Source of the DNA: Candidatus Aenigmarchaeota archaeon LH_S7
Lineage (GTDB): Archaea; Aenigmatarchaeota; Aenigmatarchaeia; QMZS01
Assembly (NCBI GenBank): GCA_023659895.1
Contig: JAGXOL010000001.1
Coordinates: forward strand, 15,757-79,756
Direction: 5' to 3'
Length of the DNA: 64,000 nucleotides
This document shows positions 1 to 64,000 of the stretch, piece by piece (positions within the stretch are counted from its first letter, which is position 1; every line of letters starts with the position of its first letter). The notes under the pieces are model-generated. The model was not told where the DNA came from and did not search any database. It saw nothing but the letters and a program-made list of their open reading frames with translations. The position numbers and the translations under genes are program-made.

Positions 1-455
1 TTTTGAGGTGTTTTGTCTCCATAAAGCAAGGTTAGTTTGTTATAACAACCTCTCTTTTGTATTACATATTCGATTAGTGATTTCAAAGGGGCAAGTCCAC
101 AACCCCCACTAATAAGTATAATATTTGTGTGTTCAAACTCATCCATTGGATATCCTTTACCATGAGGTCCTCTAACACCTATTTTATCCCCTTCTTTAAG
201 ATTGAAAAGAGCATTTGTTACATTACCTGTTTTTCTTGCAGTTATCTCAAAATAATTTTTGTTGAAAGGGGAGGAGGAGATCGAGAATGGTGCTTCCCCA
301 ACACCGAAAACTGTGATTAAGACAAATTCACCTGGATCAAAATAGAAATGTTCTCTTAAAATTTTGTTTTCTAGTTCTATTTGAAAAGTTTTCGTGTCCT
401 CTGTCTCTTTTATTGTTTTTTTGATTTTCCCAATATTTGGTGTATATATTTTCAT
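1..455 (-). CDS. FAD/NAD(P)-binding oxidoreductase subunit of a [NiFe]-hydrogenase/sulfhydrogenase (gamma, HydG/AsrB-like); start ATG at 455, 3' end runs off window
   Basis: Minus-strand translation from 455: MKIYTPNIGKIKKTIKETEDTKTFQIELENKILREHFYFDPGEFVL...GGCGLAP, typical ferredoxin-NADP-reductase-like gamma subunit; start abuts stop of upstream HydB-like gene. Confidence 0.55.
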   Translation of the reverse strand, partial: MKIYTPNIGKIKKTIKETEDTKTFQIELENKILREHFYFDPGEFVLITVFGVGEAPFSISSSPFNKNYFEITARKTGNVTNALFNLKEGDKIGVRGPHGKGYPMDEFEHTNIILISGGCGLAPLKSLIEYVIQKRGCYNKLTLLYGDKTPQ

Positions 456-1420
456 TTTATTTCCTCTAAAAACTTTTCGTAGTCAATTCCTACAGGACAA
501 TGTGATATGCAACGGCCGCAACCAACACACAAGAATTCATCATAATGTTTTTTTCCATATAAGAATTTGTGACTTAGGAATTGCCTCACCCTATTAACTC
601 TTTTATCTCTGAAAATAAAATCTCCTGCGACTCTTGAAAATTCTTTTGACAAACAGGAACTCCAGAATTTTTTTACTTTGCCTTCATTTTCAGATTTTGG
701 AACTTGTACTAAATCAAAACAATAGCACATAGGGCAGACTACTGAACAAGCAGTGCAGGAAAAACATTTCTTGAAGTGCTTTTCCCAGATCTTTGTGTTG
801 AAATTTCTTTCTATTTTTTTGTCTAAATCTTTTGCTAAGAAAAATCTCTTGCATTCAAAAAAAGTTTTCTTGAACGAGTTTTCCGTTCTCTTGAAGATCT
901 TGTGTTTCATCAATTTTTTGCCCCACTCACTCCCAATCTTTATGTAAAATTCTTTTCCAACATCTGTTAATAACAAATCAAAACCTTCCTTTAACTGGTC
1001 ATCCCCTAAACTTGTGCAGAAACAATTTTCCCCAGCTTTGGTGCAGTTAATTGCTATGATTTTCGTGTTTTCCCTTTTTATTCTGTAATAGAATTCCCCA
1101 CCCAATATTTTATCCAATTTCAACAGAGCATTTACATCACAAGGTCTAATTCCATATATCACTTTTTTCTTTGGCTTTCCAGGATGCTTTATTTTTATAT
1201 TATTGGATTTCTTGTATTCAAATATTGTTTCTCCATCAGGGAGGAAAAAATTCTTTGGAGGGTAATCAGTGTTTATATAATTCTTCACGATTTCATCCGC
1301 GGAACTTACTTTATCAAAAATAAGAGAGCCATTCTTTTTTACAGGAGCTATTACCTCAAAATTTTTGTTTAACAGTTTCACGAATTTTGGGAGATCTTTT
1401 TTCTTTAGAACATAATACAT
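452..1420 (-). CDS. hydrogenase beta-subunit-like iron-sulfur protein (sulfhydrogenase HydB / AsrA family)
   Basis: 322 aa; two 4Fe-4S ferredoxin-type Cys motifs (CFSCTACSVVCPMCYC and CVGCGRCISHCPVGI); architecture matches Pyrococcus sulfhydrogenase beta. Confidence 0.6.
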   Translation of the reverse strand: MYYVLKKKDLPKFVKLLNKNFEVIAPVKKNGSLIFDKVSSADEIVKNYINTDYPPKNFFLPDGETIFEYKKSNNIKIKHPGKPKKKVIYGIRPCDVNALLKLDKILGGEFYYRIKRENTKIIAINCTKAGENCFCTSLGDDQLKEGFDLLLTDVGKEFYIKIGSEWGKKLMKHKIFKRTENSFKKTFFECKRFFLAKDLDKKIERNFNTKIWEKHFKKCFSCTACSVVCPMCYCFDLVQVPKSENEGKVKKFWSSCLSKEFSRVAGDFIFRDKRVNRVRQFLSHKFLYGKKHYDEFLCVGCGRCISHCPVGIDYEKFLEEIK

Positions 1421-1437
1421 TATTTAATTACACATTA

Positions 1438-1888
1438 CTCTTTATTAAATCCCACGCAACAATCAAATCTATTATTTCAGGAATCGCTTTTTCCACTTCT
1501 TTTGATAGACCAACTTCATATTCCATTGATTTTGGTTCGCAACCCACAATTAATATTTTTGTCTCAACACCCAGCTCTTTAGCCACGAGAACTATCTTAT
1601 CTATTTTAGTCTCATGGATATTTGTGAGTTTTCCTTTTTTTTTAAATCAGATAATTCAAAGTTATATATTTCTCCTGGGTTACCTTCTCTTTTGATAGCA
1701 TCCACAACAATGATTTTTTCATATTGCTCTATTTTGTTTAGAAGAGCAAAGACTCCTGAACCAAAATCTTCCACTTCAACATTTTCAGGTAATTTCTCAT
1801 TTTTGAGTTTTTCTATTACTAAAGGACCAAGACCATCATCACCCCGCAATTTATCCCCTAAACCAGCTATTAAGATTTTCCCAACAAT
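1438..1888 (-). pseudogene. hydrogenase maturation protease (HycI/HybD family), reading frame broken at a T9 homopolymer (1635-1643); no in-frame ATG/GTG/TTG start
   Basis: Frame A gives ...LIVGKILIAGLGDKLRGDDGLGPLVIEKL...IVVDA...; after the T9 run a second frame gives ETKILIVGCEPKSMEYEVGLSKEVEKAIPEIIDLIVAWDLIKSNV*, the conserved C-terminus of the protease family. Confidence 0.55.
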
Positions 1889-1942
1889 TAAACTTAAATA
1901 TAAGGTATTTGTTACTTAACTATTTAAATTTTTATTATTGTT

Positions 1943-2161
1943 ATGAACGAAGACAGACCGATAGATGCTTTAAACAACTCTAGAGGAAGTAGAGTACTCC
2001 TAAAGCTAAAGAATGGTACAGAAATGTCTGGAACATTGAAAGCTCATGACTTGCATTTGAACATGTGGCTTGGAGATGTGGAGATCAAGAAAGAAGATGA
2101 AACAACCAAATACAAGAATATGCTTATAAGAGGAGACACAGTACTCTATATCATACCATAA
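1943..2161 (+). CDS. Sm-like archaeal protein (SmAP/LSm)
   Basis: 72 aa, Sm1/Sm2 motifs (VLLKLKNGTEMSGTLKAHDLHLNMWLGD...IRGDTVLYI); conserved adjacency to rpl37e. Confidence 0.75.
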   Translation: MNEDRPIDALNNSRGSRVLLKLKNGTEMSGTLKAHDLHLNMWLGDVEIKKEDETTKYKNMLIRGDTVLYIIP

Positions 2162-2211
2162 TTTCTGAGTTGACTAGAAGGTAATATTAAAAATTTTACT
2201 TAAATATAGAT

Positions 2212-2403
2212 ATGACAAAGGGAACTCCTAGTCAAGGAAAAAGAAACAAGTTATTGCACACTACATGCAAGAGATGTGGTGCTCATGCTTACAATATGAG
2301 AAAAAAATTCTGTGCTAAGTGTGGTTATGGAAAGTCCAAGAAAGTAAAGGATTTTTCCTGGAGAAGTAGGTCTCTTTTAGGGAAAGGAAATAGAAAAAAA
2401 TAG
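2212..2403 (+). CDS. rpl37e: ribosomal protein L37e
   Basis: GTPSQGKRNKLLHTTCKRCG...CAKCG zinc-ribbon signature of eL37. Confidence 0.8.
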   Translation: MTKGTPSQGKRNKLLHTTCKRCGAHAYNMRKKFCAKCGYGKSKKVKDFSWRSRSLLGKGNRKK

Positions 2404-3942
2404 TTGACAATAGAAAATTTTATTCTAACTTATTTTATGTCACAGGAATTGAATGATTTAGCTAAAAAATTACTTGCAAATGGAAAGATAGCCAGTCCTG
2501 AGGCTTTGGAAATCATAAGGAATAGGAATCTTTTTGATGAAGTTTTGAAGTTGGAGGAAACCATAATAAAGAAGAGTACTTTGGAATCTTTAGAAAAAGA
2601 AAAATTTAAAAATGAACAGAAAATAGAGAAAGAATCTGAAAAAGAATTAAAACAAGAAACAAAACTGGAAGAGAAACCAGAAGAACCAAAAAAAGAAGAA
2701 GTAGAAATAAGGAGAGACAGGAAAAAGAAGGTTGCTGAGGAACATGATGTAGATTTCAATATATACAATTCAGAGGTAAAGCATGTAGAACGGAAAACCT
2801 CTGATTTCATTAATTATTTTAACTCAAGGTACGAGTTGATTCAAGGAATGTTGATGAAGAGAGTAAATCCAATTTCTATTTCCAATGTTAAGAAAACTCG
2901 GAATGATGAAGTTTCTATAATAGGGATGGTTTATGATATCAAGACAACAGCTTCAAACAACAAGATCATTGAATTGGAAGATCCAACAGGAAAACTCTCT
3001 GCAATGATAACTCAGAATTCTGAGGGAAGTCTTTTTGAGGAATCAGAAAATATTTTGAAAGATGAGGTTTTAGGTGTTAGAGGTGTTTTTAAGAACAATT
3101 ATCTATTTATAAGGGAGCTTATAAGACCTGAGATACCTATTACCAAAGAAATAAAGAAATTGGATGTGCCTTTGTCCTGTGTTTTCATCTCTGACTTGCA
3201 TGTGGGTAGTGTTGATTTCCTTGAAGACACCTTCAAGAAATTTTTGAAATGGTTGCATTCAAAGGAAGCAGAGAACGTGAAATATATTTTGATTGCAGGG
3301 GATTTGGTTGATGGTATAGGAATTTATGCTTCCCAGGAGGAAGACCTATCAATAAAAAGTGGGAAGAAACAATATGAACACACTGCTGAATTATTGAAAC
3401 AAATACCTGAACATATTAAGATCATTGTTCAGCCAGGTAACCACGACATTGTTGGTAATCATGAACCTCAGAACACTTTGAAAGATACTGCATTATCACA
3501 ACTACCTAATATTGTTTTTGGTACTAATCCTTGTTGGGTAACTTTGGATAAGATAAAGATATTGATGTACCATGGTTATTCCTACGACAATTTGATAAGG
3601 GAATTACCTTCAATCAGGCAGAAAGGTTATAGGGAACCCACTTTACCTATGATAGAAGCTCTTAAAAGAAGGCATTTAGCACCTACTTATGGCTCCTCCC
3701 TAGCAATACCTGAACAAAAGGATTATTTGGTTGTAGAGGATATACCAGACATTCTCCATTCTGGGCACTTGCATACTGTAGGAATGGATAATTACAAGAA
3801 TGTTTTAACCATTAACTCTGGAACATTCCAGGGGAGAACCAAATTCCAGGAAATGTTAGGTCATGTGCCTCACCCAGGAATTTTCGTGAAGGTTGATATG
3901 GACACCAGAAAGAGTAGAATGGTAAATTTGAACAATTATTAG
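2404..3942 (+). CDS. DNA polymerase II (PolD) small subunit DP1, calcineurin-like phosphoesterase
   Basis: 512 aa; Lys/Glu-rich linker then MPP motifs (ISDLHVGS, IAGDLVDG, GNHD, GHLH). Confidence 0.8.
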   Translation: MTIENFILTYFMSQELNDLAKKLLANGKIASPEALEIIRNRNLFDEVLKLEETIIKKSTLESLEKEKFKNEQKIEKESEKELKQETKLEEKPEEPKKEEVEIRRDRKKKVAEEHDVDFNIYNSEVKHVERKTSDFINYFNSRYELIQGMLMKRVNPISISNVKKTRNDEVSIIGMVYDIKTTASNNKIIELEDPTGKLSAMITQNSEGSLFEESENILKDEVLGVRGVFKNNYLFIRELIRPEIPITKEIKKLDVPLSCVFISDLHVGSVDFLEDTFKKFLKWLHSKEAENVKYILIAGDLVDGIGIYASQEEDLSIKSGKKQYEHTAELLKQIPEHIKIIVQPGNHDIVGNHEPQNTLKDTALSQLPNIVFGTNPCWVTLDKIKILMYHGYSYDNLIRELPSIRQKGYREPTLPMIEALKRRHLAPTYGSSLAIPEQKDYLVVEDIPDILHSGHLHTVGMDNYKNVLTINSGTFQGRTKFQEMLGHVPHPGIFVKVDMDTRKSRMVNLNNY

Positions 3943-4047
3943 GTCAAAATTCTGAAGTTCAAAAAATTAAATTAGGACATAGACCTTAAAATTTAGGGAT
4001 ATGAGCCAAAATAAACTTATTTATATATCTCTTACCACTATGTAATA

Positions 4048-4485
4048 ATGGAAATATATGAAGTTGGAAAGGATGAAGGAAAGAAAGAAACAGGAATACC
4101 TCAACACTATTCACCAAGAAACTTGGAGGTTCATTTAAAAAATGGAGAAGTAAAAGTATTTCTTCCTTCTGAAAAATTTCTATTAGAGTATCATAGGGAT
4201 TTTAGTGGCGAGAAAGAATTTAAGTGGCATTATGATTTTTCTCCAGATGACATAGAAAATATTGAACCTTCAGAAGTAGCAAGAGAGGTAGAAGTTCATT
4301 TTAAGAAAGGGAAGATAGAGCCTTATTCTAAATCTGGAGGTTTACTACTAAAATTAAATATGAAACATCGGAATAAAAAAGAATTTGAGAACTGGTATAG
4401 TTTTTCTCCGGATGACATAGAAAATATTGTATATCATCCAAAACATAGAGAAAAGATTACTGATCATACCTACTGCATTGAATGA
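4048..4485 (+). CDS. hypothetical protein with internal duplication
   Basis: Repeated motif WHYDFSPDDIENIEP / WYSFSPDDIENIVYHP. Confidence 0.35.
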   Translation: MEIYEVGKDEGKKETGIPQHYSPRNLEVHLKNGEVKVFLPSEKFLLEYHRDFSGEKEFKWHYDFSPDDIENIEPSEVAREVEVHFKKGKIEPYSKSGGLLLKLNMKHRNKKEFENWYSFSPDDIENIVYHPKHREKITDHTYCIE

Positions 4486-4521
4486 TTAATAGATATTCTT
4501 TAATTTTATACATTTACTTAT

Positions 4522-5820
4522 ATGGATTATGGAACAATTGGTTTTATCATCTTCATTGTTGCTTTAGTCATCCTTGTATATTGGAAGAAAAAAAATCTCC
4601 AAATTCAGGGAGTTTTCGTGATGTTGAAGACAAAAAAACTTAGAACCCTAATAAAGAGAGCTGTAAAAAAATATCCTTTCTTTTGGAAAACTTATTTTAC
4701 AACAGGTGTTATAGTTGGATTCCTTGCAATGGTATTTGGAATTTTTTTCCTTCTTAACAATGTAATCAATCTTTTACAGGGTTTTGGTGCTCCCACTCTT
4801 TCTTTGGTTTTTCCAGGGCCAACATCTTCTTTTTCAGCTCATCCAGGTGTTCTTTTAGTTCCTATATGGTACTGGTTGATAGCAATTGTAGTTTTGATTT
4901 TCCCTCACGAGCTTTCTCATGGTTTAGCGCTAGCTTTAAACAAGTTGAAAATTAAGTCTTTAGGTGTTTTCTTGCTCTTGTTCATACCTGGAGCTTTTGT
5001 TGAGCCAGATGAAAAACAATTAAAGAAAGTAAACAAGTTCAAAAAATTGCAAGTGTATGCAGCAGGTTCTTTTTCAAATATTGTTACGGGGATTATTCTT
5101 GTTTTAATTTTCCATCTTTTCCTGTTCACAGCTTTCTCTTATGAAGGTGTAGATTATGGATATGCAAGAGATATGGTTAATAGGTCAGAAATAATAGAGA
5201 CCAATAATTTGTCTGAGGGTTTGCTTGAAATAAAAACTTCCCAAGACACTTATTTAGCAACAAAATCTATTTTGGATAGACAAGTTAATAATACAAATCT
5301 TTTGTTGTTTGATGACTGGCCAGCTGCGAGAAATAATTTATCAGGAAGTATCAAAAAGATAGATAATATTGAAATAACTTCTTTTGATAAAATGACCAAG
5401 GTTTTGTCTAATTATAAACCAGGTGATAATATTAAAATAGAGACTTCAAAAGGAATTAATAACATTACTTTAGCAAATCGTAAGGGTAAAGCATTTCTAG
5501 GAATAACTTACCCTCAAGGATATACTTATATTCTTAACATGATTCCTAGCGAAACAGTGGTTGATTTTGTATTCCCACAGAGCTACAAGAATTATGAATT
5601 GCAAGCTCTCCCAGAAAGCGTGGGAAATTTCCTTTACATGCTAATATTTTTTATCTACAATGTTTGTTTTGGTGTCGCAATCATAAATATCTTACCAATA
5701 AAACCATTGGATGGAGGTTTGATAACGGAAACTTTAACTAATAAGAGATTTGCTAACGCAATTTCATTAATTTTCTTTGCAATCTTGGTCTTTATCATAG
5801 CAGGACCTTACTTATTGTGA
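4522..5820 (+). CDS. site-2 protease family (M50) intramembrane zinc metalloprotease with PDZ-like insert
   Basis: Polytopic; HELSHG (HExxH) in TM helix and C-terminal NILPIKPLDGG (LDG motif). Confidence 0.7.
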   Translation: MDYGTIGFIIFIVALVILVYWKKKNLQIQGVFVMLKTKKLRTLIKRAVKKYPFFWKTYFTTGVIVGFLAMVFGIFFLLNNVINLLQGFGAPTLSLVFPGPTSSFSAHPGVLLVPIWYWLIAIVVLIFPHELSHGLALALNKLKIKSLGVFLLLFIPGAFVEPDEKQLKKVNKFKKLQVYAAGSFSNIVTGIILVLIFHLFLFTAFSYEGVDYGYARDMVNRSEIIETNNLSEGLLEIKTSQDTYLATKSILDRQVNNTNLLLFDDWPAARNNLSGSIKKIDNIEITSFDKMTKVLSNYKPGDNIKIETSKGINNITLANRKGKAFLGITYPQGYTYILNMIPSETVVDFVFPQSYKNYELQALPESVGNFLYMLIFFIYNVCFGVAIINILPIKPLDGGLITETLTNKRFANAISLIFFAILVFIIAGPYLL

Positions 5821-5832
5821 AAAAAGAAAAAA

Positions 5833-6072
5833 TTAAATGCGAGATTCTTCTTCGTATTTATCCATCACATAATTCACTGAAATATGTCCATTATTCTTGC
5901 TTACTCCAGAGATCTTTATGTAATTGTCTCTACCAGCTTTTATAGGGTCTTCTAGTATATCATTTTCCATTTTGTTTATCATATTATCTGCTTCCTCTTT
6001 ATTATTGAAAAGTTTGTAGAAATTATTTTCAACCTCTGAACTCTCGAAAAGATTATCTAATGGGATACTCAC
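5833..6072 (-). CDS. hypothetical small protein
   Basis: 79 aa ORF, coding-like composition, no recognisable motif. Confidence 0.3.
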   Translation of the reverse strand: MSIPLDNLFESSEVENNFYKLFNNKEEADNMINKMENDILEDPIKAGRDNYIKISGVSKNNGHISVNYVMDKYEEESRI

Positions 6073-6106
6073 CTTTGCTTAATTTCTCGTAGGACATATA
6101 ATTATT

Positions 6107-6817
6107 TTGGAAATTTTGTATATGGTATTTGTGGTTATTGAAGGAATAGATGCCTCAGGTAAGGCAACACAAACCAAGTTTTTGGTGGAAAGATTAAAGA
6201 AAGAAGGTTATGAGGTGGAAACCATAGATTTTCCTCAATATGGAAAAAAATCCGCAGGTCCTTTGGAAAATTACTTGAATGGAAAATATGGTTCTTCAAA
6301 GGAGTTGGGTGCTTACATACCTTCTATTTTCTATGCTTGTGACCGTTTTGATTCTTCCTTCAAAATAAAGAAATGGCTTGATGAAGGTAAAATTGTTATT
6401 GCTGACAGGTATATTGCTTCAAACATAAGTCATCAGGGTGGAAAAATCAAAAATCAAGAGGAAAGAAGGAAATACATAGAATGGCTTTACAATCTTGAAT
6501 ATAAAATTTTCAAGATACCTAAACCAGATTTTACAATTATTTTGAAGACTTCTCCTGAATTTTCAGAGAGATTAGTTGGAAAAGGTTATGATAAGGGAAA
6601 GGAAGAAAAACGAAAATCTTATCTGGGTAATAAGAAGAAAGATATCCATGAGAAAGATAAAGAGCATTTGCTCAATACATTGAATTCTTATTTAGAAGTA
6701 GCTGAAATGTTTCCTGATGATTTTAAGATTATTAACTGTTTGGAAGAGGGGGAATTATTATCAAAAGAGAAGATTCATGAAAAGGTTTGGTCTGTTGTTA
6801 GAAAATTGTTATCTTAA
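6107..6817 (+). CDS. tmk: thymidylate kinase-like (dTMP kinase)
   Basis: P-loop VVIEGIDASGKATQ and DRYIASNISHQG motif; alternative start at M6 possible. Confidence 0.65.
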   Translation: MEILYMVFVVIEGIDASGKATQTKFLVERLKKEGYEVETIDFPQYGKKSAGPLENYLNGKYGSSKELGAYIPSIFYACDRFDSSFKIKKWLDEGKIVIADRYIASNISHQGGKIKNQEERRKYIEWLYNLEYKIFKIPKPDFTIILKTSPEFSERLVGKGYDKGKEEKRKSYLGNKKKDIHEKDKEHLLNTLNSYLEVAEMFPDDFKIINCLEEGELLSKEKIHEKVWSVVRKLLS

Positions 6818-8016
6818 TCTTTGAATTTTTCAAAACTTTTTTCCAGAGCTTTTATACCAGGTAATTTTTTTCCTACAAGAAAATCAACAAAAGATCCTCC
6901 ACCCAAACTTACATAACCTAATTTGTTGAAATCAATTCCTAATTTCCCCAAAGCATCAGTTGTGTTTCCACCTCCAACTAAAGAATTTTCTCCCAACATT
7001 GAAAAAATATCATAGGTTCCTAACTGAAAATTTTCATTTTCATAAACCCCTGCAGGTCCCTTAACACAAACAAATTCAGAATCTTGAACTATTTTATTAT
7101 AATTTTTAATTGTTTCTTTACCAATATCAAGAATTTGTTTTTCAGAAGGAAGTTCCTCAACAGAAATCTCAACTCTATTATTTTCATTTTCTATAGCTAA
7201 GTCTACAGGCAATATTATTTTTTTACCTAATTTTTCTAACAAAATTTTTGCTTCATCTAAATATTGTATGTAACCTTTGTCATGAAGAAACTTTTCTGTA
7301 TGACCTAAATCATAACCTTTTGCTATCAGGAACAACAAAGAGATGACACCTGTAACAGGGAAAACAATATCTTTTTCACCCCATCTTTTCATCAGTTTTA
7401 TAGGTTCTTTTGGTTTTGCTCCACCTAAAATGAAACATGATTTGGAACTTTCAAGTTTCTTTGAAAACTTTTGCAGTTCTTTTAATTCTCTCTCGAAAAC
7501 ATGGCCCGCGATACAAGGCTTTAATCTTGAGAATCCAACAACGCTTGCGTGACACCTGTGAACAACTGAAAAAGCATCTAAAACAAAATAATCAATTAAG
7601 GGAGCTAGTGATTTGACTAATTCACTTTCAGAGTGTTCCTCAATATTTTTTTCAATTTTTTCATCTTCATAAAAACGTGTGTTATCTAGTAGAATTATAT
7701 CTCCTGCTTTCATTTCCTTTATTCTTTTCAACTCTTCCCTAAATTCCAAGAAACCCACAGAATCCAAATATTTATTCAATAGTTCAGTGTGTTTTTCCAA
7801 AGATATAAAATCATCTTTGCCTTTTCTTCCCTGATGTGCGAGTAAAACAATTTTTGCACCCTCTTCATGTAATTTCTTAATAGTTTCAATGTGTGCTTTT
7901 AGTCTTGCATTTTCAGATAACCTTTTATTTCTGGAATCATAAGGTAAATTTAAATCTACTCGCACAGCAACAGTTTTGTTTTTCAAGTTAAAATCCTTCA
8001 AGGTAAAGAACTCCAT
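6814..8016 (-). CDS. pgk: phosphoglycerate kinase; listed ORF is over-extended, real start at MEFFTLKDFNLKNKTVAVRVDLN
   Basis: Canonical PGK N-terminus (RVDLNLP), about 400 aa; upstream extension would overlap a tRNA. Confidence 0.85.
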   Translation of the reverse strand: MEFFTLKDFNLKNKTVAVRVDLNLPYDSRNKRLSENARLKAHIETIKKLHEEGAKIVLLAHQGRKGKDDFISLEKHTELLNKYLDSVGFLEFREELKRIKEMKAGDIILLDNTRFYEDEKIEKNIEEHSESELVKSLAPLIDYFVLDAFSVVHRCHASVVGFSRLKPCIAGHVFERELKELQKFSKKLESSKSCFILGGAKPKEPIKLMKRWGEKDIVFPVTGVISLLFLIAKGYDLGHTEKFLHDKGYIQYLDEAKILLEKLGKKIILPVDLAIENENNRVEISVEELPSEKQILDIGKETIKNYNKIVQDSEFVCVKGPAGVYENENFQLGTYDIFSMLGENSLVGGGNTTDALGKLGIDFNKLGYVSLGGGSFVDFLVGKKLPGIKALEKSFEKFKD

Positions 8017-8042
8017 AAAAATACAATATGGTTTTAATTTAT

Positions 8043-8154
8043 GCTGGGGTGGCAGAGTCAGGTTAATGCGGTGGACTCGAGATCCACTGGACCTAGTCCG
8101 CGCAGGTAGGTTTTTCTTGAAGAAAATCCCTGTAATCAAATCCTGCCCCCAGCG
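8043..8154 (+). tRNA. tRNA-Ser(CGA), class II, with a 28-nt intron in the T-loop (8108-8135, after T54)
   Basis: Acceptor GCTGGGG/CCCCAGC, 3-bp D-stem, anticodon arm GTGGA-CTCGAGA-TCCAC, variable hairpin GGAC-CTA-GTCC, T-stem GCAGG/CCTGC with loop split T|...|TCAAAT; exons total 84 nt. Confidence 0.7.
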
Positions 8155-8506
8155 TCTAAGTTTACTATATATGTTTACCCTCACTAAAGAGATAGCAAAA
8201 GAAGGGTAAATATGGAAGGCCAAGACTATTGGGAAGATTATTATAAGAGAAAAGTTAAAAAGATAAATAAAGACAAGAAAATTCTTATAACTTTCTTAAA
8301 AAATAAGAGGTCTGAAAGGGTTGGATATAGAAGGATTATAAGGTGGTTTGCCTTTAGATACAAAAACAACAATTGAGGAAAAGAAAAGAAACTTTAGATA
8401 ATTTAAGTACTGAATCCCTAAAGAAAGATAATGTTAGAGAGGCTTTTAAGGAAGCAATAAAGGAATTAATTAGAGAGAATCCTGATTTGCTGCAGGGATT
8501 GAAACT

Positions 8507-8947
8507 TTAATATTCTTCTTTCACAGTAGATACAATTTCTTCTAATCTTACAGACTGGTCAGGGGATACAGCCTCTGACTTTCCAACTGGCTTATTTATA
8601 AAACAAAGACAAGGTTCCGGGTCTCCCAAAATTTTAAAATTATGTCCACCATGTCTATGTGTAGCTCCACTAACTTTATTAATTCCTTTAATTTTTGATC
8701 GAGTGGTGAGCAACTGCGAACCAAATAAATAATCTCCTTTGGTTGCATGTGGAGTAAATTTATAAACTTTTAATTTTTGTGAAAATTTAGTTTTATTTTC
8801 ATCTGTTGTCTCCTTTTTTATACCACACATAGCATGCTTATATAGTATTATTTTTTTTATACTTTCATGTTCTTTCTGACACTGAGCTTCAAATACTTTT
8901 GATATAATACAGTCATCCACACCTGTAAATTTATTTAAAAAGAACAT
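8507..8947 (-). CDS. hypothetical protein
   Basis: 146 aa ORF, no confident family assignment. Confidence 0.3.
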   Translation of the reverse strand: MFFLNKFTGVDDCIISKVFEAQCQKEHESIKKIILYKHAMCGIKKETTDENKTKFSQKLKVYKFTPHATKGDYLFGSQLLTTRSKIKGINKVSGATHRHGGHNFKILGDPEPCLCFINKPVGKSEAVSPDQSVRLEEIVSTVKEEY

Positions 8948-8949
8948 CT

Positions 8950-9222
8950 TTATTCAAATCTTATTTTTCCTTCTTTTTCTAAATCTTTAAGAATAAAATG
9001 TGCTTCTTCAAATTTAATATTAAATCTATTAGCAATTTGTGAGGTGGTTGGTTTGCCCTTCTCTTTTATAAGTTCAAATACTTTTTGCTTTAATTTTTTA
9101 GATAAAAGTTCTAATCTGTCAGGTTCTGTTGAGAGTATCTCGTTAGGAATTGTTAAAACTAAATTAGAAATATCTGATACATTTGCCAGGTCTGGCACCA
9201 AAACTTGAAAATACTCAAACAT
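8950..9222 (-). CDS. small winged-helix DNA-binding protein
   Basis: 90 aa; C-terminal TTSQIANRFNIKFEEAHFILKDLEKEGKI resembles wHTH recognition helix/wing. Confidence 0.4.
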   Translation of the reverse strand: MFEYFQVLVPDLANVSDISNLVLTIPNEILSTEPDRLELLSKKLKQKVFELIKEKGKPTTSQIANRFNIKFEEAHFILKDLEKEGKIRFE

Positions 9223-9223
9223 A

Positions 9224-9589
9224 TTAACTTTCCTTTTTGTCTACGACTTTTTTCATATCCGGCTCAAAGGATTCTCCAAATTTTTCTATTTCATCAGCCA
9301 ACTTTCTTTTTTCATCTGCAGAGCATTCAAATAAGTTCTGAAGTTTTCTGTTAAGCATAGATGATTTAAGAATAAAGTTTATTAGAATATCTTTTTGTTC
9401 ACTTGTTAATTTTTCAGATATTTCCTCAATTAAATTTGGATTATCTTTTAATTCATCAATTATTTTATAAGCATCCGGGTATTTATCCTGAATATCAGCA
9501 AGTTTTCTAATAGCCATTGAATTACCTTTTAAAAATAAACTATAAAAATCAGTAAAATCAACAAAAAAACTATTATCTATTTCCTTCAT
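9224..9589 (-). CDS. hypothetical protein (operonic with 8950-9222)
   Basis: 121 aa; stop/start 2 nt from downstream gene. Confidence 0.35.
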   Translation of the reverse strand: MKEIDNSFFVDFTDFYSLFLKGNSMAIRKLADIQDKYPDAYKIIDELKDNPNLIEEISEKLTSEQKDILINFILKSSMLNRKLQNLFECSADEKRKLADEIEKFGESFEPDMKKVVDKKES

Positions 9590-9747
9590 AATAATACCTA
9601 TAAAATATTTATAGGTCTATCTAAATTAATCTTCAAACCCTGTTGTTGCCCCAACTTCTTCTTCAATACCATCATCTTTCATAATGATTATTTTAACAGG
9701 TCCTTCAGAATGTTCAACTTCAAATTTCTGTGGGTCTCCTCTGAGTT

Positions 9748-9936
9748 TTGTTGCCGTTTCAAAAAAGTCCTTTTACCGGTATTACTGAGATTATCGAAGC
9801 CTATGAAAAAGATAATCCAATTGATTACAAATCTTTTGGTATTCCAAGAAAGAAATTAAGAGAAGTTCTTTCAACTTATTTTGAAAATCCAGATGAACTT
9901 ATCGACAAAGCACTGAAAGAAGGTATTATTTACTAA
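9748..9936 (+). CDS. hypothetical small protein
   Basis: 62 aa ORF. Confidence 0.25.
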   Translation: MLPFQKSPFTGITEIIEAYEKDNPIDYKSFGIPRKKLREVLSTYFENPDELIDKALKEGIIY

Positions 9937-10235
9937 TCGAGAAGTGGATTTTTAAGAGTTATTTAACTCTTTCGGTTCGTTGTTATCATCTTATTTATCT
10001 TTCTTTTTATATTTGGATTGTCTATAGGACTAAACTTTAAATTTACTCTTAATTTAGAAAATAAATCTAAAAGAAACTAATTTCTAATAGTTGGATATAT
10101 GGTTTTTCAAAGATATCGGTAAGATAATTCCAAAGCAATAGCCAAAGTAGTGAGACACTATATTTATTATATGTCCACCAGAAATAAAAGTGGGTGGAAA
10201 CAAAATCAGTGCTCCAAATAATACGAAATTGGTAG

Positions 10236-10901
10236 TTAAGCCAAAAAGGAGTATATTTTTATTATCCTTTCTTTACTGCTCTTACTTATTTTGAAAAATT
10301 TAAAAAGAGGTTTTTTTATAATATCTCGATTTGGTGCCTCACCCAAAAAGAAAAAAATTGATACTGCTAAAATAACTATAAAAGGTAAACTGCCTATATA
10401 ATAGAGAGCAGGAAAAGAAATATTAAACAAAAATATTGACCACAAAAAAGAAGAATTTAGAGAAATTTTCCACGAGTATTTTATATAATTATAAACAGAA
10501 AAAAGAAGATAACCTAGAAATCCAGCATCAATCGCTGAAAAACCTAAAATAGGTGGAAGATTTGGTAAAGTATAAACAATTAGCAAAGAATTGAGAATTG
10601 GTAGTATTGTAACAAATGTTAAGGTAACAACATAGAGCCTTTTTCTATTATTCTCAAACTTGAAAATCAAGAAGATAAATAAGAAGTAATAGATCAAATT
10701 TCCTGCAAAATGAAAAATCTCAGTATGTACAAAATTTGAGAAGTAAATGCTTATTAAAGTTGGATTTGATGGCTGCAAAATAAAACATTCTTGGGGGAAA
10801 AGAAAAAGAAAATTAAGAAAAAGCGGAATGAAAGTGAAGAAAATTAAATAGTCAATTTTTTGTCTTGGTTTTGTAGAACTATAATTCTTAAGCATTATCA
10901 A
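10236..10901 (-). CDS. polytopic membrane protein, possible CPBP/Abi-like intramembrane protease; last gene of defence operon
   Basis: About 6 predicted TM segments; VHTEIFHFAGN (HxxxN-like); start overlaps PLD-SNF2 stop as ATGA. Confidence 0.45.
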   Translation of the reverse strand: MIMLKNYSSTKPRQKIDYLIFFTFIPLFLNFLFLFPQECFILQPSNPTLISIYFSNFVHTEIFHFAGNLIYYFLFIFLIFKFENNRKRLYVVTLTFVTILPILNSLLIVYTLPNLPPILGFSAIDAGFLGYLLFSVYNYIKYSWKISLNSSFLWSIFLFNISFPALYYIGSLPFIVILAVSIFFFLGEAPNRDIIKKPLFKFFKISKSSKERIIKIYSFLA

Positions 10902-13900
10902 GATATAAAATCAATTGTAACTAATTGCAATTTTGATTTATCAAAAGGTTCAATAATAGGTTTCTTAAATATTCCCTTTTCCATTAAAAAGTTATTCAGT
11001 TCTTCAACCCTTTTCTTCCAATTACCCTCCTTTTTATATTGTTTCCAAATTCTCCTTAGTATCTGCAATCTCTTTTTTGTTAGAGGGATTTTTTGTAATT
11101 TATCTAGTGTAATATCCCATACTCTCTGTATATTATTATCTGAAGGAAATTCTTCTAAATAATCATTAATTTCTTTTTCAATTGAATTAGCCATTTTTTT
11201 TACAAAAGTGGAACTTTTTGATTCGCTATGTTCTTTAAATTTTGTATCACTTTTTTGGCTAGAATATACTTCATTGTAATCTTCTTCTATTTTATTCAAG
11301 ATAGTTCTATTAACCTCATATATCTTCTCAAAGAAATTGGGAATAACCCTCACCTCTTTTTGTTTACAAGCTATGAAATCAATTATCTTTGTTTTACTGG
11401 TTATTATTGAATCTGTATTTATATCATATAAATACCAAAAATGGAAATCTTTACCATATTTGTAATAGAAAAATATGCCCGAAATTTTGTTTTTCTTTAA
11501 TCCACTATAAACACCATAAGGTATCTTTTCCAATTCCTCTAGAGCTTTATTCTTCATGAAATCCTTTAATGGCTGGTAAAATTTCTCACCACCACCAAAA
11601 GCATCTTGTTCTACTTCTGCGAATATTTTGGGATCTTTTCCTTTAATCTTTCTAATAATCCCAAAAACCTTGGGATGAATTTCTTCTCCCAAGATAGTTT
11701 GATCTAACCCTACCGATTTATCAATATCAATAATTTTATTCTGCAGAATTTCAACCAATTTTAGCAACTCTTCTAACTCATCTTCTGGAAAAAAATTGTA
11801 GACAAATATTTTTTTGTAGGGTGAACCAATCCTGTCTATTCTTCCTGCTCTTTGAATCATCCTTGTTGGATTCCAATGCAAATCATAATTAATGAGATAT
11901 TTAGCTGTTTGGAGATTTTGTCCTTGTGACAAAACATCAGTACTCATTAAAATATCAATCTCTTTTTTGAAGAATTTTTCTATAATCTTTTCTCTTTGTT
12001 GAGGATTTTTGTTCGTCAAACCTGAACTCGAAACTGCTTCAATTTTCAGTTTTGAGAATTTTTTATCCTTTATTATTTCATTATAAATATAATTTAAAGT
12101 ATCTGCATAATAAGTAAAAAGAACTATCTGCCCATCTTTTGACAAATTTAATAGTTTATCTTTAAGAACATTTAATTTAGAGTCATCTTCTGGTTTGATG
12201 GTATTTACTTTTTCAAGAATTTTGCTTAATAATTTAATGTCTTTGTCTATATCTCTAAATAAATCTTCTATTTTATAAAGGTCTTTTTCAAAAACGTCAA
12301 GTTTTGTTCCTTCCAAAGATTCGAATTTATCTAAATACTCTTCTATATCCTCCTCACTTATTGATCCAAAATTCTTCAATAACTTACTAAAATCTTTTTT
12401 CCCTAGGATTTTACCTGCTTTTAGGCTCTTCTTTAATTTTTCCAAAAAGTCTATGTGTCTCTTAATGCTTATCCGAAAAGATTCTACACTACTCTCTAAT
12501 CTTTTAAATAAAATTGTCCTGAAAATACCCCCAATCTGAATCATCCTGTTTAAAACAAACATTTCTTCTTCTGTCTTTACCCCTCCTTCTTTATATTCAA
12601 GTAGATGATAATAAGCCATTTTTAGATTTGAAATTATATCAGAAATCTCTTTATACATGCCTTTGTAAGCATTATCTAATTGATAGTTTATGTTTTCAAG
12701 AACTCTTTCCGGAAAAATTATCTTTTTCTGCTCTCCGTTAATCTCTATATAAGCATCAGGATAATTTTTAATAATATAGTCTCTTGTTCTTCTTATTGAG
12801 ATTTCATTTAGTAAGTCATTTAGTAAAGAAGGGTTGTCCTTTGCCTGTTTAAAGAACTTGAATAAATCGGGAATATTTTCTTTAATAAATGAAGATCTAT
12901 CCATCAAGATAAGAAGCATAATCTGCCAGTATAAATCCCAGAGGGTATTGTTTATTGGGGTAGCAGTTAAGAAAAGCATATAAGGTTTTTTACCCTTTTT
13001 AGCAATATTGTCATTAACCAAAGCGAAAAAATTCTCCCACCTGTTTGACAATGGATTTCTGAAATTATGGCTTTCATCAACAACTATTAATTCTACATCA
13101 TCAAATCTTCCGCCAAGAGTTTTCTTTGCTTTTTCTAAGAAATTTTCTGAGGCTAAATTTTCCTGAGACAAAATATTCTCTTTAACATCTATCTTTTTCA
13201 TCTCCTTAGCCCACATCCCCATTAACTGAGCAGGGCAGATTATCAGAATGTTTTTTCTTTCGTAGTATCCTATTCTTTCAAGAATTTTTTTAGCAATCCA
13301 AGTTTTACCTAACCCCACAGAATCAGCAACAATACAACCACCATATTTCCTCAATCTCTTCCATATTCTTTCAATAGCAGCATCCTGAAATTGAGCCAAA
13401 TTTACTTTAGTCTCTGGAAGTCCTTTTGGTTTTTCATTTTTTCCCTCTTCTACAACATCATCTTTTTGAAATTCATACAATGTCTTGATATAGATATCGT
13501 AAGGTAAATATTCCTTGCTTCCAAATCTGGAATTTTCCAAAATTTCTATAAGCTCATCTTTAAAGTCTCTTGATTCTGCCCAGAATTTTTCAAACCATTC
13601 TTTTCTTGTGAAGATTGCCTGGGATTTCTGTTTCCAGGTGTTTAATTCTCCATACCTTGTTAGTCCTGCAGCAGTAAAGTTAGATGAACCAATAACTATC
13701 CTATCATCAAAAATATAGGCTTTTCCATGCAGGAACTTTTCAAATAATCTAATTTCAACATTCTTTCTTTTTAGAAATTCAATAAACAACTTTATTGTTT
13801 TATCCTGCTCTTTTGTTAAATCAAAGCCTTCAATCTCTTTTCTTATTTCCTTTAAAAGAACGTCTCCAAGAGTTGTTTCATTCTGAATTTCCGGGGTTTT

Positions 13901-14095
13901 TCCAAGTAAAAGCCTGAATCTCTCAACACCATTTAAATTATCTTTGATCATGGCAAAAGCCTGAATATTGAAGAAAGCGGTTGCTATGTCAAAATTTGTT
14001 TTTGGATTCTCTCTTAAAACATTATTCAGGAAACTAATCAACTTGTTTCCTTCGCTGTTGTCTATTATTTCTTTTGGTATTGGCATTTTAATCAC
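10898..14095 (-). CDS. PLD-nuclease domain fused to SNF2-family helicase (DISARM DrmC+DrmD-like fusion)
   Basis: N-terminal HxK(x4)D motif HGKAYIFDDRIVIGSSNFT; helicase motifs GLGKT (I), VVDESHNFRN (II), LFLTATPINN (III), C-terminal QGQNLQ / QRAGRIDRIG (VI). Confidence 0.8.
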   Translation of the reverse strand: MIKMPIPKEIIDNSEGNKLISFLNNVLRENPKTNFDIATAFFNIQAFAMIKDNLNGVERFRLLLGKTPEIQNETTLGDVLLKEIRKEIEGFDLTKEQDKTIKLFIEFLKRKNVEIRLFEKFLHGKAYIFDDRIVIGSSNFTAAGLTRYGELNTWKQKSQAIFTRKEWFEKFWAESRDFKDELIEILENSRFGSKEYLPYDIYIKTLYEFQKDDVVEEGKNEKPKGLPETKVNLAQFQDAAIERIWKRLRKYGGCIVADSVGLGKTWIAKKILERIGYYERKNILIICPAQLMGMWAKEMKKIDVKENILSQENLASENFLEKAKKTLGGRFDDVELIVVDESHNFRNPLSNRWENFFALVNDNIAKKGKKPYMLFLTATPINNTLWDLYWQIMLLILMDRSSFIKENIPDLFKFFKQAKDNPSLLNDLLNEISIRRTRDYIIKNYPDAYIEINGEQKKIIFPERVLENINYQLDNAYKGMYKEISDIISNLKMAYYHLLEYKEGGVKTEEEMFVLNRMIQIGGIFRTILFKRLESSVESFRISIKRHIDFLEKLKKSLKAGKILGKKDFSKLLKNFGSISEEDIEEYLDKFESLEGTKLDVFEKDLYKIEDLFRDIDKDIKLLSKILEKVNTIKPEDDSKLNVLKDKLLNLSKDGQIVLFTYYADTLNYIYNEIIKDKKFSKLKIEAVSSSGLTNKNPQQREKIIEKFFKKEIDILMSTDVLSQGQNLQTAKYLINYDLHWNPTRMIQRAGRIDRIGSPYKKIFVYNFFPEDELEELLKLVEILQNKIIDIDKSVGLDQTILGEEIHPKVFGIIRKIKGKDPKIFAEVEQDAFGGGEKFYQPLKDFMKNKALEELEKIPYGVYSGLKKNKISGIFFYYKYGKDFHFWYLYDINTDSIITSKTKIIDFIACKQKEVRVIPNFFEKIYEVNRTILNKIEEDYNEVYSSQKSDTKFKEHSESKSSTFVKKMANSIEKEINDYLEEFPSDNNIQRVWDITLDKLQKIPLTKKRLQILRRIWKQYKKEGNWKKRVEELNNFLMEKGIFKKPIIEPFDKSKLQLVTIDFIS

Positions 14096-15923
14096 TTTTT
14101 ATGCTATTAAAGTAGCTTTTTAAATTTTCTTCTAAAATCTTATAAATGAAATTGAACATGGGCAAATCGTCATAAATGAAATCTAATATTCCAGTACTCA
14201 TAGAGATTAACTTGTACTTTTTTCCATTAGTTTTGACCTCTTTTTTAAAGTTTTCATGTGAAATTTCAGGCACTTCTTCGTTTTCCCCTTCTTCATAAAT
14301 TTCAACTTCTAAACCATCTTTACTTCCGTCACTTAGATAAAAAAACTGAATTTTTGGTGAGTCTTGGAATGACTTATACTCTTCTTTAACATCAAACTTT
14401 ATCATAACTTTTGATATTCCTTTAAATAAAAGTAATTTTTCTTTAATCTCTGGGAAATTATGGGACATCAGCTCAGAGTAAACTTTTGGTAAGCTATCAA
14501 AAAATATCCTTAGGTTATTTTTGACTGCATCTGGAGAAAATGTATTCCATATCCATCCGCTACCATCTTTTAATCTCGAATAGTCTTTCGGCGAATAAAC
14601 TCTATTTATATCTTTAATTTCTCTTGATTTCAAAAATAGAAACATTTCTTCAAATATCTTTAGTGGGAATCTACCATTTCCGATAGGTATTCTTGGGATG
14701 GAATCATTCTGAGTTATTCTTTCTTTTACCTTTTCTTCTACTTGTTTTCTCTCATTATCCATAATCTGGGAGATTAACATGTCTGGATCAAAGTATGGTT
14801 TCCTATACAGGCAATCTGAGTAATTCTTAATTCCATTTCTCTGATTCTTGATTAAGAATTTAATAGCTTCATCCATCCATATAGGTAAATATTTATAAAA
14901 TGCATATTCTATTTCATTAATATTAAATGCATCCTTTTTATCTAATCCCATCTGTTGATGAAATCTATCTATAAAACCAAAAATAAATTCTTTAGCTAAA
15001 AATTCGCTTACATCATGTTTCAATAATCTGTTTTTTAATAATCTAAGCATTTGAGCTTCAACAATTTCTAGTGCATATCCTTTGGGATTAGATTTTATAG
15101 GATTCTCCGCAAAATGTGCTGTAAAGCCAAGTCCCTCTTTCTCTAACTCTCTGTGCAATCCCTCGTTGACCTCCTTAATCTGAACATCATTTTTATTGGT
15201 AGATATGGGATAAAGGGCATAGTGTATCATATTATCTTCAAAACGATAATACGCTAAGCCGACTTTCCATGAGTTTGGATAAAACCTCTTTTTAATAATC
15301 AGGAATTCATTTTCTAGTAGACTATTAAACGAATCTAAGAAGAAATGAATTTTGATAAAGTCATCTTTAACTATTCTCAAAGCAGGATTTGATTTCTCAG
15401 ATAAATTTTTATAAGAGTCCTTTAGTTTATCGTATTCTTTTATCTTCTTTTTATAAGATTCAGTAATCTTTTTCCAGTCTTCAATATAACTACTATTATT
15501 ATCAATGATGTTCTCTTTTTTGAACGTTATAGTTATTGTTTTTTGATCCTCGGTGTGTAACTCACTTATTAATGAATTATTTACATGAATCCAGAAAGAT
15601 TTATTGTGATTGACATCAACACCAATCAGTAAAACCGGATTACAAGTACTGGCCTCACTATAAGAAATAAGCGAGATAGGACATTGTAATTTGTGCTTAT
15701 CCCCATTTTCTGGTAATGTCCTTATTTGAACTTCTAATTTACCAATGGGCGACCTGTTTCCGTTAACTAATTCTACATACCCGTCAATGTTCGGATACTT
15801 ATCACGTTCTTTTATGTCAGCCTTTACTTTCTCATGATTAAGGAGTTTCTTGAAAGTGTCAACTGCTTGAGTTTCTGCTTTATCAGTATTGCTATATGGT
15901 GCAGCTCTAATTTCTTCATTCAT
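14088..15923 (-). CDS. hypothetical defence-operon protein, possible N-terminal PD-(D/E)xK-like (DUF4365-like) domain
   Basis: 611 aa; N-term YPNIDGYVELVNG...IGKLEVQIRT pattern; no ATPase motifs; translationally coupled to both neighbours. Confidence 0.4.
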   Translation of the reverse strand: MNEEIRAAPYSNTDKAETQAVDTFKKLLNHEKVKADIKERDKYPNIDGYVELVNGNRSPIGKLEVQIRTLPENGDKHKLQCPISLISYSEASTCNPVLLIGVDVNHNKSFWIHVNNSLISELHTEDQKTITITFKKENIIDNNSSYIEDWKKITESYKKKIKEYDKLKDSYKNLSEKSNPALRIVKDDFIKIHFFLDSFNSLLENEFLIIKKRFYPNSWKVGLAYYRFEDNMIHYALYPISTNKNDVQIKEVNEGLHRELEKEGLGFTAHFAENPIKSNPKGYALEIVEAQMLRLLKNRLLKHDVSEFLAKEFIFGFIDRFHQQMGLDKKDAFNINEIEYAFYKYLPIWMDEAIKFLIKNQRNGIKNYSDCLYRKPYFDPDMLISQIMDNERKQVEEKVKERITQNDSIPRIPIGNGRFPLKIFEEMFLFLKSREIKDINRVYSPKDYSRLKDGSGWIWNTFSPDAVKNNLRIFFDSLPKVYSELMSHNFPEIKEKLLLFKGISKVMIKFDVKEEYKSFQDSPKIQFFYLSDGSKDGLEVEIYEEGENEEVPEISHENFKKEVKTNGKKYKLISMSTGILDFIYDDLPMFNFIYKILEENLKSYFNSIKSD

Positions 15924-15932
15924 TTTAATTCC

Positions 15933-17270
15933 TCAGTACCCATGAGCTTTTATTACCTCTTCTGTCTTTTTGAATAAGTCTTGATTGTATTCTTCTGTAA
16001 GAGCTTTAAGTTCATTCATCAATTTATTGACATCTTCTGTTTTGATATAACCGTTTTGAAAAAAATCTTCTAATTTGTCATTATCAATAACAGAAATTTT
16101 GTATTCAAAATAAAGTTTTACCAAATGTATTAGTGATTTTAGAGGAAATAATACTACTTTTAGGCTAAAGTCTTTTTCTAATGTTTTTATCATCTGATTA
16201 TCTTTTTTATTATTCAAGTCAAAATCATAAGCGAAGATTATAAAATGGGGAACTTTAAATCTAGAAGTAACATAATCCTTAGTATAGGCTTTAAGATACT
16301 TCCTTATTTGATTTTCGTGTTTTTGTAAAGGTAATTTTCCGCCTTTGTAACTCTTAATTTCTAATGGGATTAACAAACTTGGAGCACTTTTTATTACAAA
16401 TATAACTCCGTCTGGCTGATTTTTTTGGCCTAAAAGCTTTGCATTAAAAAGGGTAATTCTCAATAAGTCAGCTACATATTCTTGGAACTTTTCACCTTGA
16501 ACTTTAGAATTCTCTTTTCCTTTTTGTAACGCATAAGTTTCAATGTTCTGTATTATATCCTTCCAGAATTTTTCAATATCTACTAATTTTTTAGTATCTC
16601 TATATTTTAATTCTAATTCTAATTCTTTTCTTTTTTCTGATATTGACATTTCAATAAGTTTGAATTCTTTTTCAAAGAATTTTTTATCAAAAATCTTTTC
16701 TAAAGTTAGCAAACCGATATCTCCCCTAGAAGATAATGTGGACAGGGTAACTTCTGGACTAAAACCAATAAAGACATGAAAATCTGGAGTGTAGTTTTTA
16801 GACCAGCCTTTTAGAATATAAAGATCATTAAACCCTATTTTTTCTGTTGAAACCAAAACTGAAATCTTGAAAACTTTCCCTTGTAATAGAAATTTGTTAT
16901 TTTCTTCAGCTATGATGCTGTAGCCTTTTAGAAATCTAAGAAATTTTTCTTTAAGATACTGAATTGTTTTTTCTGTATCTAAACCAAATTCTCTAAATGC
17001 AATGTTAGAAATTCTTTTTCCACATTTTTTACAGAATGTAAATTCCATTCCTTCGGAAACACATGCAACACCACCACATTCACATTGAATCTCATATATT
17101 TTAGTAGCTCTAAGCTCCTCTAAATCATTCTTATCAAAGAACTTTATGATGCTATCTCTTTTTACAGATAATTTTCTAGATAATTCTAAGTCTGTAAAAT
17201 GCTTATCTGTTCCTTTGGATAACATTATTGAGGTAAAGATTACATTATCCTTATTCAAGCTCTTTGACAT
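15933..17270 (-). CDS. zinc-ribbon plus restriction-endonuclease-like (PD-ExK) protein
   Basis: CECGG...CKKCG ribbon near N-terminus; C-terminal QPDGVIFVIK...LIPLEIKSYK matches PD-x(n)-ExK nuclease signature. Confidence 0.5.
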   Translation of the reverse strand: MSKSLNKDNVIFTSIMLSKGTDKHFTDLELSRKLSVKRDSIIKFFDKNDLEELRATKIYEIQCECGGVACVSEGMEFTFCKKCGKRISNIAFREFGLDTEKTIQYLKEKFLRFLKGYSIIAEENNKFLLQGKVFKISVLVSTEKIGFNDLYILKGWSKNYTPDFHVFIGFSPEVTLSTLSSRGDIGLLTLEKIFDKKFFEKEFKLIEMSISEKRKELELELKYRDTKKLVDIEKFWKDIIQNIETYALQKGKENSKVQGEKFQEYVADLLRITLFNAKLLGQKNQPDGVIFVIKSAPSLLIPLEIKSYKGGKLPLQKHENQIRKYLKAYTKDYVTSRFKVPHFIIFAYDFDLNNKKDNQMIKTLEKDFSLKVVLFPLKSLIHLVKLYFEYKISVIDNDKLEDFFQNGYIKTEDVNKLMNELKALTEEYNQDLFKKTEEVIKAHGY

Positions 17271-18153
17271 GCTTCAACAAAACCTCCTTCAATTCTTTAA
17301 AAATATCCTTTATCTGTGGACGAAATGTTATTTTACCATTATCATAGAAGCTGATTGGTTTTTTGCTCATGTCCACTTTTTGAGAAATTAACTCTTTAGC
17401 AGATTCTTTAATCTTAATTCCCCTATCTTCAAAAAGCTTCAATGTCTTTTCTACATCAGAGCCTTTTATATGAATTTCATCTGCTCCAGAAAGATTTAAT
17501 CCAGTTGCCTTTACTGATTTGAATCTAATGTTTTTATCTAATTTTCTATATTCCTCTTCATTTATTTTAATCAAGTTTATAGAATCTTCTTTGAGATTAA
17601 AGTGATTTTGAAGTAAATCTTTAACAATTTCAAATTTGTTATAACTACTCGTTCTACATTCTATAATGGATATATCTGAATGATAGATGAAATATAAAGT
17701 GAATGGTCTTCTAAATCTAACATTTATTGGTTCTAATGTATTAGGTTCCTCTACGTTGCTATATTCGTAAGTATGTGAATGAGCATTCACATTAATTATA
17801 CTTTGATTATTCTGGGAAATTATTTTCTGAAATTCAAATATTAAGTCATTATCTTTATCTACAATTTTTTTGCTTTCAATTCCTTTAAACTCTAATTTCT
17901 TGTTTGAATAGGAAAAAAATACAGATCTCTTTTTAAGAAGACTATAATAATTTACGAGATATTCCAGAAGCTGTTTATCTTTTCTATACAATTCATTTAC
18001 AAAATCTTCTTTTTTTCTTGATTTTATGTCTGGAAGTTCCTTTCTTAATCTGCTTATCTTAACAATCTTCAATGCTCTTTCAATTAATTGATTTTTATCT
18101 TTCATCGTCTCAAACTCCCCGCCTTCTCCAATCTCTGCTTCACCAACTCGCAA
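17251..18153 (-). CDS. hypothetical defence-operon protein
   Basis: 300 aa, overlaps flanking genes, no recognised motif. Confidence 0.35.
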   Translation of the reverse strand: MRVGEAEIGEGGEFETMKDKNQLIERALKIVKISRLRKELPDIKSRKKEDFVNELYRKDKQLLEYLVNYYSLLKKRSVFFSYSNKKLEFKGIESKKIVDKDNDLIFEFQKIISQNNQSIINVNAHSHTYEYSNVEEPNTLEPINVRFRRPFTLYFIYHSDISIIECRTSSYNKFEIVKDLLQNHFNLKEDSINLIKINEEEYRKLDKNIRFKSVKATGLNLSGADEIHIKGSDVEKTLKLFEDRGIKIKESAKELISQKVDMSKKPISFYDNGKITFRPQIKDIFKELKEVLLKHVKELE

Positions 18154-21100
18154 ACACTCCAGTAAACCTCTTTCCTCTCCTCCTCCGTCAAGCCGAGTTC
18201 ATCAAAAATAATTTTGTCAAGCTCTGCCCTATCAGGAAGAGGTTTTGGCTCTTGTTCTCGGATTGGTTTTGATGGGTCAAGGCCGAATTCTTCGAAGATT
18301 GAGTGAACTTTTCTCTTAGAAATTTTACCGAAAATTTTTTTTAAGAAAGAAGAATTTATTTTGTTAGGATTTGGTATAAAAAATTTTCTTACTTCATATA
18401 TCATTGGTTTATTTAATCCTTCCCCGAGAGAAAACCTTCCCAAAGTTTCATAAAATAGAAATGAAATTGCCGAATTAAGCATACAGCAAATATTTTCTTT
18501 ATTGTTTTCTTTGAAATATAATCCGTACAAATTATAGTCAAGAAAACAAGTAATGTTGTTAAATGGTACAATAAATCTTTCACCAATTTGACTTGAAAAG
18601 ATAAAATCAGGGGCTTTTACTTCACCTGTAGAATACCAATTGTTTCTTCCTTTAACACTGGGAATCTCAGTATATTTAATCCCGTCTTTCTTTTGTTTCT
18701 CAGCCCACTCTATATAACTTAAAATATTTGTTCCTTTAAGTTGTTTTTTTGATTTATTACAATATAAAACATAGAATCTAAGGTTGCTTTCATTTAATAT
18801 AATAGTTTCATATTCTTTAGGTGTTTTTAAAATTTGTTTAAGATATTCCTTTTCAATACCAAGTTTCTTAATCTTATCTTTATCTAAATAAAAGAATTTA
18901 TTGATTCCGGATTTTATTCCTGGAGAAACTTTAGCAATCTTTCCTAATTCAACTAACTTCCCTTTTCCCTTCTCCAAAATTGTATAGAATATATCTGGAG
19001 CCCTCAGATATTTCCCGCCCCATTTATTGCCTTCATAACTTCCAGCTTTGAATCGGTCTTTTTTATCATAGTTTTCTGGATATTCCCAACCATCTTCAAG
19101 CAAATCTCCTTGTAAAATAGGAAAAACTCTATAATCTTGTGTTGTTTTAACATTCTTCACTAACTCAGTTATGGTTTCTCCTCTTGTTTTGACTTTAGCA
19201 TTTTCAATTTCAATCAAATTCTTTGTATTTAAAACCTCTTCAAATGGTTTTTTGAACATTACAAATTTTGCTGTGTGATTCAACATAGGCCAATCCTTTT
19301 TACCATCAACATTCAAACCTTCTATTCTTTTATCTTTAATTATAGGAGCACCAAACAAAGCAATAATGGTATTAACATCAGCATGAGCAAAACTTCTTTT
19401 TGGATTGTCATAAATTGCAGTTACAGGAGCATACCTTAACAGAAATTCCTGCAGATTCCTACCATAACCTACATCAAGCCATGAATTAGAAGTAATAAAA
19501 CAAAATGTTCCTTTTTCATTCAACAAACCCAAACCATGAAAATAGAAGTAAGTGTAATAATCACTTTTTTTATTTATCTTATTAATAATTGGAAAAATAT
19601 TTTTTACAGACTTAATCAGCTTTTCTTTATATTCTTTTCTATCTTTTAAAGTAATTTCTGCTTTTAATTTATTCGGTGGAGATATCTTTTCCTGTCTCAC
19701 ATAAGGAGGATTCCCTATAACGATATCAAAACCATTTTTGTCCCCGAAGATTTCAGCAAAGTCAATATCCCAGACAAATGGTTTCTTTTCCGGATTTTTC
19801 AGAAGTTCTTTAATTTTCTTTAGTTTTTCAATTTCTTCTTCAAATTGCTGAATTTCTTTTTCTGTTGCATTAATTTTTTCTTTTTCTTTCAGATAAACCT
19901 CAGCCTCAACATTTATCTCTGAATTAAACAATCCTACTTGTTTTCCTTGTTTCTTCATATTATTTTCCAGAGATTCGGTATCTTTTTTTAATCCCTCTAT
20001 TCGTTCATCAATTATTTCCTCAAATAATCTGGTTTCTTCGCTTCTAACTGCTTCAGGAGTCTTGAATTTTACTGTTGGAGAATTTTCAAAATATTTTCTC
20101 TTTTCCTGTTTTAGATTATCTAATTGCTCCCTTAAATGTGGTTTTATATCCTCGTTTGTTCTGAGATTAAAACTAAGCCCCCCAATTTCCTGAATTAATG
20201 AATCTCCAACCCTTAGATTAAGATTTAAATTAGGTAACAGAGGGTGTTTTCTCAATTCCTCTTTTTTAAATTCTCCTTCAACAATCAATTGCAACCACAA
20301 TCTTAATTCTGCTGCATGACTTGCCCAAGGCATTACATCAACACCATAGAGAGAATACTGAAGAATTCTCTTTTTCAACTCAAAATCCGTCAAATCATTT
20401 TTTATATTTGCATACACCATTCTGTAAAGTTCTGCGAGAACATTCAACAATCCAACTAAAAAAGCTCCTGAACCGCAGGCAGGGTCTACAGCAGATAAAT
20501 TATCCAGAACTCTTTCTATCTCATACCAAATCTTTTTATCACCAAATTCTTTCTTAAGTTTTTCCTTCTCCTCAGGAGAATCAAAAACAAGATGATAAAT
20601 TTTATCCTTTGGAATGTCAGGCAAATGTTTTGACAAATATTCAACTATTACTCTTCTGCACATGAAATCAACTTCAACTCTCGGAGTGTAGAAAATACCT
20701 AAATCATTCCTGTCATAAATCTCCTCAGCTACATTAGCCAAAGACTCATAGACATAACCAATCATCTGAGGATCAACAGCAACCTCTTGGTCTAAAGGTA
20801 TATCTTCTTTTATTGTAAAATTATATTTCTCAAAGAAATCAAAAATATTCTGAAACAATTTATCAGTTATTTCTACCTTCAATTTATCTAAATCATTTTC
20901 TTTAAATAAGCCACCATTCAGATATGGGGAATTAGAAATTACTCTATTTACTTCTTCCGGGTAACCAGTTATTTCATTTGAACGGTTATTAAAGGCTTTG
21001 AGGAAAATCTGTTTAAGCCATATTTCATAAAATTCATTGGAGTTATATTTTCCCAAATTTTTATACGACTTCCACAACCACCCAACAAATTTTGGATATT

Positions 21101-21788
21101 CAAGCCATTTCTTTTTTGAGATAAAATAGATAAACATTAATCTGTTCAGGAACTGTAAGGTAAATTCATGTGATTCTTTTCTTGGGATATTCTGTTTATT
21201 CACTTCATCCCTCAATGTAAAAAATATTTTCTTATAATCTTCAAAAAATGCTTCTGTTACTCTTTCAACGCTAAATGCTTTCTTCCATTTTCTCCAAACA
21301 TCACGCCAGTTAGTTTCTCCTTCATAACGAATATTCGAAAGAGTTTCAATAATAGTATAACCTTCTTTTTTGTTTATAATTTCGTCTCTATCTATAATCA
21401 ATTTTGTTAGTTTTAGTTTATGTTCGCCTTTTTCAGTTTTTTCACGATTCGGTAACATAAATACAATTTCAGAATAATCAGTTGCAAAAATCAATAAAAA
21501 GTGTAAATATTGTTTATCAAAAGCTGTTGTAACAGATCTTATAAAAGAAGGGTTCAATGTTTTTGTTTCAAGCAAAAAAACAGGTAGGTTCTCACCAAAA
21601 CTTGTAATTGAATACAAGTTCTTAATTCTTTGAACATCATCTTTTTTGAAATTAAAGGATTCTTTTTTTCTTTTCGTAGTTTTATAAGAATAGTTCAAAT
21701 GACTAAACAAAGTAAAAATATCATCTGCAGATTTAATTTTGCCAATATGCTGGTGTATTTTTCTCCTCAATCCTATATTATCTTCCAT
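18102..21788 (-). CDS. gamma-class N6-adenine DNA methyltransferase, large (BREX PglX / DISARM DrmMI / Type IIG-like)
   Basis: 1228 aa; GIFYTPRVEVDFM (motif X), VDPACGSGAFLVGLLN (motif I), IVIGNPPYVRQEK (motif IV NPPY); long N- and C-terminal extensions. Confidence 0.8.
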   Translation of the reverse strand: MEDNIGLRRKIHQHIGKIKSADDIFTLFSHLNYSYKTTKRKKESFNFKKDDVQRIKNLYSITSFGENLPVFLLETKTLNPSFIRSVTTAFDKQYLHFLLIFATDYSEIVFMLPNREKTEKGEHKLKLTKLIIDRDEIINKKEGYTIIETLSNIRYEGETNWRDVWRKWKKAFSVERVTEAFFEDYKKIFFTLRDEVNKQNIPRKESHEFTLQFLNRLMFIYFISKKKWLEYPKFVGWLWKSYKNLGKYNSNEFYEIWLKQIFLKAFNNRSNEITGYPEEVNRVISNSPYLNGGLFKENDLDKLKVEITDKLFQNIFDFFEKYNFTIKEDIPLDQEVAVDPQMIGYVYESLANVAEEIYDRNDLGIFYTPRVEVDFMCRRVIVEYLSKHLPDIPKDKIYHLVFDSPEEKEKLKKEFGDKKIWYEIERVLDNLSAVDPACGSGAFLVGLLNVLAELYRMVYANIKNDLTDFELKKRILQYSLYGVDVMPWASHAAELRLWLQLIVEGEFKKEELRKHPLLPNLNLNLRVGDSLIQEIGGLSFNLRTNEDIKPHLREQLDNLKQEKRKYFENSPTVKFKTPEAVRSEETRLFEEIIDERIEGLKKDTESLENNMKKQGKQVGLFNSEINVEAEVYLKEKEKINATEKEIQQFEEEIEKLKKIKELLKNPEKKPFVWDIDFAEIFGDKNGFDIVIGNPPYVRQEKISPPNKLKAEITLKDRKEYKEKLIKSVKNIFPIINKINKKSDYYTYFYFHGLGLLNEKGTFCFITSNSWLDVGYGRNLQEFLLRYAPVTAIYDNPKRSFAHADVNTIIALFGAPIIKDKRIEGLNVDGKKDWPMLNHTAKFVMFKKPFEEVLNTKNLIEIENAKVKTRGETITELVKNVKTTQDYRVFPILQGDLLEDGWEYPENYDKKDRFKAGSYEGNKWGGKYLRAPDIFYTILEKGKGKLVELGKIAKVSPGIKSGINKFFYLDKDKIKKLGIEKEYLKQILKTPKEYETIILNESNLRFYVLYCNKSKKQLKGTNILSYIEWAEKQKKDGIKYTEIPSVKGRNNWYSTGEVKAPDFIFSSQIGERFIVPFNNITCFLDYNLYGLYFKENNKENICCMLNSAISFLFYETLGRFSLGEGLNKPMIYEVRKFFIPNPNKINSSFLKKIFGKISKRKVHSIFEEFGLDPSKPIREQEPKPLPDRAELDKIIFDELGLTEEERKEVYWSVCELVKQRLEKAGSLRR

Positions 21789-22010
21789 ATTTGAAACTAC
21801 TATTTCTTATGTTCATTATTTATCAAAAGTTATTTTAAGTGTCATAATATATAAATAAAACTAATATGATTATAGGATAAACATATAGTAAACTTCTTAA
21901 TATACCCCCAGCGAAGCCTTTAAAATAAGGAAGACTATAAAGTGAAGAAAGAATCGACAAAAAGCGAATAAGATTTCTTTTAAATATAATTAAAATACCT
22001 ATTTTTTATC

Positions 22011-22373
22011 ATGGCAGAAGTTAAGGGAGAACTAGGTCTTCTCCTTTGGTTGTTAATGGTAGCAATCCTGGCTTATGCAGGAGTTTCAGTGACATCAGGA
22101 TTTGTTGGTGGTATAGTGATTGCGTCAGCATGGCTTTTCGTGAGAAGCGCTTTGCAGAGCTTTGGTGTTAAAGATAAAACCGTACACAATTTGTTTTTAT
22201 CAGCAGCAGGTTTCGCTTTGTTTGCAGCATCCTTTGAATTACTTTTAGTAGCTGTTCAATCAATAGCAGGAGGGATGTTTTGGATTAATTATTTGATTTC
22301 ATTAGGCTATGTACTTTCATGGATAACTGCTTTGGTAGCTTCACTAACATTGGCTGTGAAAAACTTTTCTTAA
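22011..22373 (+). CDS. small integral membrane protein
   Basis: 120 aa, 3-4 hydrophobic helices. Confidence 0.35.
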   Translation: MAEVKGELGLLLWLLMVAILAYAGVSVTSGFVGGIVIASAWLFVRSALQSFGVKDKTVHNLFLSAAGFALFAASFELLLVAVQSIAGGMFWINYLISLGYVLSWITALVASLTLAVKNFS

Positions 22374-22394
22374 TTTTTTCTTTTTTATAAATCA

Positions 22395-23585
22395 AAGGCA
22401 AGAAAACTCCCGAATTTATTCGTAGAGATGAATTGCCCTTAAATAGTTTAAAAACATAATTAAATATGGTTAGAGTCAGAAAAACAATTAAATGTAAAAT
22501 AATAAAACCAACAGAGTTAAAATTAAAACATTTAAACAAAGAATATAATAATGTCCAAGAACTGCTACAATTAGAATCTAAAGGAATTGAATTTCTGCCA
22601 ATCTTTCATTCTCTAAAGAAAAAAGTTTATTCTGCTAACTTACAACAGGCTTTAAGATTTTACAAGAAGATTAAACCAAATAAAGAATATCCAATATCCT
22701 TTAGAAAGGATTTGTTAGAAGTCAGGAAAACAGATAACAAACTATCTAAATATTGGGTTAAAATACCTACTAAACAAAGAAAAGGTGGTTTAAAATTAGC
22801 AATTAAATCACAACCTTTTAATTTTAAGGATTATGAGATTTGTGAATCCAAACTATTTAAAAAGAAAAATAATTGGTTTTTAAATCTAACAGTTCAAAAG
22901 GAAGTTGAACTGAATAATACTTATGACTCTGTTCTTAGTCTTGATTTGGGACAGAAGTATATGGGCGTATCAGTGATGCATCCATCTACTTTAATGATTC
23001 CTAAATTCTACGGCAAAGAAGTCAGAGGAATAAGAAGAAACTACGACTATATTAGGAAGCAACTTGGCAAAAATAAACTACTTAAAGAAATAAAAAGATT
23101 TGGACAGAAAGAGCAAAGAAAAGTAACTGATTGTCTCCATAAAATCTCTAATGAAATAGTGGATTTGGCTCTAACCAGTAATTCTACTATTGTTGTTGGA
23201 GACCTGAAAGGGATTAGAAAATCAGCAAAAGGTAAAGGTAGAAAGTTCAATAGGATTGTTTCAAATATGCCTTATCTGGAGTTAATTCAAATGCTTGAAT
23301 ACAAAGCAAATTGGGAAGGAATAAGGGTAATTAAAGTAAATGAAAGAGGAACAAGTCATACCTGCTCCAAATGTGGTAATGAAGGTTCAAGACCAAAGCA
23401 GGGAGTTTTCAATTGTTCTGTTTGTGGATTAAAAGACTATAATGCAGATGTGAATGGTGCTTCTAATATAGGTAATAAATTGTCTTCTGGGTATATCTTG
23501 GAAGATGGGGCAACCTTGACTTTGCCCGAAACTGATGTATATGAGACATCAGAATCTTCTGACTTTAGTCGTGGAGAATGTCAAA
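22395..23585 (+). mobile_element. IS200/IS605-family TnpB-only (IS1341-like) element, copy 1
   Basis: About 70 nt left end and about 40 nt right end plus ORF are about 90% identical to copy at 34509-35689; left-end hairpin GGCAA...TTGCC. Confidence 0.7.
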
Positions 23586-23590
23586 AATAA
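22466..23590 (+). CDS. tnpB: TnpB (OrfB) RNA-guided nuclease-family transposase-associated protein
   Basis: 374 aa; RuvC-like motifs and C-terminal zinc finger CSKCG...CSVCG...NADVNGASNI. Confidence 0.8.
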   Translation: MVRVRKTIKCKIIKPTELKLKHLNKEYNNVQELLQLESKGIEFLPIFHSLKKKVYSANLQQALRFYKKIKPNKEYPISFRKDLLEVRKTDNKLSKYWVKIPTKQRKGGLKLAIKSQPFNFKDYEICESKLFKKKNNWFLNLTVQKEVELNNTYDSVLSLDLGQKYMGVSVMHPSTLMIPKFYGKEVRGIRRNYDYIRKQLGKNKLLKEIKRFGQKEQRKVTDCLHKISNEIVDLALTSNSTIVVGDLKGIRKSAKGKGRKFNRIVSNMPYLELIQMLEYKANWEGIRVIKVNERGTSHTCSKCGNEGSRPKQGVFNCSVCGLKDYNADVNGASNIGNKLSSGYILEDGATLTLPETDVYETSESSDFSRGECQK

Positions 23591-24237
23591 TGCTCTACGT
23601 AATAAATTTTAAAACCTATGAACAAGCCACAGGTACAAACAGTATAAGATTGGCTAACATAATCTCTGAAATAAAAAATAAATTAGAGGCAGACATACTC
23701 GCAAGCCCACAAATTGCTGATTTGGAAAAAATAAGCAAGATAACACCTTCCTTGGCACAGCATGTTGATCCTATTAATTATGGTTCTCACACAGGTCATG
23801 TCTTGTCGCAATCAATAAAAGAAGCTGGTGCACAAGGTAGTTTAATAAATCATTCTGAAAGAAAACTTTCTCTGGAGAAAATAAAATCTTGTATTGATAA
23901 ACTGAAATCTCTTGAAATGAAATCAATCTGTTGTGCAGGTGATTTGAAAGAAGCAATGGAAATAGCAAAGTTTGCTCCTGATTACATAGCTTATGAGGAC
24001 CCTGAGTTGATAGGCAGTGGAAAGTCAATTTCTAAGTACAAGCCAGATAACATTGAAAGATTTGTTAGTGTTTTGAAGGATATAAATTCTGAGATTATTC
24101 CTCTTTGTGGTGCTGGTATTTCAACTAAGGATGATGTAGAATCTTCCAAGAAATTAGGTGCTAAAGGTGTTTTAGTTGCTTCTGCAGTTGTTAAGGTAGA
24201 AAATCAAAGAGAAGCTTTGTTGAATTTGATTTCTTAA
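23590..24237 (+). CDS. tpiA: triosephosphate isomerase (archaeal type); alternative start at 23578
   Basis: INFKTYEQATG, HVDPINYGSHTGH, CGAGIST motifs; start overlaps tnpB stop (TAATG). Confidence 0.85.
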   Translation: MLYVINFKTYEQATGTNSIRLANIISEIKNKLEADILASPQIADLEKISKITPSLAQHVDPINYGSHTGHVLSQSIKEAGAQGSLINHSERKLSLEKIKSCIDKLKSLEMKSICCAGDLKEAMEIAKFAPDYIAYEDPELIGSGKSISKYKPDNIERFVSVLKDINSEIIPLCGAGISTKDDVESSKKLGAKGVLVASAVVKVENQREALLNLIS

Positions 24238-24268
24238 TTATTTAATTTTAACAGTCTAATTATTTTAT

Positions 24269-24603
24269 AGCCCCGTCGTCTAGTGGCCAAATTCTTCTTT
24301 CTTTAGAAAAAAAGAAGCTTTTGATAGGAAGAAAGAAAAGGAAGGCTAAACTCCCGTTTTGGATGGAACCTTCCTCATAAACCTTGGGTTTATGGGGCCC
24401 CGAAAAACAAGTTTTTCGAGGTTTTAAAAAGGTTCCAGGGTTATGGATGCTGGCCTTTGGATATCAAAGGTTGGAGAAGCTAAAAAATTATTTTGGCTTC
24501 TATGATAGAAGACAGCCAGAGACCGCGGTTCGAATGGAACATCAAAAAGATAAAATTTACCAAATCCAAAAGAAAATAAGTTTCGGGAATCCGCGCGGGG
24601 CTA
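24269..24603 (+). tRNA. tRNA-Gln(UUG) interrupted by three introns: D-loop 24287-24440 (154 nt), anticodon loop 24461-24513 (53 nt), T-loop 24536-24590 (55 nt)
   Basis: Exons AGCCCCG-TC-GTCT-AGTGG | TTAT-GGAT-G-CTGGC-CTTTGG | A-GCCAG-AGAC-CGCGG-TTCGAAT | CCGCG-CGGGGCT-A sum to 73 nt; A1:U72 and anticodon loop CUUUGGA as in archaeal tRNA-Gln. Confidence 0.65.
24378..24437. repeat. conserved about 55-nt hairpin element, copy 1 (inside tRNA-Gln intron 1)
   Basis: GGTTTATGGGGCCCCGAAAAACAAGTTTTTCGAGGTTTTAAAAAGGTTCCA about 90% identical to 28705-28763; internal stem CGAAAAAC/GTTTTTCG. Confidence 0.5.
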
Positions 24604-24956
24604 TTAAATGTGACTTCCTCTCCCTGAATAAATTCAGGAGCTTCCTTAACCAAAACACTGTTTTGAATACAGAAGGCTGGCGAGGTTCTAAAGTCACTAA
24701 CAAAACTTACTATAGCAGAGGTTTTGGTCTGACACGCTTTAGTTTAGGGCTGAGTCACCTTTTTCAGATGCCTTATTTCACTATTGTAGGGTCAGCAACC
24801 CCGTCTTCCAAGATATACCCAGAAGACAATACAGGACATGTCCGTCCATATTTAATTATGTTTTAAAAGTATTAAAGGACAATTGAGCTACACGATTTAA
24901 ATCAGGAGTTTTCTTGCCTTTGGTTAAATATAAATAATTTAAAACAAAATAATTTT

Positions 24957-25808
24957 ATGAAGAAAGGTGTTAGCTCAGTAATGAGTATTATTTTATTAGT
25001 TGTTGTGGGAACCTCTTTGTCAGGTGTGGCTTATCATACTTATACTTCTATGACTAAGGATATTATTTCTGTTCAGGAAAAGCAGATAATAGGTGAGTTA
25101 GAGTTAGAAGAGTCAAAGGTAAGAATAGAAAAGGTTGGATATTGTAGTGTTAATATTAGGAATGTGGGAGACAATGATATAGATGTTAGTTCTTTAGAGG
25201 TTTATATAAATGATAAACATTTTAAAATTCCTACTACAGAAAATATTTTAGAAAAAAATGAGAACATCAGAATTAAGATAACTAGAGATATGTTGTCTGA
25301 TTTGGAAGCAGATATTTCTTTAAAAGTTGGAGGAAAAGTTAATGATATTGGAAGAATTATCTGTCCAATTCCAGTAAATGGTACCTTAAGAAAAAATAAT
25401 TGCAAGTCTGATGAAGTTTGTGTAATTGCTTTTTCTGCTCTTAATAATTCCCATGTTGAAGATTGTTCAGAAGGAAATTATCTTTATAAATTGTGTGTAG
25501 ATAATATTAATAATGTAACGATTACTTCTTCTGATTGTTCTGATGAAGAAGGTAGTCTTATTACTATGTCAGGGAATACAAATGCTCAAGTTGAGGAATA
25601 TCATTTACCTATAACAGGTTTTGCAACCAAGAAAAATGTTTGTATAAATTCTTCTTTAGGAGATGTAAATTGTATTTATGGTAATTGTTCGTCAAGTTAT
25701 TATAATCCGCTTTTTTCAATTTCAAACTTAACAATTTCAGAGTCAGCAAACGCTCATGTAGGAGATAAAGAGCACTATAACAAAGTAGTTTGCTGTAGGA
25801 TTCAATAA
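24957..25808 (+). CDS. secreted Cys-rich protein with archaeal type IV pilin-like (class III) signal peptide
   Basis: N-term MKKGVSSVMSIILLVVVGTSLSG; about 20 Cys in C-terminal two thirds. Confidence 0.4.
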   Translation: MKKGVSSVMSIILLVVVGTSLSGVAYHTYTSMTKDIISVQEKQIIGELELEESKVRIEKVGYCSVNIRNVGDNDIDVSSLEVYINDKHFKIPTTENILEKNENIRIKITRDMLSDLEADISLKVGGKVNDIGRIICPIPVNGTLRKNNCKSDEVCVIAFSALNNSHVEDCSEGNYLYKLCVDNINNVTITSSDCSDEEGSLITMSGNTNAQVEEYHLPITGFATKKNVCINSSLGDVNCIYGNCSSSYYNPLFSISNLTISESANAHVGDKEHYNKVVCCRIQ

Positions 25809-25840
25809 AAAGATTTTATTATAAATAAGAAACTATAATT

Positions 25841-26284
25841 ATGGTAGAAGAGTATGAAGTGGTTCCTATCACTCCTTTGAGAAAAATAGAAAAAAGGTTG
25901 GAAAAAATGGAGCAAGGATCTCCTGGATACAATGCTGTTTTGAGAGACTTGACAGAAATGATGAAGGAGAATCAAAAAGTAGTTGATAATCTGGTGAATA
26001 CGAACTCAGAACTTATATCAAATATAGGAACTTTATCAGAGAAGTTGGGTGAGCTGACTAAGAAGTTTGATGATTTTATGGATAGCATAGAAGTTGCGGA
26101 AACGAGTGAAGAACCAGAAGAATTTAAAACTTTGAAGGAACAGAACAAGAAATTGGAGGACACGAACCAGGAATTATCTGATAGACTGAAGAAACTGGAG
26201 AAGAGAACGAAAATGGCAGCTTTGAGTAGGTATTACTATCAAAGACCTCAACAACAAGGAAGTCAGAAAGGAGGGCAGTATTAA
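25841..26284 (+). CDS. coiled-coil hypothetical protein
   Basis: 147 aa, heptad-rich, Q/G-rich tail. Confidence 0.35.
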   Translation: MVEEYEVVPITPLRKIEKRLEKMEQGSPGYNAVLRDLTEMMKENQKVVDNLVNTNSELISNIGTLSEKLGELTKKFDDFMDSIEVAETSEEPEEFKTLKEQNKKLEDTNQELSDRLKKLEKRTKMAALSRYYYQRPQQQGSQKGGQY

Positions 26285-26286
26285 TT

Positions 26287-26625
26287 ATGGGAGAAGAAAA
26301 AAAGAAGGTGAATTTTGATATAGACCAAAATAAAGAGGGTTTTTACGCGAATAATATAGCAATTTTTAATAATCCTACTGAATTTGTCCTTGATTTTACT
26401 CAAGTCACACCAAGAATAAATATGGTTGAGGAAAAACAAATAGTTACTTATGTGGTCAAGCATAATGCTGTTGTCCTAGAACCAAAGCAGGCAAAAAATT
26501 TCTTTAATTTGTTAAAAGAGAATATTGAGAGATACGAGAAGAAATTTGGTAAGATACAACTACCAAAAGGAAAAAAGCAGAAGAAAGAGGGTTTACCAAA
26601 GAATTTTTCTGATTATATAGGTTAA
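26287..26625 (+). CDS. hypothetical protein
   Basis: 112 aa, start 3 nt after preceding stop. Confidence 0.35.
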   Translation: MGEEKKKVNFDIDQNKEGFYANNIAIFNNPTEFVLDFTQVTPRINMVEEKQIVTYVVKHNAVVLEPKQAKNFFNLLKENIERYEKKFGKIQLPKGKKQKKEGLPKNFSDYIG

Positions 26626-26654
26626 TTTGTTTTTATTTTTAAATAACTTTAATT

Positions 26655-26813
26655 ATGGCAAAGGAGAAAAGAAGAATGCCTATGACAAATGCTGGATTAA
26701 TAAATTATTCAGAGGAGGTAGAGGAAGGTATTAACTTAAGACCAGAGATTATATTAGGGGTTGGTTTTGGCATTTGTGCTCTTGTCTTGATATTGAGATT
26801 TGTGTTGATTTGA
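26655..26813 (+). CDS. preprotein translocase Sec61 beta / archaeal SecG-like small subunit (not in ORF track, 52 aa)
   Basis: MAKEKRRMPMTNAGLINYSEEVEEGINLRPEIILGVGFGICALVLILRFVLI: conserved AGLIxY motif then single C-terminal TM helix. Confidence 0.6.
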   Translation: MAKEKRRMPMTNAGLINYSEEVEEGINLRPEIILGVGFGICALVLILRFVLI

Positions 26814-26882
26814 TTTTTGTATTTTTTATGAGGTATTAGCTTATTCTCTATAATCTCTTCTTTTTTTAGAGGTAATAGATAT

Positions 26883-27263
26883 TTATTTTTTGTTCTCATC
26901 TTTTTTACTTGTTTTTTTCTCTTTACTCTTTTCCTCTTTTTCAGTTTTTTTCTTCTCTTTTACCTTGACCTCTTTTTCGTTCAAAACTTTTATTTTGTTT
27001 TTTGAGCAGTATTCTTGGATTTTTGCCCTCTTTTTATTTCCTATTTTGGAACTAATTACAATTTCCTTGGGTTTTTTTTCTTCTAGTTCATTTAGATTGC
27101 TTATAAATGGAATCTCCTCTTTTTTTGGTGTTTTATATCCTATTTTTGGTTTAAGGCCTTTCTTACCTTTTTTTATTTTGTTGGAAATCCCACGGGGCTT
27201 TCTCCACTTTCTTTTCAGTCTTTTAAACCTCCCTTCTTCAGATCTTTCAAATATTAATTTCAT
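26883..27263 (-). CDS. rpl32e: ribosomal protein L32e with Lys-rich C-terminal extension
   Basis: KRLKRKWRKPRGISNKIKKGKKGLKPKIGYKTPKK...NKIKVLN matches eL32 core. Confidence 0.7.
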   Translation of the reverse strand: MKLIFERSEEGRFKRLKRKWRKPRGISNKIKKGKKGLKPKIGYKTPKKEEIPFISNLNELEEKKPKEIVISSKIGNKKRAKIQEYCSKNKIKVLNEKEVKVKEKKKTEKEEKSKEKKTSKKDENKK

Positions 27264-27291
27264 AACATATAGAGAAATTTTATAAAGTAGT

Positions 27292-28173
27292 TCATTTTGT
27301 GGTTACAATAGGGTTTTTCAACACTAGAAGGGTGTGTTCAGAATGTGATATTTTGGAATCTCCTTTTAAAATTCTGTGTACACCCAAACAATTCCTGTCT
27401 GTTAGCTCCTTTAATGCAAGTCTTAATTTTATTCTACTTATATCTAACCAGCGATCTGAGAAAGGCATCCCTTCCCTATCTCTAAATTTTTCAATTATCT
27501 CGCGAGCTTCTTTTGTTCTACAAGGTTTTTCTTGCATCAGGGAATATGTTAAAGCGCGGTCATCATCTTTCTCTTTAATGAAATTTCTCCCTCGGGTTGC
27601 GAAGGGCTCTATTGCTATTGTTTGACCTTCTTGCAATTTGTAATGATAATCATTGTTATAGTTTGGAACTCTTGGCTCTGCGTGAACTAAAAATCTTTCC
27701 AATCCGTGGCCTGTAAGGTTTGTTATAGGGTTTAAATTGTAGTTTTTAATTGTTTCTTCTATTTTGGTTGCTATCTCATTTACATCTATTCCTGGCTTAA
27801 CAAGTTTTATTGCCTCCTGTAGAGCTTTGTCAGTTGCTTCCACTAAAATTTTATCTTCTTCTGAAAGTGCAACTGTGCAAGCAGTGTCCGCAATATAACC
27901 CTCAAAAGAAACACCAACATCCAACTTAACCAAATCATTTTCCTTGATTGTTGTTTCATCCCCTTTGTTAGGTGAGTAGTGAGCAGCAATTTCATTAATT
28001 GAGATGTTTAAAGGCCAAGCAGGGATTCCCCCTAATTCGCGAGTCCTTTTTTCAACTTGCTCAGCAATGTCAATAATCTTAGTTCCTGGCTTCACCATGG
28101 ATTTACCTTCCTCTCTAACAGTTTTAGCAATCTCACCAGATTTCTTGTATTTGTCAATAATCTTTTGGTCCAT
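27292..28173 (-). CDS. map: methionine aminopeptidase, type 2 (archaeal)
   Basis: 293 aa pita-bread fold motifs (VKPG, DIA, HYSPN, FEGYIADTA, HGLERF). Confidence 0.85.
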   Translation of the reverse strand: MDQKIIDKYKKSGEIAKTVREEGKSMVKPGTKIIDIAEQVEKRTRELGGIPAWPLNISINEIAAHYSPNKGDETTIKENDLVKLDVGVSFEGYIADTACTVALSEEDKILVEATDKALQEAIKLVKPGIDVNEIATKIEETIKNYNLNPITNLTGHGLERFLVHAEPRVPNYNNDYHYKLQEGQTIAIEPFATRGRNFIKEKDDDRALTYSLMQEKPCRTKEAREIIEKFRDREGMPFSDRWLDISRIKLRLALKELTDRNCLGVHRILKGDSKISHSEHTLLVLKNPIVTTK

Positions 28174-28233
28174 TTTTAATTTAGGATAAAAATTATTTAG
28201 ATTACAGATAAAGTCCCAAGAAAGCTACCGATT

Positions 28234-28671
28234 TTAGTGAGGGGAGAGTGTCAATTTTTTCTGTTCTTTTTCTACTACTGCTTTTTTTTCTCCAGAGGGT
28301 TTTTTGATTGTTCCACCAGCTTTGCTTATTTTTTCCTCAACTGTTTTGCTCCATTTATCCGCAATTATTTCAACTTTTTTATTTAACTCTCCTTCTCCAA
28401 GAAGTTTCATATATCCAAGTTCTTTTAAATTGATTTTGTTTCCTTTGAATTTTTCCAAATCCTTCAAGTTAATTACTTTTTCTTCTCCTTCCTTCTTCAA
28501 GGTTCTGTGAACAAAGTAATTAGGATTTTCTTTTAAGGTCTTAAAAATCTTGTGAGTTTTTGAGCCAGCCATTCCACTACCTCCTTTGTTACCTTTTCCT
28601 CTGTGCCTTTTTTTGCGGCCATAGCCACAGCTCCTTGAACCACGCATCTTCTGAGTTTTAGTTTTTCCCAT
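28234..28671 (-). CDS. rpl15: ribosomal protein L15 (uL15)
   Basis: MRGSRSCGYGRKKRHRGKGNKGGSGMAGS glycine/basic N-terminus of uL15. Confidence 0.8.
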   Translation of the reverse strand: MGKTKTQKMRGSRSCGYGRKKRHRGKGNKGGSGMAGSKTHKIFKTLKENPNYFVHRTLKKEGEEKVINLKDLEKFKGNKINLKELGYMKLLGEGELNKKVEIIADKWSKTVEEKISKAGGTIKKPSGEKKAVVEKEQKKLTLSPH

Positions 28672-28704
28672 AAGAACTTTTTTTATGAAATAATTTAAAA
28701 AGGT

Positions 28705-28763
28705 TCTACCGAAGGTTTATGGGGCCCGAAAACAAAGTTTTTCGAGGTTTCTAAAGGCTTCCA
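28705..28763. repeat. conserved about 55-nt hairpin element, copy 2 (between PIN-ATPase-KH gene end and rpl15 start)
   Basis: GGTTTATGGGGCCCGAAAACAAAGTTTTTCGAGGTTTCTAAAGGCTTCCA, homolog of 24378-24437. Confidence 0.5.
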
Positions 28764-28765
28764 AA

Positions 28766-30400
28766 TCACTTCTCAAGAATGTCTATATGAATCCCTAATC
28801 TATCTTCTAATTTGTCTATCTTTTTCCCTCTCTTCCCAATCAATTTAGGGATTGCTTCTTTGCTGATATAAATTTTAACCTTGTTACTAGAAACAAATTC
28901 TATTTTAGCTCTTGGGTCATATCTTTCAATTTCCCTTAGGACTTGTTCTCTTGCTAATTTTTCCACACCTGAATCTTCTTTCTCTTTCTCCTCAATAGGT
29001 ACAACAATTGTTTCCTCCCCATAGCTGTAGATCTCATATTCCAGTTTTCCTGTTTCAAATGAGTGGACTTCAACTAGAGGACGTGCTAAATCAGCTTCCT
29101 GCATCCCTGATGGAACTCTTACCTGCAGATTCAAGGAGTAAATTTCTTTTATTTCCCCATCCTCAACAAAGATTATTGTGTCTATAATGTTTTGTAACAT
29201 TCCTAGTTCAACCTTTCTTATGAATCTTTGTATTGCATCAATAGGATGGGAAGCATGAATTACACCTATCATTCCAACCCCAGCAAGCCGTAAATCACTA
29301 AAAACCCTAAAATCATAAGAAGTGCGGATTTCATCAAAGATTGTGTAATCAGGTCTAACCAACAACAGGATGTCCGCGGTTTTACCAAAATCCTTTAGCA
29401 AAGGAGCGTATTGAGTTATTTTTTTATCCACCTGCAAGTCCCTAGGACTTTCCATAGTCTTGACTACTTTATTCTTTTTGAGATAAAATTCTGCCATAGA
29501 AGCTGCTAGAGTTGATTTTCCACTTCCAGGAGGACCTGAAATTAAAATTCCCTCTGCTTTCTTTTCAACCCTTTCTTTCAATTTATCAGAAAGTTTGTAA
29601 TCATCTAAATCTAATTTTGCAATTGGTCTTATAATAGTTATTTCTTCCACACTTGAGAAGGGGGGTCTTGTAATAGAAATTCTCATGTCCCTAATTTGCA
29701 AGACCATTGCCCCGTGTTCTTCAAACTCAACAAATCCATATTCTTCCCTTCTCGCTTCTGTTAAAATATTTCTTGACAAACTTTCAAACTCATCTTTAGT
29801 TAGTTCCTCTTTTCTTAGTTTTTCAAGTCTTATTTTACCTGGCTTACCTCTTTTTGCCAGGGGGACACAATTGACTTTGAAATGGAGGGACATTGTGTTT
29901 TCCGTTAAAAAAGGAAGGAACTCAAGTTTCTGCTTCTCCTTTTCAACTTCCAAATATTGGACTTTTATATTATATACCTCAGCCACCAATGCTTGCACAA
30001 GGTCTCTTGTATACAAAACAGCTTTGTATTTCTTTGCTACATCCCTTATCATTGAATCTATGCTACCAGATTTAGCTAACTTAATTTCCTCCATGGTGGC
30101 TTTCCTTCCAACAAACTGCACTTTTATTTTCCTGTTGTTCAATTCTTTTATTTCCTCTAACCCAAGAAATCCTATTTCCTTACCTTTGTTCGCTTGTGCT
30201 TGCAGTTCATCAACAACAACTTCAGGAATTATAACTTTTATGTTTTTCAATTCTCCGCGATCTATTAATTCTGTAAGTTTTTTGGAGATTAGTATGCTTG
30301 TGTCAGGGACTATCTTTTTTTCTTTTGTGTTTTTATTTTGTTCAGTTTTAGCACTCTCTCTACTCTTTTTCTTAGTTGTTTCTTCTTTCTTTTTAATCAT
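28766..30400 (-). CDS. PIN-domain / P-loop ATPase / KH-domain protein (COG1855 family)
   Basis: N-term PIN (IVPDTSILI), Walker A ILISGPPGSGKSTLA, C-terminal KH (LIGKRGKKIDKLEDRLGI). Confidence 0.75.
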   Translation of the reverse strand: MIKKKEETTKKKSRESAKTEQNKNTKEKKIVPDTSILISKKLTELIDRGELKNIKVIIPEVVVDELQAQANKGKEIGFLGLEEIKELNNRKIKVQFVGRKATMEEIKLAKSGSIDSMIRDVAKKYKAVLYTRDLVQALVAEVYNIKVQYLEVEKEKQKLEFLPFLTENTMSLHFKVNCVPLAKRGKPGKIRLEKLRKEELTKDEFESLSRNILTEARREEYGFVEFEEHGAMVLQIRDMRISITRPPFSSVEEITIIRPIAKLDLDDYKLSDKLKERVEKKAEGILISGPPGSGKSTLAASMAEFYLKKNKVVKTMESPRDLQVDKKITQYAPLLKDFGKTADILLLVRPDYTIFDEIRTSYDFRVFSDLRLAGVGMIGVIHASHPIDAIQRFIRKVELGMLQNIIDTIIFVEDGEIKEIYSLNLQVRVPSGMQEADLARPLVEVHSFETGKLEYEIYSYGEETIVVPIEEKEKEDSGVEKLAREQVLREIERYDPRAKIEFVSSNKVKIYISKEAIPKLIGKRGKKIDKLEDRLGIHIDILEK

Positions 30401-30470
30401 AGTCTTGATTTTGGCTAAGCTTTTCTATTAAAATAGAAAAGTTCCATAATAAATTGAATAAAATAATATT

Positions 30471-31076
30471 ATGGATTTGAGTATAGTTGAAGGGGAATAT
30501 CTTGTAAAAACTGCTAGGGAGGCAATAGATTATAATTTGAAAAATTTTTCACTTATGAAACCTTCCCCTGTAAGTTATCCTAAGCTCAAAGAGAAAAGAG
30601 GCTTATTTTGTACATTATTGAAATATCCTGATGCAGAGCTTAGGGGTTGTATAGGTTTAATAAACCCAGATACAGACTTGGTTAATGCAACCATAGAAGC
30701 AAGTTGTTCCGCAATCCGAGACCCAAGATTTTATCCTTTGAAGGAGGATGAGCTAAAAAAAGTTACTATTGAGCTAAGTATTTTAGGGGATTTTGAGAAA
30801 ATTTTAGTTTATGAACCTAGAGATTACTTGAATCAAATCAAGATAGGGAAGGATGGACTCTTTTTAAAGTACCATTTCTATAGTTCTTTGTTCCTACCTC
30901 AAGTACCTGTGGAACAAAAATGGGATACTAAAACATATCTGTCGCAGCTTTGCAAGAAAGCAGGTTTGAGAGAAGGTGCTTGGCTGGATAAAGCAATAGG
31001 ACTTTACAAGTTTAAGACTCAAAGCTTTGCTGAATCAGAACCAGGTGGAAAAATTTTTGAGAGAAAGTTAACTTAA
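30471..31076 (+). CDS. AMMECR1-domain protein
   Basis: RGCIGLINPD signature. Confidence 0.75.
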   Translation: MDLSIVEGEYLVKTAREAIDYNLKNFSLMKPSPVSYPKLKEKRGLFCTLLKYPDAELRGCIGLINPDTDLVNATIEASCSAIRDPRFYPLKEDELKKVTIELSILGDFEKILVYEPRDYLNQIKIGKDGLFLKYHFYSSLFLPQVPVEQKWDTKTYLSQLCKKAGLREGAWLDKAIGLYKFKTQSFAESEPGGKIFERKLT

Positions 31077-31118
31077 TAGAAATCAGAACAGAGAATAAAA
31101 ACAAATAAAAAGAATTTT

Positions 31119-31988
31119 ATGTTTATAGAAATAAATAAGGTAATTAAAAAAATAAAAGAAGAAGATTATAAGAGAATTCTTATTCAGGTCCCAGAGGGTT
31201 TAAAAACAGAGGTTGTAAAAATTGCCGATAAAATAGAAAAACAAACCAAGGCACAGGTTATTATATCTGTAGAGCCCTGCTATGGAGCTTGTGATTTGCG
31301 ATTGGATGAAGCTAAACTTTTAGGTTGTGATTTGATTTTGCATTTTGGACATATTGATTTTGGTGTTAAAACAGAAATTCCTGTTCTTTATATTCCAGTT
31401 TATTTTGATTTAGAAATTCCAGAGAAAGTGAAAAAAGAGATTTCTGAAATAAAGGAGAAAAATTTAGCGATTTATTCTTCAGAACCCTTTAAAAAAGTTC
31501 TTGATGATTTGGGGAATTACCTGCTAAAAATAGGGAAGAATGTTGTTTCAAAGAAGATTATTCTTGGTTGCTCAGAAGTGAAAAATTCTGCTGAGGCAAA
31601 TATTTTCGTTGGCTCTGGAAAATTCCATCCTTTTGTCTTGAGAGGAAAAACTTATTTTCTTGATTTAGAAAAAAATAGGTTGGAAGATCTGACAGGGGAA
31701 GTTAAAAAAGAAGAAATGAAAAAAAAGGCGAGAGTTTTAAAATTTAAGGAAGCAAAAAAGGTTGGAATTCTTGTTTCAACAAAACCCGGGCAGTTTTACA
31801 AGGATTATGAGATTATAAAAAAGAAGATTGAGAGGGAAGGAAAAGAAGGAAGAATCTTGGTTTTGGATGAAATTACAAATGAAAAATTGGGTAGATTTGG
31901 TTTTGATGTTTATCTAAATACAGCCTGTCCAAGAATTCTAGATAATCATTTTGACAAACCAATTGTTAATCTAAAAGATTTATTTTAA
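31119..31988 (+). CDS. dph2: diphthamide biosynthesis enzyme Dph2-like (2-(3-amino-3-carboxypropyl)histidine synthase)
   Basis: N-term ILIQVPEGLK...EPCYGACD, conserved Cys-containing domains. Confidence 0.6.
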   Translation: MFIEINKVIKKIKEEDYKRILIQVPEGLKTEVVKIADKIEKQTKAQVIISVEPCYGACDLRLDEAKLLGCDLILHFGHIDFGVKTEIPVLYIPVYFDLEIPEKVKKEISEIKEKNLAIYSSEPFKKVLDDLGNYLLKIGKNVVSKKIILGCSEVKNSAEANIFVGSGKFHPFVLRGKTYFLDLEKNRLEDLTGEVKKEEMKKKARVLKFKEAKKVGILVSTKPGQFYKDYEIIKKKIEREGKEGRILVLDEITNEKLGRFGFDVYLNTACPRILDNHFDKPIVNLKDLF

Positions 31989-31995
31989 TTATTTT

Positions 31996-32529
31996 ATGGT
32001 AACAGCAAAAGAGAAAAGGGCAAGAGAATTATTTGAGCAGAGATATAAACCAAAAGAAGTTTCTGAAATTCCTCTTGGCAAGGGAACTAAAATCTCCGAT
32101 AGCACAATTAAAGGATATTACACTGCTTGGAGAAAAGGGTATGAAAATAATTCTGAGTATAGAAAAGATTTAGCAAGAATAAAAGAGTCTGAAAATCGTT
32201 CTGAGCATAGAGACTATTTGTCGAGAGAGGAAGGGTTTAAAAGTTATTCTGAATATCGAAAATATTTAAGAGATCCATATTTTAGAGAAATTTGGGATTC
32301 AGATGGATTAGATGAGGTAGGAAGAGATAATCACTATGTTTTAATGTTAAGGTTTTCTGAGATGAAGGATAAATTAGAAAGTGAGGCAAAAGGAGTTGGA
32401 GAAATAGAGGGAACAGAAGAATACGAGAAACTAGAAGAAATTCTTCCAAAAAAAGGTAATGAAAGAATAAAATATATTGGTAAATTAAAAAGAGGAGTAG
32501 AAATCCTAAACTATCAGGGAAAAGTATAA
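31996..32529 (+). CDS. hypothetical protein with short repeated SEYRK-type motifs
   Basis: NSEYRKDL / RSEHRDYL / YSEYRKYL repeats. Confidence 0.3.
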   Translation: MVTAKEKRARELFEQRYKPKEVSEIPLGKGTKISDSTIKGYYTAWRKGYENNSEYRKDLARIKESENRSEHRDYLSREEGFKSYSEYRKYLRDPYFREIWDSDGLDEVGRDNHYVLMLRFSEMKDKLESEAKGVGEIEGTEEYEKLEEILPKKGNERIKYIGKLKRGVEILNYQGKV

Positions 32530-32531
32530 TT

Positions 32532-32813
32532 ATGGTAACCTCGCCTCTCTCTATTTTGTTTGAAATATTTTTTGTAATTCTCTACAATACGGTCAATATA
32601 GTTATTATTGTTTTTAATTTGTTTATAAAACTGCTCTATTCCCTTAGTTTTGGTATTTCTGTTGCTGGACCTCTTGGAATAGTTCTTGCATTTGTTATTT
32701 TGATGCCTTTAACTTATTTCCTGGTAAAATTTTTCTTTGGTAGTGCAAAGATTGCTTTAATGACCCTTTCTATCTTGTTTCTATTTTTGATAATTATTTT
32801 TTTATCTGTGTAG
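32532..32813 (+). CDS. small membrane protein
   Basis: 93 aa, three hydrophobic helices. Confidence 0.3.
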   Translation: MVTSPLSILFEIFFVILYNTVNIVIIVFNLFIKLLYSLSFGISVAGPLGIVLAFVILMPLTYFLVKFFFGSAKIALMTLSILFLFLIIIFLSV

Positions 32814-32865
32814 GTTTGGATTATTACACTATTTATTTAAATCCTTTAAATTTGATATTGTAATT

Positions 32866-33252
32866 ATGCCGGAGTTTTTTTACAGGGGTAAAAAAGTAGA
32901 AAATTTAAGTAGAGAAGAATTTATAGAACTATTACCCTCTAGAGAGAGGAGGAAGTTTAGGAGAGGTTTGACTGAGCAGGAAACCAAATTTCTTGAAAAA
33001 CTTGAAAAATACAAGGAGCAGAAGGGAAAGAAATTTGTTAAGACCCATTGCAGGGAAATGATTGTTTTACCTGAAATGGTAGGTCACAAGGTTGGGGTTT
33101 ATAATGGTAAAGAATATATACCTATTGAAATTAATGAGTGGATGGTTGGACATTGTTTAGGTGAATTTGTTTTAACTAGGAAGGAAATCAAACACACTGC
33201 TCCAGGTATAGGAGCTTCTCGTGGTACTAAATTTGCATCAACCAGGAAATAA
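32866..33252 (+). CDS. rps19: ribosomal protein S19 (uS19)
   Basis: GHKVGVYNGKEYIPIEINEWMVGHCLGEFVLTRK...HTAPGIGA. Confidence 0.85.
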   Translation: MPEFFYRGKKVENLSREEFIELLPSRERRKFRRGLTEQETKFLEKLEKYKEQKGKKFVKTHCREMIVLPEMVGHKVGVYNGKEYIPIEINEWMVGHCLGEFVLTRKEIKHTAPGIGASRGTKFASTRK

Positions 33253-33254
33253 GT

Positions 33255-33965
33255 ATGTATAGTAAGGAAGTAGGAGGGAATATAGCTAAGGCGTGCACGC
33301 ACAATGCGAGAGTTTCAGTTAAGAACGCAAAACCTGTGTGCAGAGCAGTTAGAGGAATATATTTAGAAAGAGCAAAGAAGTTTCTGGAAGATGTTGTTAA
33401 ACAAAGAAGGAACATTGGAGGAAAATATTACACCAAATCCACAACAGAAATATTGAACTTAATAAAAAGTGCTGAAAAAAATGCGGAGTTCAAGAATCTT
33501 GATTTAAAAAATGTTTACATTGCTCACATCTCTGCCTTGGATGGGACAAGGATGTTAAGAAGAAGACACAAGAATAGTTTAGGGATGAAGTTGAAAACCG
33601 CAAATTTGGAAATTATCTTGAAGGAGAAAGGTGGTTTGGAGAGAGTAGAGAAAACAGAGAAAACAAAGAAAGATAAGATAAAGGAACAAGTTAAAAAGGC
33701 AGAATCAGAAAAGAGCAAAACTAAGGAGGAAGAAAAAGTTAAAAAAGAAGTGAAACCTGAACAAAAGGCACAAGAAAAGAAAGAAGCTGAGCAAGAACTA
33801 AAAAAACAGGAAAAGGAAGAAGAGGAAACTGAACAAAAAGAGAAACAGGAAAAAACAGAAACTAAAAAGGGAAAAGAAGGACAAAAACAAGAAACAAAAA
33901 AGGAAACTGAAAAGACAGAGGAGAAAAAAGAAAAAGCTAAAAAGGAAGCTGAAATAAAGGAATAA
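33255..33965 (+). CDS. rpl22: ribosomal protein L22 (uL22) with about 90-aa K/E-rich low-complexity C-terminal extension
   Basis: uL22 core (ARVSVKNAKPVCRAVRG...YIAHISALDG...) followed by KEEEKVKKEVKPEQKAQEKKE... tail. Confidence 0.8.
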   Translation: MYSKEVGGNIAKACTHNARVSVKNAKPVCRAVRGIYLERAKKFLEDVVKQRRNIGGKYYTKSTTEILNLIKSAEKNAEFKNLDLKNVYIAHISALDGTRMLRRRHKNSLGMKLKTANLEIILKEKGGLERVEKTEKTKKDKIKEQVKKAESEKSKTKEEEKVKKEVKPEQKAQEKKEAEQELKKQEKEEEETEQKEKQEKTETKKGKEGQKQETKKETEKTEEKKEKAKKEAEIKE

Positions 33966-33994
33966 GCGGAAAATCTATATCTAAATCATAATTC

Positions 33995-34387
33995 CTAATG
34001 ATTTGACAGGATTAGGACTGATGTACCGTAAAGAGCATTCTTAAAATTATTCAACCCTAAATCCTGTTCTTGTTCATTCCCTCCTTTTATTAACTTCCTT
34101 GAATCAGCAAATTTAAAAACTAAATCTTTATATCTTGTATTATCTGGAATAGAAGCCAAATAATATCTATATTCATGTCTTTTTTCATTATTTAAATATT
34201 CTATAAAAAAATTTCCCATATCTTGGCTAGTCCTATCATCAACTTCTCCAAAAGCTTTATAAGCAGCATAAGCTTCTGCAATAGTAGAGTCACTAATCAA
34301 TTCTTTTCTCTCCATGGAATAGACAGATTTAAGACTTGTGTAACACTTCAACAATGATTCCTTAGCTTCCTCCTCAAAATTTACCAT
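33995..34387 (-). CDS. hypothetical protein
   Basis: 130 aa ORF. Confidence 0.3.
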   Translation of the reverse strand: MVNFEEEAKESLLKCYTSLKSVYSMERKELISDSTIAEAYAAYKAFGEVDDRTSQDMGNFFIEYLNNEKRHEYRYYLASIPDNTRYKDLVFKFADSRKLIKGGNEQEQDLGLNNFKNALYGTSVLILSNH

Positions 34388-34508
34388 AATTTATAAATCT
34401 AATTAATATTAATAGCTTTCTATAAAATTAGTTAGACCCTTTTTGGAACTTCCTTTGTTTCTTTAGTTTTAATTTGTAGTTATCTCTTGTCCTTCTTTTA
34501 TAATTAAA

Positions 34509-35689
34509 AAAGGCAAGAAAACTCCCAAATCGTGTAGAGGATTTGCCCTTAAATAATTTAAAAACATAATTAAATATGGTCTGTGTTAGAAAAACGATTA
34601 AATGCAAGATAATAAAGCCAACAGAGTTAAAGTTGAATCAATTAAACAAAGAAAATAACAATATTCAAGAACTGCTACAATTAGAAAAATTTGGTTTAGA
34701 TTTTCTACCTATTTACAATTCTCTTAAAAAGAAGGTTTATTCTGCAAATATACAACAAGCCTTAAGATTTTATAAAAAGATTAAATTAGATAAAGAATAT
34801 CCAATATCCTTTAGAAAAGATTTGTTAGAGATTAGGAAAACAGATAACAAACTTTCAGAGTATTGGGTTAAAATACCTACTAAACAAAGAAAAGGTGGAC
34901 TAAAGTTAGCAATTAAATCACAACCTTTTCTCTTTGAAGATTATGAGATTTGTGAATCTAAATTATTTAAAAAGAAAAATAATTGGTTTTTAAACCTAAC
35001 AGTTCAAAAAGAAGTTGAACTGAATAATACTTATTCCTCTGTTCTCGGTCTTGATTTGGGACAGAAGTATATGGGAGTATCGGTGATGCAACCATCTGCT
35101 TTAATGACTCCTAAATTCTACGGCAAAGAAGTCAGAGGAATAAGAAGAAAATACGACTATATTAGAAAGCAACTTGGTGAAAAGAAACTGCTTAAAGAAA
35201 TAAAAAGGTTTGGACAGAAGGAGCAAAGAAAAGTAACTGATTGTCTCCATAAAATCTCTAATGAAATAGTAGATTTGGCTCTAACCAGTAATTCTACTAT
35301 TGTTGTTGGAGACCTGAAAGGGATTAGAAAATCAGCGAAAGGCAGAAACTTCAATAGAATAATCTCAAATATGCCTTATTATCAATTAACACAAATGCTC
35401 GAATACAAAGCAAATTGGAGTGGGATAAGAGTGGTTAAAGTGAATGAAAGGGGAACAAGTCATACTTGTTGTAAATGTAGTTCTAAAGGTTCAAGACCAA
35501 AACAAGGAGTTTTCAATTGTTCTGTTTGTGGACTAAAAGACTACAATGCTGACATAAATGGTGCTACTAATATAGGTAATAAAGTGTCTTCTGGGTATAT
35601 CTTGGAAGATGGGGCAACATTGACTTTGCCCGAAACTGGTGCAATATGACATCAGAATCTCTTGACTTTAGTGATGGGAGAGGGTCAAA
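34509..35689 (+). mobile_element. IS200/IS605-family TnpB-only element, copy 2
   Basis: Homologous ends and ORF to copy 1; conserved sequence continues about 40 nt past tnpB stop (candidate omega/reRNA and right end). Confidence 0.7.
34576..35649 (+). CDS. tnpB: TnpB (OrfB) family protein, paralog of 22466-23590
   Basis: 357 aa, about 90% aa identity to copy 1; zinc finger CCKCS...CSVCG. Confidence 0.8.
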   Translation: MVCVRKTIKCKIIKPTELKLNQLNKENNNIQELLQLEKFGLDFLPIYNSLKKKVYSANIQQALRFYKKIKLDKEYPISFRKDLLEIRKTDNKLSEYWVKIPTKQRKGGLKLAIKSQPFLFEDYEICESKLFKKKNNWFLNLTVQKEVELNNTYSSVLGLDLGQKYMGVSVMQPSALMTPKFYGKEVRGIRRKYDYIRKQLGEKKLLKEIKRFGQKEQRKVTDCLHKISNEIVDLALTSNSTIVVGDLKGIRKSAKGRNFNRIISNMPYYQLTQMLEYKANWSGIRVVKVNERGTSHTCCKCSSKGSRPKQGVFNCSVCGLKDYNADINGATNIGNKVSSGYILEDGATLTLPETGAI

Positions 35690-35867
35690 TTCCGAGAGGA
35701 GCAAGTAAGGTAAACACTGTATAAATTATAAACCCGAATACACCAAGAACTAATACACCCAAAGCTATGACTTTAGAATAATCTCTATATTCTTGCTTAT
35801 CTGGTTTTGAAGCTATAGTCATGATTCTCTTGGATTGATTCAAAAATGATTTTACTCTCTTCAACAT
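35685..35867 (-). CDS. secE: preprotein translocase SecE / Sec61 gamma
   Basis: 60 aa; SKPDKQEYRDYSKVIALGVLVLGVFGFIIYTVF matches Sec61-gamma C-terminal TM. Confidence 0.6.
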   Translation of the reverse strand: MLKRVKSFLNQSKRIMTIASKPDKQEYRDYSKVIALGVLVLGVFGFIIYTVFTLLAPLGI

Positions 35868-36343
35868 TATTAATTTTTGATTTAAATTTAAATATGGATT
35901 GGACAGATTTTCAAATTCTTTATTGGTTCTTTAGGAAAGCAAATACTGTATTATATCTGGGCAATATTGACCTCTTGAATTTCACCCTTAAGAACGCTGA
36001 AAAGGTTTATTTTGTTTCCCCTGAAAAAATTGAATTGGAGAAGCATAATCTAAAAAAATTTGAGGAAAACCCAGAATATATGGACTTATCTCTATTGCCA
36101 AAAAAAGTTGATAGGATAATAAACCTTTTACCTTTAAATGTTGTTACAAGTTTTAAAATAATGGGTCGTTTTTTAAATTTACTTGAAAAAGATATGAAAT
36201 TTTTGGTTCAACTAGAAATACCAAAGAAACAGGATAAGTATTCAAACTTGATTTTCCAGGATTTATTACCAAAATTAAATGCTGCTCAGATTTCTTATGT
36301 TGAGATAGAAGATACCAATTATTTAATTGGGAAGAAATTATAA
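35846..36343 (+). CDS. hypothetical protein
   Basis: 165 aa ORF. Confidence 0.3.
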   Translation: MILLSSTLLIFDLNLNMDWTDFQILYWFFRKANTVLYLGNIDLLNFTLKNAEKVYFVSPEKIELEKHNLKKFEENPEYMDLSLLPKKVDRIINLLPLNVVTSFKIMGRFLNLLEKDMKFLVQLEIPKKQDKYSNLIFQDLLPKLNAAQISYVEIEDTNYLIGKKL

Positions 36344-37340
36344 TATGGTTTCTATTAATGAACTTGATAATATTGTGGAGAAATTAAGGTCTTTGGAAGC
36401 AGAGAAGAAAAAGCTTGCAGATTTATTAAGAAAGATTGAAAAACTTTATTTTAAAATTTCTCCTGGAGACCTGAAAAATCTGAAGATTGGAGGGGAAGAT
36501 GGTGGATTAACAAAGAAATCCTCTCATTTAATGGATTTTGTTTTTTTGCGTGCAGTTGCTGTAGTTTTTAAGTATAACGGAGGAAAATTAGAGGATGTTG
36601 TTTATCACCCAAGAACAAATCCCACCCCTGAGATAACCTATTCTCCGGAATCCCTTTCAGATATTGAATTTAGAATATTTTGGAGTTTGCAGAGAATGAA
36701 GAAGGAAGTTAAGTTGAGTATAGATGCAATAAAAAAGCATTCTCCTGAATTGTTCTTGATGGATGGGAGCTTGATGATTAATCCAGGGGATGTCCCAAAA
36801 AAAGATAGTTCTGTTTATTCAGATTACCAGGAGCTGAAAAAATTGTTGAAAGAGTTGTATGAGGTAGGTAAAGAAAAAAATTGTATGATTGCTGGTGTTG
36901 TTGAGGACTCCCGTAGCTCTGTTTTTTGTGATTATGTAAGCAAGAATATTCTTGATGAAATTGAGAATTCGAAAGTACCTGATTTGAAAAATTTGTTAAA
37001 GAGGACAAGGGACACCAATTTATTATATTACATGTTGGAAAAAGGTGAAAGAACAATTACAGTTGATTTGGAAGATGGTGTGAAATGTTTTTATTTGAAA
37101 ACTGCTGAGTATGACAGACCTATCAGGATTGAGTTTTTGGAGAAAGAGAAGGAAATAGGAGAAATTGTTTATGCTATTTCCTCGCAAAACCAATTTTATG
37201 GTTTACCAAATGTTTTGATAGAGGCAGACCAGAGAGCAAAATTGTCAGAAAATGATACAGATTATTACACAAATCTGATTGCTTCCAAATTAGGGATTCA
37301 AAATATTTTCTTTTTGAGGAGGGATAATCGGCCGTTTTAA
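36327..37340 (+). CDS. NurA-like 5'-3' nuclease domain protein
   Basis: GGEDGG and LMDGSL (IDGS-type catalytic Asp motif) spaced as in NurA; no adjacent HerA. Confidence 0.5.
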   Translation: MGRNYNMVSINELDNIVEKLRSLEAEKKKLADLLRKIEKLYFKISPGDLKNLKIGGEDGGLTKKSSHLMDFVFLRAVAVVFKYNGGKLEDVVYHPRTNPTPEITYSPESLSDIEFRIFWSLQRMKKEVKLSIDAIKKHSPELFLMDGSLMINPGDVPKKDSSVYSDYQELKKLLKELYEVGKEKNCMIAGVVEDSRSSVFCDYVSKNILDEIENSKVPDLKNLLKRTRDTNLLYYMLEKGERTITVDLEDGVKCFYLKTAEYDRPIRIEFLEKEKEIGEIVYAISSQNQFYGLPNVLIEADQRAKLSENDTDYYTNLIASKLGIQNIFFLRRDNRPF

Positions 37341-37371
37341 TTTTTGGGTTATTACACAGTTATAATCTGTT

Positions 37372-37980
37372 TTGGATTTATATAATTTAAATACTTATTT
37401 ATTAGTAGTGGAAGATGAAAGAAACATATTTAAAAAAACAAAAGAAGATTTAAATGGAATATCCACAGAAATATCAGAATATGAAAATTTTATTGAAACT
37501 TTGAGAGAAGATGCCGATGGATCTCTTTCGAAAATTTATAGACTACCAGATAGCAAAAGATATAGATGCCATGAAGTTGCAAGACTTTTAAAAGATTATC
37601 TGGAAAAGCAGGGATATGAAGACCTTATAGTAAAAGATGGTATAGTTGAATATTCCCCTAAATTTTTGGTGGAAAAATATTTTCAAAAAGACTCTGAACT
37701 GACATATTTATTAGAAGAGCAGGCTCTTGAAGAAGATCAAAATAAAAAAAGTACCGGAAAAATTATTCACTCATGGATTGAGCAGGAAGATATTGTAATA
37801 GACTATCACCCTATTCTTGAAATCTCTCAAGATATATCGGCAAAGGAGGCTCTAATAGTAGAAGAAAAAAAGAAACTTGCGGGTAAGGCATATTATAATC
37901 CCTGTGGAAAGGAATTTGAAATATTTGGAAAGGGCTTTATATGGGTCTATCCCTTCAATTTTATTAAACTTGAAATGTAA
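37372..37980 (+). CDS. hypothetical protein
   Basis: 202 aa ORF. Confidence 0.3.
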   Translation: MDLYNLNTYLLVVEDERNIFKKTKEDLNGISTEISEYENFIETLREDADGSLSKIYRLPDSKRYRCHEVARLLKDYLEKQGYEDLIVKDGIVEYSPKFLVEKYFQKDSELTYLLEEQALEEDQNKKSTGKIIHSWIEQEDIVIDYHPILEISQDISAKEALIVEEKKKLAGKAYYNPCGKEFEIFGKGFIWVYPFNFIKLEM

Positions 37981-38178
37981 ACATTTATTATCTACTAAAA
38001 CTATAACACTGTAATAATCCATTTATTCCAAGTTAACTTAATCTTACTTGATCGTTTATATGAATTAGCTAAAAAGAAAAATAGTTTGAAAATAAAGAGT
38101 GTAAATATCTTAAAAAAATGGGGACAAGTTTTATTGTTTTTATAAAATCAGAGATGAAGAGCTGGAAGATATTTATTA

Positions 38179-39384
38179 TTAATTTCTTTTAGCTATTTTC
38201 CATCTAACTAAAAGGTGAGAGAGAAGGAAAGGTACCATGAAGCTGAATATTATTGAGGACCAAAGAATTGTTGAAAATAATAATCCACTTATAACACCAG
38301 ATTTGTATAGTATTGTTATTATTACAATAGAGGTACTAAATCTCACTGAAAGACCAATTCCTAGACAAATGGATTGTTTAGCTCCAAGGATTTTCCTTCC
38401 AGTTAAATAAGAGGCAAATATTTTTGCTGAGTTTGCAAATAAAACAAGTAAAACAACCATCCAAAGATTGAATTGCTCTGGGTGTGTTGAAACCCCTACC
38501 CAAACAAAGAAGATTGGACCAAAGAGGCCATAGCCAACAGATTTTAATTCAGATTCCATCAATTTTAATCTTTTATGAGGTATGAAATTTTTTATTGCAA
38601 TTCCAGCAAGTATTGCTCCTAAAGCAGCAGCTCCTGTGAGCTTGCCTATTCCAACAAAAAGGAAAAATATGGACATTGCAAGAAGGAAAAGAAGTTCAAC
38701 ATCAGGAAATTTTAGTTTGTCTTTTTTATTTTTTTTCATTGTTCTTAGACCATATACTAGAGAAAACATTAACATCAGTGAGAGAAAAGTGGTCCAGATA
38801 TTAATGTGTTGTTCTCCTGCAGTTATCCCTAAAAACAAGACCACTAATATTATAACAAAGAGTTCTATTATATCATCCAAAACACCTATTCCAATAATAG
38901 CTTGACCAAGTTTTCTTCTGAATAAGTTGAATTCATCTAAAATAGGGACAAGGAAAGCCTCTCCTACAGTGGCAAAGGACAAGGCAATTATTATTGAAAG
39001 AAATAAGGGATGTATGGTTGTGGAGAGAAATAATTGGTTAAGAGGTACAAAAAAAGGGAATATGAAGTAAATGAGGATTGTTCCAGTTACTGTTTCAAAT
39101 AAGACTATAAAAAGTGTTGATTTTGCGATCCAGTTTCCTTTTTTAGATACCTTATTTAGATTAATTTCAAAACCTATGAGAAAAAGCATGAAATACATTC
39201 CCAAATAGCCCAGAAACTCGAAAGTGGAGGACTGAGTTATAGACTGGAAAGGGTTTAAAATCGTTAGTATAATTCCAAAGATAAAAGCTGCGAAAATCCA
39301 GGGAATCCGGATTTTCTCCAGAATTTTTCCTATAGCAAAGGTAAACAAGAAAATGAAGCCTAAAAATATGAATATTGTTATCAT
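38179..39384 (-). CDS. cation:proton antiporter (CPA/NhaP-KefB-like) membrane transporter
   Basis: 401 aa, 10-12 TM helices, Na+/H+ exchanger-like composition. Confidence 0.55.
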   Translation of the reverse strand: MITIFIFLGFIFLFTFAIGKILEKIRIPWIFAAFIFGIILTILNPFQSITQSSTFEFLGYLGMYFMLFLIGFEINLNKVSKKGNWIAKSTLFIVLFETVTGTILIYFIFPFFVPLNQLFLSTTIHPLFLSIIIALSFATVGEAFLVPILDEFNLFRRKLGQAIIGIGVLDDIIELFVIILVVLFLGITAGEQHINIWTTFLSLMLMFSLVYGLRTMKKNKKDKLKFPDVELLFLLAMSIFFLFVGIGKLTGAAALGAILAGIAIKNFIPHKRLKLMESELKSVGYGLFGPIFFVWVGVSTHPEQFNLWMVVLLVLFANSAKIFASYLTGRKILGAKQSICLGIGLSVRFSTSIVIITILYKSGVISGLLFSTILWSSIIFSFMVPFLLSHLLVRWKIAKRN

Positions 39385-39479
39385 AAATAACCTTTCTCAG
39401 TATATTAAAATTAGGTATTATAACAGTGTTATATTAAAAACAAATTTATTTATTTATACATTATTTATGGTGAAAAAAA

Positions 39480-40628
39480 ATGGGAAAAATTACGGAAAAC
39501 GCAAAATATATTATCAAGCTTACCTTAGAAGCAGATTCTTTAGTGGAAAGACCTGATATTATAGGAGCAATTTTTGGTCAGACTGAAGGCCTTCTCGGCC
39601 AAGATATGGATTTAAAAGAGCTTCAGGAATCTGGAAGATTAGGTAGGATTGATATAATTTTTAAAGACACGAAAGGAGGAAAAATAAAAGCAGACATCAT
39701 AATACCTTCAAATCTATCTGCCTCAGAAACATCTTTATTGGCAGCATCCTTTGAAACAATTGATAAGATTGGATATACGAACGCAAAAATCAAATTGCAA
39801 GATGTTGAGGATGTAAGAGACAAGAAAAGATCTTTCATAGAGCAAAGAAGCAAGGAGATTCTAAACAAGTTTTATAGCAAAGCACCTGACACACGCGAAA
39901 CATTGGAGAAGGTTGAGAAAGACATGAAACAAAAGGAAATAAAAAATTATAATGGACTAACAAGTGGACCAGAAGTAGATTCTTCAAATGAAATAATCCT
40001 TGTTGAAGGAAGAGCAGATGTAATCAATTTAGTTAGATATGGAATAAAAAATGCAATAGAAGTTGGTGGTAGCAATGTTTCCCCACACATAAAAAATTTA
40101 GCAAATAAAAAACAAGTCACAATTTTCTTAGACGGAGACAGAGGGGGAGATTTGATCTATAAAAGATTAAAACAAGAAATAAAAATAGATAATGTAGCGA
40201 GGGCTCCTGATGGAAAAGAAGTGGAAGAATTAACAAAGAAAGAGATTTTGCAGTCATTGAAGCACAAAAAAGCTGAATCAGAAGAGACCAAAAAAACAGA
40301 AGGAGAAGGAACACAAAAACAAGAAACAAGAAGATTACCAGAAGACTTCAAGAAAAAGATAGGTCCTGTTATCAAGGAGATGCTAGGGACAAAAGAAATA
40401 AAATTCCTGGACTCAAATTTGAAGGAAGTTCACAAAGCAACTTATGACGAATTATCCAATCTCCTAAAAACAGCAGACTTAGATAATGTTGTTGCAATTG
40501 TAATGGATGGAAAACTAACTAATGAACTTGCAGAACAGATGGAAAACAAAGGAATCCAAGCAGTGGTTTGCTTTGACAAGGATAGATTTAAAACTAAAAT
40601 GAAGGTTTATGGAATACATGATTTTTAA
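39480..40628 (+). CDS. dnaG: archaeal DnaG-like primase (Toprim domain)
   Basis: Toprim motifs ILVEGRADVINL and FLDGDRGGDL. Confidence 0.8.
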   Translation: MGKITENAKYIIKLTLEADSLVERPDIIGAIFGQTEGLLGQDMDLKELQESGRLGRIDIIFKDTKGGKIKADIIIPSNLSASETSLLAASFETIDKIGYTNAKIKLQDVEDVRDKKRSFIEQRSKEILNKFYSKAPDTRETLEKVEKDMKQKEIKNYNGLTSGPEVDSSNEIILVEGRADVINLVRYGIKNAIEVGGSNVSPHIKNLANKKQVTIFLDGDRGGDLIYKRLKQEIKIDNVARAPDGKEVEELTKKEILQSLKHKKAESEETKKTEGEGTQKQETRRLPEDFKKKIGPVIKEMLGTKEIKFLDSNLKEVHKATYDELSNLLKTADLDNVVAIVMDGKLTNELAEQMENKGIQAVVCFDKDRFKTKMKVYGIHDF

Positions 40629-40638
40629 TTTTTTATTA

Positions 40639-41418
40639 TTATTTTGGCAAAATCATAAAACTTTTAGACTTGATAATCTTCACATCATAATTCAAAGTTA
40701 TTTTGAATCTTTTTTCTTCAATTTTGTTTACATGTCCACTTGGAAACTCACAAGATATTGTATCAGATGTATCTATTTCACATTTATTATTCAGGATTTC
40801 ATTATTTAAATTTAAGCTTACACTCGTTAAATTTAAGATTCCTCCTACTTTAGAGTTAACTTCCATATTTGCATAAGCTGCTCCTTCTTCAAAGGAAGGA
40901 ACCTCAAAAGGAGGGTTTTTGTTTAACTCAACATTAATACTCACAAGATTATCAGAAAAAGGATAGGTTTTTGGGTCTTTTGGAATAGGATTCCCTCCTT
41001 GTTCTCTTTTTCTTAAATAATCAGGCTCACCAAATTTTATAGGAACATAGAACTCAAATTCCCTAGATATACTTGTTTCCACGCTCACTGTTGAACTGAT
41101 TTCTTTGTCAACACTAGGAGCACTTAATTTCCATTCCAAAGTCTCTTTCTGTAAACCTGAAAGCTCTGTATCACTAGGTCCTTCTGTAACATCAAACATA
41201 CCAGGACTCATTATATTTGTTTCAATATCATACTCTTCATTTTTATCTAGATTATCCAAAACCAAATAAAGATAAGTTGTATCATCAGATTTTACATCGG
41301 TCAGATCAGACTCTAAAGAAATGGTTAATGGCTCTATATTATTAGAGGAAGGTTCCCAGAGAGTACAACCTGAAATGAATACTAATGCGAACAATAACAA
41401 AAAGATTAAATATCTCAT
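40639..41418 (-). CDS. secreted/lipoprotein-like hypothetical protein
   Basis: Signal peptide MRYLIFLLLFALVFISGC then hydrophilic Ser/Thr-rich domain. Confidence 0.4.
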   Translation of the reverse strand: MRYLIFLLLFALVFISGCTLWEPSSNNIEPLTISLESDLTDVKSDDTTYLYLVLDNLDKNEEYDIETNIMSPGMFDVTEGPSDTELSGLQKETLEWKLSAPSVDKEISSTVSVETSISREFEFYVPIKFGEPDYLRKREQGGNPIPKDPKTYPFSDNLVSINVELNKNPPFEVPSFEEGAAYANMEVNSKVGGILNLTSVSLNLNNEILNNKCEIDTSDTISCEFPSGHVNKIEEKRFKITLNYDVKIIKSKSFMILPK

Positions 41419-41446
41419 ATTTTAATTTATTTTAATAATTATAATA

Positions 41447-42490
41447 ATGGACACAGAATTATTGAAGAAGCTATGTGAAACAAATGGTGTATCAGGATTT
41501 GAAGGAAATGTTAGAGAAACTATAAAGAAAGAGATTTCCAAGTGTGTTGATTCCATTGAAGAGGATGTTCTAGGCAATTTGATTGCCCTGAAAAAGGGAA
41601 CCGGAAAGAAAAGAAAGAAGATTGCTCTTTTTGCACACATGGATGAGGTAGGACTTTTTATAAAACATATCGACAAAGAAGGTTTTATTTATCCATCACC
41701 AACATCTAGCATAGATCCTGAAATATTGCTTGGAAGAGATGTTTTTATAAAAACAAGGAAAGGTTTAGTTGAAGGAGCTTTTGGATACAAACCTGTACAC
41801 ATGCAAAGAGATGAGGATAGCAAGAAAAAAACTGAATACAAGAATTTATTCTTAGATATAGGTGTAAAAGACAAGAAAGAGGTTGATAAATTAGGTATAG
41901 AGCTAGGAATGCCAATGTTTTTTAAACAAACTTTTTCTGAGCTAGGAAAAAATTATATTAAGAGCAAAACACTAGATAATAGAGTAGGTTGTTATGTTTT
42001 AATACAGCTTTTAAAAGAATTAAAATTGAAAGATGATTTGTATTTCGTGTTTTCAGTCCAGGAAGAAGTTGGATTAAAAGGGGCAAGAGTAGCAACTTAC
42101 AAAATAAATCCAGATTTTGCTATTATTTGTGATACAGGAGGTTCAGGAGATACTCCTGGAGTGGATGAAAAAGAATCTAATCTTTGTTTAGGAAAAGGAC
42201 CTATTTTAGTTGCAGTTGAAGCTAGTGGAAAAGGTGCTATTATGAAAGAAGAAATAAAGAATGAGATGATAAGAGTTGCGAAAAAACATAAGATCCCTTA
42301 TCAAATAGAGGTTTCTACAGGAAGCGCTACAGAAAATACAATTATACAGTTAGTAAAAGAAGGTATTAATACAGCTGGTTTAGGCATTCCTTGCAGATAT
42401 TGTCATAGCCCTGTGGAAGTAGCAAATAAGAAGGATATTGAGAATTCTACAAAACTTGCCAAGTTGTTTTTAAAAGAATTGAAATTATAA
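41447..42490 (+). CDS. M42 family aminopeptidase (TET/FrvX-like)
   Basis: 347 aa; FAHMDEVG, DNRVGC and related M42 co-catalytic metal motifs. Confidence 0.8.
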   Translation: MDTELLKKLCETNGVSGFEGNVRETIKKEISKCVDSIEEDVLGNLIALKKGTGKKRKKIALFAHMDEVGLFIKHIDKEGFIYPSPTSSIDPEILLGRDVFIKTRKGLVEGAFGYKPVHMQRDEDSKKKTEYKNLFLDIGVKDKKEVDKLGIELGMPMFFKQTFSELGKNYIKSKTLDNRVGCYVLIQLLKELKLKDDLYFVFSVQEEVGLKGARVATYKINPDFAIICDTGGSGDTPGVDEKESNLCLGKGPILVAVEASGKGAIMKEEIKNEMIRVAKKHKIPYQIEVSTGSATENTIIQLVKEGINTAGLGIPCRYCHSPVEVANKKDIENSTKLAKLFLKELKL

Positions 42491-42511
42491 TTATATGAAA
42501 TATTAGTATGT

Positions 42512-42913
42512 TTATCTTTTAAGGTTTCTTCCAATCTTTAACCATAATCGCATAAAAAACTGAGGATGGTTATATTCAGAATTAGGATCAATATCTTTAA
42601 GCCAACCTACTTTTTTGAATCCTTGTTTTTTATAGTATCTAATTGCTTTGTTGTTTTTTGAATCTTTTGTACCCAAATGTATCGCAGGAATTTTTTTTCC
42701 TTGCAAAACTTAACCAGTTTTCTATTAGTGCTGTTCTATAACCTTTCCTTTGAAACTCTTTTTTAACTGCTAATTCTTCAATAAAAATTTCTTTATTTTT
42801 GATTTTTTCATCAAAGAATTTGGAATATCTTTTATATCAATACTAGGAAAAGCTTCTTTTTGAGTATTTAAATATTCTTTCTTATCTTTTGGCTTCCCAG
42901 TTCTAATTCTCAT
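42512..42913 (-). pseudogene. GNAT N-acetyltransferase broken by two frameshifts in A/T homopolymers
   Basis: Three consecutive frames give MRIRTGKPKDKKEYLNTQKEAFP..., ...EFQRKGYRTALIENWLSFARKKN (motif A), ...NNKAIRYYKKQGFKKVG (motif B); shifts near T8 at 42691-42698 and A/T runs at 42759-42810. Confidence 0.55.
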
Positions 42914-42984
42914 ACTAAATACTCCAATTTTCTATAAATATCGCTCTAAAACCAAAAATAATTTATAAATTTATTATTAATATT

Positions 42985-43737
42985 ATGTTCAAAGCAGTTT
43001 TAGATGATGTGAGCTTATTGAAGGAAAGTTTTAATGCTATTGCGGAAATAGTGGATGAGGGCAATTTTAACATAAAAAAGGATGGAATTTCCCTTGTTTG
43101 CCCTGACAGAGCAGTTATAGCAATGGTGGACTTCATGATTCTTCCTACAGCTTTTGAAAGTTATAATTGCGATAAAGAGGTAGAAATTGGCTTAAATATC
43201 CCTAGAATGTTGCAATTCATAAGGAGAGCTAAGCCAGATGACAAGCTAATCATGGCTTTGGATGAGGAAGAAGACCGCTTTGAGTTGACTTTAGAGGGTT
43301 CAACAACAAGGAAATTTGCTATGCCTATAATTTCCACACCTCAACAGGAAACACAAGACATGAGCAAGTTCAATTTTGAGAACTCTATGGAGTTAGACCC
43401 TGGAATTTTGAAAGAGGGAGTGGAAAATGCTGCTATGATATCAGATTCAATTACCATGAAATTAACTGAAGACACTTTGATCTTGAAATCAGAAGGAGAT
43501 TCAAGTTATACCCAATCAAAAGCAAACGCGGACAACCCAAAAATTTACTCTCTTAACGCCAAGGGAGAAGCACTTTCAAGATATTCTATAGAATATTTGA
43601 GCAAAATGTTAAAGGCGAGCAAGTTGGCTGACAAACTAAAAGTTGAGTTTAACAAGGATTATCCTTTACACTTGGAATTCATGATTAAAGACAAGGTAAA
43701 GCTAGGATTCATTTTGGCACCAAGGATTGAGGAATAA
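42985..43737 (+). CDS. pcn: DNA sliding clamp PCNA
   Basis: 250 aa, N-term MFKAVLDDVSLLKESFNAIAEIVDE, two-domain PCNA pattern. Confidence 0.85.
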   Translation: MFKAVLDDVSLLKESFNAIAEIVDEGNFNIKKDGISLVCPDRAVIAMVDFMILPTAFESYNCDKEVEIGLNIPRMLQFIRRAKPDDKLIMALDEEEDRFELTLEGSTTRKFAMPIISTPQQETQDMSKFNFENSMELDPGILKEGVENAAMISDSITMKLTEDTLILKSEGDSSYTQSKANADNPKIYSLNAKGEALSRYSIEYLSKMLKASKLADKLKVEFNKDYPLHLEFMIKDKVKLGFILAPRIEE

Positions 43738-43991
43738 CTCAATCTGCCTTAAAGTCCCTATCAGGGTTTTTTGATACTCCTTTATAATATCATCATACTT
43801 TCCTTCCTTGTATCTTTTTTCTGCTAAATATCCTCCGGTGTAGAGTATTAATTTGTTTTTAAATTTTAAATAACCTTCTAAAATTATCTCTACTTTTATT
43901 GATCCCAAAATTTCATAAACTTAATTCTGGTTGTCCTAGCCCTTATTAACATAAGCTAACAAAGACTTTAAAGAAAAATTTTCATATTATT

Positions 43992-44786
43992 ATGAACGAA
44001 AAAATTAGAGAATTTTTTAGACCAACTAAAAGAAAATTGTTGTTTACTTTTCTATTAGCAGTAGCAATGATAGTTGAATTTTTTTTATTGACCTTTATAA
44101 ATTCTTCTATTTGTCCGAATATAGAATTGGGGGATACTACAATAACCTCGTACTCTTTAATTCTAGCTATTTTACACTACACATTTTATATACCAGAAAT
44201 TTTAATAACTTATCCTTCAATTGTTACTGCAGTGGGTTATATTCTTTCTATATCTTTAGTGGTGATTTATAGTTATCTTCTTATTTGTTTATTTTCTAAT
44301 GTTTATAAATATTTCAGAGGTAAAGTCTCAAAAATATTTATATTGGCAATTCTCCTAATGTTATTCTTGCCTATTCCTATAACCGAACATCATCGTCCTT
44401 GTCGTATAGAACCTATGAGAATGGATAAAATGCTACAAAATTTCAATATTCCACAAGCTTATGAATGTGAAAGTAACAAAATATGCTTTGAGTTAAGAGC
44501 TTATACAAGGAATAGCATGGATATGCCAGTAAATGATAGTGCTATATCTGTGTTCATAGATAACAAACCTAAAGCTTTAGGTTATTGGGATGGAGGAACA
44601 GTAGGAATAGCTTGTAAAAGTGGTGTACAATTGTCACCAAAAGAAAGTTGTTTTGGATATGTAAATGTAAGTTCTTGTAAACCAGGAGAAAATCACAGTT
44701 TAAAAGTTGCACATAAGTGGAGAGGAGGAGGACCAGGAATTACAGTAGAATGTGGATTACCCAAACAAAAAAACCATGAAAATTAA
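43992..44786 (+). CDS. membrane/secreted hypothetical protein
   Basis: N-terminal TM helices then Cys-containing extracellular domain. Confidence 0.35.
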   Translation: MNEKIREFFRPTKRKLLFTFLLAVAMIVEFFLLTFINSSICPNIELGDTTITSYSLILAILHYTFYIPEILITYPSIVTAVGYILSISLVVIYSYLLICLFSNVYKYFRGKVSKIFILAILLMLFLPIPITEHHRPCRIEPMRMDKMLQNFNIPQAYECESNKICFELRAYTRNSMDMPVNDSAISVFIDNKPKALGYWDGGTVGIACKSGVQLSPKESCFGYVNVSSCKPGENHSLKVAHKWRGGGPGITVECGLPKQKNHEN

Positions 44787-45219
44787 TAGCTCTGCTTTTA
44801 AAAACTATCAACTTATCCCTAAAAAACATACCTGTGATGGAAAAAACATTAATCCCCCTTTCCAGATTGGTGGTGTTCCCGAAAAGGCAAAAAGCTTGGT
44901 ATTTATTGTTGATGATCCTGATGCCCCCACCGGCACTTTTGATCATTGGATAGTGTGGAACATTGACCCTTCAATCTCCTCAATCCAAGAAAACAGCTTG
45001 CCAGAAGGAGGTGTGGAGGGTTTGAATGATTTTGGGAAAAGTTCCTATGGTGGCCCTTGTCCACCACCTTCCGAAACCCATCATTATCATTTCAAGGTTT
45101 ATGCTTTGGATACTGAATTAAATTTGGCTTCTTCTTCAAACAGAGAAACTGTTGCACAAGCAATGGAAGGCCATATTTTAGATTGGGCAGAATTAGTTAG
45201 ACTTTATCGCCGAGAGTGA
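44752..45219 (+). CDS. PEBP/YbhB-YbcL family protein
   Basis: DDPDAPTGTFDHW and HHYHFKVYALD motifs. Confidence 0.7.
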   Translation: MDYPNKKTMKINSSAFKNYQLIPKKHTCDGKNINPPFQIGGVPEKAKSLVFIVDDPDAPTGTFDHWIVWNIDPSISSIQENSLPEGGVEGLNDFGKSSYGGPCPPPSETHHYHFKVYALDTELNLASSSNRETVAQAMEGHILDWAELVRLYRRE

Positions 45220-45243
45220 AAAATTATTTAATGGATAAACATT

Positions 45244-46044
45244 ATGCCAGAACTTCCTGATGTAGAATTTTTTAAAGAATACTTTAAGGATAACAGTCTT
45301 CATAAGAAGATTATTAATATTGAATGTGAAGATAAGACTTTGATTAAAAACGTAGATTTTCGAGATTTCAAAAAAAGTTTAATAAGAAAAAGTTTTAGGG
45401 ATGCTTGGCGAATAGGAAAATTTTTGATTGCTGAGATAAAAGGAATATCCGAAAACTTGATAATTCATTTTGGAATGACTGGGAGCTTGCATTATGTAAA
45501 ACAAGGAGAAGAAAGAAAAAGGAGGGATAGGTTTACCCGACTTTGTTTCAGATTTGCTAATGGTTATGAGCTAAGGTGGATAAACATAAGAAGATTAGGC
45601 AAGATTTACTTAACAAAACCCCAAAATATAAAATTGATTGAAGAGATGGGACCGGAGCCATTACAACTCTCCCAACAGGAATTTTTGAGACTATTGACAA
45701 ATCATGAACTAAAAAATATCAAAGCATTTTTGATGGATCAAAGGAATATCGCTGGCATTGGAAATGTGTATTCAGACGAGATATTATTCCAAGCTAGAAT
45801 CAATCCTCATCGAAAAATTGAGGATTTGACCCAAAGACAGAAAAAAATCTTGTTTCAGAAGATATACCAGGTTTTAACTGAAGCCACAAAAATATTAACT
45901 TTTTACCGAGCATTTCCTAAATCTTGGTTAGAGCCCCATCGCCATACCAATGATTTGATTTGCCCCCGAAACAAAAACCACAAATTGAAGAGAGAAACCA
46001 TTGCTGGGAGGTCGGCCATTTTTTGTCCCCTCTGTCAAACTTAA
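45244..46044 (+). CDS. Fpg/Nei family DNA glycosylase/AP lyase
   Basis: N-terminal MPELPDVE (catalytic Pro2/Glu3), H2TH region, C-terminal zinc finger CPRNKNH...CPLCQ. Confidence 0.8.
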   Translation: MPELPDVEFFKEYFKDNSLHKKIINIECEDKTLIKNVDFRDFKKSLIRKSFRDAWRIGKFLIAEIKGISENLIIHFGMTGSLHYVKQGEERKRRDRFTRLCFRFANGYELRWINIRRLGKIYLTKPQNIKLIEEMGPEPLQLSQQEFLRLLTNHELKNIKAFLMDQRNIAGIGNVYSDEILFQARINPHRKIEDLTQRQKKILFQKIYQVLTEATKILTFYRAFPKSWLEPHRHTNDLICPRNKNHKLKRETIAGRSAIFCPLCQT

Positions 46045-46067
46045 TTTTTCAGAAATTCTTTGGAAAT

Positions 46068-46703
46068 ATGAACAAAAGAAAAACAAGGAATACTTTGGAG
46101 AGGATATATAGAGAGCTTAAAAGAAAATATGGAAAACCTAGGGGACAATGGGTGATGTGGTGTAAAAGACCAAAAACTGAGCGAGAAAGAGAGGAAGTAA
46201 TAATTGGAGCTGTTTTAACCCAGAGAACAAACTGGGTTAATGTAAAATCAGCCTTAAATAACTTGAAGAATGCGAAGGTTTGTTCTCTTAAAGGTATTTA
46301 TAAATTAAATATTGAAGAGTTATCGGTTTTGATTAAACCTTCAGGTTTCTACCAAGCCAAGGCCAATTATCTTTTCTATTTGATTGATTTCATTCTCAAT
46401 AATTATAGTGGACTGAAAAAGCTTAAAGGAATAAATCTTAAAAAACTCAGAGAACAATTGTTAAGTTTAAAAGGTATTGGACCAGAAACAGCTGATAGTA
46501 TTCTACTTTATGCTTTGGATAAATCTGTTTTTGTTATTGATGAATATACCCGCCGCTTGGTTAAAAAAAGAAATTTGAGTGAAAATTTATCTTACACATT
46601 TTTGCAAAAATTGTTTGAGGAAAATTTAAAAAAAGATTTCCGATTATATCAAGATTTTCATGCTTTGATTGTAATGGATGGCAAAAACAAAACATCCAAA
46701 TAG
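46068..46703 (+). CDS. HhH-GPD superfamily DNA glycosylase (endonuclease III-like); listed ORF over-extended at 5'
   Basis: LLSLKGIGPETADSILLYAL...VIDEYTRRL helix-hairpin-helix GPD motif; start at MNKRKTRNTLERIY. Confidence 0.7.
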   Translation: MNKRKTRNTLERIYRELKRKYGKPRGQWVMWCKRPKTEREREEVIIGAVLTQRTNWVNVKSALNNLKNAKVCSLKGIYKLNIEELSVLIKPSGFYQAKANYLFYLIDFILNNYSGLKKLKGINLKKLREQLLSLKGIGPETADSILLYALDKSVFVIDEYTRRLVKKRNLSENLSYTFLQKLFEENLKKDFRLYQDFHALIVMDGKNKTSK

Positions 46704-46781
46704 ATTAGAAAGAATAATAAACATATTTACTTGGAAAATTCTTTGACCAAAATAAACTATTACAATTATTATAGATAGTCA

Positions 46782-48899
46782 TCAAAATTCCCCCAACTTT
46801 TTCTGCTTTTTATTTTCTAAAATGTTTTTTGAAGTTGCCCATTTTAACCTCACAATTTCATTGTAACTTTCTTTATCTAAATTCCTCAAAAATTCTGTGG
46901 TTCTTTCATCACTAGGATAACCTGAATTATGCAATAAAATACCAGAAAAGCCACCAACAAAATTCTCTATATTTTTTCCGTTTGGCTTTACTTCTAAATC
47001 ATAAACAAATTCTTTTCTTCTTAAATTTTTTATTGATTTCAGAGTATACCAACAAATATCAGAATTTAATAATTTATTTATTTTTTTGGTATCTTTACCA
47101 TCAAATATTTTTATTATCTTTCTTATAGTGGATTTTCTTATAGAACCAGATTTTTGATTCTCGATTCTACTTGTTATTCCATGATCTATACAAGTTAACT
47201 CAGCCAATTTTCTTTGGGAGATTTTATATTTTAATCTCAACTTTTTTATTGTTTTTCCTATTATCGAAGGAATATTATCTGGAGAAAGAGAATTCGTATT
47301 TTGAGAAAGCTCTCTTATTACATGCCTACCTCTACTTTGCTTAAAAGAAGAAGTAGGTTTATTTAAAAATAAATATAACCAAGATAAATCATAAAATATA
47401 TATTTGCTCCTGGTTTCTACTTCCCAATTGTTTTCATCCATATATCCATCACCATCCAGGTATCCTCTAATGAAATTTTTAATTTGTTCTTTAGAGCAGG
47501 AAAAAATAAAGTTTGGTATTCTTTTTTTGTATGCTGAATTTCCTACCCATTTATTAAAAAGTTTACATAGTATCCCTGAATTAATTTCAATACCATCTTT
47601 ATCAAATCTATAAGATGTGTTCAAATTCTTGCATGTATATTCAATTTCATTTAATACTTTATGGTCAGTGTTAGAAATACATACATTATAACCCTTTGTA
47701 TATCCCTCAGCAAGATACAACCCTAAGAGCCAAGTAAATTCTTTGTTTAGTCCTAAGATCGCTTTTATACTTGACTTTCTACCCCTACTATAAAGTATTG
47801 CATCATTTATAAATCTTTCCTTAAGGTAATCTCTCTTGAGACTAGTCACTATGTGAAGAGGTATATACGATTTCCTCTCCCATTCGTAGGATCTTACTCT
47901 ACTGTAACCTTGGGAAATACTTAGTTGCTGAATTTTTTTAAATCCCTCTCCCCTAAAAATTTTAGAGATGATCTTTCCGCTTAAATAAACAGGAGATTTC
48001 TTAGATGATGGAACAATTTTGGCAAGGTTTAAATTTTTAATACCTTTCCTTATATCTATATATTTGGCTGCTGCAATATAATCTCCAACCTTAAGATCCG
48101 AAACTTTAATGGGCATCAAATTTAAATTAGAGTTTAATTTAAAAATAGGATGGTTAAGAGTTAATCTAACTTTTTTCCCATAATTTAATTTAATTTCATA
48201 AATTGGTTGCGATGTATGTTTAATAAAGTTTGTAATTTTATATTTTTTTATTTTAAGTGAGTTTGGATCAATACTGTATGTATATAAATTCCCTTTTTCT
48301 TTATTTTCCACTACTTTTCCAATCTGCTCTAATTTTCTATCCCCTTTTCTATTTTCAATTAATATTCTCTCTTGGTATGGTAAAGATCCAAAAAATCCAT
48401 GTTTATTATGTAGCTTCTCAATCTCCCTGTCTCTTGTGACCTTTGCCAGAATGGAAGCTCCTCCAACAACAACGTACTTGTTATCTGCCTCATTCTCAGC
48501 AACAATATTTCCATCCTTGTTTTTCAATTTTTCCAAGACTTTATTCTTGAATTTCTCAGTATTGGCTTCAATAGAATCAAGATAAATTTTAGGTTTTCTC
48601 ATCCAAAAGGAATTGATTATTTGAGCGATCTTAGTAATCTCAATTTCGTTAAGATTTCTTCTTTCCATTTCTCTATTGAGTTGCTTTGATGAAATTTTTA
48701 ATACAATGTAATCATCAGCAATTTTTTTTATCTTATCTATCATTTCCTTTCTTTTCTCTGGTAAGACTTTCTTTGAGTCTTTAACACCAAGTTCTTTCAA
48801 TTTTTTTTCTTTTGATTTTTTAATCAATAAACCTGCAATAACTAGAGGACCTACAACTGCACCGCGACCAGCTTCATCAATTCCCAAAATGTAAGACAT
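46782..48899 (-). CDS. rnhB: ribonuclease HII interrupted by an about 487-aa LAGLIDADG intein
   Basis: N-extein GIDEAGRGAVVGPLVIAG...GGASILAK...HGFFG and C-extein SGYPSDERTTEF flank an insert ending ...ILLHN|S with LLGLYLAEGY and IRGYLDGDGY motifs. Confidence 0.8.
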   Translation of the reverse strand: MSYILGIDEAGRGAVVGPLVIAGLLIKKSKEKKLKELGVKDSKKVLPEKRKEMIDKIKKIADDYIVLKISSKQLNREMERRNLNEIEITKIAQIINSFWMRKPKIYLDSIEANTEKFKNKVLEKLKNKDGNIVAENEADNKYVVVGGASILAKVTRDREIEKLHNKHGFFGSLPYQERILIENRKGDRKLEQIGKVVENKEKGNLYTYSIDPNSLKIKKYKITNFIKHTSQPIYEIKLNYGKKVRLTLNHPIFKLNSNLNLMPIKVSDLKVGDYIAAAKYIDIRKGIKNLNLAKIVPSSKKSPVYLSGKIISKIFRGEGFKKIQQLSISQGYSRVRSYEWERKSYIPLHIVTSLKRDYLKERFINDAILYSRGRKSSIKAILGLNKEFTWLLGLYLAEGYTKGYNVCISNTDHKVLNEIEYTCKNLNTSYRFDKDGIEINSGILCKLFNKWVGNSAYKKRIPNFIFSCSKEQIKNFIRGYLDGDGYMDENNWEVETRSKYIFYDLSWLYLFLNKPTSSFKQSRGRHVIRELSQNTNSLSPDNIPSIIGKTIKKLRLKYKISQRKLAELTCIDHGITSRIENQKSGSIRKSTIRKIIKIFDGKDTKKINKLLNSDICWYTLKSIKNLRRKEFVYDLEVKPNGKNIENFVGGFSGILLHNSGYPSDERTTEFLRNLDKESYNEIVRLKWATSKNILENKKQKKLGEF
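46926..48386 (-). other. intein (Hint domain + LAGLIDADG homing endonuclease + HTH) within rnhB
   Basis: Begins Ser (SLPYQERIL), block B TLNHPIF, ends HN followed by +1 Ser; two LAGLIDADG blocks. Confidence 0.7.
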
Positions 48900-49118
48900 A
48901 AAATAATAAAGAAATTAAGCAAAAAGATTTTACAATACTTAAAGTATTTTTGAATATTATTTTAAGACCTTTAAGATACCTACTAGATTGTGGTCTTGCA
49001 AAAATTATAAATCTAGTGGTTATATTTATAGGTTGATTATATCTACAAATTTAAATTATTACTCCATAATTCAATAAAGGTCTATACATATTATTAATAT
49101 TTTAATCGGTTTTTTTAT

Positions 49119-49348
49119 GGCGGGAGCTGGTCCATAGCGAACTTGCTTTTTAAGTATTAGTAAGTCTGTAAGGATGGAGCAGTTAGGAGTGCTCGTCGAA
49201 CCCTTTTCTCCCTATCGCTCTAAAAGCGTTCACGGAAAAAAAGAGAAATAGGTGCGGAAGGCTCATAAGGACCTTTTTAGAAAGAGGTTCTATCCAAAAT
49301 GCATTTGGGAGACCCGAAGGTCGGTGGTTCAAATCCACCTCCCGCTAT
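49119..49348 (+). tRNA. tRNA gene with about 150 nt of intervening sequence; identity unresolved (tentative anticodon arm GAACC-CTTTT...GGTTC would be Lys-UUU)
   Basis: 3' end GGTGG-TTCAAAT-CCACC-TCCCGCT-A pairs with GGCGGGA at 49119; internal D-arm-like GAGC-AGTTAGGAGT-GCTC at 49177-49194; several extra hairpins. Confidence 0.45.
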
Positions 49349-49377
49349 TATTACTAAAATTTTAATCAATCTGATTT

Positions 49378-49683
49378 ATGAGTGAAGGATATGAGGGAGA
49401 CATTAAACCTAAAGGACCTACATATACTGAAGATTATCATGTAAATGATAGTCATATAGGTGAGAATGTAACTTTAGAAGATATAAGAATTAAGATATTT
49501 CCAGGAACAGACCGTATTAGACTTGAAGAATTTCCTGAAGAAGATTCAGATTTAAAAGAATATGTTTTAACTTGTTTATCTGAAAAAGATAAAGAGTTGG
49601 CTATAGAGATAATTCATGGCAGATATGATGAAATATATGGTGTATTAGGAAAATTATCTAAAAGAACTATTCCTAATTTTTAA
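49378..49683 (+). CDS. hypothetical protein
   Basis: 101 aa acidic ORF. Confidence 0.3.
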   Translation: MSEGYEGDIKPKGPTYTEDYHVNDSHIGENVTLEDIRIKIFPGTDRIRLEEFPEEDSDLKEYVLTCLSEKDKELAIEIIHGRYDEIYGVLGKLSKRTIPNF

Positions 49684-49692
49684 AATAAAATT

Positions 49693-50004
49693 ATGGCAAC
49701 AGAATTCAAGATAGAACCCGCAGTAAAAAGGAAAGTAAAGGATCTCAACCCCAACTTAGATTCAAGAGTTTCTTTAATTGGAAGAGTTATTGATTTGAAA
49801 GAAAATCTACTTGTTTTGGATGATGGAACAGGAAAAATCAATATTTCCTTCTCTGAGGACACACCAAAACCAGAATTGAAACAGGAACAAGTAGCAAGGG
49901 TTTTCGGATTTATTATTCCTTCAGACCCTGTGGAAGTTCAAGCAGAAATAATCCAAGACATGAGCAAGCTAAAACTAAAATATCTTGATATCTTGAGAAC
50001 TTAA
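49693..50004 (+). CDS. OB-fold nucleic-acid-binding-like small protein
   Basis: RVSLIGRVIDLKENLLVLDDGTGKINISF pattern typical of OB-fold anticodon-binding/RPA-like domains. Confidence 0.4.
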   Translation: MATEFKIEPAVKRKVKDLNPNLDSRVSLIGRVIDLKENLLVLDDGTGKINISFSEDTPKPELKQEQVARVFGFIIPSDPVEVQAEIIQDMSKLKLKYLDILRT

Positions 50005-50276
50005 TACATATTTAATTCAAATATTCTTTTTTTAACCATATTATTCATCGTTGTCCTGCTTTTAGCCCTATTAATCCTGTTAGCTAATACAGGATCACCC
50101 ACAGCTTGCTTTATCCAATCAGCAAAATCATTTTTTTCCCTGCTAACATGGTGAAAAAAAGTCTCAAAAGGAATTTCTTTTATTATTTGTGCAAGCTCCT
50201 CCAGATTTCTAATAACTCTACCATCCTTACACAAAAACTCCTTTCCATTTTCAACATCCTTTAGAAATTCACTCAT
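50001..50276 (-). CDS. hypothetical protein
   Basis: 91 aa ORF. Confidence 0.3.
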   Translation of the reverse strand: MSEFLKDVENGKEFLCKDGRVIRNLEELAQIIKEIPFETFFHHVSREKNDFADWIKQAVGDPVLANRINRAKSRTTMNNMVKKRIFELNMY

Positions 50277-50312
50277 AATATATTTACCCTATATATATAG
50301 AAATAAATAATT

Positions 50313-51092
50313 ATGGTAGAGAAAAATATTTCTAACCAAAACTTAAGGAAGATTGCCATAGTATCAGGTAAGGGGGGAATAGGAAAAACAACTTTGGCTA
50401 TCAATTTAGGATACTTGTTTAACAAGAAATTCAACCAAGATACAGTTCTTGTGGATGGAAATTTAACAACACCTCACATAAGCACAAATTTAGGTATGTA
50501 TAATTATAATTCAACTTTGAATCATATTTTAAAGGATAAAGCAAAACCTGAAGAAGCAGTTTTTGAACATCCTTTAGGCATCAAGGTATTGCCTGCTTCT
50601 CTTGAGACAGAAGACTTAAAAAACGTTGATATAATGAGATTACCTAGTAAGTTAAATGAATTAAAATCAAATGTTTTAATTGATAGTGCCCCTGGTTTGG
50701 GTAGAGAAGGTGTTGCAGCAATTTCCTCTGCTGATGATATCTTGTTTGTTACCCAACCTTTTTCAAATGCAGTTATAGATATTTATCGTGCAAAGAAGGT
50801 TGCGGAAAAATTAAACAAAAATATTTTGGGAATAGTGGTTAATGCAAAAAAAGATTTAAAACACGAACTAACAAACAATGAGATAGAACAATTAACAGAA
50901 GTGCCTGTAATAATAACAATACCTTATGATGTAGAAATAGAAAAATCATTAACTGCAAAACTTCCTTTGGAAGCATTTAATTCTAGGACAAAAACAAATA
51001 AGAATCTTAATTCTTTAGCATCTAAAATAACAGGATTTGAATTGGAAGAAAAAGGATTCTTTAACAAGTTAAAAAATTTCTTCAGAAGATAA
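50313..51092 (+). CDS. MinD/ParA-type P-loop ATPase
   Basis: Deviant Walker A GKGGIGKTT. Confidence 0.75.
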   Translation: MVEKNISNQNLRKIAIVSGKGGIGKTTLAINLGYLFNKKFNQDTVLVDGNLTTPHISTNLGMYNYNSTLNHILKDKAKPEEAVFEHPLGIKVLPASLETEDLKNVDIMRLPSKLNELKSNVLIDSAPGLGREGVAAISSADDILFVTQPFSNAVIDIYRAKKVAEKLNKNILGIVVNAKKDLKHELTNNEIEQLTEVPVIITIPYDVEIEKSLTAKLPLEAFNSRTKTNKNLNSLASKITGFELEEKGFFNKLKNFFRR

Positions 51093-51127
51093 ATAAGTTT
51101 CTAAAGTAAGAAATTATGCGTTGGTGG

Positions 51128-51227
51128 TCTAGATCTTAACAATTTATTGTTTAGAGGACAATGGCATGATACAGCCCTGCCACGGCTGTGACCCGGGTTC
51201 GAATCCCGGCCAACGCAGAACAATTTT
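51128..51227 (+). tRNA. tRNA-Gly(GCC) with about 28 nt of insertion(s) between D-stem 5' strand and anticodon stem (51141-51181 region)
   Basis: GCGTTGG-TG-GTCT...CAGCC-CTGCCAC-GGCTG-TGAC-CCGGG-TTCGAAT-CCCGG-CCAACGC-A; D region is 41 nt instead of about 13. Confidence 0.65.
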
Positions 51228-51309
51228 TTAGGAAAAATTTTCCATCGAAGAGTCCTATGATTAAAAATAAATAAATGACTTCCCTAAATCTATTATTTAT
51301 TAGTTATAT

Positions 51310-51574
51310 GGGGTTGTGGTGTAACCTGGCAGCACTGCTGGCTCCAGTGGAATCTTTTTCTTTAAAAAAGAAAAACCTTCCAGTCAAAAAGAAATAGATT
51401 CCCTTCAGTCAAAAAGAAAATGGAGTTATGACGCTTCGCGGATGAATGAAGAAACCAGCCAATCCCGGTTCAAATGGAACTTTTAGAAAAAGTTCCATCA
51501 AAACAAGCTTTTAAAAAAGCTTGAGCAAAAAAGGAACCTTTTCTAAAAAGATTCTGAAAATCCGGGCAACCCCA
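51310..51574 (+). tRNA. tRNA-Trp(CCA) with two introns: canonical 37/38 (51348-51453, 106 nt) and T-loop (about 51476-51561, 86 nt)
   Basis: Exons GGGGTTG-TG-GTGT-AACCTGGCA-GCAC-T-GCTGG-CTCCAG | A-CCAGC-CAAT-CCCGG-TTCAAAT | CCGGG-CAACCCC-A give a 73-nt cloverleaf. Confidence 0.7.
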
Positions 51575-51682
51575 GGAGATTTTTGGAGCTTCCACTTCCA
51601 TAAAAACCTCCAGCCAAAACCTGATTAATAGGAAAGGTTGCATCCAGAAAAAGAAACATATTTTTAATATTATAATTATATT

Positions 51683-52441
51683 ATGGTCAATACAAGAATC
51701 ATAGGAATTTTATCTGGTAAGGGTGGGGTAGGGAAAACCACTTTGGCTTTGAATCTTGGAGCTGCTTTAACTGATTTTGGAAAGAATGTTCTAATAGTTG
51801 ATGGAAACCTGACAACACCAAATTTAGGAATACACGCTGGAATACCTCTTTATCCTACATCTATGCATGATGTTTTGAAAGGCAACGTAGACATTTATGA
51901 TGTGATGCATATAATGTATAATGGTTTGAAAATAGTCCCAGCATCAATAAACCTGAATGACTTGAAAGGGGTAGATCCTGACATGTTATCCACAAGCTTT
52001 ATTGATTTGGCAGGAAAAATAGACTTTTTGTTGATTGATGGAGCACCAGGATTAGGAAGCGAGGCTTTATCAATTTTCAAGGCATCACACGAAGTACTGG
52101 GTATTTCAACACCAGAATTACCAGCTTTAACAGATTTACTGAAATCTGTAAGACTTGCAAAAGATCATCAAAAGGAATATGTAGGGAGCGTGGTTAATAT
52201 GGTAACTAAAAAGAAGTATGAGCCTAACAGGGAACAAATAGAATCTTTCTTAGAAGGAGTTCCTATATTAGAATTAGTGCCTCATGATCATCATGTAAGA
52301 CACGCTTTGTCAAAAAGAGTCCCTGTAATATATCATAAACCAAATGCGAAGTCTTCCCTGAAAATCAAAAGTGTAGCAGCCCAATTAGCAGGCAAAGAAT
52401 ACAAAATACCTTGGCACAAAAAAATATTTAACAGAATTTAA
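51683..52441 (+). CDS. MinD/ParA-type P-loop ATPase (paralog)
   Basis: GKGGVGKTT deviant Walker A; similar length to 50313-51092. Confidence 0.75.
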   Translation: MVNTRIIGILSGKGGVGKTTLALNLGAALTDFGKNVLIVDGNLTTPNLGIHAGIPLYPTSMHDVLKGNVDIYDVMHIMYNGLKIVPASINLNDLKGVDPDMLSTSFIDLAGKIDFLLIDGAPGLGSEALSIFKASHEVLGISTPELPALTDLLKSVRLAKDHQKEYVGSVVNMVTKKKYEPNREQIESFLEGVPILELVPHDHHVRHALSKRVPVIYHKPNAKSSLKIKSVAAQLAGKEYKIPWHKKIFNRI

Positions 52442-52993
52442 TTACTTTAATTTTACTTCACTTTTCCTTATTTCAACTGTACTAATTGGATATATTGCGT
52501 TTAAACTCTTCTTTAAATCACGTTGTAGGTTATCAGAAATAATATCTTGAACTATTTTATCCAAAGTATTTTCTCTTATATAAAGTTCCAAAAATCTTTT
52601 TACCTCTCTCCTAATATTTCTAGAAACACTTGTTTTAACATTCATAGTTGTGATTATTAATGGTTTTAAAACCAAAATGAAATCACTTTTGGTTTTTCCT
52701 TTGATATACAAATCTATTCTTGTGGAGAATTTTCTAACACTTTTTGAGATGAAAGCTCTCGAAATCTCATGACCTTTAAAAGAAGTTACAAGTTTATCAT
52801 CCTTTAAGTCTTCTATCTTGAAATCAAACTTGTAATAATATTTTTGGCTTCTTTCCCATATATCTTTCGCATAAACAGTGAACTTTCTTCCAATTATGTT
52901 TTTAGATTTTTCAGCAAAAGTTTTACCTACAGCTTTCTCTCCAAATAATTTAGGGGTTTTTATCTCAAATTCCTGTTTAGGCTTTCCCTTCAT
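52442..52993 (-). CDS. rps3ae: ribosomal protein S3Ae (eS1)
   Basis: 183 aa; C-terminal ...LKKSLNAIYPISTVEIRKSEVKLK matches eS1 tail. Confidence 0.75.
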   Translation of the reverse strand: MKGKPKQEFEIKTPKLFGEKAVGKTFAEKSKNIIGRKFTVYAKDIWERSQKYYYKFDFKIEDLKDDKLVTSFKGHEISRAFISKSVRKFSTRIDLYIKGKTKSDFILVLKPLIITTMNVKTSVSRNIRREVKRFLELYIRENTLDKIVQDIISDNLQRDLKKSLNAIYPISTVEIRKSEVKLK

Positions 52994-53049
52994 TTATATA
53001 GATAATTAAAAAATTAATAGTTTTAGTCTGATATTTAATGTAAATATAA

Positions 53050-53817
53050 TTGTTTATGAACGATGAAATATACGTGCTGAAGATAGGAGGTAGTGTAGTA
53101 ACTGAGAAAGGGAAAGAGAAAACAGCACGAAGAGAAGTGATAAAACGAATAACAAAAGAAATTGCTCTCGCACTCTCAGCTCGAAAAAATCTTATCCTGA
53201 TACACGGTGCCGGGTCTTATGGGCATCCGCAAGCAAAGATATACCAGAAAACTGGAAAAGTTAAGGATGCTTTGGTCACTCACGAATCTGTGAAAGAGCT
53301 AAATAGGTTGATAGTATTATCCATGATGGAACTTGAACTGAAAGCAGTACCCATACATCCTTTATCTGGGGTTGTGTCTAAAGAAGGGAAAATAAAGTAT
53401 AAAATAAAGGAGCAACTACAATTGGCATTAAAGGCTGGAATAATTCCAGTTTTGCATGGAGATACTATTTTGGACAAAAAAGGGGTTTTCCATATATTAA
53501 GTGGTGACCAGCTGGTGACATATGCCGCAAGAGAGTTCAAAGCGAAAAAGGTTGGAATAGGTACTGATGTGGATGGTGTTTTAAGCGATACTGGAGAAGT
53601 GATAAAAAAAGTAACGCCTGTTGAGACAGATACGATCAGTATAAAAGGGTCTAAGTATGTAGATGTAACTGGTGGAATGAAAAAGAAGGTTTACCTATTA
53701 AAAAAGCTCGCATCTGAGAATAGCATTCCTTCTGTTCTTTTTAACGCATTGAAAGAATCGAATGTTTATAAATTCTTAACTGAGGATAAAGACTTGTTCG
53801 GCACAGTGATTCTTTAA
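53050..53817 (+). CDS. isopentenyl phosphate kinase (amino-acid-kinase fold)
   Basis: LKIGGSVVTEKG and LILIHGAGSYGH motifs. Confidence 0.7.
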   Translation: MFMNDEIYVLKIGGSVVTEKGKEKTARREVIKRITKEIALALSARKNLILIHGAGSYGHPQAKIYQKTGKVKDALVTHESVKELNRLIVLSMMELELKAVPIHPLSGVVSKEGKIKYKIKEQLQLALKAGIIPVLHGDTILDKKGVFHILSGDQLVTYAAREFKAKKVGIGTDVDGVLSDTGEVIKKVTPVETDTISIKGSKYVDVTGGMKKKVYLLKKLASENSIPSVLFNALKESNVYKFLTEDKDLFGTVIL

Positions 53818-53847
53818 AAACCTGATACTTTCTTTAAGAAGTGATCT

Positions 53848-54012
53848 TTAGATCTTATACTTGCTCCTTCTCCAATGCTTTGTGTCAGATCTTATTCTCC
53901 TAGTCCTAGCTCTCTTTAAACCAAATTTCTTTATATCAGCCCATCTTGGAGCTGGCCTTTTTGAAACTGATATTAGTTTTAGTTTCTTCCATAAACCTTC
54001 CTTTTTACCCAT
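53848..54012 (-). CDS. rpl39e: ribosomal protein L39e (not in ORF track, 54 aa)
   Basis: MGKKEGLWKKLKLISVSKRPAPRWADIKKFGLKRARTRRIRSDTKHWRRSKYKI shows eL39 hallmarks (KKLRL..K, PxW, HWRR.K.K). Confidence 0.6.
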   Translation of the reverse strand: MGKKEGLWKKLKLISVSKRPAPRWADIKKFGLKRARTRRIRSDTKHWRRSKYKI

Positions 54013-54069
54013 AAAAGGTTTTTCCTTTGAAATAATTTAAAGTCTTTAATCAAAAAAATAAATTAAGAT

Positions 54070-54423
54070 ATGAAGGAAATAAAGATTAAATTAAGAAAAT
54101 TGGAAATAACCGCTTTACATATGAAAGATTGGGAAATTTACCGTGGCTTGATGTTGAGGAAACGAGGCCACGCTTTATTAGAATTCTCAGAGAACAAAAA
54201 ACACAAAATCTGGACTCTTTTCATGCTTTACCCCTTGGATTTGATTTTCATAAACAAGAACAGGGAAGTGGTAGATATAACAGAGAATGCTCCACCAGTT
54301 AATCTGAACCCTCAAACTTGGAAACTCTACACCTCAAAAAACAAGTTCAAGTATTTACTTGAACTAGATAGCAGAGATCAACTAGGAGTGTTCTTTAGAA
54401 TTGGTGATGTTTTGGAATGGTGA
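54070..54423 (+). CDS. hypothetical protein
   Basis: 117 aa ORF. Confidence 0.3.
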   Translation: MKEIKIKLRKLEITALHMKDWEIYRGLMLRKRGHALLEFSENKKHKIWTLFMLYPLDLIFINKNREVVDITENAPPVNLNPQTWKLYTSKNKFKYLLELDSRDQLGVFFRIGDVLEW

Positions 54424-54562
54424 GTTTAAATTTAAATTTAGCTTGTATGTTCTAATGCTGCTTCTCTTTTATTTTCTACTTTGTAAATACCTCTTCCTAC
54501 AATAGCATGCCATTTATTACTAGCAATATTAGTAACTTTTGTTTTATATCATTTGGTTTATT

Positions 54563-55258
54563 TCACACACCCCTACCGTATTTTCTTAAATAGTCATCAA
54601 TTCTTTTTAGTTCCCCCCCAGGAATTTTTCCTTTACTTGACAAATAATCTTTTATTTCTGAAATTGTTACTATAGATTCTACCGGTATGCCTGTCTCATC
54701 CTCAAAACTTTTTCTTGCACTTTTTCCATCTGTTCCTATTTCTTGTCTGTCAACAAGAACTATTAAACCTACATATTTTAAATTATCCGCAACACTATTT
54801 AATAAATTAATTGTATTATATTTTGTACGTCCTGTGGTCATTACATCATCTAGTATAAGTACTTTAGCTCCATCTTCAATTTTATCTCCTACAATCCAAC
54901 TTTTTTGTACGTCCTTTTTATTAGCATCCCCATAATCCTTTCGCTCCTTTCTATCAAAAGCATATCTTTTGTTTATCCCAAAACTCCTTAGGGATATTGC
55001 AGTTGCTACGGATAAAGGAATTCCTTTATACGCAGGACCAAATATTATATCATACTTATTCTCCTTAAATCTATCATCTATTCTAGATGCATAAAAATAA
55101 CCTAATTTGCTAATACTATCTCCATCACCAAATTTATCTGTTTTTATAAAATATGGAGACTTTCTATTACTCCCTAATTCGAACAAGTTAGTATCATCTA
55201 TAAAAAAGGCACCTTTATACAACATTAAGTCAATAAGCTCTTCTTTGTATTTTTCCAT
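54563..55258 (-). CDS. pyrE: phosphoribosyltransferase, orotate PRTase-like
   Basis: SNRKSPYFIKTDKF (PRPP-loop region) and VLILDDVMTTGRT PRTase signature. Confidence 0.65.
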   Translation of the reverse strand: MEKYKEELIDLMLYKGAFFIDDTNLFELGSNRKSPYFIKTDKFGDGDSISKLGYFYASRIDDRFKENKYDIIFGPAYKGIPLSVATAISLRSFGINKRYAFDRKERKDYGDANKKDVQKSWIVGDKIEDGAKVLILDDVMTTGRTKYNTINLLNSVADNLKYVGLIVLVDRQEIGTDGKSARKSFEDETGIPVESIVTISEIKDYLSSKGKIPGGELKRIDDYLRKYGRGV

Positions 55259-55432
55259 ATTCCTAATATTATTTAGTCCAAAATTTATTTATTTTTAACC
55301 CAAAACAATCACAAAACAAATCTCTACTAAAATTTATCCTTACTCAAGATCTACAAGCACAAGTAGTGATGAATTGGGCAATATAAAAGTATATTATAAT
55401 GGTATTTTAAACTAGATTCTCTCAGAAATATT

Positions 55433-55699
55433 TTGAGAGAAAAGGATGTTTGTTATAGTACTTCAGGAAAGGAAACTATTTTATTTTCAGAGTATGAAGT
55501 AGATAATAGGGAATTTAATGAAGAAGATTTTAAAGAAGTTCTTGAGAATGTGTATGGAGTAAATATAAATGATTTTGGGACTACAAGCAAAGTTAATAAA
55601 TTTATTGAAGAGATGATAAATATAAAGACAAAGATAGCTGATTCAAATATAAGCAATTATAATATTGATAAAGCAGTTGAAGAAGCTTTAAAAACCTAA
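55433..55699 (+). CDS. hypothetical acidic protein
   Basis: 88 aa ORF. Confidence 0.3.
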   Translation: MREKDVCYSTSGKETILFSEYEVDNREFNEEDFKEVLENVYGVNINDFGTTSKVNKFIEEMINIKTKIADSNISNYNIDKAVEEALKT

Positions 55700-55702
55700 T
55701 TA

Positions 55703-55984
55703 TTATTTCCTCTTAATTCTCGTTTTGGTTTCCTTTTGCTGTGTTAATGTTCTTAACAAATCCTTCAATTGAGAATCATTAATGGTTTCCTTGAGCTGTC
55801 CTTGTTGATAAACCTGAATCAAATAAGATTCCACTTGTTCTGCGAGCTGGGAATTTCCAATTCTTACATTAGCTAACCTTTCACGAGCCTCTTTTGTTAA
55901 ACATTTCGCTAAAACTTCTCTCTTCATCTTCTCTAGCTGCTCTTGTTGTTCCCTTTGCGCCTTTAATCGGTCAATATTGTCCAT
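55703..55984 (-). CDS. PDCD5/TFAR19-like double-stranded-DNA-binding protein
   Basis: RERLANVRIGNSQLAEQVESYLIQVYQQGQL...LKDLL matches archaeal PDCD5 family core. Confidence 0.65.
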   Translation of the reverse strand: MDNIDRLKAQREQQEQLEKMKREVLAKCLTKEARERLANVRIGNSQLAEQVESYLIQVYQQGQLKETINDSQLKDLLRTLTQQKETKTRIKRK

Positions 55985-56010
55985 ATATTAATAAAGTTTT
56001 AATTTTTATA

Positions 56011-56208
56011 ATGGGCTGGAAATGGGATAAGAACAAATGCTTACGTTGTGGTGGATGCGTGGCTGTTTGTCCAACACAAGCTCTCGAACTTACTGAGAAT
56101 GGAATAGAATGGGATGAAAGTCGTTGTATTCATTGTGGGATTTGCGAGGAATTCTGCCCTGTTAAGGCCATAAAAGTTAAAAAAGAAAAAAAGGAGGATA
56201 AAAAATGA
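56011..56208 (+). CDS. 2x[4Fe-4S] ferredoxin (partner of geranylgeranyl reductase); listed ORF over-extended
   Basis: CLRCGGCVAVCP and CIHCGICEEFCP cluster motifs; stop overlaps GGR start. Confidence 0.7.
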   Translation: MGWKWDKNKCLRCGGCVAVCPTQALELTENGIEWDESRCIHCGICEEFCPVKAIKVKKEKKEDKK

Positions 56209-57389
56209 GAGATGTGATTGTTGTTGGAGCAGGTCCAGGTGGGACTGCAGCAGCAAAATACTTAGCAAGTAAAGGTTATGATGTTGTTATTTACGAGAAG
56301 AGACAGGAGATAGGTGCTCCAAAAAGATGTGGTGAGGGAATTTCTTTTGGTGGTCTTGAAAGATTGGGCTTGGAATTACCAAAAAACTGTGTTAGACAGG
56401 TAATTAATAGTGCCCTAGTTTACGCACCTGATAATTCCCATGTTGAAGTTAGTTACGGAAAGGACTATGGTTATGTTGTGGAAAGAAAAATGTTTGACAA
56501 GTGGCTTGCTGAAGAAGCAGTAAGGAAAGGTGCAAAAGTTAAAGCAAAGACTTACATCAAGGAAGTTTTGAAAGAAGATGGAAAAGTTGTTGGAGTGAGA
56601 GGAGAGCACTTGGGTGAGGAATTTGAAGAAAAATGCAAAGTTTTAATTGCAGCGGATGGGATTGAGAGTAAGATTTCCAGAATGGCTGGATTAAATACAA
56701 CTGCAAACCCAATGCTTGTTGATTCTGGTTTTCAATATGAGATGACAGGAATTAAAATCTCAGACCCAAAGAAAATCCATCTTTATTTCGGAAATGATAT
56801 TGCACCTCGCGGATACATATGGATATTCCCAAAAGGAGAAGATGTTGCAAATGTTGGAATTGGTATTGTGGGAAAGAGCCAAAAATCAGCAAAAGAATAC
56901 TTGAGCGAGTTTGTGGAAAAGACAGAAGGATTGAAAGATGGTTCCATTTTAGAAGTTAACTCTGGTGGTATACCTATAGGAGGTTTAATGAACAAAATGA
57001 CCTTAGACAACTTCTTGGCAATAGGTGATGCAGCACACCAGGTAAATCCTATTAATGGTGGAGGTATGTATGAGGCTCAATTTGCTGCGAGAATTGCAGC
57101 TGATGTTATTGATGAGGGAATTCAAAAAGGAGACACTTCTGAAAAACAATTAGACAAATACAACAAAAAATGGTGGGAAGAGAGAGGAAATAAATTAAAG
57201 AAAGTTGAGAAAATTAGAGAAGTTTCTGAAAAACTTTCAGATGAAGATTTCAACTTCCTTGCAAAAGAATTAAAAGGGGATAATTTGATTGACTTCAGTA
57301 GAGGGCAAGGTTTAAAAGGTTTAGGGAAGATTTTAATCAAGAAACCACATTTGGCGAAGTATGTAAAAGGTTTACACCTTGAATTTTGA
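56205..57389 (+). CDS. geranylgeranyl reductase (digeranylgeranylglycerophospholipid reductase)
   Basis: FAD fingerprint DVIVVGAGPGGTAAAKYLA, RCGEGI, GDAAHQVNPINGGG. Confidence 0.85.
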   Translation: MRDVIVVGAGPGGTAAAKYLASKGYDVVIYEKRQEIGAPKRCGEGISFGGLERLGLELPKNCVRQVINSALVYAPDNSHVEVSYGKDYGYVVERKMFDKWLAEEAVRKGAKVKAKTYIKEVLKEDGKVVGVRGEHLGEEFEEKCKVLIAADGIESKISRMAGLNTTANPMLVDSGFQYEMTGIKISDPKKIHLYFGNDIAPRGYIWIFPKGEDVANVGIGIVGKSQKSAKEYLSEFVEKTEGLKDGSILEVNSGGIPIGGLMNKMTLDNFLAIGDAAHQVNPINGGGMYEAQFAARIAADVIDEGIQKGDTSEKQLDKYNKKWWEERGNKLKKVEKIREVSEKLSDEDFNFLAKELKGDNLIDFSRGQGLKGLGKILIKKPHLAKYVKGLHLEF

Positions 57390-57505
57390 AGATAGAGTTA
57401 AGGTACTTCTGATAGCAAAGATGTAATATTTTTAACTTTTCCAGTGATAGGGGCTTGGCCTTGGATTTTGGCTTCCTTAGATTTAAAATATGCTATTGAT
57501 GGATT

Positions 57506-59173
57506 TTATCCCAAGAAAACTTCTCCCCTCCCGTAAGGAACAACTTTTAAAAAATCTTCAATATTAATTCTTTCAATTTTTTCCTTATCTTCTTTACCAA
57601 CTTTTTCTTTCAATTTATCTTTAATTCTTCTCCCTAATTTTTTACCTTCTTCATTCCCAGGAACCACAACAAGATAATATTTCGCGTATTTCTTCACAGC
57701 TCTCTCAGGGCCTTTCACAATATAATCATCTTCATCTAAACCAATGCACAATTTCAAATCAACTCTAAGGAAGTTTCTCTTTCCATATATCATGAAGGAC
57801 CCCTTTTTAATGCTTTGATGGCCTGCAACCTTTTTACTCACTTGTTCTGGGGAAACCCAATAAACATCAGCAACACCTAACTTTGATTTCCAGAATTTCG
57901 AGTAACAACCAACAAATTGTGCAGCTTCCTCAATGTTTTTCTTAGGAATATCTTTTCCCTCACTCCTTATGACTCCAAAGGGAGAACCTGGAATATGAGC
58001 GTGTAACACAATATCACTCTTCTTACAGTGTTTTTTCACGATTTGCTCATTACTTTCAGCATCTTTCCCTGCTACAACCAAAAAACCCTCTGAAGTGAAG
58101 AAATGTCTAAACTTCTCGTACCATTCCTTTTTTTTATTTTTCTTTATACTTTTTTTCTCTTTCTTCTTAAAATCTTTTTCAATCAGTTTTTCTATCTTCT
58201 TGATTTTGTTTCTTGCTTTCTTGGATTTTTTATATAAGTCATCAATTTTTTTCTTTAAGTCCTCATCAAATCTTATAGTTGTTTTTATTTCATCAAGATC
58301 CAAAAATATTTTATCTCCAGATATCTTTTTTATAGGCTCTTTAAGTTCTTTTTTTTTCTTCCAATCCTTAATAGCTTTCTCAATTTTCTTTTTGTTCTTA
58401 AAAATTGCTTCAGCTTCTGCAACAAAATTCTTTTCCTGTCTCTTGTATTTTTCCAAAGTCTCCTTTTGCTCTTCCTTTATCCTTTCCTCTTTTGTTTTCT
58501 GCCTGTAAACTTCTTCAATAGCTTCAGAAAAACTATTTTTTTTCTTTTCATCTAAATCTAAAGTTTTCAATTCAAAAGGTGCAACAAAGAATTTTTCATT
58601 CTCTTTAAAATAAATTCTTGGAGAAAATTTTTGTTTCAAGATGTCTTTTAAAGTTATGTCTCTTTTAACAATCTCCTTTGCATAGATTTCTCCAACATGA
58701 AGTTTCAGAAGTTTGTTTTCTTCTTTAACATCCCAGGAAAAATTTTCCCCTGTAGGAGGAACATATTTTTCTCCCTTCAAGATTTTCCTGTATTTGAATT
58801 CTCTTTCTGTATAAGCACCTAATATTTCATCACCTTCACACAGGAGTATATTTCCCTTTCCAATAAATTCAAAAATCAATTTCAATCTTCCAAACCCAAA
58901 AACAACAATTTTGTTAAAATTATCCTGATAAATATTATTTACCTTTCTATTTTTCAATTTCTTCAACAAGAAATCAGCAAATTTATTCTCTTTTTTACCT
59001 TCAAGTTCCTTTACAGTTAAATAACAGTAATCCCTGCCTGCAACAAAGAATTTTCTCTTTTCTGATTTGAATTCCAATATAATATCTCCAACGGAATAAA
59101 CACCCTTTAATCTATAACCTATAATTTCCTTTAACTCATCAACCAAATAATAAAAATCTATAGGAGTTAGCAT
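57506..59173 (-). CDS. NFACT/FbpA-Tae2 family protein (Rqc2/NEMF homolog); start taken at internal Met (listed ORF extends to 59203)
   Basis: N-terminal NFACT-N, central coiled coil, C-terminal NFACT-R/DUF814 (HAHIPGSPFGVI...EEAAQFVGCYSKFWKSK). Confidence 0.7.
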   Translation of the reverse strand: MLTPIDFYYLVDELKEIIGYRLKGVYSVGDIILEFKSEKRKFFVAGRDYCYLTVKELEGKKENKFADFLLKKLKNRKVNNIYQDNFNKIVVFGFGRLKLIFEFIGKGNILLCEGDEILGAYTEREFKYRKILKGEKYVPPTGENFSWDVKEENKLLKLHVGEIYAKEIVKRDITLKDILKQKFSPRIYFKENEKFFVAPFELKTLDLDEKKKNSFSEAIEEVYRQKTKEERIKEEQKETLEKYKRQEKNFVAEAEAIFKNKKKIEKAIKDWKKKKELKEPIKKISGDKIFLDLDEIKTTIRFDEDLKKKIDDLYKKSKKARNKIKKIEKLIEKDFKKKEKKSIKKNKKKEWYEKFRHFFTSEGFLVVAGKDAESNEQIVKKHCKKSDIVLHAHIPGSPFGVIRSEGKDIPKKNIEEAAQFVGCYSKFWKSKLGVADVYWVSPEQVSKKVAGHQSIKKGSFMIYGKRNFLRVDLKLCIGLDEDDYIVKGPERAVKKYAKYYLVVVPGNEEGKKLGRRIKDKLKEKVGKEDKEKIERINIEDFLKVVPYGRGEVFLG

Positions 59174-59388
59174 TATTCTTTCTTTTCCTGGCTCAAGAAA
59201 CAATTACCACAATAATAAACTATTTTATCATTAATCTTTCTTGCACCTAGGAACACTCCTGGACCACATTTTGGACAGAAATTCTTGTTCCTCTTCAAAT
59301 TTTCACCTTCCACTGTGTAATATTTGTATTTTTGTGTGCTTTTATGTTTTGTCTTGGATTTTGCCTTCCTTTCTTTTTTCTTTCCCAT
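59173..59388 (-). CDS. rps27ae: ribosomal protein S27ae (eS31)
   Basis: CPKCGPGVFLGARKINDKIVYYCGNC zinc ribbon, basic N-terminus. Confidence 0.8.
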   Translation of the reverse strand: MGKKKERKAKSKTKHKSTQKYKYYTVEGENLKRNKNFCPKCGPGVFLGARKINDKIVYYCGNCFLSQEKKE

Positions 59389-59410
59389 AATTTAATTAAA
59401 ATTTTAAAAA

Positions 59411-60718
59411 TCATTCAACTACTACAGGTAGTCTTTGTGAGACACCTCTTATAAGTTTTTTAATTTGGTCTAAATCCTGCTCTATATCATTTATCCTCTT
59501 TTCTAAAGGCTCTATTTCCGGCTCTCTCACAGATTTTATTCTCTCTTCAATATCTTTTTTCAACTCATCAAACTTGCTTTCAGGAACATATCCTGTAACT
59601 TTTTCGTTTATTATATGTATTAATTTATTCATCTCCTCATCAATCTTGTTAGGTACTGTTTCACTTTCCATCTTATTAATTCTTTTTTCCAAACTCCCTA
59701 TCTTATTGCTGCTTATATCTTCAAGATGATTCTTAAAAGTATCTACCTCTTTTTTCATCTCCTCATCAATCTTGTTAGGCACTGTTTCACTTTCCATCTT
59801 ATTAATTCTTTTTTCCAGACTCCCTATCTTATTGCTGCTTATATCCTCAACATGATTCTTAAAAGTATCTACCTCTTTTTTCATCCCTGAAATTTGACCT
59901 TTTATATCTTTAGATAATTCTTCATATTTTTTTTCATTTTCCTCCAGTCTTTTTGATATCATTGAGAATTCTTCAATATCCTTGTCAAAATATTTTTCCT
60001 TTTCTTTTAACCTCTCTATTGCTGACATTACTACCTCTCTCAACTCCAAGTACCTATTCTTGTTCTTTTCAAATTCGTTAGCAAAGGCCTTCCATTCTCC
60101 GTACTTTTTCTCAAACTCATCAGCGGATTGTTTTATTTTTCTGAATTCATTTTTAAAGTCTTTCATCTCTTTCAATTCTCCCTGTTCTTTGTGAATTCTT
60201 TCAACCTGATAATCTACTTTTTTCTTGAACTCTTCCATTTCTTTGCCCATGCCATCAACCTTTTGTTCTAGATCTTTTTTATTTCCTTGAATTTCTTTCT
60301 TCAGATTCCCAATTTGTTTAATATCTTTTTCTCCTTCTAGTTTCTCTAATCGTTTTTTCAGATTATCTATTTGGTTGTTTATATCACTTTTTATATTTTG
60401 TACGTTCCCATCAGCCTCTTCAATGCTCTTACTTATATTGTTTATACCCTGTGAATTCCTTTCAACAGTACTTAATTTGTTCTCATATTTTTTTACAGTT
60501 TCTTTGAGGTCTTTTAATTCCTTTACTTCATCAACATCGTTTTTTAAATTATCTAGGTTTTCTTTCATCTCATTTATCCTTTGATTCAGCTTGCCTTTTG
60601 CTTCTTTGTCTTTCTCAAGTTTATCCAACCTATCATCATATCTGGCCAGAATCTTTTCTATCTGTAGAAAGTTTACTTTAAATTTTTCCTTTAATTGCTC
60701 AAAATTATTATCTGCCAT
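59411..60718 (-). CDS. long coiled-coil protein with 42-aa tandem repeat
   Basis: 435 aa, near-continuous heptads; KEVDTFKNH(V/L)EDISSNKIGSLEKRINKMESETVPNKIDEEM repeated. Confidence 0.5.
   Translation of the reverse strand: MADNNFEQLKEKFKVNFLQIEKILARYDDRLDKLEKDKEAKGKLNQRINEMKENLDNLKNDVDEVKELKDLKETVKKYENKLSTVERNSQGINNISKSIEEADGNVQNIKSDINNQIDNLKKRLEKLEGEKDIKQIGNLKKEIQGNKKDLEQKVDGMGKEMEEFKKKVDYQVERIHKEQGELKEMKDFKNEFRKIKQSADEFEKKYGEWKAFANEFEKNKNRYLELREVVMSAIERLKEKEKYFDKDIEEFSMISKRLEENEKKYEELSKDIKGQISGMKKEVDTFKNHVEDISSNKIGSLEKRINKMESETVPNKIDEEMKKEVDTFKNHLEDISSNKIGSLEKRINKMESETVPNKIDEEMNKLIHIINEKVTGYVPESKFDELKKDIEERIKSVREPEIEPLEKRINDIEQDLDQIKKLIRGVSQRLPVVVE
59631..59882. repeat. 2 x 126-bp near-identical tandem duplication inside coiled-coil gene
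   Basis: Unit atctcctcatcaatcttgttagg(t/c)actgtttcactttccatcttattaattcttttttcca...atctacctcttttttc repeated with 3-4 mismatches. Confidence 0.8.
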
Positions 60719-60726
60719 AATAATAT

Positions 60727-60936
60727 TTATTTTTCAATATTATTTTTACCCTTTACAGTTATTACTATGGTAGTAGGGGCTAATAGATGAGAGGTACATA
60801 CATATCCGTATTCCTTCAATTTGGTTATCACAGGGCTTAAGGAATTCTTGTCCATATTCATCTTTTTGCCCAAATCTGTTAGGGATACTACTTGTTCATC
60901 TGCTACAACCTTTAGCACTTTTTCCTCCAAGGACAT
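60727..60936 (-). CDS. small winged-helix transcription regulator-like protein
   Basis: 69 aa; KLKEYGYVC and beta-wing pattern. Confidence 0.4.
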   Translation of the reverse strand: MSLEEKVLKVVADEQVVSLTDLGKKMNMDKNSLSPVITKLKEYGYVCTSHLLAPTTIVITVKGKNNIEK

Positions 60937-60960
60937 AAGTTATTAAATTAAATATAAATA

Positions 60961-61317
60961 ATGAAGACGGAGGAAATAGTAGGTCTCTTAGGAATTTTAT
61001 TTGGATTGTTCCTTTTTGGAATACTTATTGCTATGGATCCTATTTCTTTAACAATTTTAATATCTATAGGAGGATTGGTTTTCTTTATCCTTTACACAAA
61101 GAATACTCATGCAATTTTTGGACTTACTGTTTTGTTATTTGTTCTTCTTTTGTACTTGTTTTTGCCAGGAACCTTAGAGCAAGTCTTCACAGGAAACCAA
61201 ACAGGAGGAAATGTTACAGTCCCAGGAATTCAAGTTCCAGATTATTACCTACCTACAATAGTTCTACTTTTAATAGTAATTGGAGGATTCTTAATTGCTT
61301 ATAAGGCTTCGGGCTAA
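60961..61317 (+). CDS. small membrane protein
   Basis: 118 aa, three TM helices. Confidence 0.35.
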   Translation: MKTEEIVGLLGILFGLFLFGILIAMDPISLTILISIGGLVFFILYTKNTHAIFGLTVLLFVLLLYLFLPGTLEQVFTGNQTGGNVTVPGIQVPDYYLPTIVLLLIVIGGFLIAYKASG

Positions 61318-62024
61318 TTTATTTTAAATTCCCCATAACCCTTTTCACTCTTTATTTTAGAGATAACTTTGTTTGCTTCTTCTTCCAAAAGTTTCTCTCC
61401 CTTTTTAGGGTTTTTGGTCTTTAATTTTATTAAGAATTTTGAATCCCCTAAGTAAGATGCTTTCGCATTTTTCATTTCATTCAAGCTATTTTTTATAATT
61501 TCTATTCCATTACCTTGCTCAGAATGTAATTCCAGAGTGCCTTTAAACTCATATTCTTTTTCCCCTGTTTTGAATCTTTCCACTAATCCCTTAAATTCTT
61601 CTCCAAGACCTAAATCTTCCCCTTCTCTAAGTTTTTTGATAGCATTAAACAAGCTTCCATGCTCTTGCTTAAGGTTTCTGATTGTCTCATCAACTAACTT
61701 AGGTTTTATCTTGTTTTCCTCAGCAACTTTTTTGAACGTTCTTTCCATCTTCCTTTCCTTTCCGTAATCCTTTAATTTCTTTTCTTTGTGGTATTTAGAA
61801 ACTCCCTTCAGGGAAAGTTCAGTTGTATGATCTGTCTTCAGAATCTTACAAACAATTAATTGTCCTTTTCTAAAAGACTTTCTTATATTTCTTATCCACA
61901 ATCCTGGGATATTTGAAACATTCAACAAACCTTTCATTTCATATTCAAGAATCTTAACTTCCACAGAATTACTGTGAACTTCTTTAATCTCTCCAACAAC
62001 TAATTCCCCTTTTTCAGGTTTCAT
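61314..62024 (-). CDS. eif2a: translation initiation factor aIF2 alpha subunit
   Basis: N-terminal S1 domain GELVVGEIKEV...WIRNIRKSFRKGQLIVCKILKTD...LSLKGV as in a/eIF2-alpha. Confidence 0.65.
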   Translation of the reverse strand: MKPEKGELVVGEIKEVHSNSVEVKILEYEMKGLLNVSNIPGLWIRNIRKSFRKGQLIVCKILKTDHTTELSLKGVSKYHKEKKLKDYGKERKMERTFKKVAEENKIKPKLVDETIRNLKQEHGSLFNAIKKLREGEDLGLGEEFKGLVERFKTGEKEYEFKGTLELHSEQGNGIEIIKNSLNEMKNAKASYLGDSKFLIKLKTKNPKKGEKLLEEEANKVISKIKSEKGYGEFKIN

Positions 62025-62062
62025 AAATTAAATTTCTTAATTTTAATAACTTATTTTCCAAA

Positions 62063-63022
62063 TTATTTTAATTTTTCAATCTCTTCCTCCACATTCATTT
62101 CTTTTACTTGGTTAACAATCATCTCCAAATCCCCAAAATATTCATTTTTCTTCACTCTTCCCATGAATAATCTTTCCTTGCCAACCAAGTTTTCATTTTT
62201 TATTTTTTCCGCGGTCTCCCTGAAACTTACGAAACGAAAAGCAGAAGTACCATCATCTAAATAACCGCGAAGAATCAGATTTTTTTTGGGCTCAACCTTT
62301 CCATGGTCTTTACAAACTTGGCTTCCATTAATTTCTTCAAGCTTTGCACCACATTGAGGACACGTAACAAATTCCTTTTCAGATGTTGAAACCACGGCCC
62401 CTCTTATTTCTGGAAAATCATTTTCCTTTAGATCTTTTAAGTTTTTTCTTTCAACCAAACTCTTGTACATCTCTTTTGGTTTCTCTTTTTCTTCTGTAAC
62501 CTTAATTTCTTTATCTTCCTTATCCAAAGTACTGCTTCTCCCCATGTGGATTTCTGGCATCCCAAATGTATTCGCTTTGGTGAAACCATTCTTTACTCTT
62601 ACTGTTTCACCTTCTTTGAAATCCTTGAGCAAATCTGTTTTATCATTCCAGAAAACAACTCTAATTTTTCCTGTTTCATCACCAATGTTAATGTGCTGAA
62701 CCTTACCTTTCTTACCTTTTCTTTCAAATTCATTTAATTCAGAAATATCAAGAATTTTTCCAACAATTTCCATACTTTTCATCCTAGGTATTATATTCTT
62801 TATTTTCAAAGTTCTGTCTTTTTTTTCTAATAAATCAAGACCCTCTTCCTTAGCAATTATATAAGCAGCTCCTTCCTCAGAAACAAGATTGGATAATTCA
62901 AGAACCTTTTCCTCAATCTTTTTTTCAACATCCTCTTTTGATAAATCTGTTTCATTCACAATTTTGTTTTTCAATTCCTCAAGTTCCATAATTAAGTTAA
63001 AAAATTTAATAATTATGTACAC
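62063..63022 (-). CDS. RPA-like single-stranded DNA-binding protein (OB fold + C-terminal zinc ribbon)
   Basis: OB-fold region (GKILDISELNEFERKGKKGKVQHINIGDETGKIRVVFW) and CPQCGAKLEE...CKDHG ribbon. Confidence 0.6.
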   Translation of the reverse strand: MYIIIKFFNLIMELEELKNKIVNETDLSKEDVEKKIEEKVLELSNLVSEEGAAYIIAKEEGLDLLEKKDRTLKIKNIIPRMKSMEIVGKILDISELNEFERKGKKGKVQHINIGDETGKIRVVFWNDKTDLLKDFKEGETVRVKNGFTKANTFGMPEIHMGRSSTLDKEDKEIKVTEEKEKPKEMYKSLVERKNLKDLKENDFPEIRGAVVSTSEKEFVTCPQCGAKLEEINGSQVCKDHGKVEPKKNLILRGYLDDGTSAFRFVSFRETAEKIKNENLVGKERLFMGRVKKNEYFGDLEMIVNQVKEMNVEEEIEKLK

Positions 63023-63386
63023 TTATAAAAAAGGTTATAGAGCGGAAAAAGAGCTGATTAAATTACTTACAAGTCTTGATTACGCGGTTTTGAGAGCCCC
63101 AAAATCAGGAAAGGACACAATTGATATTATAGCTTGCAAAAGAGGCCAGATTTTCGTTTTTGAGTGCAAGTTCTGGAAGTCCAGAGTGGGGATCACAGAT
63201 AGACAGTTGAATAGCTTGATTGATTTCTCAGAGAAAGCAGGGGCTATTCCATTAATAGCCTTGAAATATGAGAATGAGGGTTGGAGATTTTTGAGAGCAG
63301 AGGATGTTCAGGAAAACAATGGTACTGTTTCAGATGAACTTCTCAAAGAAAAAAGTTTCTCAGTGGATTTTTTTGAGAGATATTAA
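63015..63386 (+). CDS. hjc: Holliday junction resolvase Hjc; listed ORF over-extended, start at MYTYKKGYRAEKEL
   Basis: GYRAEKELIKLL...DIIACKRGQIFVFECKFWK...GAIPLIALKYENEGWRF matches archaeal Hjc catalytic core. Confidence 0.8.
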   Translation: MYTYKKGYRAEKELIKLLTSLDYAVLRAPKSGKDTIDIIACKRGQIFVFECKFWKSRVGITDRQLNSLIDFSEKAGAIPLIALKYENEGWRFLRAEDVQENNGTVSDELLKEKSFSVDFFERY

Positions 63387-63462
63387 GATTTTGTTAAATT
63401 ATTAATCAGTTTTGGATGTAACTTTCCTGTTTTTGGCTGAAGCCTTTTCCATGGAAAACTTC

Positions 63463-63716
63463 TGGGCTGGGGCAGATTTTCAAATTATTTTTCTTTTGGA
63501 GTTGGTAGACCTTTTCTTTCTAAAAGAAAAGGCATGCCTTTGAACTGCCGATCTTCGCCTTTCTCTTGTTTTTGGATGAAATCTCAAAGCATTGTAACTA
63601 CAAATTTATTATTTTCGTAGTTACCTTACTTTGTTTCTAAAAGGTTTTCTGTAAGGGCGACGTCCTAACCAATTATCTCCATAGTGATTTTCACTAATGG
63701 TCTAGACCACCAGCCC
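63463..63716 (-). tRNA. tRNA-Val(UAC) with three introns: D-loop (plus 63672-63701, 30 nt), canonical 37/38 (63561-63649, 89 nt), T-loop (63477-63538, 62 nt)
   Basis: Minus-strand exons GGGCTGG-TG-GTCT-AG | TGGTTA-GGAC-G-TCGCC-CTTACA | A-GGCGA-AGATC-GGCAG-TTCAAA | T-CTGCC-CCAGCCC-A sum to exactly 73 nt with fully complementary stems. Confidence 0.8.
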
Positions 63717-63774
63717 ATAAACTATTATTAATCTTTAAAAATCGGATATTTAAATTTTGAGTGGAAGTTATAAA

Positions 63775-64000
63775 ATGGAAGTAGGTCAAATCTGCAAGAA
63801 AGTTATAGGGAGTGAGAGTGGAAGATACTGTGTAATCTATAAACTAGAGGGAAATTTTGCAGAAATTACAGGAATAGGAAAATACAAGATGTGCAAGAGA
63901 AGAAGATGCAATTTAAAGCACTTATTTCCAACAAAATACAAGATTAAAGTAGAATCAGAAAAGCAAGATGATATAGAGAAGAAATTTTCCAGCAGTGGAT
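63775..64000 (+). CDS. rpl14e: ribosomal protein L14e (partial, runs off window)
   Basis: MEVGQICKKVIGSESGRYCVIYKLEGNFAEITG...KRRRCNLKHLFPT matches eL14 KOW-like N-terminus. Confidence 0.65.
   Translation, partial: MEVGQICKKVIGSESGRYCVIYKLEGNFAEITGIGKYKMCKRRRCNLKHLFPTKYKIKVESEKQDDIEKKFSSSG

Follow-up and report, generated by a model that had tools for sequence, protein, structure and literature searches.

A tRNA-Gln(UUG) gene interrupted by three introns, including a long and apparently two-part D-loop intron, in a low-G+C DPANN archaeon

The tRNA-Gln(UUG) gene occupies exactly positions 24269–24603 of the + strand of the window—the whole 64-kb stretch of DNA that was analyzed—and carries an A1:U72 pair, the anticodon loop CUUUGGA, and discriminator A. 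Three insertions (154, 53, and 55 nt) break it up, and their removal restores a canonical cloverleaf. The unspliced gene was undetected by ARAGORN and Rfam in the raw window; on the exons spliced in silico, ARAGORN returned tRNA-Gln(ttg) with a 73-nt cloverleaf. The predicted mature 73-nt product, AGCCCCGUCGUCUAGUGGCCAAGGAUGCUGGCCUUUGGAGCCAGAGACCGCGGUUCGAAUCCGCGCGGGGCUA, is identical at 73 of 73 positions to the exons of three orthologs (L120, L124, and L125). Exon G+C content is 66%, compared with 27–38% in the introns and 31.5% in the window. The gene consists of the following elements (arrows mark splice junctions):

24238–24251, + strand: A/T-rich TATA-like box, a putative archaeal promoter read from the sequence, its center ~26 nt 5′ of tRNA position 1
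24269–24290, + strand: exon 1 (22 nt); acceptor 5′ strand, D-stem 5′ strand, and the whole D-loop AGUGGCCAA, ending in A21
24291–24444, + strand: intron 1 (154 nt); noncanonical position 21/22 in the D-loop, relaxed bulge–helix–bulge (BHB) motif
24291–24349, + strand: proposed subunit I_A of intron 1 (59 nt); a hairpin with its own 3′ splice-motif half (GGCU, then AA↓A)
24350–24444, + strand: proposed subunit I_B of intron 1 (95 nt); a three-way junction of P1 (GGAACCUU/AAGGUUCC) and two hairpins
24445–24460, + strand: exon 2 (16 nt); D-stem 3′ strand, G26, anticodon-stem 5′ strand, and loop nucleotides C32–G37 with anticodon UUG
24461–24513, + strand: intron 2 (53 nt); canonical position 37/38, strict hBHBh′ motif
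24514–24534, + strand: exon 3 (21 nt); A38, anticodon-stem 3′ strand, variable region AGAC, T-stem 5′ strand, and T-loop UUCGAA (to position 59)
24535–24589, + strand: intron 3 (55 nt); noncanonical position 59/60 in the T-loop, hBHBh′ motif with a weak h′
24590–24603, + strand: exon 4 (14 nt); U60, T-stem 3′ strand, acceptor 3′ strand, and discriminator A73, with CCA not encoded

The original prediction, a tRNA-Gln(UUG) whose D-loop, 37/38 site, and T-loop carry one intron each, agrees with the ARAGORN call and the ortholog match, and its intron lengths stand. Its 37/38 intron was placed correctly, and two of its junction pairs have moved, so that exon lengths of 18, 20, 22, and 13 nt become 22, 16, 21, and 14 nt. 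The D-loop intron had been set between AGTGG and TTATGGATG (24286/24287 and 24440/24441), 4 nt off: These junctions give only two of four central-helix pairs and a D-loop, AGUGGUUAU, found in no ortholog. Because intronless and orthologous genes read AGTGGCCAA-GGATG, intron 1 spans 24291–24444, its length still 154 nt, and the mature D-loop first proposed was wrong. No other junction pair regenerates the exon sequence of the orthologs, and the spliced alignment likewise places intron 1 after mature index 22. Exon 1 equals the uninterrupted 5′ part of L124 and L125 and matches the D-loop consensus AGTGGYYAA of 61 intronless DPANN tRNA-Gln genes, whose D-arm reads AGTGGYYAA-GGAY; exon 2 is identical among the window, L120, L123, L124, and L125, with anticodon ttg assigned by ARAGORN. 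The T-loop intron has five possible registers by sequence alone; the register first chosen, 60/61, forms only two of four central-helix pairs and lies one step from 59/60 (24535–24589), which the splice motif selects.

Introns 2 and 3 both qualify as hBHBh′ under the strict definition, in which a 4-bp helix separates two 3-nt bulges that lie on opposite strands and contain the splice sites. At intron 2, the motif comprises h of 5 bp (CUGGC/GCCAG), H of CUUU/GAAG, bulges GG↓A and AC↓A, and h′ of 5 bp (UAUCA/UGAUA). Across seven orthologs, 94% of the cells at 37/38 are paired, compared with 19–49% in slid controls; three pairs have changed on both sides (two of them in h′), and the intron strand of H varies (GAAG, AAGG, or AAAG) with pairing kept. 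Intron 3 uses the 5-bp T-stem as h, a complete UUCG/CGGG H (4/4), bulges AA↓U and AA↓U, and an h′ of 3 bp. In four orthologs, the intron strand of H at 59/60 reads CGGG, UGAG, CGAA, or UGGA, each pairing with UUCG; pairing there reaches 100% in h and H and only 50% in h′, with one-sided changes in three of the four H pairs.

A 500-nt BHB scan lists introns 2 and 3 among its few strict motifs. Strict matches number ~40 among ~118,000 junction pairs, so chance is unlikely to have placed one precisely where the junction is needed. The best-scoring motif of the scan, 24452–24607, is incompatible with a tRNA. Group I and group II ribozymes find no counterpart here: No Rfam intron family matched 24200–25000 at E up to 10, and insertions of 53–154 nt are too short.

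The surroundings of the gene are shared with relatives. In L120 and L123–L127, related Aenigmarchaeota-like contigs, the gene after TIM is likewise tRNA-Gln(UUG); the closest named relatives of the window's TIM are Candidatus Aenigmatarchaeota, at 64–65% identity, the basis for the phylum assignment. The block TTAATTAYTTAATTTTAACAGTYTAATTATTTTAT at the putative promoter also occurs in L120, and the usual geometry of archaeal promoters suggests that the TATA-like box serves in that role. Ortholog TIM proteins are 67–81% identical while the tRNA exons match at 73 of 73 positions, and introns and flanks have diverged. Introns cannot be aligned between lineages except at the splice-site flanks, which points to selection acting on exons and junctions.

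Members of this syntenic set carry one to four introns per gene, at 15/16, 21/22, 37/38, 53/54, and 59/60. Three independent ENA assemblies (L120, L121, and L122) agree on the sequence of the four-intron ortholog, L120. Every ortholog intron has one register with a 4/4 central helix and 3-nt bulges (the 15/16 helix of L120 was read by eye). With the exon 5′ 18-mer as query, we recovered 119 DPANN tRNA-Gln loci, 61 of them intronless. Roughly 44% of 113 sampled DPANN tRNA-Gln homologs contain one to three introns in the same three regions as the window gene, and the novelty implied by the original prediction was to that extent overstated. A metagenome scan for the tRNA pattern of the clade gave no match.

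Intron 1 departs from this regular picture and qualifies only as a relaxed motif. Its central helix, GGCC/GGUU, is complete (4/4) with bulges AA↓A and AU↓G, and its flanks are weak (h = 1, h′ = 2); the 3′ site accordingly comes from the ortholog comparison, not from structure. The GGCC/GGUU helix and the 3′ end GGGTTAW↓GGAT recur in L120 and L126, whose introns at 21/22 measure 57 and 118 nt, respectively. Since the helix is invariant in all three genomes with a 21/22 intron, covariation is absent there.

The same GGCC can also pair inside the intron. Six GGYY tetramers within intron 1 are able to do so, and one alone has a strong h′: GGCU at 24344–24347, which forms a second motif (BHB-A) with a complete GGCC/GGCU helix (4/4), bulges AA↓A and AA↓A, and an h′ of five contiguous pairs, a 2-nt bulge, and nine further pairs; the outer helix h is absent. 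Use of this site would divide intron 1 into I_A and I_B, the latter ending in the ancestral-type splice half GGUU AU↓G and folding at −33.7 kcal/mol (z = −3.0 vs. shuffles). Within the folded precursor, the helix probability is 0.63–0.65 for GGCC/GGCU and 0.035 for GGCC/GGUU; in silico removal of I_A raises the latter from 0.035 to ~0.7. A strict 78-nt motif nested at 24364–24441 we take as a chance match, since what it leaves behind could not yield the correct tRNA on splicing.

These features make a composite the most likely reading of intron 1, with two tandem BHB units predicted to share the 5′ splice site GGCC AA↓A. Excision of all 154 nt in one step through GGCC/GGUU, with the hairpin of I_A and the three-way junction of I_B as mere decorations inserted in it, is nevertheless a serious contender, credited by us with a little less than an even chance. 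The 3′ end and helix common to the shorter L120 and L126 introns suggest one ancestral intron, later expanded, and when either conformer is forced on the exon 1–intron 1–exon 2 segment the two are isoenergetic (−59.9 kcal/mol for GGCC/GGUU vs. −59.7 kcal/mol for GGCC/GGCU). One-step excision is harder to reconcile with the ~18-fold ensemble preference of GGCC for the internal GGCU (0.63 vs. 0.035). Although h is missing at that internal site, its 5′ bulge is complete, its helix has 4 bp, its h′ is strong, and AAA follows where the 3′ bulge belongs; an endonuclease tolerant of relaxed motifs would be expected to cut it.

The composite reading carries with it a predicted order of splicing, I_A before I_B, drawn from thermodynamic folding of the RNA without protein. 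When the intermediate that retains I_B is folded to minimum energy, the nucleotides of its 3′ junction are paired, not bulged. The fuller proposal—tandem BHB introns removed in that fixed order, with the 55-nt module described below marking DNA-level mobility into non-tRNA sites—we advance as tentative and less likely than not. If true, the gene would be effectively a four-intron gene, like L120 with its four separate introns.

I_B contains a repeated element, a second copy of which lies near rpl15:

24381–24439, + strand: repeat copy 1 (~55 nt), within I_B; 38-nt core at blastn-short E = 1e-6, nhmmer E = 3.7e-18
28234–28671, − strand: rpl15
28708–28764, + strand: repeat copy 2 (~55 nt), between the 3′ end of the PIN/KH ATPase gene and the rpl15 promoter
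28766–30400, − strand: PIN/KH ATPase gene

The repeat had been noticed in the first reading of the locus and is real: 24387–24424 and 28714–28750 match at 92% (blastn-short E = 1e-6). Copy 1 covers half of hairpin 1, the hairpin CGAAAAA-CAAG-UUUUUCG, a U/A-rich tail, and the right arm of P1. A profile search of the window found these two copies only, and none appeared in 133 fetched loci (profile search), in the metagenome and viral contig scans, or in phage BLAST. Around the rpl15-upstream copy there is no splice motif of the kind that would mark it as an intron of another gene. Rfam matched no known RNA family in the introns or in that copy. The element is probably a lineage-specific repeat tolerated in the intron—a passenger of duplicated or mobile DNA, not a requirement of splicing.

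One version of this, possible but doubtful, is a MITE-like element inserted in two separate events, one into the D-loop intron and one upstream of rpl15, with I_B largely consisting of the first insertion. Both sites are longer than in relatives without the element (intron, 154 vs. 57 nt in L120; rpl15 spacer, 94 vs. 56 nt in L124), and the intron copy lies between the two arms of an 8-bp inverted repeat (GGAACCTT/AAGGTTCC) and is flanked on either side by the hexamer TGGATG (24360–24365 and 24444–24449), which resembles a target duplication. These marks occur at the intron copy only, however: Copy 2 is without the left inverted repeat, and at the intron the right-side TGGATG is not flush with the inverted repeat. 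A family of just two copies, with no others in the 133 loci or the metagenome and viral scans, also counts against such an origin, as does the lack of similarity to the ends of the TnpB element, a source we considered and rejected.

An improbable alternative makes the element a functional RNA module, freed from the spliced and circularized intron and encoded a second time upstream of rpl15. The hairpin CGAAAA(A)-loop-UUUUUCG is kept in both copies in the same orientation, I_B folds better than its shuffles, and archaeal tRNA introns circularize and can carry guide RNAs, as summarized in PMC12558985, citing Clouet d'Orval 2001. No such guide is recognizable in 24291–24444, which contains neither a C box (RUGAUGA, ≤1 mismatch) nor a D box (CUGA), and Rfam gave no match. 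The rpl15 copy, moreover, is no more stable than its shuffles would lead one to expect (z = −1.7 on the + strand, 0.0 on the − strand) and takes up another fold than the intron copy, and the nearest relatives lack the element.

That the locus is a dead tRNA gene broken by mobile or repeated DNA, with the real tRNA-Gln elsewhere—the refuting alternative named in the original prediction—is very unlikely: The neighborhood is rich in IS elements (a TnpB element at 22378–23585 and a decayed, inverted TnpB fragment at 24799–24937, ~195 nt 3′ of the tRNA end), intron 1 has a weak splice motif and holds a repeat also present outside tRNA genes, but this reading is contradicted by exons that match those of orthologs at 73 of 73 positions despite the TIM divergence and introns diverged beyond alignment, by insertions each in the register that gives a 4/4 central helix and 3-nt bulges, by introns at the same positions in relatives and distant DPANN lineages, and by the lack of any other AGCCCCG...CGGGGCT gene within the 64-kb window. 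On the sequence evidence, we consider with high confidence that this low-G+C DPANN archaeon has here its functional ortholog of tRNA-Gln(UUG), with three introns predicted to be protein-spliced.

For such a gene, we infer maturation by the archaeal protein-only pathway. A precursor of ~335 nt would be transcribed from the A/T-rich promoter just 3′ of the TIM gene; the splicing endonuclease EndA would cut in both 3-nt bulges of each BHB, and an RtcB-type RNA ligase would join the exons and probably circularize the introns. Removal of 24291–24444 (21/22), 24461–24513 (37/38), and 24535–24589 (59/60) would leave the 73-nt tRNA. Within intron 1, I_A (59 nt) would be excised first via GGCC/GGCU; the religated junction would then let GGCC pair with GGUU at the end of I_B (95 nt), which would leave second.

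Archaeal tRNAs with three introns are published, and three per gene is the stated maximum (PMC8450103, PMC4033280); the gene type is therefore not new. The window gene stands at that maximum, and only its long, apparently two-part D-loop intron is unusual. The closest parallels are the multi-intron tRNAs of the Thermoproteales (SPLITS, tRNAscan-SE; Sugahara 2007/2008; PMC4033280, PMC8450103), which also have as many as three EndA-type introns at canonical and noncanonical positions (D-loop, 37/38, T-loop), combine strict and relaxed BHB motifs, undergo ordered removal in some cases, and are missed by standard finders. In some archaeal tRNAs, one intron must go before the next BHB forms (PMC8450103). 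Whereas the Thermoproteales are Crenarchaeota (TACK hyperthermophiles), the window belongs to an Aenigmarchaeota-like DPANN lineage with 31.5% G+C; its D-loop intron is much longer (154 nt), apparently as two tandem units with one 5′ site, and its sister lineage L120, as read from its assembled sequence, would exceed the published maximum with four introns.

Within the same superphylum, disrupted DPANN tRNA genes (PMC3239211, PMC5829648) share frequent noncanonical and multiple introns with the window gene, and DPANN combine broad-specificity EndA variants with frequent tRNA gene disruption (PMC5829648). The EndA types are epsilon2 in ARMAN/Micrarchaeota and alpha4 with an L3 loop in others (PMC3239211, PMC5829648). 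These two studies analyze no Aenigmarchaeota tRNA gene, the group that the window gene resembles.

The pre-tRNA-Glu(UUC) of Methanopyrus kandleri pairs a relaxed HBh′ D-loop intron with a canonical 37/38 intron, of which the canonical one leaves first in vitro (PMC5829648). Its D-loop intron, like intron 1, lies at or next to A21 and has a good 5′ bulge, H, and h′ with a degenerate 3′ bulge; it differs in coming from a euryarchaeon, in accompanying one other intron rather than two, and in being short. The tRNA-Trp intron of the euryarchaea Haloferax and Pyrococcus is likewise long (~100 nt) and structured, and its additional RNA module is a C/D box guide RNA, whereas intron 1 is without C/D motifs, sits at a noncanonical position, and has a module not conserved in relatives.

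The T-loop introns of the window's tRNA-Val and of the L123 tRNA-Gln have 28 identical nucleotides in common. Similar introns across tRNA species are the mark of intron transposition in Thermoproteales (Fujishima 2010, as outlined in PMC4033280); in that outline, the model does not cover a repeat like the 55-nt element, shared by an intron and a non-tRNA intergenic site.

The known splicing mechanism is unchanged by these findings. For annotation, they recover a tRNA-Gln(UUG) missed by standard finders, a recognized cause of seemingly incomplete DPANN tRNA sets, which have been taken to point to undetected disrupted genes (PMC5829648). The composite D-loop intron offers a substrate on which to test whether splicing is ordered and how far DPANN endonucleases tolerate relaxed motifs. 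Orthologs with one, two, three, and four introns and identical exons constitute a natural experiment in intron gain and loss outside the Thermoproteales. If the tandem, mobile reading of intron 1 is true, the locus would also be a traceable example of archaeal tRNA intron gain and expansion in DPANN genomes.

The tRNA-Gln(UUG) gene at 24269-24603 (+) can be read directly as blocks rich in G+C that alternate with A/T-rich stretches. On the raw window, ARAGORN and Rfam called nothing at 24269, returning only a tRNA-Gly at 51145-51216 and one intron-containing tRNA at 8043-8154. Joined, the four blocks make 73 nt, for which ARAGORN reports a tRNA-Gln(ttg); A1:U72 and discriminator A are present, in agreement with the original prediction. 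G+C content is 66% in the exons and 27-38% in the introns (window, 31.5%). The interrupted tRNA-Gln gene is real.

Scanning one genome per species with the first 18 nt, AGCCCCGTCGTCTAGTGG, recovered at least 119 loci, and the titles of those listed are nearly all DPANN or unclassified archaeal MAGs (Micrarchaeota, Woesearchaeota, Aenigmatarchaeota, Nanoarchaeota, Iainarchaeota). Among the matches listed, 61 are uninterrupted 72-nt genes with the D-arm GTCT-AGTGGYYAA-GGAY. The 113 listed homologs with a recognisable 3' end carry no intron (63), one (33), two (14), or three (3), placed in the D region (18), at ~37/38 (33), and in the T region (14); D-region introns in the homologs listed measure 13-83 nt. 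Three introns (83, 71, and 74 nt) in a distant homolog, L050, sit at positions matching all three in the window gene. A further tRNA-Gln homolog, in an Aenigmatarchaeota MAG (L063; JBDRJK010000012.1, ~2005-2491), has an apparent 414-nt T-loop insertion, far bigger than usual bulge-helix-bulge (BHB) introns.

The TIM gene just upstream (23578-24237; Pfam TIM) encodes a protein with a 100%-identical NCBI entry, and its homologs at 64-65% identity carry the name Candidatus Aenigmatarchaeota. Gene order is kept in contigs whose TIM homologs are 67-81% identical, each with tRNA-Gln(UUG) after TIM.

Introns in syntenic tRNA-Gln(UUG) orthologs, by mature position.
L124: one intron, 37/38
L125: two introns, 37/38 and 59/60
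L127: two introns, 37/38 and 53/54
L123: three introns, 15/16, 37/38, and 59/60
L126 (1003-1387; gene 385 nt): three introns, 21/22 (118 nt), 37/38 (45 nt), and 53/54 (149 nt)
L120 (10680-10948): four introns, 15/16 (~46 nt), 21/22 (57 nt), 37/38 (43 nt), and 59/60 (50 nt)

The L120 locus is the same in three independent assemblies (L120, L121, L122), and the exons of L120, L124, and L125 are identical to those of the window at 73/73 positions. The L126 ortholog is longer than the window gene. In L120, whose TIM protein is 81% identical to that of the window, a 6-nt micro-exon (UGGCCA, mature positions 16-21) separates the 15/16 and 21/22 introns; its four introns exceed three, the stated maximum per archaeal tRNA gene (PMC8450103, PMC4033280). 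In a more distant lineage (L129-L131, ~2149-2400 (-); TIM 65% identical), TIM is followed by a different tRNA, probably tRNA-Arg(TCG), with a T-loop intron and, in L129 relative to L130 and L131, an extra D-arm-region insertion.

These comparisons fix the D-loop junctions. Spliced alignment to uninterrupted references places intron 1 directly behind AGTGGCCAA, at mature index 22. The D-arm AGTGGCCAAGGATG is unbroken in L124 and L125, which sets the end of exon 1 of the window gene at 24290 and the start of exon 2 at 24445, the sole junction pair reproducing the ortholog D-arm sequence. The original prediction had set this intron after AGTGG, which yields AGUGGUUAU-GGAU, found in no homolog.

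Splice sites were evaluated under the standard BHB geometry, with a 4-bp central helix (H) immediately 5' of each bulge and a cut after the second bulge nucleotide (arrows below); the anticodon-intron pair 32:(n-2) provided a check. In a strict scan covering 24200-24700, intron 2 (24461-24513) has an outer helix h of 5 pairs, CUUU/GAAG as H, GG↓A and AC↓A as bulges, and a helix h' of 5; for intron 3 (24535-24589), h is the T-stem, H is UUCG/CGGG, both bulges are AA↓U, and h' has 3 pairs. Five registers of the T-loop intron are equivalent by sequence; only 59/60 pairs 4/4 in H, and the previously proposed 60/61 pairs 2/4. The scan yields ~40 hits in roughly 118,000 junction pairs, so the motif by itself is weak evidence; a strict motif exactly at the exon-dictated junctions is unlikely to be chance. 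In all seven orthologs, H pairs 4/4 in one register of every intron (by script, except that the L120 15/16 helix, whose register the script missed, was read by eye). At 37/38, 94% of cells are paired, versus 19-49% with the partner slid, and three pairs show both-sided change, the H intron strand being GAAG, AAGG, or AAAG. At 59/60, pairing in h and H is 100% though the H intron strand is CGGG, UGAG, CGAA, or UGGA; h' is paired in only 50%, so the site is effectively hBH-type.

Intron 1 is more complex. At 24290/24291 and 24444/24445, the GGCC/GGUU central helix pairs 4/4, the bulges are AA↓A and AU↓G, and the flanks amount to one pair in h and two in h'. This central helix and the 3' end GGGTTAW↓GGAT are common to the window, L120, and L126 introns, which are otherwise unalignable. 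Because the flanks are weak and six GGYY tetramers within the intron could pair with GGCC, the 3' site is set by ortholog comparison rather than by structure. GGCU at 24344-47, followed by AAA, lies right after a long hairpin that begins at the second intron nucleotide (h' of 5 pairs, a 2-nt bulge, 9 more pairs). The resulting second motif, full save the outer helix h, would excise 24291-24349 (59 nt). In partition-function folding of a precursor lacking introns 2 and 3, GGCC/GGCU has a probability of 0.63-0.65 and GGCC/terminal GGUU 0.035; the latter rises to about 0.7 once the 59-nt unit is removed in silico. The two conformers are isoenergetic when forced, and the alternative reading is a single expanded intron removed in one step. 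We hold with moderate confidence that the 154 nt comprise tandem units of 59 nt and 95 nt (24350-24444) with a common 5' site, removed one after the other. A precedent in principle is described in the tRNAscan-SE 2.0 paper, some introns having to go before the next motif forms (PMC8450103). Splicing would be by standard endonuclease (EndA) and ligase, with the D-loop intron leaving by a plausible ordered two-step route.

The expectation that this intron shares a conserved element with the region upstream of rpl15 held: 24387-24424 and 28714-28750 match at 92% (E = 1e-6). A two-sequence profile extended the two copies to 24381-24439 and 28708-28764 and found no third, either in the window or among the 133 loci retrieved. 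The rpl15 copy, on the + strand between the end of a PIN/KH ATPase gene and the rpl15 TATA-like box (both on the - strand), is absent from relatives; its spacer is 94 nt, versus 56 nt in L124. Both copies contain a hairpin, CGAAAA(A)-loop-UUUUUCG, flanked by G/C runs and U/A-rich runs. A three-way junction, with GGAACCUU/AAGGUUCC as its closing helix, includes the intron copy (-33.7 kcal/mol, z = -3.0); the fold of the rpl15 copy is different and not significant. The element matched no Rfam family, contained no C/D boxes, did not resemble the TnpB elements of the window, and had no match in metagenome, viral, or phage collections; no splice motif surrounds the rpl15 copy. The element is a lineage-specific segment, duplicated or mobile, and most likely a passenger. 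A MITE-like insertion has some support from an inverted repeat and from TGGATG on both sides (24360-65 and 24444-49), although two copies are too few to settle it.

Other tRNA genes and repeats in the window.
8043-8154 (+): tRNA-Ser(CGA) with a ~28-nt T-loop insertion (Rfam tRNA match over 112 nt)
51311-51575 (+): another tRNA with multiple introns, probably a tRNA-Val(GAC); its anticodon loop and T-loop hold long insertions
22378-23585 and 34493-35689 (+): two copies, 87% identical, of a TnpB-only insertion sequence (ORF 374 aa, Cas12f1-like TNB domain)
24799-24830 and 24846-24937 (-): fragments of a decayed, internally deleted inverted TnpB copy
59624-59875: tandem direct repeats, 2 x 126 nt, 96% identity (repeat family D6)

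One TnpB copy sits between a 120-aa ORF and TIM and is absent in L120; the decayed copy lies within the ~350 nt that separate the 3' end of tRNA-Gln from the gene that follows (~36 nt in L120). Counting tRNA-Ser(CGA), non-canonical introns are thus present in three of the window's four observed tRNA genes. The tRNA-Val T-loop intron starts GGAACTTTTAGAAAAAGTTCCATCAAAA; those 28 nt are identical in the L123 tRNA-Gln T-loop intron and partly common to intron 3 of the window tRNA-Gln (GGAAC...ATCAAAAA). The identity suggests that tRNA genes have exchanged introns, as they do in Thermoproteales.

No evidence supports a pseudogene: introns and flanks diverge among lineages with a 19-33% difference in TIM protein sequence, yet the exons stay invariant; pairing in the splice motifs persists; L120 shares the A/T-rich box centred near -26; and the 64-kb window holds no other AGCCCCG...CGGGGCT gene.

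In Thermoproteales, tRNA genes with several non-canonical introns (as many as three) are textbook (PMC4033280, PMC8450103); DPANN lineages reportedly have many disrupted tRNA genes and broad-specificity EndA variants (PMC5829648, PMC3239211); and M. kandleri tRNA-Glu combines a relaxed D-loop intron with a canonical one (PMC5829648). The window gene belongs to this known kind; the original prediction was largely right, with its junctions corrected, and the novelty is modest. What goes beyond the routine is the size of the D-loop intron, the biggest of ~20 D-region introns here, with its apparent two-unit build; a repeat common to an intron and a non-tRNA site; the 28 identical nt in the T-loop introns of the window tRNA-Val and the L123 tRNA-Gln; and a sister lineage whose four-intron ortholog lies above the stated maximum of three.

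Follow-up and report, generated by a model that had tools for sequence, protein, structure and literature searches.

The tRNA-Gln gene and the PIN-ATPase/rpl15 spacer

The DNA analysed here is a window of 64 kb from an Aenigmatarchaeota (DPANN) archaeon. It contains a tRNA-Gln gene with three introns as well as the spacer between the genes for a PIN-domain ATPase and the ribosomal protein gene rpl15, and a short sequence is shared between the first intron and this spacer at a distance of 4.3 kb. The features of both loci are as follows.

24269..24603, plus strand: tRNA-Gln(UUG) gene with three introns (ARAGORN on the spliced form; match to the tRNA-Gln of relative L004)
24269-24290, 24445-24460, 24514-24534 and 24590-24603, plus strand: tRNA-Gln exons
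24291-24444, plus strand: intron 1, 154 nt, non-canonical, at the D-loop/D-stem junction, holding copy 1
24366..24384, plus strand: inverted partner of both ends of copy 1, GGAACCTT-CCT-CATAAACC (from folds)
24387..24437, plus strand: copy 1 of the shared core (GGTTTATGG, then GGCCCC-hairpin-GAGG, then TTTTAAAAAGGTTCCA), inside intron 1
24401..24418, plus strand: hairpin of copy 1, CGAAAAA-CAAG-TTTTTCG, 7 bp (fold and direct reading of the sequence)
24423..24435, plus strand: 13-mer TTTAAAAAGGTTC at the 3' end of copy 1
24439..24446, plus strand: GGTTATGG, 3' splice motif of intron 1 and at the same time a short repeat of the first 9 nt of the core
24461-24513, plus strand: intron 2, at the canonical 37/38 position
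24535-24589, plus strand: intron 3, in the T-loop
28234..28671, minus strand: rpl15 (Ribosomal_L27A family), start at 28671, the gene downstream of copy 2 on this strand
28694..28706, plus strand: the same 13-mer TTTAAAAAGGTTC, preceding copy 2 and overlapping the rpl15 TATA box on the minus strand
28714..28763, plus strand: copy 2 of the core, located between the stop of the PIN-ATPase gene and the promoter of rpl15, antisense to both genes
28727..28744, plus strand: hairpin of copy 2, CGAAAA-CAAAGT-TTTTCG, 6 bp (fold)
28766..30400, minus strand: gene for a PIN-domain/T2SSE-type ATPase, its stop codon (28766-28768) directly adjoining copy 2

Judged from the sequence, copy 1 sits in a true intron, because the spliced gene is a valid tRNA-Gln: the spliced 73-mer is called tRNA-Gln(ttg) by ARAGORN and agrees with the tRNA-Gln of L004, where the position of intron 1 is uninterrupted. 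While introns 2 and 3 are bracketed by textbook bulge-helix-bulge (BHB) motifs with scores of 13.5 and 10, intron 1 reached a strict score of only 5 in the same scan, with outer helices of just 1-2 bp, whereas the best background score was 9.5 per 160 nt. Its BHB core, GGCC[AA/A] with GGUU[AU/G] (the slash marking the splice site), consists of 4 bp and 3-nt bulges and is the same in the relative L009. At the 3' splice motif, GGUU pairs with the exon sequence GGCC and AU/G forms the bulge; the corresponding motif of L009 reads GGGTTAA/GG. The initial annotation had taken GGTTATGG for a partial third iteration of the element; it is an ancestral 3' splice motif spanning the splice site, and is found in the relative too. 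Copy 1 had also been described as ending at the 3' splice site, but the core stops 7 nt short of 24444/24445.

Copy 2 occupies the spacer from the PIN-ATPase stop to the TATA box of rpl15 (TTTTTAAAT on the minus strand), which is centred ~26 nt upstream of the ATG. The spacer measures 94 nt vs. 56 nt in L004, and only the stretch from TATA box to ATG aligns between the two. A BHB intron-like element was rejected for this locus: no BHB motif brackets copy 2 on either strand, and the best scores around it, 11 (plus) and 8.5 (minus), lie within the background of 9.5 +/- 1.7 (95th percentile, 12). Running a module HMM over the whole window gave intron-type hairpin modules adjoining both copies as hits 6 and 7. 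A control spacer (30401-30470) resembles the intron modules equally, and the module likeness of locus 2 is therefore unspecific. A module-like hairpin is present in the AMMECR1-ATPase spacer too, and the relatives lack it.

The repeat itself is real, and chance is ruled out. By MAFFT and local alignment, 44 of 51 positions are identical between the copies (86%) with one 1-nt gap, giving the consensus GGTTTATGGGG(C)CCCGAAAA..AAGTTTTTCGAGGTTT..AAAGG.TTCCA. The match has a blastn E-value of ~5e-10 against the 64-kb window and a local score of 36 vs. 6.6 +/- 1.3 for shuffles, and an all-against-all comparison of 9.7 kb of non-coding DNA returned no other repeat of such quality besides insertion sequence (IS) ends. 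A shared element of ~55 nt had been annotated from the outset; both stretches lie where it was placed and in the gene contexts given for them, tRNA-Gln intron 1 and the PIN-ATPase/rpl15 spacer, but their identity is lower than the ~90% claimed.

Folding and candidate functions

In copy 1, positions 24401-24407 pair with 24412-24418 around the loop CAAG, and the hairpin extends past a C.A mismatch to a further GGCC/GGUU pairing. Compared with the 7-8 bp claimed for the stem of the element, copy 1 has 7 bp and copy 2 only 6 bp, the stem of the latter being weakened by an uncompensated AC-to-CA change. The fold of copy 2 is no better than those of shuffles (z-scores of -1.3 and -0.3). Around copy 1, the segment 24366..24384 and the copy together close a predicted three-way structure (z-scores of -3.3 to -4.4 in folds), and this inverted partner is absent at locus 2.

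A small ncRNA had been proposed as one identity of the element, together with covariation analysis as a check. Neither this nor a conserved structured ncRNA found support: Rfam gave no match at the gathering threshold or at lenient ones, the element is absent from relatives, and alignment and folds revealed no compensatory changes between the copies, the differences weakening the stem instead. Transcription termination in archaea depends on an oligo-T run. Scanning positions 28500-28900 for terminator consensus sequences gave none, and the T runs of the minus strand lie within the stem (TTTGTTTT), so the terminator/attenuator reading is likewise unsupported.

The palindrome CGAAAAAC-AA-GTTTTTCG might instead represent a putative DNA binding site for a dimeric regulator on the rpl15 promoter, the intron copy being incidental, which we regard as highly improbable. 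This inverted repeat is centred ~61 nt upstream of the rpl15 start, and a distant DPANN-like contig (L088; also L026) shares an identical stretch of 25 nt in a divergent promoter region beside the gene for eIF-1A. However, the half-sites differ between the two copies by the AC-to-CA change, and the relatives have no palindrome upstream of rpl15. Moreover, the L088 match was seeded on 19 of its 25 bases and the hairpin-forming pattern, occurs among at least 120 chance hits, and belongs to an organism with just 31% identity in diphthamide synthase.

Occurrence in relatives and relation to mobile sequences

Relatives with 72-86% protein identity have kept the gene order, and the element is absent from both sites in them. 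Their tRNA-Gln genes differ in intron content: L004 contains the canonical intron only, L010 a D-loop intron A, the canonical and a T-loop intron, and L009 these three plus an intron 1 of 57 nt. The latter does not contain the element and has only the 3' splice motif in common with intron 1 of the window. Copy 2 is unchanged in two independent assemblies, the conspecific MAG contig L002 and the Logan contig L001; the latter terminates inside copy 2 where the copies begin to diverge. A third copy was not found in the DNA of the species group searched (~100 kb, comprising the 64-kb window and ~35 kb from sister MAGs), and none turned up in the GTDB, JGI, IMG/VR, phage or plasmid collections. Because the copy density of the window would predict ~1 copy in the additional 35 kb, the absence there is weak evidence only. 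The initial annotation had named further copies and conservation in relatives as what should be looked for and their lack as counting against it; neither was found, which points to a recent local duplication, an alternative mentioned there as well.

Among the three identities originally suggested, a miniature mobile element comes closest. Like MITEs or palindrome derivatives of IS200/IS605, the element is short, hairpin-bearing and non-coding, and it shares its genome with active TnpB elements of the IS200/IS605 family. Unlike them, it is known in two copies in ~100 kb and has no defined ends; neither terminal inverted repeats nor a consistent target-site duplication were detected at the two copies, and neither the left nor the right ends of the local TnpB insertion sequences resemble it. 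We therefore rejected this candidate in its usual sense.

A hairpin module, GGAAC-TTTTAGAAAAA-GTTCC-ATCAAAA, recurs in different tRNA genes and positions, the T-loop introns of a Pro-like tRNA of the window and of the tRNA-Gln of L010 start with 28 identical nucleotides, and related modules are found at differing positions, tRNAs and species. Multi-intron tRNAs are known from DPANN archaea (PMC5829648), and non-canonical BHB introns of Thermoproteales are summarised as 'transposing' between tRNA genes (Fujishima et al. 2010, summarised in PMC4090602). The mechanism by which non-canonical archaeal tRNA introns spread is unknown and is supposed to act at the DNA level (PMC4090602). Similar to such transposed introns, copy 1 resides in an intron that is non-canonical, the tRNA has several introns whose complement varies among close relatives, and related modules recur across tRNA positions, as in the 28 nt common to the Pro-like tRNA and L010. 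However, the described transposition moves whole introns between tRNA genes, whereas copy 2 lies outside any tRNA and any recognisable BHB context. In addition, the shared core has no counterpart among the other introns of the window or those of the relatives, and a transposed tRNA-intron family was rejected on this account.

These relationships also bear on the possibility, unlikely in our view, that both loci were copied from a third source, i.e., a small mobile element or another intron belonging to a dispersed MITE-like family, which would create an intron when landing in a tRNA gene and a spacer insertion when landing elsewhere. Besides the recurrence of related modules in other positions, tRNAs and species, this would fit the module-like hairpin in the AMMECR1-ATPase spacer and the end of contig L001 at the point of divergence inside copy 2. 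Furthermore, the bases following the 13-mer at locus 2 (GGTTC-TACCGAA) are nearer to introns reading GGTTC-TATCCAA and GGTC-TACCAA than to copy 1, and the permuted order described below would be accounted for, as neither locus is at present derivable from the other. The same searches speak against it: there is no third copy in the ~100 kb of the species group or in public collections, and the copies show no terminal inverted repeats, consistent target duplication or likeness to TnpB element ends.

Permuted homology and the origin of the duplicate

Homology between the loci extends beyond the core in permuted order, locus 1 reading a-Y-b-a and locus 2 b-a-Y-b. Different direct repeats flank the copies, GGTTTATGG at one locus and TTTAAAAAGGTTC at the other. 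The flank-to-core local score is 15 vs. 6.9 +/- 1.5, and no exact match of 13 nt occurred among 6025 control windows. Because the order is permuted, neither locus is derivable from the other as now found. Together with the inverted partner of copy 1, the permuted homology is, as far as sequence can tell, a mark of DNA rearrangement.

In our best reading, to which we give about even weight, the element is a young, species-specific ectopic DNA duplicate and not an RNA gene or regulatory site itself, and the duplicated material would be intron sequence, which goes beyond the local duplication considered initially. The tRNA genes of this lineage seem to gain, lose and remodel BHB introns rapidly. 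Intron 1 of tRNA-Gln would have grown from ~57 nt to 154 nt by local rearrangements including an inverted duplication, and ~50-70 nt of its material would now also lie 4.3 kb away, in place of the sequence from the PIN-ATPase stop to the rpl15 TATA box. The copying probably took place on DNA, the conceivable routes being ectopic repair, template-switch repair, or insertion of the unit in a short tandem or circular form. TTTAAA, within which one of the junctions lies, is a microhomology with the TATA box that existed there before. In L009, AAAGTTCGGGTTAA/GG is the counterpart of AAAGGTTCCAGGGTTAT/GG, the 3' part of the unit; as ancestral intron sequence, this part originated in the intron. The hairpin and the GGGGCCCC palindrome would be passengers: in the tRNA, the entire segment would be removed by the splicing endonuclease, and at rpl15 it may be tolerated because it lies upstream of the core promoter. 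Against this reading, the known copies are two in one species, and we therefore infer the direction and the mechanism of copying; moreover, 86% identity over 51 nt amid fast-changing non-coding DNA could also be explained by selection on the sequence.

A more specific version, which we consider quite unlikely, is that a circular or tandem intermediate delivered a copy of a ~52-nt unit with intron ends to a site outside tRNA genes, at the rpl15 promoter, the spliced partner of this copy being complementary to the transcript there. If true, this would provide direct sequence evidence that introns are dispersed as small mobile units, DNA or RNA-derived, that are not confined to tRNA targets, and at the same time an intron-to-mRNA antisense pair in an archaeon.

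As for its first part, the unit might be a former intron of ~51 nt (GGGGCCCC...GGGTTAT) which formed a circle after splicing, was copied into a head-to-tail multimer and then became integrated, the internal GGTTTAT/GGGGCCC joints at both loci being circle junctions; we judge this very improbable. The segments are indeed permuted with more than one unit length per locus, the end of the unit coincides exactly with the 3' splice motif, the length of the unit is near that of the 57-nt intron 1 of L009, and circles are a normal product of archaeal splicing (PMC12558985). But Tandem Repeats Finder detected no array at either locus, and the partial repeats are short (8-14 nt). The inverted duplication beside copy 1 indicates local rearrangement of DNA as a simpler source, and we found no published precedent for retro-copying of a BHB intron.

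The second part concerns the excised and probably circularised RNA of intron 1, which might act in trans as antisense to the minus-strand transcript from the PIN-ATPase 3' end to the rpl15 promoter, lowering or processing it; this seems improbable to us. Because both copies have the same orientation, the intron would be antisense to the flanking genes, with a predicted duplex energy of -86.7 kcal/mol vs. -44 +/- 7.6 in control windows. However, this complementarity is a necessary consequence of the duplication and adds no evidence of its own. Since the target is situated beyond the stop codon and ahead of the probably leaderless rpl15 start, it is not evident how either gene would be affected, and the pairing occurs in no relative. 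Archaeal tRNA introns persist as circles (PMC12558985), and a preprint describes free tRNA introns of yeast (fitRNAs) as regulating mRNAs via long complementary stretches (bioRxiv 10.1101/2025.11.19.689297). Compared with that description, the tRNA intron here is, by computation, complementary over a long stretch to a transcript of a protein-coding region, but belongs to another domain of life with another splicing context, and the site is intergenic instead of being in an mRNA body.

Returning to the duplication of intron sequence, a permuted, intron-derived segment in an ordinary spacer with empty sites in close relatives would be an informative kind of intermediate, one that could reveal if the copying proceeds via DNA and if a tRNA or BHB target is required. 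It would further imply that intron-derived material can come to lie against the core promoter of an essential gene, with the reservation that one pair in one species is an anecdote. In Caldiarchaeum subterraneum, tRNA genes have been disrupted by integration and recombination of mobile elements (Sugahara et al. 2012, PMC3293823). The present case shares with it the recent gain or remodelling of tRNA introns and the scattering of related sequence in a genome with active mobile elements. It differs in that no tRNA exon fragment is scattered, no recombinase-bearing element connects the loci, and no sequence is shared with the TnpB elements. One TnpB insertion sequence is located 1 kb upstream of the tRNA-Gln gene and a deleted derivative 200 nt downstream.

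Repeat and host loci

An element bearing a hairpin had been proposed in the initial annotation to occur twice with about 90% identity, and both copies were indeed found where they had been placed:

24387-24437 (+): copy 1 (locus 1), in intron 1 of tRNA-Gln
28714-28763 (+): copy 2 (locus 2), in the spacer between the PIN-ATPase gene and rpl15

Aligned with both copies on the (+) strand, they shared 44 of 51 positions and required one single-base gap, a measured identity of 86% rather than 90%. Searching the whole window by blastn returned the pair with an E-value of about 5e-10, and the local alignment score of the copies was 36, versus 6.6 ± 1.3 for shuffled sequence. They also represented the sole repeat of such quality besides the ends of insertion sequences in an all-against-all comparison of the window's 9.7 kb of non-coding DNA. 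Based on the E-value, the shuffles, this comparison and the 13-mer controls described below, a chance similarity of the two copies was rejected.

Copy 1 lies within a gene for tRNA-Gln(UUG), which was not detected by either ARAGORN or Rfam because it contains three introns:

24291-24444 (+): intron 1, 154 nt, at the D-loop/D-stem junction
24461-24513 (+): intron 2, at the canonical 37/38 position
intron 3, in the T-loop

Joining the exons (24269-24290, 24445-24460, 24514-24534 and 24590-24603) resulted in a sequence of 73 nt that ARAGORN accepts as tRNA-Gln(ttg), which bears out the assignment of copy 1 to intron 1. A simple scanner for bulge-helix-bulge (BHB) motifs found the full helix-bulge-helix-bulge-helix pattern, in textbook form, at introns 2 and 3. 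Intron 1 shows no more than a relaxed core, GGCC[AA|A] pairing with GGUU[AU|G], with outer helices of 1–2 bp. All four genomes compared have an orthologue of the canonical intron (24461-24513), whose hairpin loop is about 10 nt larger in the window (AAAAAATTAT). A 160-aa ORF starting at the element (24384-24866) reads straight through the tRNA exons and was dismissed as spurious. The position of copy 2 between the PIN-ATPase stop codon (28766-28768) and the rpl15 start (28671) was likewise correct; the spacer is 94 nt long, and both genes are encoded on the minus strand. For the neighbouring PIN-ATPase, methionine aminopeptidase (MAP) and TnpB proteins, homologues with a named source come mostly from Aenigmatarchaeota (DPANN), and the window has a G+C content of 31.5%.

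Copy 1 forms a 7-bp stem (CGAAAAA/TTTTTCG) with a CAAG loop, and the stem of copy 2 has only 6 bp because of an AC-to-CA change without compensation. The 13-mer TTTAAAAAGGTTC closing copy 1 (24423-24435) was found again, without mismatch, at 28694-28706, preceding copy 2 by 7 nt from its first base, and none of about 6000 control windows had a 13-mer in common with the copy-1 region. Aligning the left flank of copy 2 to the copy-1 body gave a score of 15, against 6.9 ± 1.5. If GGTT(T)ATGG is named segment a, the part GGCCC-hairpin-GAGG segment Y and the 13-mer segment b, the segment order is permuted, reading a-Y-b-a at locus 1 and b-a-Y-b at locus 2. At locus 1, the final a corresponds to the ancestral 3' splice motif, lying across the splice site, and the first b of locus 2 overlaps the TATA box of rpl15 (minus strand). 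Because the TTTAAA part of this b is ancestral, one junction of the new material falls within a short shared sequence, a microhomology at the TATA box. Immediately upstream of copy 1, GGAACCTT-CCT-CATAAACC (24366-24384) matches both ends of copy 1 in reverse-complement orientation and is predicted to fold with them into a three-way structure. The arrangement looks like an inverted duplication in which one arm lacks Y; locus 1 carries it and locus 2 does not.

Occurrence in relatives and sequence collections

Metagenomic contigs with MAP or ATPase proteins 72–86% identical to those of the window retain the gene order TIM, tRNA-Gln, ..., L32e, MAP, rpl15. The tRNA-Gln genes of the relatives contain the following introns:

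L004: canonical intron only
L010: a different D-loop intron, the canonical intron and a T-loop intron
L009 (closest relative): the three introns of L010 and one at the intron-1 position

In L009, the intron occupying the intron-1 position is 57 nt long and has only its last 17 nt or so in common with intron 1 of the window (AAAGTTCGGGTTAA|GG against AAAGGTTCCAGGGTTAT|GG), corresponding to the 3' splice motif; in the intron, the 3' part of the repeated unit is ancestral. The element was absent from the relatives' contigs L004, L009 and L010, including the region upstream of rpl15 in L009, and in the ATPase-rpl15 spacer of L004 (56 nt), only the part between the TATA box and the ATG aligns to the window. 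In the relatives neither site is occupied, and this species or its immediate ancestors gained both copies. Copy 2 is unchanged in the contig of a conspecific MAG (L002, 98–99.6% nucleotide identity to the window) and in L001, a Logan contig from the same organism, and is therefore no assembly artefact of one MAG. Position 1 of L001 (window 28750) falls inside copy 2, exactly where the copies start to differ; this end could be due to low coverage or to a graph branch from another copy in that sample. In the relative with 82–86% identity, the PIN-ATPase and rpl15 genes are on two contigs which both end in their spacer (L003 11621-11883; L009 1-1094); rpl15 is preceded there by over 1 kb of other DNA that contains two ORFs, and the spacer seems prone to insertions.

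The search for further copies in the rest of the genome and in relatives, proposed together with the repeat, was negative for the window, the same-group contigs and the relatives' loci. No third match to the core was obtained in the window by blastn even at a word size of 7, nor in some 35 kb of sequence on further contigs from this species group, which were reached via TnpB paralogues and the proteins at the window ends; the Logan contigs at these ends extend the sequence by only about 1.4 kb. In DNA collections that exclude the source genome, the exact two-block pattern TTATGGGGCCC N5-14 GTTTTTCGAGG, whose roughly 20 bases would miss most 86%-identical copies, had 0 matches among the GTDB representative genomes and 0 in the JGI metagenomes. 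Looser half-patterns yielded 4 bacterial matches ascribed to chance, and another one at least 120 matches, none longer than the seed. Five scans of IMG/VR gave either nothing or chance matches in G+C-rich contigs, and phage and plasmid collections contained only chance-level fragments. It appears unlikely that both copies stem from a third locus outside the sequence searched, or from a dispersed family, most members of which would escape an exact pattern at this level of identity. A 25-mer of copy 1 (GAAAAACAAGTTTTTCGAGGTTTTA) recurs without mismatch in a divergent promoter region of a distant archaeal contig (L088, 7334-7358; also L026, 1275-1299), which encodes eIF-1A and a diphthamide synthase with 31% identity to that of the window; we judged this match to be a seed-driven hairpin coincidence.

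Possible functions and origin of the element

The functions initially suggested for the element, namely a small ncRNA, a protein-binding or terminator/attenuator motif, or a miniature mobile element, remained mostly unsupported. No Rfam family matched it at E-values up to 5, and copy 2 folds no better than shuffled sequence, which speaks against a small ncRNA; no terminator-like site was found, and scanning both strands around copy 2 for BHB motifs gave nothing above background. Covariation analysis is impossible with two sequences; the existing differences between the copies weaken the stem, and we regard a palindromic protein-binding site as very improbable. Tandem Repeats Finder detected no tandem array at either locus, and we consider it quite improbable that a circularised intron of about 51 nt was retro-copied or copied in a rolling manner. 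Furthermore, the element has no similarity to any of the following mobile elements or to their omega-RNA region:

22378-23590 (+): full IS200/IS605-family TnpB element
34494-35688 (+): full IS200/IS605-family TnpB element, about 85% identical to the other one
24799-24944 (-): internally deleted TnpB-element derivative, 200 nt downstream of tRNA-Gln

The TnpB copy at 34494-35688 is missing from the conspecific contig L002 and must therefore have moved recently.

The best fit is provided by a recent local duplication, which had been offered as a fallback, with the added point that the duplicated material is intron sequence. We give about even credence to the element being a recent DNA-level duplicate of fast-evolving intron sequence, without demonstrated function of its own. 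The material would have been copied from the intron to the spacer, at least for a and b, possibly by a template switch or ectopic repair, or by insertion of a tandem or circular form, and the duplicate would be neutral. An excised intron acting as antisense to a minus-strand transcript across copy 2 would form a predicted duplex of −86.7 kcal/mol (controls, −44 ± 7.6) and would have a precedent in the yeast fitRNAs. However, the strength of the duplex simply follows from the duplication, and we consider such a role improbable.

For the duplication of intron sequence, related cases are known. Multi-intron tRNAs occur in DPANN lineages, linked to broad-specificity splicing endonucleases (PMC5829648). 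In Thermoproteales, families of similar introns that occupy various positions in tRNAs were interpreted as intron transposition of unknown mechanism (PMC4090602), and intron gain plus scattered tRNA fragments via a mobile element was reported for Caldiarchaeum (PMC3293823). The LH_S7 case resembles these in its non-canonical introns, their rapid gain and loss, and active mobile elements nearby, but differs in that the second copy lies outside any tRNA or BHB context and that the shared part is only a portion of an intron. With one pair in one species, the evidence for a departure from the described intron transposition is thin.

Other interrupted tRNA genes and the hairpin module

Interrupted tRNA genes are more numerous in the window than the output of the tools suggests, and ARAGORN accepts their spliced forms:

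~49118-49347 (+): tRNA-Met(CAU), three introns near 7/8, 29/30 and 37/38; spliced 75-mer accepted by ARAGORN
~63466-63720 (-): tRNA-Val(UAC), three introns (D-loop after GTCTAG, canonical, T-loop); spliced 74-mer accepted by ARAGORN
51119-51216 (+): tRNA-Gly(GCC), D-loop intron
~51310-51575 (+): Pro-like tRNA adjoining tRNA-Gly(GCC), D-region and T-loop introns
8043-8154 (+): tRNA-Ser(CGA), insertion in the T-arm region; the only tRNA of the window reported by Rfam

The tRNA-Met gene was missed by both ARAGORN and Rfam. For tRNA-Gly(GCC), the ARAGORN call at 51145-51216 is misplaced, since the actual 5' exon of this gene spans 51119-51133 and the D-loop intron comes next. The tRNA-Ser(CGA) of L009 is an uninterrupted 86-mer (ARAGORN). 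The D-loop intron of tRNA-Val opens with ACC and a hairpin, as do the tRNA-Gln D-loop introns of L009 and L010.

Many introns of these interrupted tRNAs contain a hairpin module, GGAAC-TTTTAGAAAAA-GTTCC followed by ATCCAAAA, and the first 28 nt are identical between the T-loop introns of the Pro-like tRNA and of L010 tRNA-Gln. Running a module profile over the whole window placed the sixth and seventh best matches beside the copies, at 24356-24379 (-) and 28695-28713 (+), which were given no weight because of E-values of 0.2–0.35 and an equally similar control spacer (30401-30470). Locus 2 as a whole intron-family element was downgraded for the same reason, the control spacer matching the intron modules equally well. 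This spacer between the divergent AMMECR1 and PIN-ATPase genes has 70 nt in the window versus 5–23 nt in L003 and L004, and holds a hairpin (CTTTTCTATTAAAATAGAAAAG-TTCCAT) similar to the intron modules. The 3' trailers of tRNA-Val (63400-63492, -) and the Pro-like tRNA (51545-51630, +) are homologous, with CAGCCAAAAC, CTGATTAATA and GGAAAGTTACATCCAAAA-like motifs in common.

Follow-up and report, generated by a model that had tools for sequence, protein, structure and literature searches.

Among described inteins, PI-PkoII (PI-TkoII, the Pol-2 intein of Thermococcus kodakarensis, 2cw7) and PI-PfuI (1dq3) combine a Hint splicing domain with further DNA-binding modules and a LAGLIDADG endonuclease of the two-motif type nested within it, and reside in family B DNA polymerase or RNR. 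The TliVMA and PhoVMA inteins (7qss, 7qst) carry an accessory domain that follows the endonuclease domain and precedes the C-terminal Hint segment, and this domain in TliVMA and PI-TkoII resembles helix-turn-helix (HTH) DNA-binding proteins (PMC8966425). Inteins of RNase HII have been mentioned once in passing, by Gallot-Lavallee et al. (2023), as 'cluster 18' from Anaeramoeba flamelloides and prokaryotes (PMC10710043). For haloarchaeal inteins, homing with co-conversion predicts a footprint of identical inteins and short converted borders in otherwise diverged alleles (PMC10643990).

The intein considered here interrupts rnhB, the gene for RNase HII, in a 64,000-nucleotide stretch of Candidatus Aenigmarchaeota archaeon LH_S7 DNA (the window). 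It follows the modular plan of PI-PkoII and PI-PfuI but is only about 18–25% identical to them, differs in host, uses Ser1 and Ser+1, and is known from sequence and a predicted model. Its HTH module occupies the same position as the accessory domain of TliVMA and PhoVMA but scores, just under threshold, as a Cro/C1 (XRE-type) HTH_3; as TliVMA and PI-TkoII already have HTH-like accessory domains there (PMC8966425), the module was rejected as a novel feature. The intein is of a well-known, ordinary class in a rarely used host gene. It shares its host protein family with cluster 18, a comparison made at the level of the host protein; that study does not analyse Aenigmarchaeota alleles or their recent spread (PMC10710043). 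The locus has the same predicted footprint as the haloarchaeal inteins (PMC10643990), here seen only in metagenomic data of uncultured DPANN archaea.

The interrupted rnhB gene and its insert

The original prediction had placed a LAGLIDADG intein within the GSGYPSD motif of RNase HII, in a 705-aa ORF with exteins of 171 and 47 aa. The ORF, which starts with ATG, was present as claimed, the 487-aa intein and the two exteins adding up to the full protein. The features listed for the insert (Ser as first residue, a TxxH block B, two LAGLIDADG blocks, an HTH segment, a terminal HN and Ser at +1) were all located at verified coordinates (Table 1). Domain scans, invariant residues and intein-less 218-aa orthologs agreed that the intein splits this motif, and the insertion point is between Gly171 and the Ser of G/SGYPSD, the slash marking the insertion point here and below. 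Neither ARAGORN nor Rfam recognized a tRNA-like RNA that lies upstream of rnhB.

Table 1. Features of the interrupted rnhB gene in the window; residue numbers are those of the precursor
Feature	Position	Strand	Basis
rnhB precursor ORF, RNase HII broken by the intein, 705 aa plus stop	46782..48899	(-)	ORF and Pfam scan
N-extein, aa 1-171	48387..48899	(-)	Catalytic residues placed by alignment to 1uax/1io2
GIDEAGRG in N-extein (D8, E9 and GRG motif)	48861-48884	(-)	
D108 in N-extein	within 48573-48584	(-)	
D139 in N-extein	within 48474-48491	(-)	
ASILAKVTRD in N-extein	48429-48458	(-)	
Intein, 487 aa, aa 172-658: Hint splicing domain, LAGLIDADG endonuclease and HTH accessory domain	46926..48386	(-)	
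Block A, opening with SLPYQERILIE, Ser1 (aa 172) as N-terminal nucleophile	48342..48386	(-)	
Block B, TLNH, aa 247-250 (T247, H250)	48150..48161	(-)	
LAGLIDADG motif 1, LLGLYLAEGY, aa 391-400, acidic residue E398	47700..47729	(-)	
Block D lysine/proline, YKKRIP	47502-47531	(-)	
LAGLIDADG motif 2, IRGYLDGDGY, aa 477-486, acidic residue D484	47442..47471	(-)	
Probable Cro/C1-type HTH accessory domain, aa 547-599, between endonuclease domain and C-terminal Hint segment	47103..47261	(-)	
Blocks F and G, VYDLEV (D634) ... GILLHN (aa 653-658; H657, N658)	46926..47012	(-)	
C-extein, aa 659-705 plus stop; first residue Ser+1 (S659) of SGYPSD	46782..46925	(-)	
Junction-sensing Tyr, aa 661, third C-extein residue	in 46782..46925	(-)	
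Upstream extein tract, gene nt 331-513, inferred co-conversion tract	48387..48569	(-)	Identity comparison
Downstream extein tract, 27 nt of near-identity, divergence resuming beyond	46899..46925	(-)	Identity comparison

Pfam support for the arrangement was far above chance level, and the RNase_HII domain (PF01351) was matched at 142.5 bits in two separate stretches. Removal of the insert gave a 218-aa product that aligned across a gapless junction with the RNase HII of P. horikoshii and T. kodakarensis (1uax, E 1.7e-49; 1io2; 2dfh). The roles of the catalytic carboxylates in RNase HII are well established. Residues D8, E9, D108 and D139 align to those of the archaeal enzymes 1uax/1io2, so that all four carboxylates lie in the N-extein, and the conserved tyrosine of GSGYPSD is known to recognize the RNA–DNA junction (PMC3025331). 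Because the split motif holds this tyrosine and the carboxylates are in the N-extein, G/SGYPSD is a substrate-recognition motif adjoining the active site; its earlier designation as an active-site motif was imprecise. The distal N-extein had a dN/dS of about 0.1, indicating that the host gene is functional.

Within the insert, Pfam scores were 86.6 bits for Intein_splicing (cut-off 35.8) and 37.1 bits for LAGLIDADG_3 (cut-off 22.5), and HTH_3 (PF01381) scored 22.5 bits, marginally below its cut-off of 23; precomputed PF01381 matches were present in the homologs P0002 and P0004. The splicing and endonuclease residues were invariant across the 10 homologous RNase HII inteins compared. In the aligned homologs, D634, H657, N658 and S659 were invariant, H250 was kept throughout, and S172 was invariant in alignment A1 and nearly so in A3. 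The LAGLIDADG acidic residues E398 and D484 were kept in all full-size homologs, and the block D Lys/Pro was conserved.

The closest solved structures by sequence were PI-PkoII (2cw7, E 3.3e-16) and the TliVMA intein (7qss). A Foldseek search with the intein model significantly matched 2cw7 (6e-18), 7qss and 1dq3 at whole-model TM scores of 0.32–0.38, and mini-inteins fitted the Hint part (TM 0.5–0.6, rmsd 2–3 Å). The AF2 model was moderate overall (mean pLDDT 68.8) and was used for the Hint and HTH segments only: the Hint segments reached pLDDT of about 75–91 and the HTH was modelled with confidence as a bundle of helices (pLDDT 72–92) spanning intein residues 372–440, with the LAGLIDADG core at low confidence (45–69). 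These results confirmed the insert as a genuine intein of class 1, predicted to splice in cis, that carries a LAGLIDADG endonuclease and a probable HTH module; its splicing and cleavage are predicted from the conserved residues.

Empty sites and distribution of the allele

Nearly all RNase HII orthologs were found to be without the insert. The best 120 matches to the spliced extein were all about 182–278 aa long with the RNase_HII domain only, and an in-frame domain common to all orthologs was rejected on this basis; the alignment to intein-less rnhB orthologs proposed with the original prediction recovered insert-free proteins of 218 aa, at 75–85% identity to the spliced product. Alleles without the intein at 79–85% identity included some in the same gene neighbourhood. 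The empty-site alleles L009 and P0041 read AAATATGGTTTTTTTGGT/TCTGGATATCCGAGTGATGAA across the site, and the surroundings of the site in empty alleles of the L009, L007 and P0041 type were ...TATGGNTTTTTTGGN/TCNGGNTATCCNAGTGATGA...

The intein allele at G/SGYPSD was rare: its sequences, all from DPANN archaea, fell into about 11 clusters. In Woesearchaeota and further DPANN lineages, RNase HII inteins (P0002–P0004, P0153–P0156, P0158 and L012–L014) shared its site, architecture and key residues at an intein identity of 35–46%, and are assigned by this comparison, together with the window intein, to one intein allele family. These are old, diverged copies, whereas the copies from Aenigmarchaeota of the LH series are nearly identical to one another. 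Lake Hillier as the meaning of LH was not supported, the study of that lake having detected Aenigmarchaeota by amplicon sequencing only. A 207-aa mini-intein (P0196) at the same site shows endonuclease loss in some lineages, a step expected from the homing cycle. A second RNase HII intein site, AAA/SVLAKVTRD, was found in a CPR bacterium (P0005). The group of HTH-bearing inteins takes in both RNase HII sites as well as dCTP deaminase, UvrB and others.

It had been proposed that the allele may be uncatalogued. This held in that none of the sources checked annotates an intein in the window's protein, but the exact 705-aa protein is already deposited in NCBI and Logan assemblies, and RNase HII inteins as such have been mentioned (PMC10710043).

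Intein and extein divergence in the Aenigmarchaeota

Among the 10 Aenigmarchaeota members of the cluster, intein protein identity was 97.7–100%, compared with 70.6–100% for the exteins. The exteins and flanking genes of intein-sharing Aenigmarchaeota were only 60–80% identical, with dS of about 2. Between the window and L001, 3 mismatches were counted in the 1461 nt of the intein and 101 in the 513 nt of the N-extein. The dS of 0.003–0.007 for the intein against 1.9–2.9 for the distal N-extein amounts to a roughly 400-fold contrast. In LH_S4 and LH_S6, which are separate GTDB species representatives, the flanking genes were 66–74% identical to the window and the intein tract 99.5%.

The near-identity continues past the junctions into the exteins, for 183 nt on the upstream side and 27 nt on the downstream side. 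Its upstream part (gene nt 331–513) was 96–100% identical among intein-bearing lineages and just 69–79% identical to empty alleles; given this divergence of the empty alleles in the same stretch, functional constraint was rejected as an explanation for the conserved extein borders. The upstream boundary at gene nt 330/331 was common to several lineages, so that independent events may be fewer than the alleles suggest. The distal N-extein tree, based on only 72 residues, placed the occupied alleles in two clades, 54–64% identical to each other, with at least 10 empty alleles branching between them; the empty P0041 was 92% identical to the window.

This pattern suggests that the intein spread very recently between diverged lineages, and the combination of a near-identical intein with short borders fits recent homing with co-conversion. 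Two other sources were considered. Gene conversion among several intein copies in the window was rejected, the intein being single-copy at both the DNA and the protein level, and intein domains were absent from the eight largest other ORFs of the window. A viral vector found no support in a pattern-based scan of IMG/VR, of limited sensitivity, which gave only distant relatives at 24–33% identity, none of them in RNase HII.

The locus very probably carries a class-1 LAGLIDADG and HTH intein that splices out of RNase HII and homes into empty rnhB alleles with co-conversion; the anatomy, the conserved key residues, the empty alleles and a population signature of very recent horizontal spread are observed, and splicing, cleavage and the way DNA passes between cells are the parts that we infer. 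The 705-aa precursor would be translated and Ser172 would perform an N–O acyl shift, Ser659 (+1) would attack in the transesterification, and Asn658 would cyclize with the assistance of His657, releasing the free 487-aa intein and the ligated 218-aa RNase HII. Ligation would put the junction-sensing Tyr back beside the DEDD catalytic residues that the N-extein carries. Once released, the intein would act as a homing endonuclease cutting intein-less rnhB at GGx/TCx GGx TAT, and repair from the occupied allele would copy the intein and some flanking extein DNA. Such site-specific cleavage would be supported indirectly by the dS contrast and by the conversion-like extein tracts.

It is also conceivable, though unlikely, that a real intein was moved not by its endonuclease, which might be inactive, but by gene flow or ordinary homologous recombination in a region prone to recombine. 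The 264aa-PBP-Fpg-EndoIII cassette adjoining rnhB was 87–100% identical in genomes with core genes of only 64–74% identity, and contained patches of 88–95% even in the near-clonal pair of the window and L004; L003 and L001 share rnhB from about nt 91 to its end though their gene neighbourhoods differ. The intein could therefore owe its movement to general recombination and not to repair started by an endonuclease. However, the high-identity tract has the insertion site at its centre, which co-conversion would predict, and in LH_S4 and LH_S6 the intein with its immediate extein borders is the sole such tract in the available flanks. The conserved acidic residue of each LAGLIDADG motif and the conserved block D Lys/Pro also speak against this reading.

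We consider it very improbable that the intein looks nearly identical in diverged genomes because of errors in metagenome assembly or binning, or of contamination between samples. The 10 close copies all come from a single sample series, as MAG or Logan contigs, and a shared repeat of 1.7 kb can give chimeric joins between strains; as the shared intein acts as such an inter-genome repeat, a contig could combine N-side and C-side flanks from different genomes. Against this, NCBI and Logan assemblies made independently from different runs (SRR14170873 and SRR14170864) show the same arrangement, and at least three N-extein and at least four C-extein alleles are joined to the same intein over distances of tens to about 180 nt, less than a read pair; the linkage of diverged extein alleles to the intein should be robust because it falls within read length. 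Nor could an artefact turn inteins that had truly diverged into identical ones in all the assemblies. A dead intein, or an insert kept permanently as an in-frame domain, with the protein a 705-aa fusion or pseudogene, can practically be dismissed: the sub-threshold HTH_3 score and the predicted status of splicing are outweighed by intact splicing nucleophiles and assisting residues, invariant in homologs, by exteins under purifying selection, and by an insert that parts the junction-sensing Tyr from the catalytic core and is missing from nearly all orthologs.

Implications for DPANN archaea

With this intein, RNase HII, at its junction-sensing Tyr motif, joins the replication and repair proteins targeted by inteins. 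Inteins as a rule sit in the most conserved substrate-binding sites, and the junction-sensing site of RNase HII fits this rule. The occupied and empty alleles form a pair ready for testing a new predicted LAGLIDADG specificity.

A broader proposal, which we hold to be speculative and unlikely, is that the intein actively drives DNA exchange between species-level-diverged Aenigmarchaeota. Breaks made in rnhB by the endonuclease would seed recombination tracts that shuffle the neighbouring, variable 264aa-PBP-Fpg-EndoIII repair-gene cassette and the mosaic C-extein, and the same HTH-bearing lineage would have jumped between RNase HII sites and between domains, from G/SGYPSD in DPANN archaea to AAA/SVLAKVTRD in the CPR bacterium.

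The locus offers a natural snapshot in which one intein allele (dS about 0.005) is common to lineages with synonymous-saturated host genes and the borders of the conversion tract are visible. To our knowledge, the routes of gene transfer in DPANN archaea are poorly known. The shared allele is taken as direct evidence for very recent DNA exchange among these uncultured, probably episymbiotic archaea.

Intein anatomy and the RNase HII host

The 705-aa rnhB ORF, its division into exteins and insert, and every motif named in the original prediction were confirmed in full by Pfam and by verified coordinates (see table). Pfam matched RNase_HII in two separate stretches of the precursor (142.5 bits), together with Intein_splicing (86.6 bits, cut-off 35.8), LAGLIDADG_3 (37.1 bits, cut-off 22.5) and HTH_3, the last at 22.5 bits against a cut-off of 23. 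The intein was single-copy within the window. Its GC content of 27.7 % was below the 32.2 % of the N-extein and the 31.5 % of the whole window, a mild difference consistent with a separate history of the intein.

Features of the rnhB locus, the window and a second-site RNase HII intein
Feature	Position	Strand	Remarks
tRNA	window 8043-8154	+	sole Rfam tRNA call in window
Large-gene cluster	window 10898-21788	-	resembles defence/restriction-modification island
264aa-PBP-Fpg-EndoIII cassette	window 43992-46703	+	264-aa gene, PBP-family gene, Fpg/Nei glycosylase, endonuclease III
rnhB precursor ORF	window 46782-48899	-	one 705-aa reading frame
N-extein		-	171 aa
Intein insert	window 46926-48386	-	487 aa
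C-extein		-	47 aa, begins SGY
N-terminal nucleophile Ser172	aa 172		opens SLPYQERI; verified
TLNH block	aa 247-250		verified
LAGLIDADG motif LLGLYLAEGY	aa 391-400		verified
LAGLIDADG motif IRGYLDGDGY	aa 477-486		verified
HTH	aa 547-599		verified
VYDLEV...GILLHN then S	aa 632-659		verified
GC-rich island	window 49113-49346	+	intergenic, upstream of rnhB
P0005, RNase HII with second-site intein	L086 8001-10190		contig probably of Patescibacteria

The spliced 218-aa product aligned over its full length with archaeal RNase HII of known structure (1uax, E 1.7e-49; 1io2; 2dfh), gapless at the junction ...KYGEFG/SGYPSDPRT... (slash, insertion point). In this alignment the catalytic carboxylates D8, E9, D108 and D139 and the GRG motif all fell within the N-extein. 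Since the C-extein opens with SGY, the intein splits a substrate-recognition motif adjoining the active site and leaves the catalytic motif itself unsplit. The predicted insertion in GSGYPSD therefore stands, and its description as an active-site motif does not; what the insertion interrupts is the motif of the junction-sensing Tyr.

The spliced extein matched RNase HII proteins in the thousands. Among the top 120 matches, all ~182–278 aa with PF01351 alone, were 218-aa orthologs of 75–79 % identity and two 5'-truncated gene calls (83–85 % identity) that span an empty site. Empty alleles on two related contigs, L007 and L009, shared the window's gene neighbourhood (ParA, DUF5752, 103-aa gene, rnhB, PCNA). 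Intein-less orthologs, to which alignment had been proposed, were thus found, and an insert forming a domain of all orthologs is excluded.

Further features of the window

The tRNA spanned 112 nt for a 71-position model, suggesting an intron-containing archaeal tRNA; it overlapped the 5' extension of the listed PGK ORF, in which the Pfam domain does not begin until residue 75. The GC-rich island (GC 0.41 versus ~0.27 around it) had a stable fold (-81.6 kcal/mol, z = -3.6), with 36 nt 97 % conserved in the related contig L001. Its 3' end (GGTGGTTCAAATCCACCTCCCGCTA) resembled a tRNA T-arm and acceptor strand, with which its 5' end (GGCGGGAG), ~230 nt away, can pair. Neither ARAGORN nor Rfam called the island, which could be a tRNA carrying either a single long intron or several introns, or else a different tRNA-like RNA. 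The large-gene cluster included a PLD-nuclease/SNF2-helicase fusion (1065 aa), a DUF4365 protein (611 aa) and a 1228-aa Eco57I/MmeI-type methyltransferase. Intein domains were found in none of the eight largest other window ORFs.

Between rnhB and endoIII, L001 carried an extra ~1.2 kb (4579-5858) with ORFs of 272 and 55 aa, neither with a Pfam match. On either side stood a ~50-nt direct repeat corresponding to the rnhB 3' end (window 46784-46833, matching L001 4579-4628 and 5809-5858). The extra segment may have been inserted, or the window lineage may have lost it by deletion between the repeats.

Intein family and distribution

The nearest solved relatives by sequence were PI-PkoII (2cw7, E 3.3e-16), TFIIB mini-inteins and the TliVMA intein. 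An AlphaFold model from a 5-sequence alignment was only moderate (mean pLDDT 68.8), confident in the Hint segments and HTH bundle and low-confidence in the LAGLIDADG core; Foldseek with this model ranked 2cw7, 7qss and 1dq3 first, and its Hint part matched mini-inteins at TM 0.5–0.6. The HTH is placed after the endonuclease domain and before the C-terminal Hint segment, where TliVMA and PI-TkoII have accessory domains that are similar to helix-turn-helix proteins and modulate DNA recognition (PMC8966425). The architecture is thus already known, and the element is a class-1 LAGLIDADG intein with an HTH accessory domain, an established type. All full-length homologs aligned kept S172, H250, D634, H657, N658, S659, E398 and D484. 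That the window intein splices and cuts DNA is inferred, as is the way in which DNA passes from cell to cell.

RNase HII and intein were combined in only five 90 % clusters of a 5.8-billion-cluster protein set: the window's own (10 members, including the window protein, P0023), P0002-P0004 and P0005. When the intein alone was searched exhaustively with HMMER against 1.84 billion representatives (E <= 1e-3), 2087 matches resulted; among the best 150, only 8 had RNase HII hosts, all archaeal-type with the intein at the identical G/SGY site. The representative search also yielded P0196 (427 aa), an archaeal RNase HII with a 207-aa mini-intein at G/SGYPSD from which LAGLIDADG and HTH are deleted, a family member that lost its endonuclease. 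In a pattern-based scan of 185,579 GTDB species representatives, inteins occupied the site in three Woesearchaeota (35–41 % identity) and, at 100 % identity, in two Candidatus Aenigmarchaeota, LH_S4 and LH_S6. No close relative was found in the viral contigs scanned.

A second site was occupied in P0005/P0032, a bacterial-type RNase HII that aligns collinearly with E. coli RNase HII (7uwe) through its own junction, in a clearly bacterial context (DnaE, NusB, RNase III, L32p, S16, TrmD) and probably from Patescibacteria. Its 506-aa intein, homologous to the window intein along its whole length (29 % identity, E 2e-48), lies at AAA/SVLAKVTRD, ~24 residues before the window intein's site. Related inteins therefore occur in two RNase HII sites and two domains of life, and the P0005 intein would represent a DPANN–CPR link.

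The suggestion that the allele may be uncatalogued held only in part. Every source checked lacked intein annotation for the five clusters, but RNase HII inteins had been noted before, in one sentence of Gallot-Lavallee et al. 2023 (PMC10710043), the sole literature mention found. With these corrections to motif and novelty, the original interpretation of an intein in RNase HII is supported.

Probable recent spread between Aenigmarchaeota lineages

Within the window's 90 % cluster, protein identity was 97.7–100 % for the intein and 70.6–100 % for the exteins. Between the window and L001, mismatches numbered 101/513 nt in the N-extein, 3/1461 in the intein and 15/144 in the C-extein. Per 60 nt, they fell from 15–19 (gene nt 1-300) to 8 (nt 301-360), 1–2 (nt 361 to the N-junction) and 0–1 across the intein, climbing again ~26 nt past the C-junction. 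Occupied lineages were 61–71 % identical in the distal N-extein (nt 1-330 of the spliced gene) and 96–100 % in the junction-proximal 210 nt. Empty alleles were 65–79 % identical in both zones, which rules out functional constraint for the conserved borders. Nei-Gojobori dS was 1.9–2.9 in the distal N-extein, where a dN/dS of ~0.1 indicates a functional rnhB under selection, and 0.003–0.007 in the intein.

In a neighbour-joining tree of extein residues 39-110, all outside the converted tract, occupied alleles formed two clades 54–64 % identical to each other, with at least 10 empty alleles branching between them; the empty allele P0041 was 92 % identical to the window. Feature by feature, core flanking genes (M42 peptidase, PCNA, 103-aa gene, ParA) were 64–74 % identical to other lineages, and the intein-plus-border tract 99.4–99.6 % in all of them.

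The close intein copies all came from a single series of samples, as MAG contigs built from short reads, although NCBI and Logan assemblies of separate runs yielded them independently. Because this 1.7-kb element recurs between genomes as a repeat, left and right flanks within a contig may have been paired chimerically; the joining of every diverged extein allele to the identical intein should be reliable, since it spans less than ~200 nt.

The cassette between rnhB and PCNA was present in some related genomes only (L001, L004 and L006 versus L003, L007, L009, L010 and L011). It was 87–100 % identical between genomes with the core-gene divergence noted, in which the distal C-extein was 86–90 % identical, and is thus a second recently exchanged segment adjoining the intein. 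Given this further mosaicism, general recombination, and not endonuclease cleavage, could have been the vehicle of intein spread, though we consider this unlikely. Read most simply, a single intein allele came into, or passed between, two or more diverged Aenigmarchaeota lineages in the very recent past, carrying along a short stretch of donor extein as homing with co-conversion predicts. The interest of this intein rests on its rarity in RNase HII and on an unusually clean signature, in DPANN archaea, of spread between lineages in the very recent past.

Follow-up and report, generated by a model that had tools for sequence, protein, structure and literature searches.

Positions 49119-49348 of the window (the whole 64,000-nt stretch of DNA that was analysed) end in an intact tRNA T-arm and acceptor strand, with a series of hairpins upstream. 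Is this a functional tRNA gene, which tRNA would it make, and where is it interrupted? A preliminary description, made from the sequence alone, had taken the region as one 230-nt gene starting at 49119. The gene located here is shorter, spanning 49136-49347 on the forward strand (212 nt) and preceded by a leader of about 17 nt. It is read as the gene for initiator tRNA-Met(CAU), interrupted by BHB introns at positions 4/5, 29/30 and 37/38, and the probability of this reading was put at about 0.88 from the sequence comparisons given below.

Genomic setting

The window is AT-rich (G+C about 31%) and archaeal, with ORFs encoding ribosomal protein S3Ae, PCNA, the small subunit of DNA polymerase D, diphthamide synthase and NurA. 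Its S3Ae is identical to the S3Ae on JAGXOM010000001.1 (assembly GCA_023659905.1), which carries locus L001 of a sister genome. The tRNA lies in an intergenic interval, 48900-49377, which no ORF of at least 60 aa overlaps on either strand. Assemblies of the Logan runs SRR14170872 and SRR14170864 contain this locus too. The initiator tRNA gene is adjoined by rnhB, encoding RNase HII (46782-48899, reverse strand), which is split by an intein with LAGLIDADG and HTH domains; the two genes are neighbours in many DPANN loci. A TnpB-like ORF of 357 aa with a Cas12f1-like TNB domain was seen at 34576-35649 (forward strand), just 3′ of the S19 and L22 genes.

The tRNA region folds more strongly than shuffled sequence (z = -4.0). 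ARAGORN, run on the unspliced DNA, reported no tRNA and no tmRNA at 49119-49348, and Rfam gave no match in the tRNA region at the gathering score; at a relaxed threshold (E <= 10) the T-arm alone was matched, with 13.9 bits.

Two further tRNA genes of the window, both on the forward strand, are interrupted as well. A tRNA-Gly(GCC) gene at 51118-51217 has perfect acceptor strands, GCGTTGG and CCAACGC, 100 nt apart. Excision of a 29-nt insert (51133-51161, at 15/16, H = GUCU:GGAC) produced a clean 71-nt ARAGORN cloverleaf, and the raw ARAGORN call at 51145-51216, which has a poor acceptor stem, is probably wrong. A tRNA-Ser(CGA) gene at 8043-8154, matched by Rfam over 112 nt, has an insert of about 28 nt in the T-loop, roughly at 54/55.

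Identity of the tRNA

The 3′ 25-mer of the gene (GGTGGTTCAAATCCACCTCCCGCTA, 49323-49347) was searched in one genome per species of Bacteria and Archaea. It forms the T-arm and acceptor strand of initiator tRNA-Met in at least 119 archaeal loci, and in nearly all of the matches listed it closes a contiguous 75-nt gene (AGCGGGAUGG...GGGCUCAUAACCC...). Because the 25-mer ends initiator genes elsewhere, the match is not due to chance and the 3′ end here is that of an initiator tRNA. The T-arm and 3′ acceptor strand pointed out beforehand (GGTGG-TTCAAAT-CCACC-TCCCGCT-A) are real, this being the shared 25-mer itself.

The BHB search that the preliminary description had recommended was run over all pairs of positions, requiring a helix H of 4 bp with a 3-nt bulge at either end, one on each strand, and placing the cut after the second bulge base. 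This unbiased scan gave a full 4-bp H at precisely the three junctions needed for an initiator tRNA. A spliced-alignment dynamic programme, blind to BHB motifs, returned the same three introns (32, 61 and 44 nt) and the same 212-nt gene. At all three introns the bulges are so placed that excision yields the exact mature sequence.

The joined exons measure 75 nt (AGCGGGAUGGAGCAGUUAGGAGUGCUCGUCGGGCUCAUAACCCGAAGGUCGGUGGUUCAAAUCCACCUCCCGCUA). ARAGORN folded the spliced 75-mer into a clean cloverleaf and called it tRNA-Met(cat), with CAU in a 7-nt loop, so that the earlier suggestion of a multi-intron tRNA was borne out, with three BHB introns and a cloverleaf after their excision. Archaeal initiator tRNA-Met has an A1:U72 terminal pair, three G:C pairs in the anticodon stem and the anticodon CAU. 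The A1:U72 pair is present with exon 1 taken as AGCG, and A1 was found in 94/94 intron-free homologues among the matches listed. The three G:C pairs 29-31:39-41 (GGG/CCC) are present after splicing, as they are in 87 of the 94 intron-free homologues listed, and G29-G31 are united only once intron 2 has been excised. The spliced product is identical at 72 of 75 positions to the intron-free initiator gene of the Aenigmatarchaeota genome L060. The discriminator is A73; CCA is not encoded.

Exons, introns and BHB motifs

All features described here are on the forward strand. The 5′ leader occupies 49119-49135, and its last two bases, AU (49134-49135), form half of H in the first BHB. Exon 1 (AGCG, 49136-49139) supplies tRNA positions 1-4 in 4 nt; it was defined by the BHB scan, by the spliced alignment and by junctions shared with other genes, and its junction was the best motif of the BHB scan (a=21, b=53). 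Intron 1 (49140-49171, 32 nt, at 4/5) interrupts the acceptor stem. Its H pairs AUAG (49134-49137) with CUGU (49166-49169), the bulges are CG|A and AA|G, and the inner helix h′ has 7 bp (49141-49147 with 49159-49165). The outer helix h has 1 bp, giving the relaxed HBh′ form.

Exon 2 (GGATGGAGCAGTTAGGAGTGCTCGTCG, 49172-49198, 27 nt) carries tRNA positions 5-29, that is, the remainder of the acceptor 5′ strand, U8, G9, the entire D-arm, position 26 and positions 27-29. The D-arm hairpin recognised at the outset, GAGC-AGTTAGGAGT-GCTC, was recovered at 49177-49194. Intron 2 (49199-49259, 61 nt, at 29/30) interrupts the anticodon stem in a strict hBHBh′ motif, with H formed by UCGU (49193-49196) and GCGG (49254-49257), an h of 2 bp and an h′ of 3 bp.

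Exon 3 (GGCTCATA, 49260-49267) consists of 8 nt, tRNA positions 30-37 including the anticodon CAU. Intron 3 (49268-49311, 44 nt) lies at the canonical site 37/38. Its H joins CUCA (49262-49265) to UGGG (49306-49309); h has 2 bp (G30:C40 and G31:C39) and h′ two G.U pairs. Exon 4 (ACCCGAAGGTCGGTGGTTCAAATCCACCTCCCGCTA, 49312-49347, 36 nt) completes the tRNA with positions 38-73, running from the 3′ half of the anticodon stem through the variable loop and T-arm to the 3′ strand of the acceptor and A73.

The nearest-neighbour minimum of the transcript was -79.7 kcal/mol, against -70.3, -75.2 and -56.8 kcal/mol with BHB1, BHB2 and BHB3 enforced, respectively, so that the model by itself favours other pairings over the BHB conformers. 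These conformer energies are uninformative, because binding by EndA lies outside the nearest-neighbour model. The long introns were inspected for a box C/D guide RNA and no RUGAUGA or CUGA motif was seen. A search of the window for paralogous intron copies, which would indicate intron transposition, gave short chance matches only.

Several elements proposed before the introns were placed fall apart on this map. The candidate anticodon stem GAACC...GGTTC would pair the opening bases of intron 2 with a hairpin within intron 3, and in place of an anticodon loop starting CTTTT the spliced product has CAU. Two additional hairpins had been listed. One, CCAAAATGCATTTGG, is inside intron 3, where it provides the 3′ strand of the central helix of that intron; the other, GACCCGAAGGTC, takes in the final base of intron 3 and then tRNA positions 38-48, covering A38, the anticodon stem's 3′ strand and the variable loop.

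This second hairpin lies directly 5′ of the T-stem and resembles a variable arm, and a CUU...AAGA pair of segments can be joined into a UAA anticodon loop, which together would point to a class II tRNA-Leu(UAA). That reading, and with it a tRNA containing a group I or group II intron or a tmRNA-like molecule, can in practice be set aside, as the initiator solution accounts for every base. With GACCCGAAGGTC as the variable arm of a class II tRNA-Leu(UAA), no BHB motif was found at the junctions needed. Self-splicing group I and group II introns are longer than about 200 nt; the inserts here, at 32, 61 and 44 nt, are far too short for them, and no such intron was matched by Rfam even at E <= 10. 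Neither an ARAGORN tmRNA nor an Rfam match to a tmRNA family was obtained.

The 5′ end of the gene and the 4/5 intron

The gene as initiator tRNA can also be given a different 5′ end. GGCGGGA at 49119-49125 had been proposed as the acceptor 5′ strand and is indeed complementary to TCCCGCT, and GGCGGGAG as a whole is strongly complementary to the 3′ strand. Exon 1 would then be GGCG (49119-49122), or GGCGGGA with the intron at 7/8; with GGCG, intron 1 would be 49 nt long (49123-49171) and the terminal pair G1.U72. The GGCG and AGCG models have the 3′ splice site in common, since AUGG (49117-49120) forms a 4-bp H with CUGU (49166-49169), and ARAGORN accepted both 75-mers. The two differ in the inner helix, which has 7 bp with exon 1 at 49136 and 1 bp with exon 1 at 49119, so that the latter has no defined 5′ bulge. 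A start at GGCG also places G1 where the intron-free homologues listed all have A1, and the spliced-alignment programme favoured 49136.

The comparison with other genes points the same way. A homologous 4/5 intron was found in five other genes, those of the Woesearchaeota L075 (29 nt) and L100 (15 nt) and of the metagenome contigs L123 (19 nt), L124 (18 nt) and L125 (21 nt), the last three contributed by a pattern scan of metagenomes. All six genes keep CAU|AGCG|AAC...GUCURUAA|GGAU with an H of 4 bp, and their inner helices h′ have 2-9 bp and differ in sequence. L100, L123 and L124 have no usable upstream exon, yet they keep CAU|AGCG. An exon 1 at 49119 was on these grounds judged improbable, and AGCG at 49136-49139 is retained as the true 5′ exon, GGCGGGA being assigned to the leader. 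The first intron accordingly lies at 4/5 and not at 7/8, as had been entertained; no BHB motif supports the latter site. A cloverleaf with GGCGGGA as positions 1-7 and an intron at 7/8 also leaves three nucleotides between the D and anticodon stems. Excising a first intron of 49 nt in nested fashion or in two steps was considered as well, and leaves a 17-nt insert without a BHB motif.

Covariation at BHB1 was counted over the six conserved junctions. Paired cells made up 85.7%, compared with 32-50% in slid controls, a difference that was not significant (85/500 shuffles were equally paired), the six sequences being too few and too conserved. Support for BHB1 thus comes mostly from conservation, together with a few compensatory changes. 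The 4/5 acceptor-stem intron is the sole unusual point of this gene.

The orthologous locus, intron turnover and constraint

The initiator gene is divergent from the adjoining rnhB, and the same arrangement was found in L051 (Aenigmarchaeota LH_S6), L077 (Aenigmarchaeota LH_S4) and L060, whose RNase HII proteins are 60-77% identical to that of the window. In four other loci rnhB follows the tRNA on the same strand, starting about 20-50 nt downstream in L123, L124 and L097 and about 350 nt downstream in L100. The gene next to rnhB has no intron in L060, a D-loop intron and a 29/30 intron homologous to intron 2 in L051, and a D-loop intron and a 37/38 intron in L077. A single locus with zero, two (in differing combinations) or three introns documents that close relatives gain and lose tRNA introns rapidly. 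The genes of L051 (5338-5502) and L077 (7109-7251) have near-identical flanks and the D-loop intron in common, the 29/30 intron being confined to L051 and the 37/38 intron to L077; this contrast indicates recent gain or loss of an intron at an orthologous locus.

About 111 initiator genes were compared among the matches listed, a sample and not a census of intron-bearing genes: 93 lack introns altogether, 10 carry one, 5 carry two and 3 carry three. This last group consists of the window gene, its twin in L001 and the gene of Woesearchaeota L100.

Within this sample the window gene and its twin are the longest of the homologues, with three insertions each, and standard finders (ARAGORN and Rfam) miss the gene. 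Both features could be expected of a decaying pseudogene, its insertions left unprocessed and the functional initiator tRNA encoded elsewhere in the genome. Such decay is very unlikely here. Every insertion is bounded by a 4-bp helix with two 3-nt bulges, the exons are free of defects, and the gene occupies the conserved initiator locus adjacent to rnhB. The other two tRNA genes of the window are interrupted too, so excision of non-canonical introns must be routine in this organism.

The comparison with L001 also speaks against decay, the exons being identical while the introns differ. No difference was found in the 75 nt of exons or in the 17 nt of the leader, and five were found in the 137 nt of introns, an exon-intron contrast of p ~0.1. 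Intron 2 has one substitution, in a hairpin loop. Intron 3 has four differences, two of which improve pairing in its internal hairpin. The direction of the difference is that expected for a functional gene, with five events making this a weak test.

Pairing of the 5′ leader

The leader carries a pseudo-acceptor strand, GGCGGGAG (49119-49126), complementary to the 3′ acceptor strand. The full leader helix, AUGGCGGGAG:CUCCCGCUAU (49119-49128 with 49339-49348), has a dG of -18.1 kcal/mol, and 3/1000 shuffles were as good. Its stability equals or exceeds that of the true 7-bp acceptor stem, and it would stack on the T-arm as a genuine acceptor stem does.

Significant complementarity of the leader to the 3′ acceptor strand or the trailer was found in five of the six genes with a 4/5 intron, the window included (p <0.001 to 0.024), the six leaders being homologous and hence not fully independent observations. 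Among controls with an uninterrupted 5′ end, 3/90 initiator genes reached p <= 0.025, and 0/28 did so among those with AT-rich leaders. In L125, at about 680-860, an 18-bp helix joins the 5′ leader (GGUAGAGCGGAAG...) to the 3′ trailer (...UUCCGCUCUAC), with a dG of -26.9 kcal/mol and 0/1000 shuffles as good.

A TATA-like box, TTAATATT, begins 25 nt upstream of G49119. Over the six genes the leader element starts 25-34 nt downstream of the start of the TATA-like box, a distance that puts the element about where transcription should begin.

The element may serve as a surrogate acceptor strand, holding or protecting the 3′ end for as long as the true 5′ strand is interrupted, as its complementarity would allow, or it might conceivably be a relic of the event that created the intron. 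The wider proposal, that tRNA genes with a 4/5 intron have, at the very start of the primary transcript, a surrogate acceptor strand that co-evolves and pairs with the 3′ acceptor strand or trailer, is offered tentatively, and we hold it to be rather doubtful. If it were true, a pseudo acceptor/T-arm minihelix would shield the 3′ end, and perhaps let 3′ maturation proceed, as long as the BHB motif engages the real 5′ strand; the repaired 5′ strand would then have to displace the leader element after splicing and before the RNase P cut. The precursor would have a previously undescribed architecture, in which splicing is forced to precede 5′ trimming.

Proposed processing of the precursor

The analysis establishes the arrangement of exons and introns, the BHB geometry, the identity of the product and orthology with less disrupted genes; transcription, splicing, the order of the steps and any role of the leader we infer, drawing on what is established about archaeal tRNA splicing. 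Transcription would start near G49119, about 25 nt downstream of the TATA-like box, leaving a leader of about 17 nt in the precursor. EndA would cut within the two 3-nt bulges of each BHB, six bulges in total, and RtcB would ligate the exons. RNase P would remove the leader before A49136, and the 3′ trailer would be trimmed. CCA, not being encoded, would be added post-transcriptionally. The roles of EndA, RtcB and RNase P in archaeal tRNA splicing have been described (PMC4090602, PMC5829648). No EndA or RtcB domain was seen among the 40 window ORFs scanned.

The motifs set constraints on the order of these steps. H of BHB1 is made of leader bases -2 and -1 and tRNA bases 1 and 2; since it needs leader bases, excision of intron 1 would have to precede 5′ trimming by RNase P. 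G31 and C32 are shared by BHB2 and BHB3, so the two motifs cannot both be fully formed at once, and introns 2 and 3 would probably be presented in alternative conformations. The relaxed HBh′ form of intron 1 implies that an EndA of broad specificity is required. A 4/5 BHB that borrows two leader bases, combined with pairing of the leader to the 3′ strand, would be a concrete case of a forced order between splicing and end maturation.

The predicted spliced junctions are AGCG|GGAUGGAGC (AGCG|GGAUGG), GCUCGUCG|GGCUCAUA (GUCG|GGCUCAUA) and CUCAUA|ACCCGAAGG (CAUA|ACCCGA). Intron 1, if excised as a circle, would have a junction reading ...GUCUGUAA|AACUUGCU....

Relation to known disrupted tRNA genes

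A multi-intron archaeal tRNA gene is of a well-known kind, and a known oddity of tiny DPANN archaea. As many as three introns in one archaeal tRNA gene, the intron sites 29/30 and 3/4, and the disruption of tRNA genes in DPANN archaea have all been documented (PMC4090602, PMC4033280, PMC3218864, PMC5829648). The kind of element being well known, the gene is of specialist interest only. In the literature compared on disrupted archaeal tRNAs, no description was found of an initiator tRNA-Met with introns at 4/5, 29/30 and 37/38, nor of the 4/5 site or the leader pairing.

The nearest parallel is with the Thermoproteales (Pyrobaculum, Thermofilum and Caldivirga), whose multi-intron tRNAs include an "extreme" 3/4 acceptor-stem intron (Sugahara 2008, as given in PMC4090602; PMC3218864). 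The window gene is like these in having up to three BHB introns in a gene, a 29/30 intron together with the canonical 37/38 intron and one acceptor-stem intron, with removal expected by EndA and RtcB. It differs in its lineage, which is DPANN (Aenigmarchaeota-like) and not Crenarchaeota, and in the site of the acceptor-stem intron, 4/5 instead of 3/4. Whereas the introns of the Thermoproteales have undergone an expansion, the 4/5 intron is inherited or shared across Aenigmarchaeota-like archaea and Woesearchaeota, and no paralogous copies were seen in the window.

Multi-intron tRNAs with relaxed BHB motifs are known from ARMAN-2/Micrarchaeum, and disrupted tRNAs and incomplete predicted tRNA sets have been reported for DPANN (PMC3239211, PMC5829648). 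The window agrees with that picture in coming from an ultrasmall archaeon, in having non-canonical introns in 3/3 of its tRNA genes and in containing one relaxed HBh′ motif. Its initiator gene is also of the sort anticipated in PMC5829648, overlooked by standard finders; there the incompleteness of DPANN tRNA sets was noted and manual curation urged. With the essential initiator gene of a reduced DPANN genome missed by ARAGORN and Rfam, genomes of this sort would be scored as having no initiator tRNA.

In split tRNA halves and in archaeal pre-rRNA processing stems, the pairing itself forms the BHB motif that EndA cuts. The window leader resembles both in that a 5′ element is complementary to, and pairs with, a portion of the precursor at its 3′ side: the acceptor 3′ strand for the window gene, the trailer for the leader-trailer helix of L125. 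It differs in that the leader pairing is outside all three BHB motifs, and its role is proposed from the complementarity described above.

Disrupted genes for initiator tRNA-Met have been reported before, split in Nanoarchaeum equitans and permuted in Thermofilum pendens (PMC3218864). As in those two species, an essential initiator gene is disrupted here and depends on BHB processing; unlike theirs, it is a single colinear unit with three cis introns, neither split nor permuted.

A different arrangement was observed in the Micrarchaeota L065 and L076, on the reverse strand, where the last 32 nt or so of an intact initiator gene recur as a second copy 180-210 nt further downstream. The first copy ends at 5239 and the second at 5450 in L065, and at 3019 and 3200 in L076. 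The partial copies are preceded by G-rich, unrelated and strongly self-complementary sequence, and could reflect a split or permuted gene or else a duplication that an integrated element left behind.
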